From Balanoglossus misakiensis (taxonomy: Eukaryota > Animalia > Hemichordata), in assembly GCA_040954595.2 (NCBI GenBank), contig CM082591.2, forward strand, positions 2,966,259-3,030,258: a stretch of DNA of 64,000 bases. Direction: 5' to 3'. Position numbers and translations under genes: made by a program. A model generated the notes under the pieces. That model worked only from the letters and a program-made list of their open reading frames with translations, made no database searches and was not told where the DNA came from. Below are positions 1-64,000 of this stretch, one piece after another. Within the stretch, counting starts at the first letter, position 1. The number at the start of each line of letters is the position of its first letter.

Positions 1-3000
1 TGCTGGCTCTTCCGCCCGTAGCCTGTTTGCCAACGTGTCATCCTGCGAGTACAGGTACCTGTCCCTCATGGTGAAGAGGGCCTTGAAGACAGAAAATCTC
101 CCTTCTCCCTTTCGAAGATGCTGTATGAAAAGATGCTTATTTTTATTGAAGTATTTATCTTTTGTATACGTTGATGTAAGACCAAGTGATGGGCAATCAG
201 CCGTTAACATTGTACCAAGTACCTTCAGAAGTTGTGAAGGAGATACACTCTTAAGCCCTTTGTCCTCCCATAGTTTCACATAGCCCTCCCTTGCAGCAAA
301 TCCAGTGCTGTTTATCACTCCACCGTACAGCACTGTTGCAGGGAGACCCTGACTTCTTCGCAGCTGGCCTAAGCTGGCTAGAAATGCATTTGATGAGCAG
401 TAGCTAGCTTGGCCTGTATTACCAAGGAGGGCCACGATGGAGGACAGCAACACAAAGTACTTGATGGGGAACTGCATCTGCACTGTTAACTTATGGAGCA
501 CCAGGGCACCATAGGCCTTAACAGCCATCACTCTATTCCACATGTCAGCTGTTACGGTTTGCAACAAGCTGTCCGCATACACTACTGCACAGTGGAATAT
601 GCCTTCCACCTGAGGTATGTTATCATCAAGCTTGATATCAGTCAATGCCTTTCCAATCTGGTCGTAGCTTGAGACATCAACTGCCATTATCTCGATACAT
701 ACACCAGTGCTTCTCAGCTTTGCGAATTTCTGTTGGATTTCTTCTTCCGGGTGCTTGCTTCGGGAAAATATGATAACATACTTCGCTCCACACCTGACAA
801 GCCATTCTACAATCTCAGCACCAAATCCTCTGGACCCACCAGTCACAATATAAGATGACTTCCCATCCAAGTGAAAATCGGTATCTTCGAAGTCGAGTGG
901 TACGGAGAACACTTCATCATCTACAGTGACAACTTCCCCAGTAACTGTGTTATGCCTTTGTGTTGACAGTTCAGACAGATGAACATTACTGCAGAGTTTC
1001 TTCAGAAGCTGGTGGGTCTCATCTGATGACGACAGAGTTTCAAATAGTGCCTTTGCTTTCTGTTGGAAGAAATTTGATGAGACAACATTGTCTACGATAG
1101 TGTGCACATGTGTGACAACTACATTGGCGAGTGGAGGCAATGTAGCCCTGATTTTCTCGTCAATCATCTTGTTCTTCTGAAAGATTATCGTCCCCATTGG
1201 TCTTAGACTGGAACAAAGATCCTGTATTTGACTCGTCTTAAGGACTGCACCATCAGTGAATATGATAGTGTCATATTCATCAGGAAACTGGTTTGTAGGG
1301 CTTGATCTTTCACTGTCAGTATGATAGTCACTGGTTGATATGGTGTCACCTCCTTTCGGATCAAGGACAAGAGATTTAACTGACCATCCAAGGGACCTGG
1401 CCAAACTTGCAAGTACTGCACCCTCGACATCGCTTGTGTCATTTTGATATATCAGCAACCCACTGCCACCATCTGGAGATGTGGCTGTCATGTTTACAAA
1501 GGGAAGCAGCAGGTGGACAGTAGCTGTCAAAGCTTCACTCGCTGAAATTGGTTCAGGTATTTTACAGAGGAAATTAGCATCCACGGATTTTGTTGATGTT
1601 AGGTTTCCAGTATTGACTCCCATTACCATATCACCCGCTTGCAGTGTCTCCAACACTGCATCCCCGTCACGAACACTTCCACAGTAGAAGACCTTCAAAC
1701 TATTGGGACCATCATCTGTGTTATTTTCATCTACAATGGGCATGTAGCATGTCACATCGATCTGTACTTTCCCTGCAGACCTATTTTCATCTTGGATGTT
1801 CTCCTGTCTTTTGATCATCCATGATGAGTCCTTATTGTCTGTAAGCATCCAGGATTTTGTCTGGATAGTCCCATGGAAAAGTGTCTGTGGTTTTACCAAG
1901 ACACGTGGGGAGTAGATATCAAAAGACTCGCCATCTTCTGCACAGGGTCTCAGAGCTACATGGTTCTCATAAAGTGGGGGGTTCTTTAGGACATTAAAGA
2001 CAGATTTGACCAGGTCTCGATTGTGAGGGATCAGCGGCATGTCAATCGTGTACACAGGGAATTCTGGGTTCTCGTGGATAACAGTGAGTCCAACTGCTGG
2101 AACTGCTGTCATTGCTGGGAGCGTCTCTTCTCCATCAGTGACTGCTTGAGCACTTTTACTGATCAGCCAGAGTGTGGGATAATCACCATCAGTGATGCTG
2201 TTAAGTATGTTGTAGATTCTTACGCCCATGACACCTCCAATACATTGCGTTTCTTCAAACACCTTCAAGTTGGCCAGACTTTCGACATCCTGCTTCGTGC
2301 CAAGTGGTGCAGCCAGAATGATATCACTTGGGGCGTATGATTTACAGACCTCTGAAAACATTTCTTCCCATGACGAGTCAAGAAAGGACTCGCTTGAAAT
2401 TGTCTTGATTTCATCTCCATTTTCCAACATTTCTGTGACCAAAGCTGCAGAGAAGCCCGCCTTGTCTTCGATAACGAGATATTTCCGTTGTTTCATATTC
2501 TCAGCTGTTACCAATGATGGATTGTACTGACCACTGACTGAGATAGATGATATTTTCTCCCAGGTATTGTACCAGAGCAGTAGCTCATCAGGGGATGAGC
2601 GTAACTCTGCAAACTTGAAACCTTTGATGTAGCAGAATATTTCCATGGTCTTGGCATCTGCTGCAGTTACATCACAAAACATCCCATCACCGTGTTTATT
2701 CAGCTTTGTGTAGAAAACAACACTTCTGGGCGCCCTTCCCTTTAGTTTCAGTTCTTGGATCGAACGTGGAACACCAAAGGTAGGGGCAAAGGGGACTTTG
2801 GCAACTTTGGCAGCTTTTTTGTCCAAGAAGTATTTCTGGACAGCATAGGCCTGGAAAATGGAGTCGAGATAGGCAGGGTGAAAAATGTACCTGCTGGACT
2901 CCTGTTGGACTTCCTCCGACATTACCGAATAGAAGACCCCTTCTGCAGCACTGTCGTTTATGTAGACCTCTGAATTACAATAGAAAGAGCTTCCCAAAGT

Positions 3001-6000
3001 GAAGCCACATTCTACTGCAAGCTTAAAGAACTCTTCCTTGAAGAGCGTTATGTTGCATCTACTTTTCGTCTCTTCGACGCTGAGGTAAGCCTGGGACGTG
3101 TCAATTTCCTCATTCGATTTGAGGCACAATTCCATTGTTGAATGTAAAATCCACAAGCCACTGTTTGTATCTTTACTTCGAAGGGACAGCTTCGCGTTGT
3201 CCCCCTCGCCTTCCTCCACTGTAGTTTCGATGACTATAGTGTCTGAGGCAGAGGTTGGCGCAAACAGGAAGCGCTCAAACCACAAATTCTGAAGCTTCGT
3301 GTCTGCTTCTTGTGGTTTCAACTCTTGCGTTGCTGCCAGGGCTGTTTCCACATATGCAGCAGCTGGGACTATGACATTTCCTTGTACAACATGGTCTTTC
3401 AACCATGGAAGTTTCACAGTGGAAATTTCCGATTTCCATACAGAGATAGGACAATCAACAAGGTGTGACATATCCTGTCTTTCTCCAAGTAATACATGAT
3501 GTCTGAGAGGAAATCGATATAATTCTCTTCCACTTTCAGTCTCACAGCTACAGTTTACCTTTTGCCATGGGTAAGAGGGAACCGAACATTTCATGTACTG
3601 ACCATGCCTGAACAGGCTTTCCAAATCCACTTGACACCCTTCAACATAAAGCTTTCCAAATGACTGCATGAGATCTACAAGATCATCTGACATTACACTG
3701 ATGTCACGTGGTCTTTTCATAGAGTGGGTGATAAAGGGCTTTGAATGGCGAGATTTGCTGGCAGTAAAGATTTCATTCATTACTGGGTTCAAGGCTGGAT
3801 GTGGGCCAATTTCAAGGAAGCTTGTGTAACCCTCATCGAGTAACTTCTCAACTGCTGGCATAAAATTTACCTGTTGTCTGATATTACTGTACCAGTAGTT
3901 TGGGTCCCTGGCTTCCCTGACACTGACTATTTCATTAGTAACTGTGGACACCATCGGAATTGTTGGGCTATGAATGGTTTGTTCAACTGACTCAGTAAGA
4001 AACTTGACTTTCTTCAGAAATCGAGATTTGACAGCTTCTTGCTGAAAGCTGTGGAACGCATTATTGACTTTCAGAACAACACTTTTGATATTGTCTGCCT
4101 TGAGATCAGCCGAAAACTTATGTACTGCCTCAGTTTCACCTGAAAGCACAATTTGTGAGGGGCTATTAACAGCAGCTATGTCAAGCTTTTTCTGGAGAGA
4201 ACTATTTTCAAGTTTGCTTTTTACTTCTTCGATTGGGTGCAAAACAGCTAGCATTGTACCTGAACCACTTGTATGTCTCAGCTGGCGCCCTCTGTTGTAG
4301 ATAATCCGGACAGCATCTTCTAGTGACAGCAAACCTGCAGTGAAGGCTGCTGCTACCTCGCCTACACTGTGACCGACGATGGCGTGCGGGTTGACTCCAC
4401 ACAACCGCCATAGCTCAACGAGTCCGATCTGAATAGCACAAATTGCTGGCTGGGCGATTTCTGAAGTCAAATCAGAGAGGCATTATCGTGTTAACATAAA
4501 TGTAACTTTTCGTGTAAACAAAAACAATCGCTGCAAATAAAGTAAGTACCATAATATTTTACATCACCAGTGAAAGATGTATGTTATAACCCTTTTCGTT
4601 TTCACTTATGTTATACATTCATACTTCTATTTTTATGCCTACCTGTTTTGTTGACGAGTTCCCTGTCACTTTCGAGAGTTAACAGCTTAACAAGAGACCA
4701 CTTGGCTCCACATTTCTGTAGAATTTTGTCGATTCTCTGTTGATAAAAAAGAAAGTGTAAATTTGTCAATATTACATTGGCTACCAAGCATGTCTTTGTC
4801 AATCATGATGAATTTATGACTTATCACATATCTCTTTTTCACCAAACGTGAGCCATGTTTTCTTACCTTTATTGTATCTCTGAATGGCAAAAAGGAATTC
4901 ATCAGTTGCCTGGCCATACCCCACCACTGCGTTCCCATGCCAGAAAACACAAACACGACATGTGATTGTATCGATGTACGTGCCACGCCCTCAATCAAAT
5001 TATCCGATGTCTTCCCTTCCAGTCTTTTTCTCAGTTCATGGAGTATGTCTTGTTTTGTTCTCCCAACAACAGCAACTCGGTGTGAATGGTGCTGACTTTT
5101 CAATGCTGAAGTGTATGCAGCATTTGCAATAGCGGTGACATCACTTCCTGTGTCGTGCTCCAGGTAATCAATCCAATCAGACACGCGCTGTTCAATTGCT
5201 TCTTTGGTAGCTGCTGATGTTACCAGAATGATTGGTAACTGACTTTGGTTTATCTGAAGTGTCTCCATTGTAGATCTTCTAGATACTTGCTGTGGTTTTC
5301 TGTTTTCGTTCTGGTCGACATAGTGTGGTGGAGTGTATGCCTCAAAAACAATATGCGCATTTGCACCACCAAATCCGAATGAACTGCACCCAGCCAGCAT
5401 TTTCGAAGTTTGAGGCCAATTGAGACAGCTGTCTGGGATGTCTATACCATTCATCTTGAAGTCGATTTTCGGGTTTCCCTCTTTGAAATGAACAACTGGT
5501 GGAATCTTCTTATTCTTCAGACACACGGCTACTTTGATGACCCCAGCTACACCAGCCGCTCCTTCTGAGTGGCCAAAGTTGGACTTGACAGACCCAATGT
5601 AAAGTGGTTTCTTATCTTCTGGTCTCATTCTGCCCATTGCTTCTCCCAGAGCGTTGGCTTCTGTTGTGTCTCCTACCTGAGTACCTGTGCCATGGGCTTC
5701 CACATACTGGACGTCTTGTGGGTCGACATTTGCATGTCTGTATGCTTTCTCCACCAGCTGGACTTGGGCTTCGTAGCTGGGGTTCGCAATGCCAGGTGTA
5801 CGGCCGTCATTTGTGAGGGCACCCCCACGGATCACTGCATAAATCTGATCGCCGTCGTCCACTGCTGCCTGCAACGGTTTCAGGATCACCACTCCAGCTC
5901 CTTCGCTTCGAGAATAGCCATCTGCCGAGGCGTCGAAGCTTTTACACCTGCCATCAGGAGACAGCATGCCAGCCTGGCAGAAGCCAGCGCTTGTACCCGG

Positions 6001-7063
6001 CAACAGCAGCAAGTTGACGCCGCCAGCGACTGCCATCTGGCAGTCCCCGTTCCTGATGGCTTCGCTGGCTTGGTGGATGGCATAGAGGGATGACGAGCAC
6101 GCCGTGTCTATGGAGAAGCTTGGACCCCTGAAATCGAACTCGTAGGAAATCCTGTTGGAAGCCATACAGGTGTTGACGCCCGAGTTTGTGTACTGGCTGA
6201 TGTTGTCCGCAGGATGTGATGCTAGCGACGTGAATTCATTTGCTGTGATACCGATATACACACCGGTATTTGTACCTCGGACATCAGAGGGTGGCATGCC
6301 AGCATCTTCCAAACCTTCAAAGACAACTTCAAGAAGCAGGCGTACTTGGGGGTCCAGACTTGCTGCTTCATCTAAAATCACGGAAAGTAATATTCAGCCA
6401 ATAAAGTGATTGTCTAAAAAACGTGGTTAATTTACACACAGGCAAATCAGTCTATATAGTATACAACTGACTACTAGTTCAACTTGACGATCAGAAAACC
6501 AGACATGTTGTTGAATGGCGTCTTTAAAAAGTTGTACATGCGCAGTTCAGACTACCCTCGCCCTTACAAATGTTTGTTTCCCTACCTGGAGGAATCTTGA
6601 AGAACTGTCTGTCAAATGAATACACGTCATGATGTAGGTAACCACCACGCTGGTTGTACATTTTGCCTTTGGTTTTGTTGTTGGGACCACCAGGGTAAAC
6701 AAAGTAAGATGTGTCAAATCTGGAATATGGAACGATAATTTTTGTCAGTACACTAAACCAGGGGATGTCACAACAAAATTCAAATCTGCACCCATTTCAC
6801 AAATACATTATGGATCAGAGCCCGGGGATTACTCAATCGCGCCCTCTATGTTCAGATAAGTCTAGATCTTACCTATCGTCTGGTGTCGCTGATGTGCAGT
6901 CCATCCCTTCAACTAACATCTTCCAGAACTTTTGAGCATCGTCGATGCCGTTGGCGTAGCGACAGCCGATGCCGACAATGGCCACCTTTCGGTCAAGCGG
7001 AAGACTTGGGTCATCGTCGACCAGGCGACTCCTTAACTGTTTCTTACTTGCTGTGTTCCCCAT
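1..7063 (-). CDS. Animal iterative type I polyketide synthase, KS-AT-DH-(degenerate ER)-KR; 3' end (ACP etc.) lies beyond the window. Exons 7063-6873, 6719-6586, 6371-4867, 4736-4643, 4460-<1
   Basis: Motifs read from translation. KS: DTACSSS, EAHGTGT, KSNFGHSEGAAG. AT: VFVFSGMGTQW, GHSVGE, NAFHS. DH: LKDHVVQGNVIVPAA and HPAYLDSIFQ. KR: YIVTGGSRGFG and GNTGQASYCSSN. GT-AG introns keep frame, and frame is consistent at both ends of the >4.4 kb exon and in the segments translated. Confidence 0.95.
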
Positions 7064-9805
7064 CACTAATTAAATGAAATTAATACCCAGTTTCTCAAAG
7101 CCAGACCGTCAGCTTGTCTGAGACTTCAGTGGCAAGGCCCAACTCGTACCCAGAACACTGGTGGGAGACTTTCTGCGTCACACATCAAGCAGCCCACGCC
7201 AACATCCCCTGCGCAAAGAGAAACCAATAATTACAAGTCAGTTTCTGCTGTTCGTCGGATTTCGTGGAATGCGGTATACGTGGCGATAGCGAAACTTTGA
7301 GGATAAGGGATTTTCCACCATGCATGAACTTTAATAATATGTAGTGCATTTAAAATATCCACGCGTCTTATATCTCTTCCTACTCAACTTCCTCCTATTT
7401 TGAACGAAAGGTAAACAGAATTCTATCAATATGGCCGAAGGAGGAAGTCAAGCGTTTGTAATTTGTTCAACTGGTAAACGAGCAACTTTTACTGGAATAA
7501 ATGTTCACATACATGTAGGTTGTCGTTTGTTGTTTTCGTCATCTTATTTCCGTCATTAATATAAATCATATCGCATAAATTTAAGACGTGTACTTTTGAC
7601 ATTTGCTGGGTTTATATACAGCCTTGGCAAAAAGAGGGTTTTGTTCAATTGTTCAATGTACGCGCGTGAGCAGTGTATAAAATGCGCACTGAATGTACGT
7701 CACTGTAACTTGAAAATATTTCTCACAAAGTTAGTTTTGTGTTCTAATTATTACTTGTTTTAACACTCACCTCAGTTGACATCGCAGGACAATATGTCAC
7801 AGCACAGCCACCTTGAACTTGATAAAGTGAAAAACGAGGGAATCCCAGCAGACCGTGGCACAGTGGACGGCAGGTACTAGTCAACTCCGTTAATTGAAGA
7901 AAGGGAACGTGTGTGTAGCTTGCCTGGGTCGTGACACGGGTCATACGACAGTCCATAGATATTGCTGACGACACGTAGCAACGGCTGTAAAGACAACATT
8001 GCACATGCCAATATACACCTGCGACACAGTACCATAACAGCAGCTACGTGTCCCGAAATTTATAATACTAGTGATCGATTTTTTGTGAATGTGAAAAACA
8101 ATAACCCAATACTATAAATCATATAACTTTATTTTATAAGACGTACTTCCTTATCACTTTTGTTAGCTGAGTACAATTTAGAACAAGTAAAACTTACCAA
8201 GGAGGAGGAAGGGGGGGGGGTACAAAAGTCTTACGCATAATTTATAAAGCGCGTGTCTCGAGCACAGTCTATATAAATACATGATATAGAGACAGTGTAG
8301 ACTCCAGTATATTCGACTGACCTGGCCCATAATTTAACCACGAGAAACAATGAAATGTTTGAAGTGAGATCGTAAATATACCAGTTCTGATCGAAACACA
8401 TAAAACTTGTGCCTTGTAAAATACTTAAATTCCATTGCAGACAAAAGGATAGGCAGTAAAAGTTTCGCCAAAGATCCGGGTTCATGACCTGTCGTGTTGG
8501 AGTAGTGCGAGTGTATAATTTAAGTGCTGGACGATCACGCCTAGTGTCGGTATACCGTGTACTGTATTAAAGCTTCATACTTTATTATATACATGTATTT
8601 TTGGGGGTAGCTCAAGGCTGCCCGAGCGAGAAATACAAATACCATACCCATTACATGTACACCACATGGAAATATGTACATCTTTATGTCATCAACTCGT
8701 TTACCGCTCCAACTTTATCCAAATTGGCACAGACTGTGTCCCTGTTAGGTCTATACCTACGCCAGGCAATGACCTCAGTGAAGGACAAAGGTACCAGAAT
8801 AGGAATGGGTATTTCCACCACTTCAGTCGTACAACAACAAAAGAATGTATTGTCTACATTTCCAAACAACTGGTTTTTCGCGGTGTGTGGTTGTGTCCAT
8901 TCAAACCTACTCGGGTTAGGTTACCGCTTGTACTGAAAGGCACAAAAAAAACTTTCTGCAGATAAAAGTCCAGTTTGAGGAACTAAATGAGAAAAAAACA
9001 ACATACATGAAAATAACACCATAAGCAAGTCCAAGGGCATGATGGGAAATATGCCATAAAAACCTGAAAAAGGGTCAGAAAATAAAGTGGTCCCATAAAC
9101 GCCCGCAAAATGGCCGCCATTTTGTTTCAGTGTAAACAGCAAAGGTTTATTTCCAATATAAAATGAATATCTCTTCTACTTCTCTGAAACGGTATGTGTC
9201 TTTCTTTTGTGAAAAGTACATAGTATTGATACTGGTATCACAAAGTTGGCAAAGCCTCAAAAAAACTGGGTGTACAAGACTCATGGTGCAATTTCAGATT
9301 TTCCAGACTGAAACGAATTTCTTTGGCATGGTTTGGCAAAGTTGAATAAAATTTCTACTTCTTAAAATTATCATTTTCTATTTTAGACAATATGGTGGAT
9401 CATCTCATGAATCTGCAAATATCCGATAATGAACATATTGTCAGCTAAATAGATCAGCAATAAATTGAAAAGTCTTTTTCTTAAGAAAAAATAATAAAGT
9501 GCTTTAGATATATGTACAAATTCATGTGATTAAAAAAACTTGTTCTACTTGTAAAATATTGTTTCAAATGTTGCAAAAATTAATATACTGTGGCATTGAC
9601 ATATAAGTATTTACAGAAAAATTTACAATATAGGTAATCATACACGCGTGCAGTGTTTGCAAATAACCATATTTTTCCCAAACATTATTGTTTATCATAT
9701 GTAGTTAATGGTTGTTTGGATGAAGTAGTTCCATAATTGTCACCCTTCGCGGGATGTGGTCCATCATCACAGGGTCCATGACGCATCCCGTATGTGACCA
9801 CCGCT

Positions 9806-12800
9806 TCACGTCAGGAACCCGGAAGACCTGAGAGGCGGGAGAAGGCCCCCGCTATTCCGGCCGTGCGGAATCTGGGACAACGACGGACTCACTGGAACCA
9901 GCATCCGACTCGGGCTCTGCAGAGAACTGTGCGACTGGCTCAGGTACAGAGTCTGCGGTTGGGGACTGCCCAACATCATGGTTCGCATGGAGTGCGTCGA
10001 CTGCTGCAGGTTGAAGTTGAATCGCGCTTGTTGTGTGTTTTTCACCTTCTTGGTGATGGCCCGCACCAGGTCCCTCGCGTGCTTCAGGCTGTAGGCTGCA
10101 AAGACAGGACAGTGATGCCAAAGATTTGAAAATGCTTCCTGATATAATGGATTACAAGCAACACAGTGGAACTGTTGGCAATTTTAGCTGAATGAGATCA
10201 AATGGTTAGAATACGGTTCCTTCTAAGATTTTTTTTATCAGGGGAACATGTACATGTATGTTGTCGCTAACACACCAGCCTGTTAAAACCAAACTTAATT
10301 TTTCCCACCTTTGAGTCTTGCTTTCATTTCGTCAGTAAAGTACGGACACTCAATCCACTCGTCAAAGTCCAGTATACAATCAAACGATGTCAGTCCCTGA
10401 ATATTCTTGTGCCTGACATTTGCCCCTAGCAATGATAAGAATAAGAGTCAATAGACCATTTTCCAAACTCCACGAGATCTCGGCACCACAACAGTATTAC
10501 AGATGATACACTTACCATTGTCTATGAGCACACTAGCTGAGTACATATTGTTGGACTGCATGGCAAAGAACAGAGGTGTGCACTGGTCATCGTTGAGGGC
10601 GTCAACGTCAGAACCATACGCCAGCAAAGTTTCTAAAATGTCTGTGGGTCCAGTCATGCCAGCTGCATAGTGTAGGGGTCTGTGTCAAACAAAGAGGTGG
10701 TTTTATTCAGCATTGAAAAATGTCACACAAGAAGTATTAAGATCCATGTCTTTTGTTTGTCATAGAAATACACTGTAATATGCACAGATCATCAAACAGG
10801 TATTAGTATAATAGTTATATAGATGAAGAAAAAGATATGACAAATCTCCATGTACATGTACATAAAACTTACGTGTTTCCTCCAGCGTATCTTTGATTCA
10901 TGTCAGCGCCGTTGTCTAACAGAAATTTCAATACATCCACTCTCTTCTTCCTGGTTGTGAAAAAAAAATAATTTAATGAGATTTCACTTCGTGAGAAATG
11001 TACATGTATATACCTTTCAAATGCAGATAGATGCCAATTAACTCGAGAAGTGTTACTCACACTTTTATTTGTTCTGTCAAGACTCGATGCATCAGGATAT
11101 CCTGTTCGCTTGGCTTGAAGCCAAACCCCTGTTCGACTAACCACACAGCGCAGTCCAAGAAATCGTTGGCGATAGACAGGTGTGGCAGACTTGGTGGGGA
11201 CTTGGGGTTTTCTGCGTCCAGGGCCTGTGAGATCTCCCCGCTGTTGTCGTGGTTCAGCAACAGAGCCAGTGCGTCAATCCTTCCCTGCATGGCACAGCAG
11301 TGGATGGCCAGCAGATCTTTGCAGTTGCGATGGGTCAGAGAAATGCTACTGTCAAGCTGCCATGAGAAACATGTGGACTTATTTAAATAATAGTAATAGT
11401 AATAGTAATAATGAATAACAACAATAATAATAATAATTTATTAATTTAGCAACTGTATCTACAATAGGTGATCCAAGCCACTTACAAATAGTACTGAGCA
11501 TAATAATGACTTATTTCTACTAACCAGTAGCTTAACACACTCTAGCTGTGTGGGTTTTCCTGATTCGCCATAACACTTCACATGTAATGCTGTGTTGCCC
11601 TCGTTATCCTCTGCATTGATATAACCACCATTATCGAGTAATACCTTTATATAAAAAACATTGGATATTAGTAAAGAGTGTTTTAAATCACAGCAGTAAC
11701 AACTGACATGTTAGAAAGATGAGAATACTTATAATGTAGTTTAAATTTCCTTGACCCAAATACAGTTTTTACTTGTTGGGTAAACTTATCTTAACCCAAG
11801 GTTTTTGCTTGTGGCCAGCTTCACTGTGGGACCCATGTGTACACATAACCATGACAGACTGAAACCAACCAACCAACCTGTATGGTATCAGCGTCTTTAG
11901 CTCTGTGCAACGCTGTAGCTCCTTTATAGTCCTGCAGGTTGACGTCAACTCTTTCCTTCAGAAGTTCTTTGATCACAGAAATGCAACCGAAATAGGAAGC
12001 TGTGTGAAGCAGTGTGCTACCATTGATGCATCTGTGAATGACAAAAAAAGAAATTGGAACAGTGGCCCTTTAATGTGCATGTAAATTGCACAGGGACTGT
12101 AACACGGTGGCCACTATATATCAGTGACCACTATATACAGGTGGCCACTAAAATAGGCTTGACTCTATGCGCAACATCTAAATGTGTAACTTTTAATATT
12201 TCGAACTTAGTACCTGCTTCTCAAACTTGCAAAAGTCACGATACCCATGACATGATCTTCAACAAGATGTCTCAGTAAATCCGTGTCACCATCCATTAAT
12301 TTTGGAATGGATGTTATCAGATGATCATAGTAATCTGAAAAAAAAATAAAATAAAATAGGATCAATAATTCATTTTTACGAATCAGTCATCCTGCCGCAA
12401 TTCAGAAAAAGGTTACTGAATGATAAGCCAAGTCATGCAATTGGTGGAACTCAGTGAGAGAATCATCAATTTTCCAACATGGGCCAATCAGAAAGGAGAT
12501 TACAGAATGACTGTACATACCAGTCAGGAATGTCTTCAGTTCATCGTTCCTCACCAAATCAAAGGCAGTTCGGCTCTGGTTGTTCTTTGAGTAGACATTG
12601 GCACCCCATTCTACAAGAAGCTGATATAACAAAGAAACCTCCACTTAGTAATCATGGATGTCTTACAGGTTCTTTAGTGTACACGAAACATTACTTGACA
12701 CTGAGTTCAGAGATGCATTGGTGATTATCCACTGCAAGTTTTTATGCCCCCTCCATTTCCCTCCCTCCTAAAACAGAATTTGTTAGTTGGTATAACATAC

Positions 12801-15800
12801 AGTGTACTTCAATACAAAAAACTGCAGAAAAATAGGGCTGTCGGATAGCAAAGCATTCACAAATCATACCAGACAAACAGATGCCAGAACACCAGGCTAG
12901 AACTCAAACCTGTAAATTACCAATAAGCAGTTACACAAACACAAATACATGTAGGTACCAAAGGGCAGTTTACCTGTGCTACAGTTTCATGGGAATACTA
13001 GATGATGAAATATATATGTGTCAATGTCATTAGGGTAATCAATGTATTTTCACATTTATTTTTAAGACAAAGAAGATTATTGTTATTCATATTAGGTGTA
13101 GGTGTTAGTTCAATGGTCAATTCAACTCAAATATCAAACCACAAAAAGATTGGTTAACAGTAAATAGGTGACATGGTCATCACGCCAAAAAACTGAAGAA
13201 AGCAAAATCCAAGTGTAATTTGTTTGTTTGTGAGATACAGGATATATTTGATACACAGAAGTATTCTGGAAAAAAGCTACAGGCTACAGCAATGAAGCTT
13301 TAATAAATGTATAATATTATATGCCAGGATATTCTGTGTGTGATGTTTCTTCCCATAGAAAAGTGTACTGCTTGTCGCGAGATGATTCTCAGAGTCCACA
13401 CACTAGAAACTCACAACACAAAATGTTAAAAAAAATTCAAGTATGCCAAAATGTCCAAAAAATTCAATCTCATTGTACCACTTTGTGATGTGAGGAAAAC
13501 CTGTTTCCTGGTCCAACTGCTAATCGAAACATCTGTGTTTGCATGTAAAAGGATTTGTGGAAAATACAATAAGAATGAATTAAACTACGATAGGTGTATG
13601 TAGAACTGGATTATGGTTGCCTGTTTTTTTGTCTGCTGAACTACAATGAATCTGAAGAATTTTCACCAACCTGACTGATTCCTTTAGACAGTCCCTCCAC
13701 AGCACAGAAGAAAGGGGTGGCTCCGTTGGTGTTTTTGGAATCAATGTTCGCACCACTCTCCAACAGATACAGAACCAGTCTCTGTTTTGAAATGGAATAT
13801 TCATCAGATCATTTTCACAAATTTTTACCTATTTTCCCCATAAATTCTAGACCAAATGGACATAATTTTCCATTTTCTGCAGGTCTTGATCAATATTTCA
13901 TATATTTTTTTCTAAAATTTATCTAAAAGGTAATTTTGTGAAATTTTACGACATGTTGACTATCACGTTGAAAGAATCACATCAACACTAGACTCCCCTG
14001 ACCCATGCTCCACATGACAAACTCACATAGTGTCCATTCCTGGCTGCCCAGTGCAACGCCGTATTCCCTGTCCTCTTCTCCTTGGCGTTGATGAAAGACG
14101 GCCTCTTCTTCCGGAAGAAGACCACCAGTTTCTCCACAGTGTCCAGTTCTCCCATCTTGGCTGCCTTGAAGTAGAGCAGTTCCCACTGCAGAGTGTTGCC
14201 GGGAAACACCTGGTACATGAATCTGAAATGAAGACACCAGTCATAATTTAATTGTCATCAGTAAAGGTGAGTTCAGGCAGTTGGGTGTACCGGTATGTAA
14301 TACTGCATTACTTGTTTCTTTTTTACCAACTCTGAGAACATCTTGTCTTCTGCCTCCATGAAAATTAATAATGTGTGCACATAATCGCCTAGCATATGAG
14401 ACAAAGACAGACAAACATACCGACAGTTGCTGACAAGCAGATAGAGAACAACAGACAGACACACACACAGACAGACAAACGATAACACATTCTGTACTTA
14501 CAAGCTACCAGCTTTCAATGTTTTGTTCCTAGACTGGCTTTCAAAGTACATCTGGAACAGAAAACATAATACATTGTACAATGCTGCAAGTGCAGGTATA
14601 TGTTTAACCCCTTCACCCCCAGTTCCCTCTTTAGAGGTCCCAGCTTACCATAGAGAACAATGGATTTGGATTAAACCATGGTGGTGAAAGGGATAAATCT
14701 CACCTCATACTGTGGATAATCTGATGGGTTGATGTCGATCACTTCGCTTCTCGGCAGACCCAGAATCTTCCTGATAGAAACTGCAGTCACAAGAGAAACA
14801 GAAAAATAAAATAAGCAACAGTGATTGAGAGGAAAAATTTCAGGCATCACACTACTGGTAATTGAATTAATACTATAATGCATGTATCCATCTGGACAAC
14901 AAAGCAGACCCACACAGTCAAACAATCAAGGAACAAAACTTAGGTAGAACAAACTCACTTTTCTTCTGTCCCTTTGCTTGTGTGAAATCATCGATATACT
15001 CCCCAGTGTCCAGATGCTTCAAAACTATCCTCCTGTCTGGAGTGAAGGTCTCTTTCATCTTGGCATGGTAGAAGCCTGATCCTCCAGTCAGACTTAAATT
15101 TATCACCATGGATAGGCACAGATCGTTGATGGTGATGTTCCTGCAATACACAACATGTATGGTAATTGCTAGTACAATGTACTTTAGTGATGCTTACTTG
15201 TATGTATATTGAAAATAATATTTTGTGGAGATTCTAGTTCGTTCACAGCTTTTTATCACTGACATCATTGAAGTATAATGATCACCTTGGCACAGTAATG
15301 GTGTCAAACCTCTGCTTCATCTTCTCTGCCACGATACCTCTTGTCTGTCAACAGAAAAATGAAATGAAATAAAACGTTATGTCTTCAACATTTGTGCTAA
15401 CATTTTTTGCTGTACGTGTAGTTAGAATCAATAAATCAGCACTCACCTCTGCCTGTATCTCATCAACATGTCTCCACCATTTTCTGCACTCTTCTAAGTC
15501 ATAGATATTTGTTAATCGTTTATGTTCTGAAAGAAATATAAAGTGTTCATTAAGTATAAATTAAATGTCCTTTTAATGAAGTAACCGTAAATAATTTTGG
15601 TGACGGGAAATCAAGAACTCTACATACTCACCGCTTTCATAGGAATCTAAGTTACTTTTGAGTTCCTTCTTTCTCTTCAGCTCGGCCATTGTGTTTATGA
15701 TGGCCGGGAAATTTTCCAACTCGTGGTTGGCTTCACGGATCAGCTGAGTTAATTCAGCCTGTGTGAGAAGAAGACAAATATTTGTGTCAGTATTTGAGTA

Positions 15801-18089
15801 CTAATCATACACGCATTGAGAATCTTGCAGAATGTGCTACGCTGAACTGTATACCGGACGTGCAGCATTTGAAAATGTTGCTCCTGAAATGCTACTATCT
15901 GTTTAGTTTTTCAACAGCTACATATAGAAGAAGTGAAAACTATAGAAGTGTACATCCAAAAATCACATTAAACATCAATGGATGATGTACCGGCCCTCTT
16001 GACTTACCAGCCTACTAATGACAGCTTTTGCTTGTTTGAGTTTATAGCCACACATAAAATACACACACATGTATGCAGACATTGCCAAGGGCTCAGCCTG
16101 TGAAGAAGAAAAAAAAAATAATTAGACAGAGTGTTCTTGCAGATCTGTTGATTTACTACCACAAGATCAGTCAAGCCAGGGATCACGTATTGCCTTCAAC
16201 CCTTTCACCCCCAGTTCCCTATAATGAGAACCAACTCTGCCATAGACAACAATGGATTTGGACTGAACCATAGTGGTAAAAGGGTTAAAAGTACTTACTT
16301 CCACTAAGTCCTCAGAATCAACAGGTGTGTTCAGACGGATAATTTTCTCAAAAACTTTCAGTGCCAAGTTGATGGTCCACCTGTCGTTCAACATGACCTC
16401 AGTTGTAAACGTCCCAGGTGCAAATGAATTGACCAATGCACAGAGGACACGGCTGTCCACTAGATCGTCCATGGTTTGAACGACCAATCGCCGGCCTTCA
16501 CGAACAGTCTGCATTGAAAAAGCAAAAGAGTGGTATGTACACATGAAATCAATTATTCATTCATGTATGACTACATGTATGTACACATGAAATCAATATC
16601 TCATTCATTGCAGGTACAACTCTATCTGAAGTGTACACAAACAATTTGTCATTTAACTAGAAATATACACATAGGACAAACCAGAAGAATTTCCACAAAC
16701 TTTCATATAACTCAAAAGACATCACTTAGTACAGTGTATATACAGACTTGACCATACACCTCAAGGTAACAGTCTTTCATACTTGTACATGTAGAACAGT
16801 GTGGAATCAGTTTTCAACAAATTCAACTCATGTAATTTACCTGTAGCTGGGCGTTGATCATTTCAATGATGCAGTCATCCGCATCCGGTGGCTGCCAGTT
16901 TTTCCGGTGGGGCTTGTACTTCCTCACAATGTCATAGCCGGGAAATTTGTCATATTCCGGCATTGGAGTCGGTGTGGAAGGAAGAGATTCAGTGATAACA
17001 GAAGAAGATCCAAAACCAGACAATAGCGATTGTCTGCTCTTTGTTTTCTTCTTCTTCTTTGGCGGAGGGGGTTCCGGTGACCACTGTGGCAAAAAGATAT
17101 GTGTATATCAAAGTACCGGCATATGATAATACTTGTTTCCAAAACAAAAACAGAGTGTGTGTACTCAGATATCTAAACAAAGTAGATCACTGCCTCAATC
17201 TTTACCTTGAATGGCACCTCTGCTATAGTGCTGTCTTCGGTTTGTAGCATGAATTCCATTCTTTCCCAGGCAAACCAAATGTCGTGTTCAATCAGTTTCC
17301 ACATCAAGTCAAACACCTGTCATTAACAAAGATATTGTAAATGTTCTGTTTCGTGCATTGTAATGTATGTAGGCCAAAGATATTTAATGACACTGAAGTT
17401 TTCACCAATCACAGAGATTTTCAGTTTGGATTTGATTTACTTACATGTTCAGCATGCCTCATGGCAAAAAGCCTGCAATCAATGTAGACATCTTCTGGAA
17501 GGATTTCCCTGTGAAAATAATTTCGAGAGAAACAATTATATTCGTGGAATAGGCCTACTTTTGGAAAAGCTGATAATGGAAGTCAAAACACTTAACCTTT
17601 TCACCCCTAATTCCTTCTTTAAAGGTCCAACTTTTCCATACAAAACAATGGGTTTGGACTGAACCATTGTGGTGAAAGGGTTAAAAATATTAATATTACA
17701 AATACTCACGACTCTTTCAATTCTTTTACGATCCATTCCATCCTTGTAACTTTCTGTTGCTGCGTTAAGTCATCAAAACTTTGAATTTTTTTATTGTCCA
17801 CACCAGTCAGACCTGAAAAGGTACAATCAATTGTCATTCATTAGTTGTACTGCTAGTAATACATTGCAAAATAATTAACCCAATAAAAACAATAAGAAGT
17901 ATCCCATGATGTGATAACATAGGGTAGGCTGTCTGTTTGATTTCCGACACATTACTTACTTTCTATCAGCATTTTCATATTAGTCCCTTTCAGAAGATCC
18001 ATCAAAACATTGTTCATCAGTAAATTGTACGGCATGAGTCGCAAGTTGACCCATGCTGTAAAACCGTTGATCTTCGTCCTCATCGACAT
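9806..18089 (-). CDS. Multi-exon (~21 exons) protein with N-terminal calponin-homology-like domain(s) and C-terminal ankyrin repeats
   Basis: First coding exon 18089-17960 MSMRTKINGFTAWVNLRL (CH-like FTxWVN). Second CH-like segment DLVDSRVLCALVNSF at about 16300-16500. Ankyrin motifs GNTALHWAARNGH, GSTLLHTASYFG, GATALHRA, GNTALH, QCTPLFFA. Last exon ends SGFLT* at 9806. Canonical splice sites. Confidence 0.85.
11388..11437. repeat. (TAA/TAG)n low-complexity microsatellite in an intron
   Basis: taatagtaatagtaatagtaataatgaataacaacaataataataataat. Confidence 0.7.
14604..14696 (+). mobile_element. ~90-bp piggyBac-like MITE, copy 1
   Basis: ttaaccccttcacc...ggtgaaagggataa: TTAA-type flanks, CCC...GGG termini. 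Homologous to copies at 16196, 17592 and 43589. Confidence 0.75.
16196..16288 (+). mobile_element. ~90-bp piggyBac-like MITE, copy 2
   Basis: tcaaccctttcacccccagttccc...ggtaaaagggttaa. Confidence 0.75.
17592..17684 (+). mobile_element. ~90-bp piggyBac-like MITE, copy 3
   Basis: ttaaccttttcacccc...ggtgaaagggttaa. Confidence 0.75.
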
Positions 18090-18666
18090 CTTGGTGTGGA
18101 TTTCACTTCAGGTTAACATGAAATTGTGTCACAAGATAGCGTTATGCAACTTACATGCTGAGGGAAATATTAAAAGGATATTTATATTCATAACTTAGTA
18201 TAATCTGAAATTGAATGATTGTTAAATTTCTTGAATGAGCCACCTCACACTTCATATTGCATGTACATGATGTAGTTGAAACTGCATGGGGGGGGGGGGG
18301 GTCAAATATCTATACCAGTTTCAATGCCAGTGACAGGCGATCGGCGGACAGGAAAAGAGGAAAGTTCAATATTCAACGTTTATTTTGGTATAATGAAAGT
18401 CAGGAGTGTGTAGTATCGCGAGCTGTGGTACGCAGCTGTACCGTTGAGTTGGGGGAGGGGTGACTTCCGTGGTGGTAATCAGGCCCCCCTCCCCCCCCCC
18501 CCCCCCCCCACCAAGGTACAGCTCATATGCCTCTGCACGAGTACAGTTGATTGGCCGACACCTGAATCGAGTATAGACGGGACCGATCCTGCATCACACC
18601 GACTGATCGCGAGCTACAGGTCGGAAAGTCCGACGGATGCGGGCCAGGACGCACGAAATCTACCAG

Positions 18667-18680
18667 GCTGCCATGGTAAC
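18667..18680. promoter_or_regulatory. X-box (RFX)-like motif in the 5' region of the CH-ankyrin gene
   Basis: GCTGCCATGGTAAC, one mismatch to the GTNNYYATRRNAAC consensus. It lies between the divergent CH-ankyrin gene and the ciliary gene IFTAP. Confidence 0.3.
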
Positions 18681-19876
18681 ACAGCTAAATCAAGGACGCC
18701 ACTTTGTATCTAGGGCCCAAACTTGGTCCATCACGACCCATTTCGACCGATCGTTTATATCGTGTCCTTCTATTGATATCTGAGGTCACTCTGGTTAGAA
18801 AAATACTCACCTGAACCACAACGGGTCCAAGTATGCAGGAAATCTCGGTGCTTACCGACACTGTAAACAAACCATTATTACCTGTCCCTTTCTAGCAATG
18901 GCGGCCACCAACTCCTTATCCTCGTTCGCCAGCATGTAATAATTTAATCCTCAAACAGAAACTAAACCTTATATCTAACAGAAAGAAACATTCTTTTGAG
19001 TTAAAAAGTCATACAATTACAGATACAAGCGTATATTACCACTCATCGTAATTATTTAACCCACCGTTGGAATTTGTTTATTTCAGTGTGTGAGGAAGGA
19101 CAGCTTCCGGTTACATTTCTTTGACAGATGTTGAAGTCAGGGATTCCCCTGCTGAACATATCGACTGCTGCTTACCGATTATCAAGATAGCTTATGGGTT
19201 TGTAAGTATAGTATAACGAACCTTCTCTGTTTTTAGATCACAATGTGACGATTTTACACTAATTTTTGACCCCATAATCGGCTGTTAACAATAATTAGCA
19301 ATCTTGTCAACGCGATTGACATTGTATTTTGTAATGAACATCCTCAGTGACTTCTTGCAAGCATCACATTTTACCTATAACGACTACGTCAGGAATATTT
19401 AAAGCCTGAAATCGGGGAATTCCCGATGCCCATACATGTATATGCCGAGTTTTCACATTTAAATCGAACCTGTGACGGCTAGTTATACTTTGCGAAACAA
19501 CGAAACAGCGAAACGACGAAACCATTATTAAAATAGGGGCCAGTCATCAAGACGGTGGCGTATGATTTTTTTAAAAGTTTCCAAATTAAAACGTAAGCGA
19601 GCCAAGAAAACTACAGGTCAGATAAATTGTTTTCTCGGAAATTCAACATTAGAATCAAATTTGACGTTGGAAACAAACGGCGGGTCGCCAGTTCCTGGTC
19701 TGCGGCCTGGTACTATGTAGTGGTCACGGTTACTAGAAGAAGACGGTTAGGAAACTATTTTTTCTCCATTGTTAGATGCTCGCCTCGGTAAACACTTAGT
19801 GTAAACGAAAGATATCAGGTGCTAACGAGCCTGGCCGTACGAATAAACAGACAGAATAACTGACCGCTCGGTAAAA

Positions 19877-22580
19877 ATGACGTCATTCCCCCCACAATCC
19901 AATGCAAACCATACTCATGTTTACGGAAGTGCTTGCACGCGCAGCAACAGTACGAATGCTTGTCCTCGACCACCAGAAATGCCTTACCAGTTTTCGAATG
20001 ATTATTGCTCGTTTGACGACGAGTCTGTCGATTGGGAGCATATTTTAGAAGAAGTGGAGTGTACTGAAAGTTACGAAGTTGACGACGACGACGACGACGT
20101 TGATGCCGATGGCAATGCCATCGAACGGCCGTCGCCTGTAAGAGAGACGAAGACCTGTCGTACTCGTAGGAAATTCGAATACGTTTGCCCAGTTTGCGAC
20201 AAGGTATATAAGAGCGTGAGTGGATTTTCATCGCACATGAGAGGTCATAAAATGATCGGTGTTAAAGGTAAGGCTTCTGCCATATTGTGTTATATATTTT
20301 TTCCGTACAAGTGGTACAAGGATTTAAAGTGTCGCGTCCATCGTTTCATTTTGGAAGGGTTTCGTACGTAGATGTTGGCGGAACCTGCACGTTGACTTGA
20401 GATGTTGACGAGTTACAAAAAGTTCATTTCAAACAAATATCATTTGATTTGGTAAAAACGAGGAAGTTTTAGAAAGTTGGGCAATTTAACATACGCAGTC
20501 GTTTTCGTGTTTGAATCTACACTGGCTTGGTGTCTTGGTCATTTCACAGTGAGTTACTAACTTGCCATTTCCTGTTGCAAAGTGCGATGATTGACACTGC
20601 ATTGTTACCAGCTGTGCTCTGTTTATTGCAGCTGAATTCCAGACACCTGGTTTTGACAAGCCATATCTTTCCACTGGTAACAGCTGCGAAGAACACTTCC
20701 AACATACTTTTGATAATTTTTATTCTGCAAAATTTCCAAATGATCACCTTATCAGACTGTGATGGCATGGTAGGATGTGCTACCATTTTCGAAACACAAG
20801 ACACTGTGCACCACTTCTTATTCTCATGTGACTTTGTTTGTGTACATCTACGTGTATAGTGTAAGTTGTCTGTATTTTGTTTCCAGTTTGTCTTTACATT
20901 TGAATTTTTAAGTAAATATGACATTTGATCTATGATATTTGGATAGGTATCAAGATGGTATAATTTGCCAGGTTTCATTGAAAAAATGGGCAAAAGATTG
21001 TGATTTTTTGATGCAATTCTGATTAGTTTCATTGTTATTTTTTCAGCATGTGAGCACAGAAGAGATGCTGCAATAACTATCTCTGACACCAGTATTCAGT
21101 GCAGTGGTCCAAAACAAACAGATGGGAACAAAAAGAGAAAGACAAGTAAGTTGAACTTTTGTTATTTTATTTATTCGAAAAATACTGCAACATTGTCAAT
21201 TTACAATTTTTTTATTCTGAAAGAAATGGTTTAATGATGCATGTTATCTTTATGAGAAAAAATATTGAAAAAGAAATGTTTATATATGGTATTAATATCA
21301 CTCTCCATGTTAAGTCTCGCATTTCATTAATTCAAAATGCTAGTAAAAAAATTACGACGGAAGTTGTTTTGCTTGTAACTTTTGTAAGCATGTTTACCTA
21401 TTTCAAAAAGCCTATTTCATGATCGAAATAAATTCTACAGTGATGACTTGGCAAAATTGTATTTGTGAACAACAGCACACACGTTGCTTTCTTAGTGATA
21501 TGTGTTTCTTCATGCTGTAATTCTCCTGCCTAACTGGCCTTTTCTGACATGCTTTTAACAATATTTTTCACAGAAATCACTAGACCTTTGCCCAGTTACA
21601 CAAAGGAAGACTACATGGGGGATCTCCCACGTCTGGCTAGAGACGTTATGAAAGATATAAGTGAAGACCCCAAATTCACTTTCAAAGGAAACATCTTTGG
21701 AGATGAAGTTGCGGCCTTGGCCAAAGATACATGGACCAACTTTAGTGGAGACAATTCGCATCCACAGCTTTCCCAGTTGGGAGAGACACTGTGGAAGTCT
21801 ATGGTTTCTGGGGACGCCAAGTACTTGCCATCGAATGGGAGAGAGGAGATTTGGAACAGCTTTTTCAATGTTTGGAGTACCATTGAAGACCAAATTTTAG
21901 CGAGAAGCTTTATAAGGGATGTAAACTCAATTGCAATGACATGCAAGAGTGATGGAATTTTCCGACTGGCTCAAGTTTTCATTATGAAGCTTATGTTTAC
22001 ATCACTGAAAGTTAGATACCAGTCAGTGCCCAGTACAAAAGCAGAACGCCAAACAGTGGAAATCAACCTCACAGAAGAAGAAGAAAGCGCTCTGCGTTAC
22101 ATGAGTGGCTACATACCATTTAAACTCAAGAAGAAATTGACAACCCGGAAATTTAGGTCTTCTTATCTACAGTGTATTACTGCTATGGGGGAGAAGGATG
22201 CCATGGAATGGGACTCACTCAGCTCATCTCGGAAATGGGTGGACAAGCAAAACAGGGGTGGTCTTTTTAGGATCAACGATTGCACTTTTTTGTTCTTTAG
22301 AAAGATGGAAGTAATTTTCCGTAAATGCAGAAATGAGCAATGTTCAACAGCTACAACAGAAAACACAGTGTTGACTAACAACTATATTTTACAGCAGTGG
22401 TCAACAATATGTAAAGATGTAGATGATGACAGTATCTGTCAAAGAGTTTTGCTGATGGTTGTTAAGTTGTTTGTCCAAGTGAGAATGTTCTCCCATGCCA
22501 GAGAGGTCGTAGAGTCATACAAAAAGATTACAAAATCCCATACACAAGGGTCAAAAGGTTTGAGGAAAACGCTCCATTAG
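19877..22580 (+). CDS. Transposon second gene (~498 aa): acidic N-terminus, C2H2 zinc finger, and P-transposase/THAP9 C-terminal-domain-like region. Exons 19877-20267, 21047-21145, 21574-22580
   Basis: The exons (391+99+1007 = 1497 nt) splice in frame via GT-AG. C2H2 finger YVCPVCDKVYKSVSGFSSHMRGH. Motifs ALRYMSGYIPFKLKKK, WVDKQNRGGLFRI and VVKLFVQVRMF resemble the YIAGY..K / RGGL / Y..IR motifs of the P/THAP9 C-terminal domain. Confidence 0.82.
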
Positions 22581-22638
22581 TCATTCTTGCCAGAAGATAT
22601 CAAGATGGCAGTGTATGAATTTCAAATGTAAGTTACAG

Positions 22639-23219
22639 TTCTGAGAAGTTCACATGGAGCATCAAAAAACTAGGTGCCTGTGTCTAATCTGTTTCAAAGT
22701 ACACCTGTGGCCAGGATTTAGATAAATGACACTTAAAGACCATTTACATTTCAGTTTTCACTTTTTATTTTAGACCAGTGTAAATCTGACCTGCATTGTA
22801 TACTGTATTTTTACATTTCTGAGAAGTTCACATGGAGCATCAAAAAACTAGGTGCCTGTGTCTAATCTGTTTCAAAGTACACCTGTGGCCAGGATTTAGA
22901 TAAATGACACTTAAAGACCATTTACATTTCAGTTTTCACTTTTTATTTTAGACCAGTGTAAATCTGACCTGCATTGTATACTGTATTTTTACATTTCTGA
23001 GAAGTTCACATGGAGCATCAAAAAACTAGGTGCCTGTGTCTAATCTGTTTCAAAGTACACCTGTGGCCAGGATTTAGATAAATGACACTTAAAGACCATT
23101 TACATTTCAGTTTTCACTTTTTATTTTAGACCAGTGTAAATCTGACCTGCATTGTATACTGTATTTTTACATTTCTGAGAAGTTCACATGGAGCATCAAA
23201 AAACTAGGTGCCTGTGTCT
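22639..23219. repeat. Tandem repeat, 178-bp unit x ~3.3, between the 3' ends of the two transposon genes
   Basis: Unit TTCTGAGAAGTTCACATGGAGC... restarts at 22639, 22817, 22995 and 23173; copies appear identical. Confidence 0.95.
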
Positions 23220-23367
23220 TTTTAATGTGTACATAGACAGCATTTTTTGAAATTAAACGCTTCATTGCTATTTTTGACAGTGGTAAACTGACTTCTATTG
23301 TTTCATTCAAAGACCTGACAAGTTCCCAAACTAGACACTGTGCCCTGTACAAGGTACTTGATAGAGT

Positions 23368-26300
23368 CTATTTCCTGTGGCGTTTTGGTAATGGTAAATC
23401 AAAACCATTTGTGTGTTCCTCTCTACCAAGGTTCCGTCCAGTGTTTCCTGTCAAGCACTGCAGTTGATTGGACCTCTGCAGCCGAATCACGTTCTCCTGG
23501 TAGCCAAACTGCTGAACTGTTGGGTCATTATTTGCCCCACCTCTTTGTCTGTGTTTGCTGAAGTGTTGTTCCAGGGAGTCTTGACAGAATCGTTCACTCA
23601 AAATAAATTCTACCCCTTCAGTCAAAAGAAATCTGCACACCTCAACAAAAGACTTGACTGTAACAAAAAAAAAGAAGTTATCTTAAATCAAGTTTTGTTT
23701 GATGAAATGAGGCACAATAAGTTAATTACTTGATTTGCACCATCACTTGCATGGGGATTTGATGTTTAATGGAAAACAAACTGTTTGAATGGGGCATCAA
23801 TGCTTTGATTTATACTGAAGTCTGTTTACAAATTATAATTCTAATAAAACTTGTGTATATATTAAGTATCCTGGGTGTGTTTTGTTCATCCACTTAAACA
23901 TATGCCATCCAAATGTTTAAAGGGTGCCTATAACAAAGAATTTAGTGTGGTCTTGTAGAAAAGAATGGAGGTTGTGATAAAAATTGCGATGAGTTTATAA
24001 CATTGTTCATCCACGGCACCAAACTTCAAGACAACACATATAATACAACATTGCTATTTTCATCACTCACCTGACATTGTCAATCCCTGAAGAGTTTGTC
24101 TACTCAGACACATGGCACCCATCTGCTTCTTTGTGAATGTTCCTGGTCTCCTCTCTACTGACTCTTTCCATTCAGTAAAGTATGCAAGGAAATCATTCTC
24201 CAACCACTGCAATGAAAATTTATACAGTCCAGTTAGAAAAATCGCTAAAATACATCAGTGTTTCTGAGAGCCAGGCTGTTGGTAAAAGAGTCAAAGGAGT
24301 GAAACTAGCCGAAATGGGATGTTCATCTTATTCACAGTCAGTGTGAAAGAGAGCTCCCCCAAAAAAGCTTGCAAAGCAATCATGAACAGGGGAATTATGT
24401 AATTAAAAAATGATTCATGAGCCTGTGAATGAATGTTTATTCTGCAAAACAAGAAATAATTGAAATAATATTTTACCAATGGAGATAAGCAGACTTTTAA
24501 AATGTAAAAAATCTCTTTGTATGCAATAGTAGATAAGTAACACACACATGACAGATAATGACTGAATCACAGACTAAAAAACCCACACAAAATCTTATCT
24601 TACTGTGAGTCTGGGATCTGCAACATCTGTATATGGTGCCAAATCAGGCTTCATCTTCTTGTGTGATTCCCTCAAACTTCTGACGTTAAGACAGTCAAAA
24701 AAACGGTCCATCATTCGTACAAATTGAACAGTTCCTCCAGCTTCTGGTGGCCCATACATTTCTATTGCATTTGCAACTGTTTGACTGAGCACCTGCACGT
24801 GACAAAATAAACAATGTGTTGTTGTATGTCAAGTCATGAAATCCACATTTGGACAGCACAACTTTACAATGATTTTGCATATTCTTGAGATAATTTAACC
24901 TACCTGAGCTGCCAGATTCACTCTCATGATTGAGAATGATGTTAAATGGATATGTTCCCATCCTATCTTGTTAACCAGATGTATGGGTCTATCTTGGTCT
25001 CTGGTAACAAGGTCTGACAGGTGCCTCCACAGAATTGGCTGTCCGTTGTTCTAGACATTAAGAAAAGAAAAGAAATGACTGTAAATGGTTTACTTATAGA
25101 AGTATTTAGAAAATTCATCACACTTGGTTAGACATCAAGTTATGTTGTGTGAGTGTACTCATCAGTTCAATCACATGTGCTACTCAACATGTACATGTAC
25201 TATCAATATCTACACAAATACTACTGAGGAGGCCATGAGTGAAACATTTCCATGCTACATGTAATAACATTCAAACTGGCTGAATCTCAAATGAATTCCA
25301 CTTTTTTTTTCATTTTGTGGACTTTCTCACTTACCCATAGGCTACGAGTTCTAGTGTGTGCCTCAGAGTTAGCCCAGCAATTCCTGGTAGTTTTCACCAA
25401 GTGTGGCACATCCGAGAAGAAGTAGATAAATCTCCTATCAAGGCTTAAGGGATTGATAGCTTTGTGGATGATGAAATCATTGGGCACGCCTGGTGTTCTG
25501 TGTAGCTTGTAAAACCTGCGGTTTGGTGTTGCTCCATCACTTGTTGAGGCAATAACCTTCAAACCGCATGAAACTTCCAAGTAACAAATTGCCTCCCAGA
25601 TGATAGAAAACAATTCATCTGATCGTGTACCATTTGTTGGATAATATGCCACACAGTATTTCATATCTGTTGCAACACCGCGGACCATGAGGGCAAGTAC
25701 GTGGGTTGCTAGATCTGGTTTAGGACTGCAATTTCTTGTCTGCTCACTGCACCATTTTTCATACTGTTCAAGTTCTTGATTGACACTTCCAAGATTAACA
25801 TAGCCAATAAGCTCCCCAGTTGTTTTGTCGTAAACAAGTTGACTCTTCAATTTCATTTCATCATGGAGCAGCACGACATATCTCTTGTGGTCAGGCAGGC
25901 TTTTCACATCATACTCTGAAACCAGGCTTTCTAGAACATGTTCATTTACACCTGTTTCTGGTTTGATGTAATTTGTATAGTCACGTAAAGTCCGCTGGCT
26001 TGGCAAGGTTACAAAGCCTGAAGAACGCATTGCTTCATAGCCCGAGGATGACTGCAATTTCAATGCCAAGCACCATCTTATGATAGCAGGGTGCCATCTC
26101 ATCCCACGCAGATTACTGCTGTTTGCTTTACATTGCTCCTCCCAGAAAATTCTTTTGAAAGAGCCTTCTGGGAACTCAGACAGTACTTTGGCATTTGACT
26201 CCTTCATTATGTCCTGAAAATCTTTACTTTCAGATGTCTTCAACTGAAGTCCGTTAGTTTCTATGTTGTTCTTCAAACACTGCCGTAATTTCGCCCTCAG

Positions 26301-27152
26301 GTTATCATTCTCTGACTGTATGTTGCGGTTCCTTTCAACAATTTCTGCTTTACTGAGGAAACGATAATTAACTTTACTGTCTGATGATGTTCTGTCAACT
26401 TCCTTCAAATCTCCACTGATCCTTCGTGAAACTGCTCTCCTCAAACTGTCTCTACTTTTTGAGCAAGAATCGCATCGTATCTTCTTATCTTCGGTGAAGA
26501 ATGTGCAGCCACCACTTCTGACCGTTCTGGAGTATGAAATGCCAAACTTACTGACGCCAGCATAATAGGGCTCCAGGTAAGTTGGGCTTGAATCGCCTTC
26601 AGCAGAGGGTGAGCTGTGTGGCTTTCCTAATGTGCCACCCCTTTCCTCAATCAAAGAAGTAAAGTCATCTTCGTAGTTCCCGGCACAGATGTCAAGGGAT
26701 GACAGAACTGTAAATATTTCTTTCACAGTCTCTACGTCATGTACATGTGATGGAAAATTACGTAGTTGCGGTAGTTCATTGGAAAGCTGTCTTCCATGAA
26801 TAACCATAGTCCAGGTTAATGTCCTTTCAAAAATCAAGCACCTCTTTACTATAGGTTGTTTATCAATACCAGGTAACAACTGCTGAACCATGATTTTCTC
26901 GTCTACCTCTGCACAACACCATCCATCTCGCTGCTTTTCACTTGCAATCTTTGTCAGCTCATTACTAATAGCTCTTCTTTCCCTCATAACAGTGGAGAGT
27001 TTCTCATTCTTCTCTTTTTCTTCTAGTAACCGTGCTTGAACTAACAGTTGCTCTTCAATCTTTTTACGTTTCTCCTTGGCAAATTTCTTTGATGCCAAAA
27101 TTTTCTTGTATTGACCTTTTCTTTTGGAGAGTTTTCCCATTTTGAACGGCAT
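23368..27152 (-). CDS. P-element/THAP9-family DDE transposase (~859 aa), no recognisable THAP domain, no C-terminal domain. Exons 27152-25335, 25050-24904, 24792-24604, 24206-24071, 23657-23368
   Basis: RWHPAIIRWCL..LPSQRTLRDY (HTH), LLHDEMKLK (D1), TSDGATPN (D2), FSDVPHLVKTTRN, MRVNLAAQVLS and DRFFDCLN (GTP-binding insertion), FCQDSLEQHFSKHRQRGGANNDPT (catalytic E). Exons total 2580 nt, in frame, with no internal stop seen. Confidence 0.93.
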
Positions 27153-29474
27153 GCTTACTCGTTGGTTGCAAAGACTATCCTAGAGGAAAACAGAACAGAA
27201 ACTAGATAAAGTTTGATGTCACAACACATTTATGACAATTTTGAACTTTCAAGGACGTGGTGAAGCCATACAATATTTGTCTTGAATCAAACCCTAGAGA
27301 TTCGATGCGAACCAAAACAAACAAGATGGCCGCCATACATCAATGTTACTACGGTTATCGAAATGCGTATGAAATCTCGACGAAATATGCCACATGGAAT
27401 TAACGAAATAGCCCATGCACTACAAAAAGGAGTAAAATATATAAATATATTAAAAAATAACAGAAATGCGACCATCAGAGTTGAATTCTAGAGGTTCAAA
27501 ATTCGACGCCATTTTGAATCTTGGAATAATGTCCTTTTCACGACCACTATTTTAATTCACGGCGTTTGGTGCGTTTGCTTCCACTAAACCATATAAAATG
27601 TAAATTTCCAAGCCGAAAGATAACAGTCTACCATATGGTAACTGATAGAGTAGTAATCAGACGAAATTTTGTTTCGGTGACGGACTTATAGTTAACCAGC
27701 CCAAGAAACGTTGATAGAAAATGAAATATTGGAACACTCGGAACAGGCAGTGATATCGCGGTTACAGAGTGCCCGAACCCGAACAGACTATGACTGTGCA
27801 CTCCGTAAGCATATATGGAACTCGTAAAAAAAAAAATGACTATGTACTCTTGACGAAAAAGGGCAGTTGAAGGGGTTCAAAAATTAGCTAGGTCATCCAA
27901 AGTCGCCATCAGGCTTTTATGATTTAGACATCATAAAACACAATCAAGAATTTGACCTCAGAACTGGAAGAATCTGTATGAAATACCCACCTTAGAATAG
28001 AAAAGACGTTCACCCAACAGTACGATCTGTTCAAGCGATAAAATCCACTTCTCTTGGCTGCAATTTCTGGAATGTGCAGGAACACACCAGAGCGTACCCA
28101 CGCCACAAACCCAAGCTGTGACGTCATCAACGCGCGTAGCGGTTCGGACATGGACTCTCCTAGCTAACACCTCGTTCACACCTTCCGAACAATAGAGTTT
28201 CCTAACCGTCTTCTTCTAGTAACCGTGGTAGTGGTAGAGTCGACGTCGTGTGCGCGCAAACGATTCATGCCAAACTGCTACATATACACAGTGAATATAC
28301 GCGCGCGCACAACGAAACCACAAAAGATCGAAACCTCAAAATGCGGCAGCAACTGTCACTATTTCCTTAAATACCACAAGGCGGGGAGGCATGAATTGCA
28401 ATTAAGATAATAAAGAAATTTCGACAATGATACTGTGTTGTGTGAGTTACATGTGTTTCTATATATAACTACTACTCTTACCCCCCATCAGTGTTTGACC
28501 CTCGAAAGCTTACGGACACTACTGCTTTGTTTCAACTAATCCTTAGCCCTGTGAATATACTCGTACATTGACCTTTTGGGGCGGGATTCTTTTTTGGCGC
28601 GCAACCACTAGTACCAGGCCGCAGACCAGGAACTTTTTTGGAAACTTTTTAAAAAATCATACGCCACCGTCTTGATGACTGGCCCCTATTTTAATAATGG
28701 TTTCGTCGTTTCGCTGTTTCGTTTCGCTGTTTCGTTGTTTCGCAAAGTATAACTAGCCCCTGTGACGACAAATTGCTGATAAAAACGAATGCTATGAATT
28801 ACTGTATTCTGTATGAAACTCTTTATTTGTTTATGATTGACTGAAGTCTCAAGATTGAACGTCTGGTAAATGCTTCGGTGACACAATTTCAAGGGTATTT
28901 GTTTGATTGTTGTCCTATAATCAACCATAATGATCATGCTGTAACAGAAAAAAATCGGTAAACCAATAATAGACTTTTGGTGAGCGAGTTTATATAGGCC
29001 ACACTTAGCCTACATTAGTCACCTTATAAACCCAACCAATGACGATTAGTCCCGGGGCGGTCCTATACTCTAGGATTGCCCAGGACTAAGTTCGGCATGG
29101 CTCTCTACACTCTCTTGGGGTTTAGAGTCATGCTGACGTCATAACTTTGAAAATAAAGAACAGATTGACGGCTAATACTTGTGTGGAATTGTGTCTGGTA
29201 TACTTCTGTGCAGGTGATCACAATGTCATCCATGAAGTAACCTTTATAATCAGTGTTGATGCTAAGGCATGATTATAGTGTAAAACCAATATTTATATGT
29301 CAGACGCTATATTGTTCTGTTCATAGTCTGTGGTTTCCACTGCATCGGAGTGAAATGAAACCATACATGTAGATGATGTACTTGTTATGTATACGTCTCT
29401 TTCGTTTTCTCACTTTTTCTCAGTTCACGGTGTGAATTTCTATGTTTTGACCTTCAGCTGTGAAAAACAGGACA

Positions 29475-31252
29475 ATGAATGGAAATCAATGCACAGAGGA
29501 AGACTTCAGAATTCCTGATGCACTAGAAGCGTTGTTCCGAAGTACTGAGCAAACATATGAAGAGTTCATGAGTTCATTTACAACACTGACTGCAGGTAAG
29601 GACAGAATTTCTTTTGGACTGACTCGGTTGTGGTTAATGTTGCTTTGGCATGCTTTGCTTTAGATTTGGGTTTGGACATAGAGACCACTTTCCTGGTTGA
29701 CATCTTGGCAAAACTATTATTTTCACAGACGATGTTGCTGCATACCACCTTCGTGGCGCTGTAGCTGGCAGATCCAACTCTACAAGTGTTCCCACACACG
29801 ACGCAGCCAACGCAACACCAGTGAATGCAACAGATGAAGAAACCAAAATACAAACTGCAGAGCACACAGAAGATTTACAGGAAGAGGTAAGGAAAATGTT
29901 ATCACTTTTATTATTAAAGCTTGAAATAAATGCTCCAAGAAGTGCCCCAACTACATGTATTGCGAGTGGTAGTCAATATAAATGGAAGGCTGCTTTCTGT
30001 GCCATATCAGTAGCTGCTTTACTTGAAAAATTCTTGCTGAATCATCACTTTAAAAAAAAATTAAATTTCTCGATTCAGGTGTTGGAAGAGGGAACCAAAG
30101 CACCCCCATTCTTAATGAGAACAGCTAATACAACTGGAGGAACTTTGCTGAAGGTAGACTATTTTTTTCACTAGAAGTTATCTGTCAATATGTTATCAGC
30201 TATCATGTCTTGTCCTAATGGACCTAAAGAAACATGTGACTTTTTTTTGCCCTGATCGATAGGTTGACAATTTCGTGGACAACGAGGACAGTGGGAGCTC
30301 TAGTGACGAGAGCGATGGGGCAAACAGCGACACTGAAACCGCATATCAACCGTCATGTCTGAGTGTAAGCGAGCAGAAAACAGAGACAACGGCCGGAGGC
30401 GGGATGGAGACAGAAACAAACTCAGAAAGACAACTTTCAAGAGTGCAAAGCGAAAATCAGACCTCACCAAGGACTGCATGTGATCGTGAATCCAAAAACT
30501 CAGAAAGTTGTGAAGGTATCTCAACAGGGGATGTTACCAGGGTAACAACTTCGTCACAAAAGAAAGAGTTGAACTCTGACCTTTCATCCCATGCAAATGC
30601 AGAGGATGTAGCAGAAACTTTGCACTCTGGGAAATCTGCTGAGGAGATTACAGAAGAACTGTTGAATGAGGAGAATTCCGGGCAGTACGAAATGATGCCA
30701 CTGCCGGGAGAAGCAGAAGACATTCCGGAGAGTCCCAAAGAACACCAAATCCAAAATCACACACTGTTAGAGATGGCGTGTACTTCAAAATCATCGATAC
30801 AGACAGCAAATGAAGGCACGGATGTCTTGGAGCAGGTTAGTTCACATTTAGGGCAACAGCATACTAAGCCCCCCTCCACTAAGCCCTCACCCCCCCCCAA
30901 AAAAAAAAATTTGCTGTTCCGATTACATGGTATTCTCAATGAGCATTTTACATCAGAAAAAAACATAATGTAGACTTGTAGAGGAATGATGTCATAGTTC
31001 TCGCGTGATTCATGCGTTTTTCATCTATTTCGCATATCTCTCATCGTTATTTTTACTTCCGGGTTTACGAATCTCTAAGTTGAAAGCACTCACAGGCAAC
31101 CTAAAGTGAATAATTTTCTTTTGCTTTATTTTCAGCCAACAAGCGACGAAGTCGAGCCATTTTCCCTGGATGAGGAATTTGACTATGATAATGTTATTTT
31201 GACTCCAAAATGGGAGACAGGCACTCTTCCTCCGCAGTGGAAAGAAGGGTAA
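29475..31252 (+). CDS. IFTAP: Intraflagellar transport-associated protein (C11orf74/NWC homolog), ~347 aa. Exons 29475-29595, 29729-29886, 30079-30153, 30263-30835, 31136-31252
   Basis: Conserved blocks as recalled for human C11orf74: [26 protein letters not shown] and [22 protein letters not shown]. Exons total 1044 nt in frame; AATAAA at about 31456. Confidence 0.88.
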
Positions 31253-33910
31253 TAGTTTGTGGTGCTTCAGTCATGACTGTGATGGTTCCAATATTGCCTG
31301 GTTCGCGAAAGAAGGGAAAAAACAACAACCAGGATTGCTGTAGCTGAAAACCCAAATTGGAATGGACTTGCAAGGCATATATGCATAGTGCTGTACTTTC
31401 ACACAACTTCATAGGAAATTTGATATGTAGTACACTGCAAACTTTGCAAGGGGACAATAAAGACTTGTTAGAACATTTTTCTGAACTGTGATGTACTGTA
31501 AATATCTAAAAGCTTGATTACTGGCATATTTTCACAGATTAAAGATTTTAGTTCCATGTTATTGTACTCGTGAGAGATGTTTGTTGGCTTACCATGAAAT
31601 ATATGTGTATAGATGAATTGATGTGTGTGCACTCAGAAATATAGCTGCCAGCCCATGTTCTGGTTACAATGATGGTTAACCCAGGAGTGGACATATCAAC
31701 ACAGAAAAAGCTTCTATTGCTGAAAGTGTAAATGTAAGCGGTATTGAGCAGTCCTGCTGGACACAGCAACATAAACAACGACAGCGTGTTTTGCAAGGTC
31801 GACCTTACCAAGGATCTTCCAGGGGGAATACTCTCGTAGAACAACCCTTGGTGTATGCAGCCCGCATACTGGCTTGTGGACGTTGAAATTATCAAGGTTA
31901 TGGTTAGAATATTTTCAGCATTCAAGTTTTCAAAAATTGTAGACCATACAAGAGTCAAATCCGCAGCAGAACGAGTCACAACACAAAGAATAGACACCCG
32001 AGAAAACTCGAGTTTACGTCACAGAAAGTGATGAAAAAGTTCACTTGTCCCCGCGTGTCCCCGCTTTACTTTCGTGTTTAACAAGAAAAAAAGTACGCGT
32101 CAGAAAATAGTCCGCTTCCTTATTTTCACATGACAAGTTCAACAGAAATAATTTTGGACTGGAAATAATTATTATGTTTGTGTGAAAGTAAATTATCCAA
32201 AATTTTTATCGATTTCTGGAATTTATAGTAATTATACGATATTTTCTTTTCGGCGGATCGGTATGTGGTGATTTACGACGTAAAGAAGACACCTGTGCAG
32301 ACTACAGATGGGACGAGGGCCGCACTTTCATGAACTCTGTGGATGGATGTTGTGAACCATGAAAATATCGAGAGTGCTAGGAAGGAATAATTGATTTTAC
32401 AATAGGAACACTGACAAACTGTCAGCAAAGCTAAAATTTTCTATGTTAGGCCAAAATTGTAGGCCTCGATTGCGTAATCTGGTAGCTGGACTTAGAAATG
32501 TGTGACCACGTGCGCCGGCGAGGAAGCAAACAACATCATGGAATTGTGGATTTTCCCCCAAGTGTTCATCTGGACCTTCCCAGACGAAGGTTTAAACCTT
32601 GCATAGGTAAGCTTGTTGTGTTTTCTTCTGCGAGCGCGTTCTATCGGAGTCTTTTTTGAGGATAGTGGCAGTCGCGTCAGCGTTAGACCATGCAGGCGAC
32701 ATTTAGCCTTGTTTTTGTCAAATTAAAAATAAAATCGGAGGAAAATCGTCCGCAGCGCACAGCAGATTCCTCGTGTTGGGCGATTTTGCTCAGCTCAGGT
32801 TATTTTTCTCGGCATCCGTTTTCTCGTGTCTCGAAAAAAGTAGAGTTTTGCGCCGCGCTTGCGATATTTTGAGGTTAAAACCGCGACCGGGACAAACATA
32901 AGGAATGAAGACACGATGGCCGTACATCTTTGATTCGCGTTTTATTTCGAGGTTGAAACCGCGACCAGGACTTTGGCACATGGATTTGGGACGTACGGAG
33001 GTAAGTCAGTTGTATCTGCGCGTTATTTTTTTCATGACCGGAATCATAGTATAACGCGGCTTGCACCCAGCGCATGTCCAGGCGAGTGAAACGTTCGATC
33101 ATATTAAATATAAATGGTTCTTAGAACCGCCCATGTGGTTATAAACTTTTGTAGTATTAAACTAACCGCGTATTAATCAGTGAAAGGTTGGATAATCAAA
33201 TATAATCACAAAGTTATATATACATGTATGCACATAAACTTTTAATACTTGAGATATGCCTCAAAACCAGCTTTACAAAACACATAGCAGTCTTCACTTC
33301 AAAACAATGATGAAGAATATGCTCTGTATAGAAACCATAACGTTAAAATGTCTTCATGATTAAAGCTTTGGTGTGATATAGTTGTACCTCTGCCGCAGTC
33401 AGTGCGGAATACTAGCGGCCGATTTTACCATACGGCAAACTTGGAAAGGTTCAGTAAAATTGAATAGTGCCACTTGCTATCCCTCTTTTAAGCATGGGTT
33501 CTGTTCTGCCCGTGTAAACGAGTGAGTTCGTATTGCACCATTAGCTGACGTTTCCATGGCAAACATGAAAAGTTTTACTCCCGACTTTACACAATAAGCA
33601 AGCGAGCCTTGGCAAATGTGGATTGGTATTTTATGAATGTCACGTTCGTTACAAAGTCTCCAGTTTTTATAGAAAGTGCATCGCGAAGGCTAGAAGATGC
33701 GGCGCCATGTCGTCTCGAAAACAGGAAACAGAATGTATTCATAGATGCAGTTACGTGACTGACCGTTCAGTTTTTTTTCGACTCGAAAGGGGAGGGGGCA
33801 CGTGTCCACTTCCTTCCCCTCTTACCGCCCTCAACGCCGTCTACAGAAAGCACGTCTGTCAGGTGTCTCGTTGTGCCGATTCCACGAGCATGCGTGGAAA
33901 GTGACCGTTC

Positions 33911-36900
33911 CTAACAGGAAATGAGTTTTTGGAACGCTCTCCTGAACTCCATGTTGAAGACAGTGTAGATGACCGGGTTCATTGTACTGTTGATGTACCC
34001 GATCCACAGTGCGAACTGTATGAAAAGTGATGGAACAGAACACGTTGGACAGGCTCCGAACATGATGTTTAGCGTGAAGAACGGTATCCAACAGAAGAGA
34101 AACACTCCTGTGAAAGAAATAAAAGTGAAAATCAAATGGAAGTTTGAATAATTAAGAGCGCCACTTTAGAACTCCATATGAATTGACATTATTTTTTCGT
34201 CGGAAAATCCCAAACTGTCATGACACGGATTCAGAATGCTAGAATTGTATCATGCATGACCATGAAAGCGATTAATGTATGTGTACAATGGGGGCGAAAA
34301 ATACTTTCTGTAGTTTTTTGACAAAACTGGTTGTAGGTTAAGGAGATGAAGTTACAAAGAGAAAGGGAAACAAAGTATGTTACCTAAAACTATTGCAAGT
34401 GTTTTTGTAGCTTTCCTTTCCTTTCGCATGGAGAATTTTTGTCTTTGACTTAAAACTGGCACAGTTTTCTTCGAATTTTGGCCGAGATGTGTTTCCTGTC
34501 CTCCTGTGTGTCTTACAATGCTGTTTCTTCCACTTTTATTGGCTGTTGGCATGTCACTGCCGGTTGGAACTGGTTTATCTCTGTTCAGGTCTGTTTTATC
34601 CGGGTTCCGATTCGAACCGGTTTGTTCTTGACTGTTATGACCAGGGCTAGCCAGATTTCGGCTCAATTGGTCAGAATGTTGCTCGGTTGGCTCCCTGGCC
34701 TGTTCGTCTGACGGCGTTAAATCGGAGACGTCCGTTTTATTGGCGACGATTATTGTGTTCTCCGTGGCACCAACCCGCTTCACGCGATTTCTGATCGCCA
34801 CGTACACCAGGGTGTAAACAATCACCATGGTGACGGCCGGAATAACAAATGAAAACACTGAACTCCAGATCATGTAAGGACCATTGAAGAGAATGCAAAG
34901 TTCTGGAATCCTCCCGGGGACATCATTGGCGCCGAACAGAATGGGACAAGATATGACGAACGATATAATCCAGACCGTCGCTATGGTTATTGCGATGCGC
35001 TGATTCGGGCGTTGCCTGGCATAAGCGAGGGGTTTAGTGACGGCGTAAAGCCTGTAATATAAATAAAAAGATATTTTTGATATCAAAATGGACACTGTCT
35101 ATCCACTGGAAAATTGACGAGATGATATTAACCATAACTGTGCTTCTTGCGTCAAAAGAAGTGAACGTCGGCAACACGGAGAAAGACTAAATGGCGCCTC
35201 CAAGTGTTCAATTCCGCCATCACCTACCTGTCTATGCTAATGGCTGTCAGGTTGAAGATAGACGCAGTGCAAAGCATGACATCCAGTGCTACCCAGAAAT
35301 CGCATAACTTGTTACCCAGATACCATGCTCCTAGATTAACCTGGGAAAGAGAAAAAGAAGGAAATTGAAGGAAAAAGGTATAACATCATTGTTGCTACTG
35401 CTGATATTTAGAAGTGAACATGCTGTCGGGTTTAACTATGTAATCAAGCCTTCAAGATGGTCAGCATGTATGTACAGTACACCACTACCAATCCGTAAGG
35501 ACAAGTCGTGATAAATAAGGATTTATTTCACTGATGAGTTTCAACAGCTGTCTCATCTCACGAGCTATTCGTTTAATTGGTACAAGAAATCGACGCCACC
35601 CTTAAAGACAGTTCTAACGCCTCCAAGACTGGCAATCTCACCTATCTAAGAGGACAGTAAAGGACATCATCGTCTACTTGACGTCTGTCACGTTCCACAT
35701 CTTATCAAAGTAATTTCTCCAATTATACTTGGCAAATTGAAGTGGGCAGACGAGTCTTTCGACCTTGCGGCCTAACCTTCCTTCATCTGCTGATACTTAA
35801 CTTTCCTTAATAGTCAATTTCCCCCATGAAGTCCCACCAGTTCATTCCAATCGAGGAAAATGCAGGTTTCTTGTACTTAATATATCTCCATGGCAACGAT
35901 GTTCATTCGTTCGTGTGGCGCTTATCAACATACTATAACTTGGCATTGCGACTTTCTAGAATCCTCCGATGGGATTATGCACGCTCGATCGGAAATAATC
36001 ATGTATACAGACGTCTATCATGATGAGAACTTCTATCCTATAATTGAAAATTTCGAAGCATTCAACTCGATCAATCTTATCTCAGCGACTGATGTGAAGT
36101 GATTTGCGGTATAAACGCGTATTCACGTATCCGCCTTTGTGAGCATGCCACAATGACTCGCCTCTACATAACTGCATATGTCTTACAATTCATTCTGACA
36201 TTTTGATCAAAAGGCTGCCTTCCTGAGCTATCAGTACTGACACGCGTGAATCTGCGGGACCTCCCGATGAGATTAGTTGTCGATTGGAAAATCCCTCTCG
36301 GACATTTGGATTCATCTATGCAACCCGTACAATTAGATTTTGATAAATACATAGAAAAACGTATTATCAAGTCCGGCGTTTTCTTTTTTGTTGTTGAAAG
36401 TATAACAAAAGTTGCTCGTTAATCGCTACTTCAGCGTGCCAGTCAACTCATACACGCTGTGTATTTTTTATCGCCACACTCGCCTCATGCGTCCTGTACT
36501 TTATTATTTAGCTGTCTGAATCGGTCTTTTCTCACACAACGACTGAGGCGTTTACAGGGCGTGAACGCACCCGATTGTCGAAGGGGGTTTTAATGAGAAA
36601 AATATCTCCTTAGACCAATCTTACGCGAAGTGTTTAAAACGACGTGGAAACCTATCAAGACTTTAATCTACCTCAGATGCTTGTCTGTGACCGAATGCAA
36701 TTGTAAAATGAAGAAAGATTGAATTCCGGTAACTGTCGCTTGGAATAGTATACTAAAATGAGATCCAGTCTAGCAGTTCTTACTTTGTTGTGTGCGTAGC
36801 TGCTATCACACAGAGACATAGCGAGTCCTGGATATGAAAGAAGCCTTGATGAAAATGTCATGATGACTTCAAGTTCCGAGAGTGACGTCTACAGCGAGAG

Positions 36901-39338
36901 AAAATGCCAGTCATCTGGTGTAGTTTGGGGGGCGCGCGGAAATGGGTCCCGCGTTCTATAATGGCACACCCGTGTTCATTTCCCGGTAACCATGGTAATG
37001 ACGCCCCGACGCGTAATAACCAAGGAAATAACACGTCTGTCTGAAAGGAGTGCGCTGTGTTGAAAATGCCACCAATTTCATGCAGTAGTGGGTAGAGTAA
37101 CACAGTGCAGCGATAATTTCAGGAGAAACAAGTGCGAGGCCTATAGATATAAAACTGACTCAGTTGACAATCTGTACACACTGATGAAAAAACACAATTC
37201 GTAATATGCCAAGAATATAAGATTTGGCGATTTTAAGGCTTACGGCGATAAAAAATACACGTGCAGCGTGTGGGATAGTCTATCGTTCGCGGTTGTAAAT
37301 TAATGCTTTTTTCATGTTGGCAATTATGCCAAGTTTCGCATTTCTGGGGTTTTCTGCAAAAGTGCGCTGTAAAATGATGCGCCTTCGTGATTTCCGCCAC
37401 GTAGAGCGAAGAACGCAGCGTAGTTCGTTTTTGAATCATCCCAGACACGTAGTTTGCCACATTTGGTGTCATCACATAGCGCCCAGCCAAACAGCCTCCG
37501 GAGACATTTCCGTTTGAACTAGTGCAGCTATTTACTCCGCGGTAAAAAAACCCGTCTCTGATAAGAGTATTCAACACCCTCCGTGAAAGGAAAACCGTGT
37601 TACATTTCCTACCTACTCGAGGTGAACCATTGCCATACGCAATGAAGCGGTAGACACAAAGCTGAAATTATCGACAAATGAGACTTGCCTAACAACTGCA
37701 TGATAGGAAACTTTCCCCGAACCGAGTAATTACTAACGAGCGTGACGTGAATGAAGTCTGGCCAGGTGGTGTAGTATTAAAAAAGCGCTTGACATTTATT
37801 CTGTGCCAATCACTAATCACTGATTTTTTTCTCTGCCACACCTGTTCAATGATTATTGCGTCATCGATACCATGTCTGAATCGATGTCTTACGCGGCAAA
37901 TCAAACCTATCGCATTTCGACAATTTCTGTGCAGACGATAGACAAACTTCTTACATGCTTGGCAAGTACTGTTCAAGTGGATGGAATATTGCACACAAAT
38001 CAATAATTTCGATAAAAAAAGACATTACCGAATGTCTAATATTGTAACTGCGCCTCGAAATTATTACCTCGATGAAATGCATCAGGCAAATCTCAGGGAG
38101 AAGAGGTCACAGTATCCTTTCCGAATCCATCACATTACGTAAGCAAGATCTTAAAATTTCTTTTCTTATCCTAACTGAGTTTGTAGATGGTTTACGTTTC
38201 TGTGACTGGATCAAACTGAAACCTAGTTGATACACGGAACATGCATATATGAAATGTGCCAAAAATACAATTAAGTCCATTTGACATACTGGAAGTCTAT
38301 TATGATAGTCATGTCTTGATCTTCAACTCTCGATAAGTGCCCTGGCAAGATTCTCGCTGTTCCCCTGACAACGACTGTGCAAATAAACTATTGGAACGAA
38401 AATGAGTTATTTTAAAGTCAGTCGAGCCCCGACAAGTCTAATATTACTTCACAAAATAGAATCTGATTTCACAGAAGTAGCTCTAATGGTATTCAAGAAC
38501 GGCGGCTGGTGTCGATATTTCTAAATAAAGCGAGTGCAGGTCAGAAGCGAAGTAGGAAATCGTTTAAATTTAAAAGGTCGTTTGACTTCCTTTTTTATTG
38601 GGAGTAGGCCTTAATGGTGCACTTTTCTCAATTTCGCAAATCACTTCTAACCGTGTTACGCTCTTTGCAAATGGACAGGTGTAACAGTTGATGTAATAGT
38701 CCTATTAAAACTCTCCTTGTGTCAGGTTGCCAATTGTACACTTTTAAAATTAACTTTGCGTCGCCATTTGTAGCGTTGCTTCATGCATTTACAAAACCAG
38801 CAAGATGTATACCCATCTTCATCCCCCTCCCCACACACACAGCTCAGGAATCCGTGTTAGTGAGTGGCACACGCAGAAATAATTGAGCCGATCCAAATTA
38901 AGGACAATAGCGGAAGAGATGTACACATATGAATCTACGTGTCCATTTGCATGGTGTTTAAATCACCGGTGCTCACCTTTGCACGTATACAAGTTCATAA
39001 GTATAAAAGACAATACGGTAAGGCTTATGTATGGCCAAACGCAAGGAAATACATGTACATGGAAATCTTTCTCTACTTACTTCAACGTAAATTGCTCCTG
39101 GCATGACAACCAATCCAACTAGGAGATCGGCTACCGCAAGACTAACGATGAAGTAATTGGTGATATTCCGTAGGTTCCTCTCCTTCAACACCGCCAGACA
39201 GACCAGGACGTTTCCGAAAACAGTGACACAGGCGAAGAGTGCTATGCACACCGCCCAGTAGTTTTTCCCGCTGGCGGGTCCGTCATCCTGATCGCCGGTG
39301 GCAGTCGTGGACGTGCCGCTGTACCCGTCCGTGGACAT
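33911..39338 (-). CDS. DRD2: D2-like dopamine receptor (class A GPCR). Exons 39338-39081, 35340-35228, 35051-34384, 34107-33911
   Basis: TM1 [11 protein letters not shown]2 [11 protein letters not shown]3 [22 protein letters not shown]5 WSSVFSF, long third intracellular loop ending [25 protein letters not shown], and a short tail ending in Cys ([11 protein letters not shown]). D2/D3/D4 subtype cannot be resolved. Confidence 0.9.
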
Positions 39339-42300
39339 ACTGCTTGAGTTGTTGCCGTTCCCCTAGAACGCTGCGCAGTCCGTGGTGTCCTCAGCTGTTG
39401 CTCGGTCTGAAATGCGAAACCAGAGAGTGAGATGCATGCCCGATGTGTCTATCGTTGCCTGGAAACACTTTGTTTGAACGGATGTGTTACAATGATTGGG
39501 TATACGCGAGAAATGTTTCAGATGCTCCGTTTTATACGTTGGACAGCGCCAGACCAACGCACCAATCACATGGAAGGTCTTAGGTACTCGCCTGAAATAA
39601 TCAACGTCGACCCACTGGTAGCCCTGGCGGCATTACTCCTTCTCAATGCTTTAACCAGGAATGAAATTCACTGTTTCAATTGACGCATGCGCTGCATTGC
39701 CGTCTTCCTGGGAATACTCTAGCCTATTGGATGCCTTCGTTTTTCGTTACCTTTCCAGTGTATGTGTGGATTAAGCATTGGGATGCTTCTGCAGATTTGA
39801 CAGTATGTTGTATTGCCTGTGTCTTGTCAATCTGTGCATTTTGGGCTTAGACCAGGTGCTACCATTTCAATAACCTGTTGACTTTTAGAGAGTCTATTTC
39901 CGAAGAATTACCATTTAGACGAAGAAATAAACAAGGATGGCCTGGCAATGAACCTTTAAAAATATACCATGTTTTCCGTTCGCCCACCCACATGAAGAGA
40001 CCCAATGGCCAAGAGAGGGAAATAACCAAGTCTCGCGAGGTCTCGCAATGGGCGGAAAATCATCTATTTATTAAATGTGCCATCGAACAAAGCCCTCCGA
40101 TACCGACAATCAAGGCCAACTAGCTGTATCGTTTCTGAATAACAGTTGAGGCTCTTCCTGTTGTCTAATGAACACACGTGAATGCCATAGATATTTCCTC
40201 CGCCCTTGCAGGTACGGCTAGTCGGTAGCCATTGAGCAGTTCTAAGGATGCTGTTTGTGCTTTGATCTTTGCCGATTTTCTTCCTTGGCAAGTATTTGTC
40301 AGTGAATAATGAGTACTACTGTAGTTTTACTTGTCTTCTACCCAGACAACGTTCATTAAGTCGTGCCAATTACACAATACAAGTATACTAATATCTAATA
40401 CATTTCTTGAAGGAAAACGTTACTAAATCAGCCACTAATAATGAGAAAGGGAAAACATTCGATGAGAACTTAATGTGCTTTAACAATACCCAAGATTTAT
40501 ACCTGATGAAGATGACACACTCGATTTTTTATGACGTCAGAACAGACCACCGACGGCCAAGTTGTTGACATTCACGTGATTTAAGTTAAATTGGTGCAGA
40601 TGTAAGAGCAATGGCAGGCATATCTCTTAAACAGTTATTTCGAATTTGTCCATCCCATATCTTCATTCTTGAAAGAAAAATATCATCTGTTCGTATAGAA
40701 CAATCTTCTGCAATTCCCTGTTTGATATCTGAAATATCATACCTATTATGCAATTTTCCCTTTCACAAACATTAACAGTCGAAGCGTTCTAATTGGATGG
40801 AGAAGCTGAGCTCGCCATCCACGTCAAATTACCGCCGTTGCTATGGTGACTACTACCAAGGATAACTGTTATCCTTTAATGCCACGTGATATCCTTCCGC
40901 TGGCGCAACAAAACATCTATCCAAGATACTAAATATAACGTTGGCATTGGATGTGCCCAACATGAAGGGACATCATTTTCTAGTTGGTCGCAAAACTTGA
41001 CATTTTCTCAAATTAGTCAACTAGTTTTTACAAAGAGTATTCCTGCTTCACCGAGTTTGTGTGGGAGTAGACTTCCCCAGTTTAGGTGACTGAGAATGCC
41101 AAGTCCATTAATGGCGGATATTTGTGATTCTGCATCGTTTTTAGTTTACATCATGCTTCGTAAACCAGAAAAGGCACAAATTTATACAAATTTTTAAGGG
41201 TAGAAGCGAAAAAGTAGCGTTCTCGTTCTCATTCAAAACCATGACGAAAATCGGCCGTAACACACATAACTGAACAATATAAAAAAGCCACTTGATAAAT
41301 GTGCAGTACAATTTTCTCTTAAAATACAAATAACTATTCTTGAATTAAAGAAGAAACTGCCCAAGTTTCAATGCTACTTTACTAAAAGTTGACGTAAGCA
41401 AACAGAACACACAGCTACAAGTGCATTTGATATCACTGTGAACGATTTGTGAGATTCGTGTTTCTGAAACCAACCCGGACTAAACAACTGCAGCGAAATT
41501 AATATTCAGCGTGAGTATAGGAAGTATTCACCTTATCACTCAGAAGGGGGTAATTTTGTTGAAAATGTGTTTTTGAAGCATGTGGACAGGGTGAAAGATT
41601 TTCAATTTCCCTTTGCAAATAAGCATTTATTCACCTTCTTATGCGCACTGTGGGAGTTCTCGTCTGTGATTGCTGCCGGAAATGCATAGATATTTTTCTG
41701 TCAACTGTGGTTCTTGTTGAAAGGTATTCTGAGCAGCGCAGACCTGTTTTGATAGCTTTGGATATTCGTCTGTTGAATCTGTCATTGAAAGAAGGTATTC
41801 ATTTTTTTAAAATTCACGACTGATAAGGTACTGCGCTGTAATATTCTTGTGAGAAGTGCCTTGTTATCACATAACCTAGGTATAGGAGTTCGGCTTAAAT
41901 AGGAAAAGGGAAATCTGACGATTATTGAAGCTAAGCTTAAGCCAGAGTCCTAACCAAGCAAAATCCAAGCTTTTAATGGGAAGTAATACCTGAATAGACT
42001 TCAAGTTGAAATCTCACCTGTCACATTCTATTTTCCTGTACATGATGGACAATATCGTATGTGTAAACGGAGGTCACCAAACCGCCATATCAGCTGTTCT
42101 TTTAATTAGTAGCCCGCTGTTGGAAGATTGTCGTGGTAGTTTAATCAACAGATCAATTTATAACGTGCAGTTAGGGGAGAACTATTTTATTTCTGGGGGT
42201 GGGTTGGAGGACCTATTTTGCTGGCAGATGGTGCAGGGAAAAATCTTATCCCGCAGAAATGATCTTCCGTGGGCGAAGGTCGATACAGCGTGTCTCACGT

Positions 42301-43588
42301 TTGTCGTTTCATTTTGTTACTGGCTGTCAAATATTGTAACCTTAGAGCTCTATCATTTTGCTGCTTCTAAATGTGGACTAATTCCAGTCACAGTTATCAC
42401 TTGGACACATCGAGGTCAATTACAAACGCAGAAATTTCATTTCCTTTCAGACAGGCGTTTATTAACCTATAAGCGACTCTTGAAAAACTAAAATGTTCAG
42501 GTTGTAGGCAGAATGATTGCCTGAGGGTTGGTGTGGGACCTAGAGACATCTGATCACATTCATGTAATTCCTCTCGCCCAAAGCTTCCAGGTAAAATATC
42601 ATGTATCGGTTTAAATGATGAAAAAAACACAAAAGTCGGCGTTTACAACTAGACACAGATTCACACGAGAAAAGCTTGAAGTCGAGTTTTTTCTCTGTAA
42701 TTGGAAACCCACGTACTTCGTTTTGGCACTTAGGCAATAAACATCTCTTGCAAGCACTCTTCAAAAGCCCTACATTAATTATTGACCATCTCAAGTAGGC
42801 TCGATTGAAGATCAGTCTTGGGATTTGATAACGCCTCTGTTGAAGGAAAACCTCAACCTGAGTTATATTAGATTACGATACTTATCTCACTGATCAAACG
42901 TCGACGGCACTGGTCGCTTGAGAGGTGCTCTTTGCTGATTACCTCTCAGTGAGTTTTCAACAAACCCTTGTGGTTTTCTTCAACTGACAGATATTCACAG
43001 ATTTCAAGCGCGCACTCATGCATGTATGTGTATATACTGTGCATGTAATTCAGTTTGTACATTTGTGAGCAAGCATTGGTGGGTGGGGGATGATAAACAG
43101 AGACACGGAGACAAAACCTTGTCAACGACCAAAACGACCTACATATCTCAGCTGAAATCTTACCCTTGTACTCTACAATCTGCATCCAGTTCTATAAACC
43201 ACATAGGCCAACAGGAGATTAGATGTTGAGATGTTATAAGCGTTGTTAGTAGCAACACGCCGCATTTAGTTGGAATGCGGGAACAATGCCCACTGCTCGC
43301 AAAAGAACGAAATCCGGTATTAATCTCTGTTGCGGAAGTTAATGGCATGTCAATGTTGGCAAGCACATGTTTATCAAGCATCAATAACGTTCACTTTCCA
43401 TCATGTCGCTATTCATCGATTGTGTCAATGACTCTATTGTACAGAGCCTAAGCAATCGTTTTAGTCTCACTCTTTAAGAGATTGACCCTTCTACCCCTAA
43501 ATGCTCACCAATCACCAACAGGCCTTTACACGTATACACGCTCACTGTGTTTTATTCAGAAGGTCGCTTGGTGGACTATCACTATTCT

Positions 43589-43679
43589 TTAACCCTTTCA
43601 CCCCCAGTTCCTTCTAGAGGTCCAGGTTTACCATAGAAAGCAATGGATTTGGACCAATCCATTGTGGTGAAAGGTTTAA
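43589..43679 (+). mobile_element. ~90-bp piggyBac-like MITE, copy 4
   Basis: ttaaccctttcacccccagttcc...ggtgaaaggtttaa. Confidence 0.75.
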
Positions 43680-46600
43680 CTTTGGCGAATGGCGCCTTCA
43701 TTTTGTAAAACCTACGTATAACCACTCTTGATACGTTTCCGTAACTTCACTGAACACCCTGTGCGAAAACAATATCTTGAACCAGGTTTCTTTGTAAGAA
43801 ACGCTGGGTTCCAAAAACCTGCCGTGGCATGGATCTACGATTGGTTCCCAATCGTGTGGTCACTATGGTAACACATCTCCTCGAAATCATGCATGTGTTA
43901 CTAAGTATACTTATTAGATGATAGAGTAAAGTTGATGGTACATCGAGATCATCAGGGGGCTCCGGTCTTCCTCATTTCGGAAGGGAAACCACTCGACTCC
44001 CTGGCAATTCCGCGGCATTTACGACGAAAACAAGTATTAACATCAAGAAAAGTACAAATTTGTCACGAAGTTGTCCGCATGCAACATTATTATAGCTGCG
44101 GTCCAGTCATCGTACAAAGGGAAACATGTTTCTCTCGATATGTCCTCCGACTAATAGAAAAGAAACCATGAAATTTCCGTAAACAATGTCTAAAAACCGC
44201 CAGTTTCTTGGAAATCAAAATGTCAAAGAGTGTTACGTTCCCTGTTTTCGTTTAAAAGTTTGGGCTTCGCAACGACTCTGAAACTAGGTGAAGACACGCC
44301 TAGAGGGGACTTTGATTCCTAGCTATTGTGGCTACCCAGGCAATTTTCCATTAATTACTTAACAAAGACGTTCAGTCTAATCAGTGTACAGGTCACTTCG
44401 TAGCTTAGGCTCTTGTTTCTTGTTCACAAACCCCATTGGCTACACTACGACGTTGGAATATTAACTAGCGACTTTAAATCCCAGCTTGAAGTACTCTCCA
44501 AGACACAGCTGAATTCAGCCACATTGTAATTTTTTTCTAATCTGAACATTAGATTCGAAATTACTACGTGGAATTATCTTACCTGGGGTAAAGGAATGTG
44601 CAGTGCGTACAAAATGACCCGATTTCCCCTTCAAACTATGGTGAGCACGATCAGTCAATATTCTGTCTTTATTTAACCTTGTTCTGTGCCATTTCGGAGC
44701 TTGTTTCTCTTCCTTCAATGTGACGGTTGTGTAACGTGTAAATAAATGAGCTGGTTAAACTTGATTAAACCCGAGTATACCTCTATTGTCGAGGCTCGGT
44801 CGTTTTATTTAGCATTGGCGACTACAAATATCCACGACCCATAATGATGACGGTTGTCGAGTTATAATATTAAAGTGATGATAATGGTTGACGTCTTATA
44901 CATATTAGGGGACAGTTCGCAAATTTACAAATCGATTGAATTTCATTTACAAACCAACGCACTTTTCTAGTTTGCAAATATTTGCTAATCTGCGCAACCC
45001 GGCCATTCAAAAGAAATGTGTTTGCATCTTTTGCGAGTAACGTTGAACAAAAGAGATACATTGTCCGCTAGATGATATAAATAAATGTTTCAAACTAAAA
45101 ATAGGATTTTCTTTATAATCATTGCAGTCGATTAAAGAAATCACAATAACGTGAATTCACCTCCACAAATAAATCAACTCTGTAGCCAAACTCATAAAAA
45201 TATACATGGTAACATAGATATTAGTTTATTGTTGTATCTAAAGAAGTAATGCAAACTTTAATATCACAAAATGGACAGACTTAGGAACTTTCGTATTTCT
45301 GAAGAAAAAACATGTCCCAAGGCACATTTTTTCCCTTAATTTAACGTGGTTTTCATCCTTTGTCCTATTTTAACGTAGAGGCCAGTGCACTCTTTTCTTC
45401 TACGAACCCATGAATGTCTAGTTTTAAAATGATTAACATGCGTCGGCGCCCGTGGGCATCAGCGCGTCGGTTTCTGCAATTATGTGATTCACGTCATCTA
45501 TATTTTGCAGCAGAAATATGATCACCAAAAACGTTTAAAATCTCTAAATGATAACTAATGATCACTAAATGCCCGTCCGTTCTATTATCTCGGTTAATTT
45601 TTCTTTCAAATGATCTAAAAGGGAGCATATTTAAGAACATCCTGTCGTCTGCCCGTTGTCGCCAGCGCGAGCTCTGCCTTGCAGACTACAGCTGAATCAC
45701 GATGCGGAAATATATCCTTTGGCATCGAATATGATTACAAAGAAAATAAGACTTAGGTTTTAGACGTCAGGACGTTCACTAACGAGTCTGTATAAGTTGT
45801 GTTTTGTCGTTGTTAAAATAATATCAGGTACCGCGTAAACATTAGGTTATGTGACTTATCTTTCAGACGTCGTGTCGTTCACAAACGATTGTTTTTGTGG
45901 TTATATTTTCAGCAGGCACCGCCTAAACATTGGGCAAATGTTGCCTTGACCCTATATGAATAAAAGTAGTGTTTGTACCTCATTTAAAGAAAAAGACCCT
46001 TCCATAAAAGCATCATTTGTGTCCAGACGTTTATGTATTAGACACAGTGGTAATAAGAAAGGCATTGTAACCTAAGGAAACGTTCCAGCTGATTGAAGGA
46101 AACAGTGTATACTCTAAGGGAAATTAACTCATCCCCGCCCTGAAGATTACATAATAACCAGCCACTTTCCCTAAATTGTCTTCCATTAAATTACAGTTCC
46201 TTGATAGCAAGCAAACACGATGCAAGGCAGTCTGCAGGTTCATCTTGCCATATATGTAAGGTTATATCAATATTCAAAGTGTTGTACTAAGAGTAAGACG
46301 CAAAAACCTTCCTATTTGCAAGAGGCAAAACAGCGAGTCTGTACTTGGGCCGTAGTCTTCCGCATGCCTTCTCCGGAGCAGTGACTGTTCTAACACTGGT
46401 ACACACCGCTGACGAAAAATTGCGCAAACCAGGCAGGGTAATAGAAACGGCAAACGTAAAGGAGACCGACTGATCTTCTTACCGCCCAATTTAATTCCCC
46501 TTTCCTATTTTCTGATTGACCCCAATTTCCCTTACTCAGATAAATACCCGGACGTATTTCGAAAGATTACGGCGGCATATTGTACCTCATTTACAGAAAA

Positions 46601-49600
46601 CGATCTGATCAATTTGAGTTTCTCTGGCAAAACACATTTGTATGGTGGTAGGCTTTTTATTAAGAAGTACACACATACCACTGATGCCATAGAAACGGCC
46701 AATCACTGGAAATCCAGAGAATAGAAAGTCCAAATTATACGTAACTGTCATAGCGAGCCGCCAAGCTATACAAGTTACATTGAAGGGAATTGTCGTGTTG
46801 GTGCATATTTGAAAAAATCTGGCGACTCAGTGAAGAGTTCTACGCACTCAGCTTAGCTATAAAAACCTTCGCAAATAATTTCAGATATCTCGTTAGAAAT
46901 ATAAATAAGTACACCGTTACATGTCTTGTGGAAATAAATACCTGTTGATATCTCAGTGTGGAGTTTGTGCGATGGCCGCCATTTTCAGAGTATCATCTCC
47001 TTCAGTGAACGAGAAATGTCTCATAGAAATGTAATCCAAGCTGGGTATAGAGTCCCGTTTCATGCCCATATACTTCAGGTTAAAAGCAATCTCATTTCTC
47101 CTCTGAAAGGATAGGTTTCATACCTAAATAACAATGCTACACGCTGATGGGAAATACGAAGCCCATACTCGTTTACAGCAAGATGTTTAGTAATTAGAGA
47201 CAATGACGTTTTCCCCATTGTGTACGACAGAAGTGGATGGAAATTAAATACGCCTTGGCGTTCTTTTTCCAATAAGTACTTATCAATTTAAATCTACCCT
47301 TAAATTGTAAAGAAAGGCTTTACTTTTTTCCATATCGCGTCCCGGTGTAATGTTACAGGTGTTAAAGCATGCCTTAGTACCCCGTCCCCAGTAGACGATC
47401 AAGGCGCGCAACCTGAACTATATTGCCAGAATGGTATGCGCACGTGACACAAACTGGTTTGAGTAAAGAAATTTCTCTTTGTCTGTGTTTCAACGAACGA
47501 TTCCAAAAGTTCTCAAGTTTTCACGGGGTATCACGTGAACACATTTTACTCACCGGTGATTTCAAAACTTTCAAGTACAATGGTACCTGAAGCCGTAAGC
47601 TGACATACACGCGAGCCGGAAGTGCGCAAACGCTACCCGAAAATTACTGCCATCCCGTGGCAGTTGTGGCGTCTGTGAAAATCCCCTTAAGCCGACGGGT
47701 ACCTAGTACCATGCAAATTAATGTGGATCACACCGCGTGTACAAATGTCACCGGTGATGGGCACAGCCGAATCGGTCACTGTTACTGCCAAATCTTAGGC
47801 TGTATTTGACTACGGCTGGCTCCATCCAGCTAACGTTACATTTCCCCAAGGGCCAAGGCAGTGACATTTTCGCTTCAGATGTTCCTCCATCGCAGCGGAA
47901 ATTATACCATGGTTTCGTGGTAATGCCTGCCTTTCAGATGTCAGTCATCTTTGCTGGGCATGATTTCATGCCAGGCCGGTTCCCTTCAATCAGAACCCCG
48001 CAACAGAAAATAATCCTGCCTTGACGAGCCCTATTGGATTTGCTCAAAGTCGCCCTTAATATTGTTGTTTTCTCGGGGGGACGTAATTGTTTCTGATTAA
48101 ACCCAGCCGGATTTCCCAAGGAAGTGCATATTCGAGCACTTTGATGATTTAGAAACTCTGGTATCACCCAGAGATGCGTGTTTGAAGTTACTGCATGCAA
48201 ATGTGTACATGACAACGGGCGCATCTGTTTCTGTATTACATGCAAATTGTAAATTTGGTGAGCCAATCAGAGGACAACTCGCCTGCATTGTGTTCATCCC
48301 ACACGTTCACGTAATCGATCCCAAATACGTGAGAAATAAACAGACAATAAACCAAGTAGATTTTTTCCGCTGAGACTTCACGCGCCGATAGGACTCCCCG
48401 CTTCCGTTTTCTAGGGACGACTGCCACAATATACTTATCAGGCAAGCGTGCAACAGAATGTTTATCATCTAATATGAAAATGGGGTGAAACATGTTCTCT
48501 GAGTAACCACGTCAGTCGAAACAATTTCTGATCTGTGAAGCGAACAGTTGACCATAAAATACCCCTCAAGTGACACGAATGAATGACTCAGAGCATACAT
48601 CAGCGTGCTTAGAAGTTAGGAAATGGTAAACAAAACGCACAGAGAATGTAAACACGGCAGTTTAGCCTACACGCGATCGTTCTGGCCCTGTGTGTACAAT
48701 GGATTCTGTCGGGGGATTCAAACTTCTTGACTTTAACATCTCAAGGGATAAATCTTAACATACTAAGAAGACGGTTTCATTGCGCCATGCAGGGTATTTA
48801 CGCGAGTGATAGACAGTTTTGAAAAAGACGTGAATCTACAGCGTTGTCTGTGAATAGGCACGTTGAGTAGGATGCAGAGCATGACGAACCCATACTTAAT
48901 TGTTATGTTTTGCCCAATTTAAAGGTTCTTATTTGAAGATAAGGACAACCGAGGTCCATGTTGAGTTGTGGGGAAAGATAGCACTGAATACTGTCCCTGA
49001 TTAAAATATCATTTTAAGTGGAATAGAAGGTCATTCCAACTGGATATCGGATGATGAACTTTACACAGACTCTAACACGGTTAGGTGTAAGTCTAACACG
49101 GTACGGCTTTCTTTGAGAAATTAATATTGAGTTCTAGAGTTGTTTCCATCCCAGAAAATCCATAATCTCACGAAATCTGTATTGTATTTCATATAATGGG
49201 TGGGCAGTGTCTGGATTGGCGTGATACTCAAAACTTAGGCTGTAATTCAGTGAATATATAAACCTGTATTCATAGAAAGCAGTTCGCCTTTCTGTGTACG
49301 ATTCTGTACTTGGTGTAAAACATGATCTCGAGGTCAAGGGTAAGTGGTCTCTTGGAATAAATCTTCCCTTGACATCTGACTTCGATCTCAGAACAAATAC
49401 CGCTTTGGATTATAGTATGACAGAGTTCGACAATGCGTCATAAAGTTCATCACATGTCAATAAAAATCATTGTAGGCTGTTGCTGGTTTGCCTGAATTTA
49501 ACACACAAGTTGAAAATTGCTGAAGATTACATTTCATCATAAATTCTCATTCGCGAATATCATATCCTCATTTACGGTTGTAGTTAGTTACCAAGCGTGG

Positions 49601-51314
49601 TATCAAACATGGCAGGTCAACTCCGCGGTATTCAAAGCGATGATCATTTCGTAAAAATGTTATAGAACCACGTTAACATCACAAGTAATACAACCTACCT
49701 TAACTTTCGACCGCAGAGCAGGCGAGAAGTCTACTGTCACCAATTGTTAAGCTTAGCAAAACCAGCTTCTATCTGTTGCCTTGTTGGTCGTACAGACAAT
49801 CACATGTTGAGAAAGTTTTGCGGTGACCTGAAGATCAGGTCACCCATGCTAAGGGTCAGTAGCGTCTCAGTCTGCCGTACACTGATGTAAGTGTGTGGAT
49901 GTATATGTTTGTACATACTACATCACTCACATCTGATAAATGAGTGCGTAGTACACGTGTTGTGTGTCTTGAGTCTAGATTGTTCAAATCACAGTCCCTG
50001 AGTCCAGTGGTCATAACATGTAACTTTGAGTCAGAAACGCTCATTGATAGTATAGGCTCAGAATTCACTAAATTAGTTTTTTTTTTATTGCTAAGACGTT
50101 AGATTTTAGATTTAATAAAATACTAGTGGAGTAGTTATGAGGAATAACAATATTTTTTTCTTAAAATAAGAAGGGTTTGGTGACGTAATTCTCTCAACAG
50201 GGTTGGCAGTCTGAGTCAGATGTCAGTGTTAACACGTTGGGAGAGAATTCATCTCGCGGCAAATGTCGGCACCCCAGCCACACAGCGAGGCGTTGATCAG
50301 CGATCTTTCCACCAATGGACACGTGATGATAACATCGTTAGTCAGGTTTACACAATCGATCGCCGCGAGAGCTTCGAGCACTCCGATGCCCAGTTGAGCT
50401 ATTTGGTCACAGATCTATGCTTTTTAAAGAATTTTTGAGCTGGCCCAGCACTTTGCTGGGATAAAAGCAATGCTCGTCGACCCGATTCTGATCTTGTGTT
50501 CTTACCTTTATCTCGCTGTCACATCATAACTACTAATCGCAAAAATCTTCTCGAATTTCCCTCAGGCCATGAGTAAAATATTTCTATCATATCGTTAAGA
50601 TCGACCTTGGGTATACGATTGGAAGTGTTGATGTCCAGATCTGGTGATATGCATATTTCAACTTTTTATGAGCCAACGTGTGCGTATGTTCATATTTTAT
50701 TTTTTGAGGAAAGATATCCTTCACATAAGAGCGCTAATATGAATCGTTAGAGTTAGGGTTTCAAGAGACATTTTGATGACACACTGATTATAACAGCTCG
50801 GTTTGTTATCTCTTTCCTGGAAAAGAGTGTTTGTCTGTGGAGTTCTGAGAGCGCCTGACGTCCTTACATTGGCTTAATTAATGGACCGAAGCCCTTTTAA
50901 CCATCTCATGGTGTTTGTGAATTTTCCAGGAGGATTGAAGTCTAACGAAATGAAAATTGTGTAAATCCGTAACCATGGCAATGATTTAATTTCTTCACAC
51001 TGCGAGAAACCTTAATTGCAAAGAGGCGGCTTCTGCTGTCAGGTTCTTGTTAACTGTTTTGCGGGGTTTCTTGTTCGTTTTCAAAGACGGCGGCTACGAC
51101 ACGACTGTGCTCAGTGACAGAAAGTCAAGAGGCTTCTGTAGCAAACAAGTTGTTTGGCGGCGTTAAGTGTATCAGCGCCCACTGGGCTCGCAGTTCATCG
51201 GAGGAATCGACGCGGGCGCACTGATCTAAGAAGATGTGCGATCACTGTTCATTTCATCTTTAGAGGAACCCAGCGACGCGGAACACAAAGCTCACCACGC
51301 GTATATGTATATAC

Positions 51315-52338
51315 ATACGCGCAACGACGGAGCACCAGGCCATCTCCGCTAAGTGTTCTGTCAACCCGCATGTGTTGCACATTTCCTTGCGTAAATCCGC
51401 GCTGATGAAATTCCAATCCCGACCTAACAAGCCACTTACGTTCCCGACACGGAGTTATCACTTTAAGGAAAAAGTCACCATCCCTCACGGGCATCGCCAA
51501 AAAAGTACACTAGTTTCAAGTGGTGTGCAATGTGTTTAATATATTTTTCATCACAATCCCTCCCCAAGGCAAGTTTCCAACATAAGTGGCATTCATCTGG
51601 TACGTACAAATCTACGTAATGACATTTTGTCCCACATCCCCGCAGCCAGCTCATCGTCCCAGCACAAATACAGGAAAAGCTGTTGAACTCAAGCCTCAAT
51701 GGAATTAAGACGCCCATCCCCGGGGTATTATCTGAAGTATATAAACATCGGAATTTCAATACTCGTTCAAGCAATCCGCAAGCCACGACACGACACGTTC
51801 CTGGCTTCATCCAATGCCCTTAGCGATGAAACAAACATTCGACACAAACAGACTACCCAGCATTCATTACGTACTCCCAATCTATCGAAGCGGGTGATGT
51901 TATCATCAGGGAACACGCATGTTTACAGTTTTGTCTGTAATGTCGCCACTATATCGAATAAACGATGTTAAATTTCCCTTTTAAATACAGAAATTTAATT
52001 TTCCTCTCCACAAGAAAGCAATTTCACTCAGTAATATACCACGATCACATCAACCAGACAACAAGTTGATGGTCATATTTTTCGACTTCTATGAGTAAAA
52101 CCTGGAGACACGCATGCGCAATGGATGAGAACTGTAGGCTTTCCGCTATGCGTTCTGTCAAGCCGTATGTGCTGTGTTGATGAATTCCAATACTAGACGC
52201 TGTAACGAGCTCTTGACATGGGATTATCACTTTAAGGGAAAAGTCACCATCTCCTCCAGGCATCCTCGGAAGTAAATTAGTTTCAAGTGGTACATAATCT
52301 GTGCAATACTGTTTCCATCGCCACCCCTCCCCGAAGCA
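51315..52338. repeat. Diverged direct duplication (~220-260 bp; about 51315-51570 and 52113-52338) downstream of LMO2
   Basis: Shared blocks ccgcta..gttctgtcaa.ccg.atgtg, ttatcactttaagg.aaaagtcaccatc and tagtttcaagtggt. Confidence 0.7.
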
Positions 52339-52455
52339 CTGTCTGTTGAAATCAATGGCGTGTGTATTAGCGCCATCTTCGGTTTTAGGCATGGACGGCT
52401 TTCGTTGTTTTTGGCCCTAACTATGACGTCATGACCATAACCACTTGGCGGCGCC

Positions 52456-53918
52456 CTAGCTGGAGCTGGCAGACGCCGCTGCTAACAACATCATGTAATC
52501 TGTTTCGCAGTAGATCTGCGAGTCCACGGTGTAGAAGCGATCACCCACACAGAAGTGTTTCTGACATTGTGTGCATTTAAAGCATTCCAGGTGATAGCAG
52601 GTGTCCTGAGAGATCTTCATTGCCATCTCGAAAGACGCTATGTTTTGTTGGCATGCATCGCACACGCCTGTGGGACCAAACAACCTGAAATGAAAAGGGT
52701 GAATTTGGTCCATCACAAATGAGGAAACACTGGCATATATCAATTGACAATCCAAAGCTCAGACTTACTATCCTAGCTGTAATAGTCAACCCGTTTTAGT
52801 TGCCGTCTATAGTGGAATTACACCTGTCTATAGTGGTTACTATACATGTATGTGTGTTTCAGTGTCTGTACACTTTACATGCATGTAAATTGACCTGTCT
52901 ATGACATTTTTATTAATAGGCTATCATAATTTTTATTAATATTTAATTCATATACTATTCATAGAAAATTGGCATATTTATGAGCTGGGAAGGAAATAGC
53001 TTATTGGCCTTGTGACGCTATCCCTTATCAGTGTGCTACAGCGCCGTTAGTGCTTAGCATGTGCATCCGCTGTGATAACCATCGTCGTCATGACAACAAG
53101 CAAAACCCCACCCACCTTAAGTAGTCTCGCTTGCAGAGTTTCCGACCATACTTGAAGTACACTTTACAACCGACTTCGCCGAGGCGACATTGACACAGGT
53201 CACAGGCCAGGCAGTCCTCGTGCCAGTAGCTGTCCAGGGCCTTCAGGAAGTAGCGGTCTTTGATGTGGTCATGGCAACCGTCGCACTCCAGTTTGGAGGG
53301 ATGGATGTGTAGTACTTCGTCCACTGTTTCTCTGTCGGCCAAAAGTGTTGTTCGAGTTAAAATAAACAATCATGATGCATATATGGGAAATTTGCCAAAA
53401 TTGAATATACTAGTATGTTCTTGATGTCCTTGTAAACAGCAAGAGACTGTGATGATAGACAGCGTAGGGTTTCCTCCAACAAATCTGCGCATAGTGTAAT
53501 TCGAGACAAAAACTTAAACTTCCCAAATCCTGGTGAACAGGACGTGGACAGTTGAAAATTATTTGTCCTAAGACAGATGTGGTGTTTTAGAATTCTATTA
53601 GTTTGTCTTAGAGTTATGTCCATATTGATTTTCTCAACTTGAATTTCTCAACTTCCAACGAACGTACGTTCACCAAACGGCTCGGCGATGTGCTATATTA
53701 GTGTCGATCATCTCTAAAGACTTGTATTTATTTTTGACTCGATTTAATTGAGATTAGGTGTTTGAGTAAATGGACGCAGTTTGTTCAATAACAGCTCGTC
53801 AGCCCGCAGGAAAAGTTGTATCATAATTCAAAGTACTACAAATATAACTGTAGCACACATAAGAAAGTTGCAATACGTTCAAAGAAATTAAGACTTACCC
53901 CTGCACAAAATTTGCCAT
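52456..53918 (-). CDS. LMO2: LIM-domain-only protein, LMO2/rhombotin-2-like. Exons 53918-53899, 53331-53116, 52684-52456
   Basis: Two LIM domains with LMO2-type stretches [33 protein letters not shown] and [18 protein letters not shown]. Confidence 0.9.
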
Positions 53919-56176
53919 TTTCCTTTTTAAAAAATCGAGAGTTTAGGACTGACTAACAGGTCATCAATAACAGCGAGCTGAACTTCGCATGGTTCTTTTC
54001 TGAAAATTCGCTTTCTGTAAACGGTCCTTTTATACATAAAGAGATTCAGTCTCTCACGTGACATGCTTTAAATTTCTAAATCACGACTCGCGTCGCTTGC
54101 TGAAATTGACGGAAGTTTCACCCTCGCTGCCATTCGTAAACATCTCGCGGCGAGTGGTCACGTGACACCACATGGCCATCCGGGACGCGCTGCTCTCGAG
54201 TTTCCGTAGTTTCACTTCCGAAATTTTGTGTGGCGCTATTTCCTTTCAAACAAGCAACGCGCGATAATCGACGTGCGTGTTTATCTCTTATTGCCCTCTC
54301 GAGGCCTGTAAACATCTGATATTAAACCAAATATACTCTACTGAGACACATGAAATATGCGAATACATTGCCAGTTTTGTGTGGTAAGCTTAATTAGTTT
54401 AATTTTTAACGATCTCAAGATCGCGTTTAGGGTGAACCATATAATGGGTCAGCTAGGGCATACGGGCCAACTTCCATAAACGTGAGAACGATTGTAACTC
54501 CGCCGTGTAAGACAACTCTATGTGTGTGGTAATGCCAAACAAACTATTAAACACAAAAACAGCGTACTGTCACCCAGATTTCTGCCACTTGGCATCGTGC
54601 CAAGATGCGACGCTGAGAAAAGTCTTTCCATACAAGTTGAAAAAATACGTGGTTTAAATCAGCGTGCAGTTCCACAAATACAGGATGGCAGTTCCTGATA
54701 CATAACAATTGACATGCCACGCTTAGAAATTATCGCACAAGCGCAGACAGATGGAAATTAGGAGCTATGTCACGACTTCCAATTACGCAACAATTAAATG
54801 GCCGTTTGTTGCAGGATATTGGGACGCAGCGTAAAGTACAATTACACAAAACGTCAGAGAAACAGTGGGGGTTCGCCTATTTATAGAAACCCCGGAAATG
54901 GAATGCGTAGGCGAGACCGGAAAGGTCGCTCGACACCCTTTAAAAATAGTTCTCTGTCTGAGCATCAAATCACGAGATTTGCGAAAGAAAGATCATTTTG
55001 CTCAGTGTCTAAGATTAAGCACGGATTGTAACCCTCCCCGAGTGTGTTCTGTCCTCATAACAACAAGGTTTGATTTACTCTCTCCATCAGTCCATTACAA
55101 GTTACAAGTGACTGCAAGGGGATATGCCCAGTGGGTATGGAATTACCACTGTGGTATAGGTCCTTGGTCCGAACCTCCACAAGCAAGCTCGATTTTCTGA
55201 AGTCATGCAAGTTTGGTTCCGGAAATCAAAACTAGTTTGACAGATCCCAGACTTCCACTCAGGCTCTGAGGATTATTGTGACTTGTCTTTCTTTGTGTGC
55301 CCTCTTGATCCACCAAACAAACAGTTTGCAAACTGAGGAGAGTCCTATAATTTATAGTCAAATTGCCGCATCATAAAACTTTTTAAGAACCCTCGAACGT
55401 TCCCAGGAAGAGCTGCCTACAGTGGTATGAGAGGCTCTTAAATAACATAGACACATTGTAATCACAAGTGGTTAGTGGTTTAGAAATCGAGAGAACCAAC
55501 TCTTCCCAAAAGTTTCTCAGAACCTCGCATGTTTGTGTACACAACGAAATGAGCTGCCTGGGAAACTGTCCATCTCAACTTGTGGAAATCAAAATACTTG
55601 TACATGTATATGTGGGTGGTGCTGCCACCTGGCCTTAGTGGGAAATTTGTGCAACATGGGCCAAGCATGAACACAATAGAGCTTCCAAGAAGCCAACCTG
55701 GCCTACTTTTTGCTTACCGACAGACACAAGCATGTCTAGAAAATTCAAATAAACCAATTCAGCTTCACATCTTTTATTTCAAAAACTCTCACCTCCATAC
55801 AATATTTTCAAGTCACTAGAAAATGTACTCCCAATAATATCAATGCCAATTGGTTGATGTTAATATTAATTTTCAAATTTGTGTTACATCAACCAATTGG
55901 GGTGAATGTTTCTTTACATTTACAAATAAGCCAAAGCCAAGTGGTTTAACTAAACACTGCCTTTAAAGTTTGTGCGGAAACAGCCTGTCACAACTACAAT
56001 GTACTTTTTTCTGAATGTCTTACATAGCAGCCCTATATAACAGAAATCCTGATTGGTCTTCATTTCCAAATTTCATGTCCAATCAGGAACACCATTATTG
56101 TAAATATCAGAATGGACCCCATATTCCATCATTGACATATCAACTTTTCATACATGTCTTGAATTAATTTCTTCCG

Positions 56177-58750
56177 TCAAACTATTCTCTCACCGAGCAC
56201 ACCCATGCTTTTCACGTAATAATCAGGAACTAGTCTTTGTCTTTCTATTGAATTACTTTGTTGGTGTTCCTTCGCCTCTTCTGAAGTGTTTATTCCAGTC
56301 TCCACGAGGAGAGTTTTGAGGCCACAATTTTTCCCCATCAGAATATCTGTTGTCATGCGGTCACCTATCATGACTGTTCTCTTGGGATCAATTCCAGGGT
56401 GACTGAAAGTAGAAAGAACACTTGATACTATCGATTTATATCATGCATTGCAATATGAACCATCCAATACATATGCCATGATACTGTTGACTTTAGTCTA
56501 CTATGCACCCCATCCAATTTCTTCACACCATTGATAGAATTGTTGTCATGAATATAAGTTTGTTTATACTTACACTTTCATAATGCTTTCAAAGAGATAT
56601 TTATGTGGTTTGCCAAGAACAATGGGTTCTCTCTGGGCGGCCATCCTCACTGCATGGACAATTACACCAGTACCTGTAGAAACAAAAGTATGTTAATACC
56701 TGTTTAAATCGAACCCTATCTTTTCCAGTCCCTTCATATGAGACATTATGAACATAACTTTTCAAATACCATATCAGGCATGCGCAAATCAAATAATCCT
56801 TTGATCCCTTCGGTGTTAAGTTTACAAGTCTTCCTATATATTTATTTTAACTCACCAGTCCTGGTTTGGACGAAAACTTCCAAATGATGTCACTTACCTG
56901 GAATGATAACTTTCCCAGCGTAGGGGTATCGCAAGTCTTCATTAGTGGCTATAAACACACAGTCAGGATCATTCAAATATGTCGCAGCTTTGAGCAATTT
57001 GTTGAAACTTATATGCTCATCAAATCCCACGACAACTGCTTTCACCTGATAATTAATAAACAAGATAAATTTTCTTAAATATAATATTGAATTTATCCCA
57101 AAAAGTTACCTAAACCTGCTGCATTTTGGCTTTGGGTGATAACGATTTCTGGGCCTACATTTATGTCATATAACTTACCTCAGGATCAATGGGTAAGGCT
57201 GCCCATTTGTCAAGATCATAAGCCTCTGAAGGATCTGGCTACAAAGAATGAAAAGAAGATACTTGTGAAAGCATGATACATGTATATGCACAGTGATCAC
57301 CTTCTCTGTTATGTAACTTAAATGTCAAACAGGATTTTATAAAGAATGATTTTTTTTTTATCAATGACATATAGCACTACAAAGGACAGGAAAACTTACC
57401 CCTGAACCGACATGCTCATAACCCATTAATTCCAACTCTTCTTGCATTCCAGCACCTCCCATTAAATAAACTTTACCTTCGTAATTCAAACCATGTTTGA
57501 GATAGGCTGCGGCAGCCGAAGCTGTACATACTATTTCCTCCTGAAAAATTCACAAATAATAAAAGTTACCTAAAAATGTTACAAACATAAAAATTACATC
57601 AGCCAAACACAAGATCATGTGTATCCTGTATTATTTGCTATTTTCAAACACACTTTAGAGAAATTCTGATAACTTCCCCAAACTAACCAGTTCATTCATT
57701 GTTTAAAACAATTGACAGGAAACTGATTATCTTGCAAATTGCACAAGAGCTGATGGCAATAGCAGGAATGAAGGAAATAGCCGAATGTAACCCTAGACAG
57801 TTCATCTTTCTCCGCGAGCGTATAAAATCCTGTCATGTACAAACCTCATAAGCTTCAAATCCCAGGGTGGAAAACTTTTTCAAATATTGTTTTCTTGACT
57901 TGGTGCTGTTGTTTGTAACAAAGAAAATCTTCTTTCCCTGTGAGAATAAAATGTGGAAATGAAATATGAAATGTGCCATGACAAAAAGTCATTAGATTAA
58001 TACAAATATACAGTTTCATCCAAGATTTCAAATGTGTCAAACCTCCAGTTTCACCAAATACAGTGACCATGGGGACTTACTTTTTGCCGTAGTTTGCTCA
58101 AGGCTTCAGCAGCACCTGGTACACCATGTTGGCCTTGCCACAATACTCCTGTAATTTAACAGGTTTTTTTTTACAAATTAATATATGTATTTTTATTTTA
58201 TAAATTACACGCAAAGTAGACAAAATAATTTTCATAGTCTCTCAGGAAAAATTAGATGTTTTTCAGTGGAGTCCATTGTTATCTCACTGTTAGACACACC
58301 TATTATTATGCTAATCAAGTTACATCATCCTTATTGGCCGAAGCCATCTTCATGATAGGGGGGAGGGGCGGAAGAGTTAGTGTTGAACATTTCCATTGAA
58401 ACCGGAAGGAGACTATACTTGAAGGATGTATTTACAGGGGAAATGAGGAACCAAACGTTAAGGTTACTTTCGGTTTTCATTTCAACCATGATTTGGCAAC
58501 CATTGTCAAGTTAACAGTTATGACCTCGGATTGAACCTATACACACAGTTCGTGACCTTGTGGGCGTGCGATATGTATGGTTCCTCCGCCAAAGAATTAA
58601 AACTGACAATGACACCTCTTTCTAATAATCTGGATCACTGTAAATTATTAGCGTTCAAAACAACTCACCGTCACAATCGCAGAAGACGGTGTCAATTGAC
58701 GATAAAAACTCCGGCACCAAATCCGTCGTCAGCTCCAAGCAGGCAGCCAT
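56177..58750 (-). CDS. PGP: Phosphoglycolate/glycerol-3-phosphate phosphatase (HAD IIA), paralog A, 8 exons
   Basis: Motif I FCDCDGVLW, motif [15 protein letters not shown], motif [16 protein letters not shown]-terminal LVPDYYVKS. Confidence 0.9.
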
Positions 58751-59306
58751 TTTGTGGTTGACGCCCTCAAACGACGATTGTGCATTCCCTTTCGTTATCA
58801 ACGGCGACTGGGGACCGCCCTTTCGTTTTTACGGCGAGTGGCGACTGCACACGAAGCATTGGCATTTCCATGCGTGTGATTATGTGACTTGTTCAGAAAA
58901 TTCCAAAATCACCAAGTTTTGAATAATATTCATACAGATAAACAAGTAAAACATCTGCCCAGAGGCAAGGATAAATCCCAATAAATGAAGTTCTCTCAAC
59001 TCACACTTTTGCATAGAAATATGACAAGGAAAAGTTAGTTAATAATATGTTTATTGCAGCATGTATAATTAATATACAGATAAGTATTGTTACTTTTGTA
59101 CTCTTTTTTTCAAGCAGCCACACAGCAAAAAATCACAGAATTTGTAACTTACATTTCAGGTTTTCATATAAACAATAGTGCTATTAATATGATAGATTGA
59201 TTTAAGTTAGATTTGTTTAGAGACTGCAAATGTCTTCGAAATGCAAAACACTCATATAAGGCACGTCACGCTAAAGTCCAGGTTCTGGTATCTCAAACTG
59301 TACTCT

Positions 59307-62102
59307 TCACATGGCAGACAGCAATTTGCCAAATTCGGTGATACTGCTGATGTAGTTGTGTGGCACCAGTTTCTGTCGCTCTGCCGAGCCACTCTTCAGA
59401 TGCTCCTTGGCTTCCTGGAGAGTGGAGACACCAGTCTCCACTAGCAATGTCTTGACGCCACAGTTGTGACCAAAGGCAATATCGGCACTAAGCAAGTCAC
59501 CGATTATAATAGATCTCTTTGGGTCAACATCTGGAAAACTAGAATTAGATACAATGTTAATGGACTGGGGTTTCTTCTTTTAGGCCAATCAAGGAAAATC
59601 TCTTGGAAGAGAGGAGTTTTTGAGTCAGAACTTGGATAAAATTGGCCATTCATGAGAATGTTTCTATGATACGGAGGATGACAACATTGTAGCATATATG
59701 GCAACTAGCAGTTTCAACTTACATGCGTTTGACGGTATCGAACATGAGCCTCCCTGGCTTGCCCATAATGGTAGGTTCTCTGCTCACAAGTTCTTGTAAA
59801 GCACGTACAAAGCAGCCAGTAGCTAACAAATAACATGAAAACATATTGCGTCAGATGGCACAGTACCCTCCCCTAATATGCCTATGTTAGTTTCTTCATA
59901 GTATCAAGTGAAATGTGTATATTCTATGGGTTGTAAGTCTGTATGATATTCTGTTGCCTGTATTTTGTATCCTGGATTTTCTGCCTTACCTGGAATGATT
60001 CTGTCGTTTCCCCTGAGCGGGAATGTTGTGTCGTAGCTGTTGACCAGATAGTGACAGTTTGGATTCCTAAGGTAGTTGGCTGCCTTCATCAGCTTCATGA
60101 AGTTGAAATAAGGGTCAAAACCAACAATCACTACTTCAACCTGGTCAAAAAATGAAACCATGTGGTCAAATGTGTATGGTGTAGAAATTTCAGTTCCATA
60201 GCAATCAAGGTGCTGTGACAGAAAGAACTATATTATACTGTATCAACATATACCTGTCAGTCATTCTGTTAAACACAGATGACTGCAGGATCCTCAAATT
60301 AAGGCTTATATGGCAGAGTATGCTGAATGGAGATAAACATTTAAGCACATCCTGTACACATAAGCATGATTGACATGCACGTAATGGGCAGCATGTCTGC
60401 TGCTTTGGAATTCACACAAATTCAGTTAGGTAGATATGTACTCAGTATATCCATGGATGATGTATGTCTAATAGTTCAAACACACAGCAATTAGGCGTCG
60501 TAACCAACTATCAGACAGTGCCCAAAGTGTGCCAACAGAGAGCACTATGCAATTCAGTTAATTCACCTCCCATGTCATAGCGTCCTATACTTACGTCATT
60601 TCCATAGTCAATTTCCTGCCAATCTTTTAATCCGCCTTTCAATGGATCATCCTGGCAAAACAAACAAATACCAGTGTAGCAGATCAACTCAATATTGCAT
60701 AGAGATTATGGTATGAAATCTAAACTTGCCTCCATAATGTAAATACTCACCCCTGCACCAAAGTATGGAATTCCATAATTTTCCATCTCTGCTGCGTATC
60801 CTTGGCTACCGACTAAGTACACTCGACCTTTGATCTTCAGCTGTTCTTTAATATATTGGCAACAGACTGTAGTGCAGCCTACAATTTCATCCTAACAGAT
60901 TAAAAAAGAAGGTTGTTATCCTCTGTGTGTACACATGTAAAGTATACTTAACATATTAAAACTAGTGCAATTTTGCTTATAACTAACGTAAGCCATCCAC
61001 TTACCAACTCAGCTTGAAATCCAAGTCGGTGTAACTTTTCTTGGTAAAGTTTTCTTGACTTTAAACTGTTGTTAGAGATGTAAATCACTCTCTTGCCCTA
61101 GAAGAAAACAATCACTTAGAGTTGGTCAGTCCTATCTCTCATTGGTCAAAAATGTCATGTGACATTGAAGCTACCATACCTCCAACTTTCCCAACTTAGG
61201 GGAGCATCATATCTCCAACATTCCCAACTTAGGGGAGCCATTTTGTTTGTTGTATTGTAAATTATTCCCTCACCATTGACCTCAGTTTCTGCAATGTTTC
61301 ACTGGACCCCTCTATGAGGTTATCTTCTCCACTCCATAGTACACCTGTCAAGTCAAGAAAATGATACACAGACGCTTGGAAAGGTCAGATTTTGCACGTG
61401 CAGCGGTGTGCATTGATCACCTCGTACCACACCTGACCCCGTACCTAACACGCCATACCACATAATTCTCGGTGGAATTATCAGCAGTTTTTTTTGCTGC
61501 CAACGAAACGAAAGTGAAAGAAAACTCGTACGCGTCGTTTTCTTTTCTGCTGGAAAAACTTTTTTCACACTTCCTCTTTCTTTGACTTCGATGGCATTTA
61601 TTAAAAGGTGGCGTGATATGGCCAATAGCGGTCAGTTTGGAATTTGACACGCCATGTCCTCTGTGAGTTGTGACCCATTTAGTGCGGAAAACAAAGTAAC
61701 TTCTTCGACTGGCTTTGGGAAAGGGGGCGCTTGAAGTTGACGTCACCGTCAAGGTGATGGATGTACAGAGCTGCACAGAGGCCCGTTGCTGGCGCCCTTG
61801 AACCAACGCTGTAAAGCCGTCCTCTCATATCACAGTCCATTGGTTACACGTCAATTGGGAGGTCAACCTGTCGAGTATATAAGGAAGCAATATCGGCCAG
61901 CAGAGCACGGCCAACTCAGCACAGGCTGCAACTACATGTAGTTGTACTTATCCTATAAACATGTCCAGCTACATTTTTGTCACTGGTGTTTATTACACAG
62001 TGAAGCGAAAACCTACTTACCATCGCAGTCTGTTAAAACTGTATCGAACGACGAAACATAATCGGCGATGTTTTCGCGTGTTATCTCTTCGCAGGCAGCC
62101 AT
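59307..62102 (-). CDS. PGP: Phosphoglycolate-phosphatase-like HAD IIA, paralog B, 8 exons
   Basis: Motif I LTDCDGVLW, YISNNSLKSR, MGKPG, IIGDLLSADIAFG. Same exon layout as paralog A. Confidence 0.87.
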
Positions 62103-63164
62103 GATGGAGAGCGCCATTAACGCCCGTAATGTTTCTATAGTTTTGTTTTTATACTTTCAAACCAGCCAGCCTCTGTTGGTTGGGCTCCCGAAAACATTCA
62201 ACCTACAATTATTGCGCCTGCGCCGTATACAATCTCACATGACTCCGAGGTCACCATTTTTCTAATCCTGAGGTCGCCATGCGCGTCACCTGGGATGACG
62301 AATCACTCTCATGCATAATGGTGTGAATACGATTACTTTATTCAACGTTATTACTTGGGTGGGTGGAGGGACTCAATGATGCTGTTTTGTATTAAAATAT
62401 TCAGGTCACTGGGGGCGTACATTACTCTTTGAAAACGCCAATCTCACGAAAAATTAAAGGTGTAAACCTCTGTGTCACGTGCCACAAAATGTGAGGCATT
62501 TTAACTCCCAGAAAATTTGCATTCAGATAAAGCTGTCTTTACAGATCAAACACCCATGTGAAAACTGAAGTAAAATGTTATTGTTTTTGTGAGTAGTGTG
62601 AGAGGACATCTTGTATTACCCGCATATTACATATGTAAAACTATGTAGCCGTCTTTTTTCCTGCTAAATATTAGTTGCCATAGGTAAGCCTAATATGCAA
62701 ATCAAACAACTTAATCTTGAAAACCATTGCTGTAATGTTTCGTTACATGTAAAAAAAGAAATACACCCCAAAGAACCAGCAAACAAGATACGTCACGAAC
62801 AAGTTCCTGTCATCAATTGATCTGGAAGAATTCAAATTTCCGTAACCATGGAAACCTTGTTATCAAATGACACAGTCAATACAATGTGATTCACATTAAT
62901 GGTAAAAATTCCATGACTAAGTAGTACCAGGGTTTGCTGTCCGTTTATTTCCGTCGTCAAATGTCGTGACCCATTTAATTTAAATCAGAAATCAAATTCT
63001 ACCTGGTTAATGTAATAAGCTGAAAGCGTCGCTTTCTGCCAAACACCTAACTTAAAGTTAATTTCGCGATTTTGATGTTGGTAAGTTATAATACTCTGTG
63101 AAAAGTGAGATCAAGCGGTTATCCTATAGTCTTGTCCCATTTTATAGTTTCTGTCCTGTTAGTG

Positions 63165-64000
63165 TCAAGTTAACCCAAACTGTTTTTTAATATATTCCAT
63201 CCTCTTTCGGACAAAATAGTAGAATTCATACTCCAGGGCCAGTCGGTCTCTCATAATGGTTTTTGCCACTTCCGACGGTTCCTTCCGCGAGACAGATTTG
63301 AACGATTGGACGTCGCCCTTTTCCAAGACCGACTTGTACGCGTCCATCGCCCCGGCGAAGAACTGCGGGATGATGTTCTCGAAGACCAGGAGCGTGTTGT
63401 TGAAATCTTCCAAGACGCCGACGAAGACGTAATCGCGGACGACGTGCAGCATGGCAAGCTCCAGGGATTCACGGGAGGGGACTCGGCAGATCTCTTCCTG
63501 GCCGCAGAAATACGGGATGATGCGGAAGGTGTTGTTGGTGCTGCACTCTTCTCGCTCTTTAACCACGCACTCGTCGAACGTCTGGTTGACGTCCTTCGCG
63601 TTCATGGCCGCCCGCTGCGTGATCCCGTCGCCGAAGCGCGTGTAGTAGTAGAACGACACCGTTCTGTCCAGCGGGTCCCGGATCAGATTGATGCCCATCG
63701 GCTGATCGGAGCCGAATTTGGCAAAATCGACATAATCAACGTGACGGTTGTAGATGTAGGGAGGCTGCAGGACGTCCACCTCGGCTACGAATTCGGCCTG
63801 TTCCTGATCGTTGAGTCGCTTCTGGGTGAAAACGTCACTCTTTATGTGGGGGAAGTGGTTCTTCCTCGATATAATATCAATAGTGTGCACCATGCTTCTA
63901 CTGCCGCATTTTCCCACTCGGTTAAATATCAACTTAGTGATGTTACGTGTGTAGTTCAAGTTGAACGGCAGCCCGGTGTCCGGGCGAATTTCGTTGCCGT
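63165..64000 (-). CDS. UST: Uronyl/heparan-sulfate 2-O-sulfotransferase-like protein; 5' end beyond the window, no intron across the catalytic domain
   Basis: PAPS-binding motifs FNRVGKCGSRS and IRDPLDRTVSFYYY; also IPYFCGQ, VGVLEDF and EYEFYYFVR. Confidence 0.85.
   Translation of the reverse strand, partial: GNEIRPDTGLPFNLNYTRNITKLIFNRVGKCGSRSMVHTIDIISRKNHFPHIKSDVFTQKRLNDQEQAEFVAEVDVLQPPYIYNRHVDYVDFAKFGSDQPMGINLIRDPLDRTVSFYYYTRFGDGITQRAAMNAKDVNQTFDECVVKEREECSTNNTFRIIPYFCGQEEICRVPSRESLELAMLHVVRDYVFVGVLEDFNNTLLVFENIIPQFFAGAMDAYKSVLEKGDVQSFKSVSRKEPSEVAKTIMRDRLALEYEFYYFVRKRMEYIKKQFGLT

Follow-up and report, generated by a model that had tools for sequence, protein, structure and literature searches.

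A P-superfamily transposon with two convergent genes and a C-terminal domain predicted on a separate protein

Structure of the element and its transposase gene

We examined a window of 64,000 nucleotides (the whole stretch of DNA that was analysed), which holds an apparently intact P element of 8,503 bp at 19725..28227. Comparison of its terminal inverted repeats (TIRs) shows that the left repeat (19725..19756, plus strand), which starts with CACGG, and the right repeat (28196..28227, minus strand) are identical over 32/32 bp, and an 8-bp target site duplication (TSD), GTAGTGGT, is present at both ends (left copy 19717..19724, identical to the right copy at 28228..28235). P superfamily termini read CANRG, and the 32-bp TIR from CACGG and the 8-bp TSD agree with the terminus and duplication traits of the superfamily. 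TIRs with a 7-8-bp TSD are given for it in a section of PMC3698922. Within the left TIR, at 19745-19755, lies GGWTWGGAAAC, an inner motif found family-wide. The P element is inserted into a separate, non-coding element of 771 bp with long TIRs (19477..28758, not itself a P element), which has its own 8-bp TSD (19469-19476 and 28759-28766). Rfam gave 0 matches within the window. The P element contains two open gene models, spliced by prediction, that converge tail-to-tail and leave 787 bp between their stop codons; a tandem repeat of about 3.3 units of 178 bp (22633..23219) lies inside this gap. A 334-codon open exon has a probability of about 1e-10 by chance. The element comparison and the open spliced models bear out the initial annotation, which had claimed perfect 32-bp TIRs, an 8-bp TSD and two tail-to-tail genes.

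The minus-strand gene encodes the transposase and is modelled as five exons with four GT-AG introns (predicted splicing), giving 859 aa with one stop; one alternative acceptor of intron 1 yields an open model of 855 aa. Exon 1 (25335..27152; Pfam and structure model) encodes a basic N-terminus, an alpha/beta domain, a coiled coil, an HTH and the RNase H part with D431 and D539, and contains four conserved Cys (C156, C216, C227 and C230). The GTP-binding domain is encoded by exon 2 (24904..25050; PF21788, E 1.5e-5) and exon 3 (24604..24792; PF21788, E 7.4e-8), the end of the insertion domain by exon 4 (24071..24206; splice model), and the C-part of RNase H, with E793 at 23571-23569, by exon 5 (23368..23657; Pfam and splice model). 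The P superfamily DDE core (D431/D539/E793) with its GTP-binding insertion is recognized by PF21787, PF21788 and PF21789, all above cut-off (TNP-like RNaseH_N, E 1.8e-25; GBD, 7.4e-8 and 1.5e-5; RNaseH_C, 5.2e-9). The HTH, also named in the initial annotation together with these DDE and GTP-binding motifs, reaches only E 0.04 with PF12017. GTP-dependent cutting that leaves 17-nt staggered ends is a P superfamily trait, and the Drosophila GTP residues K385, K400, V401, S409, F443, D444, N447 and D528 have counterparts here by spacing, assigned by eye, with K400 as Arg. The best PDB match is 6p5a_A (E 0.0014), and vertebrate THAP9 and zebrafish Pdre2 have the same Pfam core domains. The transposase also has DVPH at 581, corresponding to the C/DxxH signature between the second Asp and the Glu that part of PMC9587614 describes as a P superfamily trait; Kolobok has this signature in common with it. 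Databases name some relatives 'THAP9'.

Canonical P element and THAP9 transposases have an N-terminal THAP (C2CH) domain, which we did not find in the window copy, in agreement with the initial annotation. Neither a scan of the two 5' ORFs, nor three frames read by eye, nor tblastn with 129 proteins (two THAP-bearing homologs included) revealed one, a search that a small divergent 5' exon could escape. THAP is present in 2/21 scanned relatives. The N-terminal region is modelled with a pLDDT of 90, and a fold search with it, which barely covered the Cys4 part, returned only weak RWD/MotA/Mediator-type matches for the first 94 residues (best Z 8.0), with THAP absent from the list.

The canonical chain also carries a C-terminal domain (CTD), whereas the window transposase continues for 66 aa past E793 (about 65 in the initial annotation), with a basic motif of the PLPKR type, and then stops. 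Of 120 homologs, 18 reach the catalytic Glu; all 18 end 50-127 aa later without a CTD motif, 15 of them within 60-69 aa, and in two genomic relatives the stop comes 68 and 75 aa past this residue. Within the window, the CTD profile has matches on the plus strand alone; the minus strand yielded no CTD-like sequence. The convergent transcripts overlap in space, and trans-splicing or an unseen exon might rejoin them so that the working protein is one canonical-like chain. Given this empty minus strand, the family-wide terminal motif and stop of the transposase, and the plus-strand gene's own start and conserved N-terminal domain, we regard such rejoining as highly improbable.

A second gene with likeness to the P transposase CTD

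The plus-strand gene (gene 2) is modelled as three exons with GT-AG introns (predicted splicing) and encodes 498 aa with one stop. Exon 1 (19877..20267; Pfam and splice model) encodes an acidic stretch together with a single C2H2 finger that exceeds the cut-off of PF00096 (E 1e-5), predicted exon 2 (21047..21145; GT-AG sites, frame kept) a linker and basic patch, and exon 3 (21574..22580; fold and profile matches) a family-specific helical domain followed by a CTD-like domain at about 22060-22580 that contains YxxGY and RGGL and finishes in a basic helix. The CTD motifs and C2H2 finger that the initial annotation had placed on this gene are present, with YMSGY at aa 339, RGGL at aa 391 and RMFS at aa 467. 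By eye, the acidic motif of exon 1 resembles the start of P0001. In the structure model, the N-terminal half has a pLDDT below 50 and the confident part is all helical. We rejected the N-terminal domain as a duplicate of part of the transposase (HHalign probability 0.1%).

Relatives of gene 2 form 6,857 protein clusters at E <= 0.001, among which there may be some distant one-gene CTDs. They stand alone: the best 150 of the 6,857 matches are 188-493 aa long, and longer, fused relatives numbered 0 among 7,995 candidates, which is weak evidence. Viral contigs held no relative of gene 2 or of the transposase. The C2H2 finger occurs in 0/159 family proteins, many of which look like single-exon calls, and in 0/34 loci; we therefore reject it as a family-wide replacement of THAP and see it as an addition specific to this lineage, with a possible biasing effect on expression or on the choice of target. 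Since the finger is absent from the family and the TIR motif is conserved in related elements without it, the DNA-end recognition that the initial annotation had considered is unsupported as a general mechanism of this finger. The distance from the TIR to the CTD part is below 750 bp in 31/34 loci, and the helical domain fills most of it.

A fold search with the last ~160 aa of the gene 2 protein placed 6p5a_B (residues 617-734, the CTD) first of 48,161 chains, with 112/118 residues at an rmsd of 2.2 A and a Z of 11.5, against 7.6 for the runner-up and about 13 that helical bundles may reach without kinship in so small an all-helical domain. Foldseek likewise ranked 6p5a_B first (probability 0.99, E-value 0.11). 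The best PDB match of a profile built from 127 gene 2 sequences was again 6p5a_B (E 0.022), with its YIAGYV and HGGL aligned against YxAGYV and RGGL of the family, and the Pfam family Tnp_P_element_C matches 18/127 members, every other family at most 2. The CTDs compared were the Drosophila one and Pfam PF12596; the C-terminal domain of human THAP9 failed to align to the Drosophila protein in the analysis excerpted from PMC10824691. The window protein alone matched neither the Pfam CTD family nor 6p5a_B in searches that included phmmer, a profile of 32 sequences failed to recover the CTD from the PDB, and ESM Atlas returned unrelated matches only, at 0.82 or less. Modest single matches (E 0.022, E 0.11, Z 11.5) and the uninformative ESM Atlas result are what a chance resemblance of helical bundles could give, with gene 2 an unrelated accessory as in Kolobok or Harbinger. 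This we find scarcely credible, given that structure, profile-to-sequence and Pfam searches all rank the P transposase CTD first and that two shared motifs (YxAGYV and RGGL) are aligned alike. The fold matches, with weak backing from the sequence searches, support homology between part of gene 2 and the P transposase CTD, as the initial annotation had proposed, and predict that the element encodes the CTD fold on gene 2 and not on the transposase chain.

Linkage and joint inheritance of the two genes

The initial annotation had called for a search for related elements with both genes. A convergent transposase lies downstream of gene 2 in 34/52 loci (22 of the 52 from one assembly) and in 29/36 loci whose flank measures 1 kb or more; in the other 7/36 there is none downstream. 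It lies upstream in 0/34 loci, we saw no same-strand arrangement, and the pair was seen in 5/10 assemblies. Starting from the transposase, we found gene 2 in 3/4 loci, 3 of the four being from one record set. A single TIR pair surrounds both genes in 13/21 loci examined, plus locus L053, and 9 of the 13 have exact 7-bp TSDs; the related elements have termini CATAG/CATGG/CAGAG and a 7-bp TSD. Together with the ends of the transposase homologs, these observations support a transposase clade without a CTD and related elements that keep both genes tail-to-tail inside one TIR pair. The initial annotation had named as refuting its two-subunit reading a gene 2 unlike the CTD, relatives lacking gene 2, or a further CTD exon on the transposase; none of these sequence-level outcomes was encountered. 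Galileo and 1360/Hoppel have a single transposase gene. Their TSDs are 7 bp, as in 10 related elements here, and they are intronless (described in part of PMC3698922), whereas the window element has four introns in its transposase model, an 8-bp TSD and two genes.

The identity matrices of the two genes are correlated across 15 families (Spearman 0.60, permutation p 0.0006), and the gene trees of 14 families, drawn without a one-gene P transposase outgroup, share most clades, an agreement that reflects joint inheritance and that any passenger inside the TIRs would give likewise. Gene 2 might be such a passenger, or a relic with no role in transposition, in a clade that transposes without a CTD; joint inheritance counts for this because gene 2 lies inside the TIRs, and some gene 2 loci are without a transposase. 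However, gene 2 has stayed open, with its motifs preserved, in families that are only 21-59% identical, its position and orientation are fixed, and its fold is the very domain missing from its partner. Synonymous change is also far above replacement change, with a dN/dS of 0.28 in the sole pair that has diverged clearly without reaching saturation; 6/10 pairs are saturated at synonymous sites (pN 0.23-0.38), and one close pair has a dN/dS of 0.71. Together, these features make a passenger or relic very unlikely.

A proposed two-subunit transposase

We propose that this is a P-superfamily cut-and-paste transposon in which gene 2 is predicted to supply the CTD as a separate subunit, and that the active enzyme is probably a two-protein complex. 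The large protein would dimerise, with its HTH binding each TIR in the inner half, probably at GGWTWGGAAAC, and with the Cys4-containing N-terminal region, not a THAP finger, helping. The RNase H DDE centre would cut and join DNA with GTP bound. The CTD fold of gene 2 would dock between RNase H and the GTP-binding domain of different subunits, the position of the CTD in Drosophila, where it would guide the single-stranded transposon end while its basic last helix reached target DNA. The N-terminal helical domain of gene 2, and perhaps the conserved tail of the transposase too, may stand in for the lost covalent linker, which is conjecture because this half of the gene 2 model has low confidence.

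The Drosophila melanogaster P element (PDB 6P5A/6PE2, 87-kDa transposase) shares with this element the RNase H DDE core, the GTP-binding insertion and the HTH, as well as a TIR of about 31-32 bp, an 8-bp TSD and the CTD fold (PMC7776569, in part). In contrast, its THAP and CTD are on one polypeptide, and THAP9 too unites THAP and a C-terminal domain in a single chain (passages of PMC10983969 and PMC10824691), whereas here there are two convergent genes, the transposase having the Cys4-containing region and the CTD protein a further helical domain as well as a C2H2 finger. In Drosophila a disordered linker bears the CTD, which touches both donor and target DNA (PMC7776569, in part), and the break between the genes therefore falls at a natural seam.

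The gene 2 protein could instead be CTD-derived and act as a regulator or as a helper in one step (target capture, target choice or repression), with the large protein excising alone. The Drosophila CTD extends towards target DNA, and P elements employ truncated products as repressors (both from portions of PMC7776569); a separate promoter would permit separate control of gene 2, and the C2H2 finger would fit a regulatory or targeting role. Yet the same portions show that the CTD grips the looped-out donor strand as well, and no transposase of the clade was seen with a CTD of its own, so that nothing else would be left to supply the donor-strand contacts. We consider this role for gene 2 rather unlikely and retain the two-subunit enzyme as our working model.

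The initial annotation had likened the element to RAG1/RAG2 and Harbinger, a likeness confined to the layout. RAG2L, a beta-propeller plus PHD, is an unrelated captured propeller protein and not a piece of transposase, whereas the confident part of the gene 2 protein consists of helices throughout and matches the P CTD. RAG-like transposons (ProtoRAG/RAGL) have two convergent genes between TIRs, as here, but with a Transib-type enzyme and a 5-bp TSD (PMC7204232, in part) in place of P-type domains and 8 bp. Kolobok lineages (KolX, KolobokP) also have a second gene, downstream and on the opposite strand in KolobokP (PMC9587614, in part), but their TSDs are TTAA, and the proteins encoded by these second genes are unrelated: nucleases, helicases or ballast-fold proteins. 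We tentatively raise a broader possibility, less likely than not: that a large branch of the P superfamily, spread over several phyla, has an obligate two-subunit transposase, with a free CTD module that takes on lineage-specific DNA-binding domains (here the C2H2 finger), so that target capture would be controlled and evolve apart from catalysis, in a RAG1-RAG2-like layout reached by gene fission and not by capture. Such an enzyme would be a natural modular, retargetable transposase. A search of papers yielded no description of a two-gene P element of this kind.

The P element, the textbook transposon of eukaryotes, is described as a system of one protein. In a widespread clade that has the CTD on a gene of its own, the part played by this domain can be tested directly, for excision and integration separately. 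If the model is true, it would explain thousands of 'uncharacterized' invertebrate proteins, and annotated 'truncated THAP9' genes would be complete halves of a pair; the enzyme would be split, and its small subunit could act as a switch or targeting handle. Both frames of the window copy are open and its ends are perfect, making it a good candidate for assays.

Ends, insertion site and gene layout

The P element spans 8,503 bp of the window (19725-28227). The 32-bp TIRs are identical, and GTAGTGGT lies on both sides as an 8-bp TSD, in agreement with the perfect TIRs and TSD described in the initial annotation. The two intact, convergent, spliced genes reported there are also upheld, since both models, with predicted GT-AG introns, form unbroken frames between start and stop codons, coding for 498 aa in the plus-strand gene and 859 aa in the minus-strand gene. 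A gap of 787 bp, which includes a 178-bp tandem repeat, separates the two stop codons. In the window copy and in L053 and L054, two metagenome loci with related elements, introns interrupt the transposase at roughly matching profile positions (near 575, 625, 687 and 731), and the spliced model aligns with 13 homologs without large gaps, which together indirectly support the predicted splicing. We conclude that the element is genuine and belongs to the P superfamily, apparently as an intact copy.

The element is nested within a 771-bp non-coding, MITE-like element (19477-19716 and 28236-28758) with its own 8-bp TSD and long TIRs beginning GGCTAG. A 26-bp inverted pair within this host element (19690-19715 / 28609-28634) may be a sign of a further nested element.

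The transposase and its missing C-terminal domain

The minus-strand product is a predicted P-type transposase: both parts of RNase H (N and C) and the GTP-binding insertion pass the Pfam cut-off, D431, D539, E793 and DxxH are present, and the Drosophila enzyme is its best PDB match. As first described, this P-type core comes without a THAP finger, which was sought in the protein and in the 5' region of the window copy and not found. The clade-specific N-terminal region (26975-26460, minus strand) holds an alpha/beta domain and four near-invariant cysteines, each shared by 97-100% of the 78-80 relatives in the alignment; the domain has weak fold matches only, of RWD/MotA type, the region matches no Pfam family, and we consider it a candidate new zinc-binding DNA-binding module. 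THAP occurs in two of 21 transposase relatives scanned, and a RAG1 importin-binding-like domain (PF12560) in two. Because the relatives P0097 and P0100 carry PF12560 at the start, in THAP's place, N-terminal modules appear to have been swapped within the clade.

The stop lies 66 aa beyond E793, matching the earlier estimate of about 65 aa. In Drosophila, the catalytic Glu is E531 and the linker before the C-terminal domain (CTD) is disordered (PMC7776569); the ordered CTD begins at residue 617, so the stop would fall in the region of this linker. We found 307 homologs, of which 120 are listed; 18 of the 120 extend as far as the motif with the catalytic Glu. It is absent from the remaining 102, which are mostly fragments and uninformative on the tail. 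All 18 stop 50-127 aa past the Glu (15 of them within 60-69 aa), most are closed by a PLPKR-like motif, and none has YxxG or RGGL past the Glu. Judging from these sequences, absence of the CTD is a trait of the transposase clade, and trans-splicing as a source of the missing domain is unlikely. Where the listed homologs are named, they belong to hemichordates, molluscs and amphioxus, with hemichordate sequences nearest (57%).

The small protein as a probable separate C-terminal domain

The structure model of exon 3 of the plus-strand gene (gene 2) has high confidence over residues 161-315 and low confidence ahead of them. Among 48,161 chains, its top fold match is residues 617-734 of 6p5a_B, a chain of the Drosophila P transposase structure (2.2 A over 112/118 residues), with Z 11.5, a value under the search tool's caution level for helical bundles; the next-best match has Z 7.6. 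Foldseek, a check suggested at the outset, again ranks 6p5a_B first (E 0.11). A 127-sequence gene 2 profile also finds this chain first in PDB (E 0.022), in an alignment that pairs the YxAGYV and GGL motifs, which bears out the original assignment of CTD motifs to this gene; the Drosophila CTD was not reached by the window protein alone or by a 32-sequence profile. Tnp_P_element_C is matched by 18 of the 127 family members (best E 3.4e-4), every other Pfam family by at most two. Each line is modest and all converge, suggesting that the small protein carries a homolog of the P transposase CTD; chance resemblance is unlikely, and fold, profile and Pfam lines all point to the one domain that the partner transposase lacks. 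The family appears large and stand-alone, with 6,857 clusters at E <= 0.001; lengths among the top 150 of these run from 188 to 493 aa.

The element differs from the canonical P/THAP9 type in having its CTD on a separate gene. A search of the open full-text literature found no description of a two-gene P element, and this P superfamily variant is probably new.

The small protein probably takes the place of the CTD, docking between RNase H and the GTP-binding domain of the partner, where it would supply the donor-strand and target-DNA contacts that PMC7776569 ascribes to the Drosophila CTD. The basic end of that CTD resembles the conserved basic last helix of the small protein. The main rival, a gene 2 product confined to target capture or regulation, seems less likely to us.

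Pairing, inheritance and the terminal motif

A metagenome scan for gene 2 yielded 52 loci from 10 assemblies, 22 of them from a single assembly. An opposite-strand transposase lies downstream at 34 of the 52, and at 29 of the 36 whose flank reaches 1 kb or more; none lies upstream at the 34 loci with 1 kb there, and none on the same strand beside gene 2 among the 52. The convergent pairing is conserved, the initial annotation having proposed a search for such copies as a check. The seven of 36 loci without a downstream transposase include truncated copies and one with a different ORF there. In the reverse test, three of four transposase-first loci have a convergent gene 2, the fourth being a fragment. 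At L006, an intact gene 2 is followed directly by a 741-aa ORF (1412-3634, minus strand) that matches no P transposase and may belong to another inserted element.

A TIR pair encloses both genes at 13 of 21 loci searched for ends, and nine of the 21 have exact 7-bp TSDs, two probably representing one insertion; L053 has a 40-bp TIR and a 7-bp TSD. The two-gene clade is not uniform in TSD length, which is 8 bp in the window copy versus 7 bp in 10/10 relatives with an exact TSD, and this variation may be linked to changes in the small subunit. At 9719-12510, L055 has an internally deleted element that has kept exon 1 of the transposase and a portion of gene 2. L053-L056 are intron-bearing, animal-type transposons on contigs whose titles call them bacterial MAGs, a sign that these assemblies contain host DNA.

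For co-inheritance, the 29 of 38 loci with sufficient coverage were collapsed to 15 families, over which the pairwise identities for one gene track those for the other (Spearman 0.60, p 0.0006). In trees of 14 families (L055 omitted), both genes recover L001-L027-L015, L009-L011, L026-L049 and a group of ten as clades. The correlation and shared clades indicate joint inheritance, not contact between the proteins. Three pairs allow gene 2 dN/dS to be measured, giving 0.28, 0.25 and 0.71; in six others synonymous sites are saturated, and the two sequences of a further pair are almost identical. Passenger status of gene 2 is unlikely.

GGWTWGGAAAC lies 20-25 bp inside 8/8 compared TIRs, the window's included, which is not an independent test, these TIRs having served to define the motif by eye; later matches in the loci are independent of its definition. 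There it occurs 52 times, versus 1.0 in shuffles, with a CANRG terminus ahead of 50 of the 52, and it is absent from the 64-kb window beyond the element's TIRs. We infer that the large protein is the more likely reader, since the Drosophila HTH touches the inner half of the TIR (PMC7776569). End recognition by the small protein, an initial suggestion, cannot in general lie with its C2H2 finger, which is absent from all 159 gene 2 family proteins and from all 34 loci checked for it.

Elsewhere in the window, two exons read by eye are presumably polyketide/fatty-acid synthase-like (ketosynthase and acyltransferase start; 4687-6393, minus strand) and, we assume, part of an aminergic, dopamine-receptor-like GPCR (34352-35098, plus strand). 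A 94-bp dispersed, MITE-like repeat with inverted ends is present in four copies (at 14604, 16196, 17592 and 43587; 68-82% to the reference).
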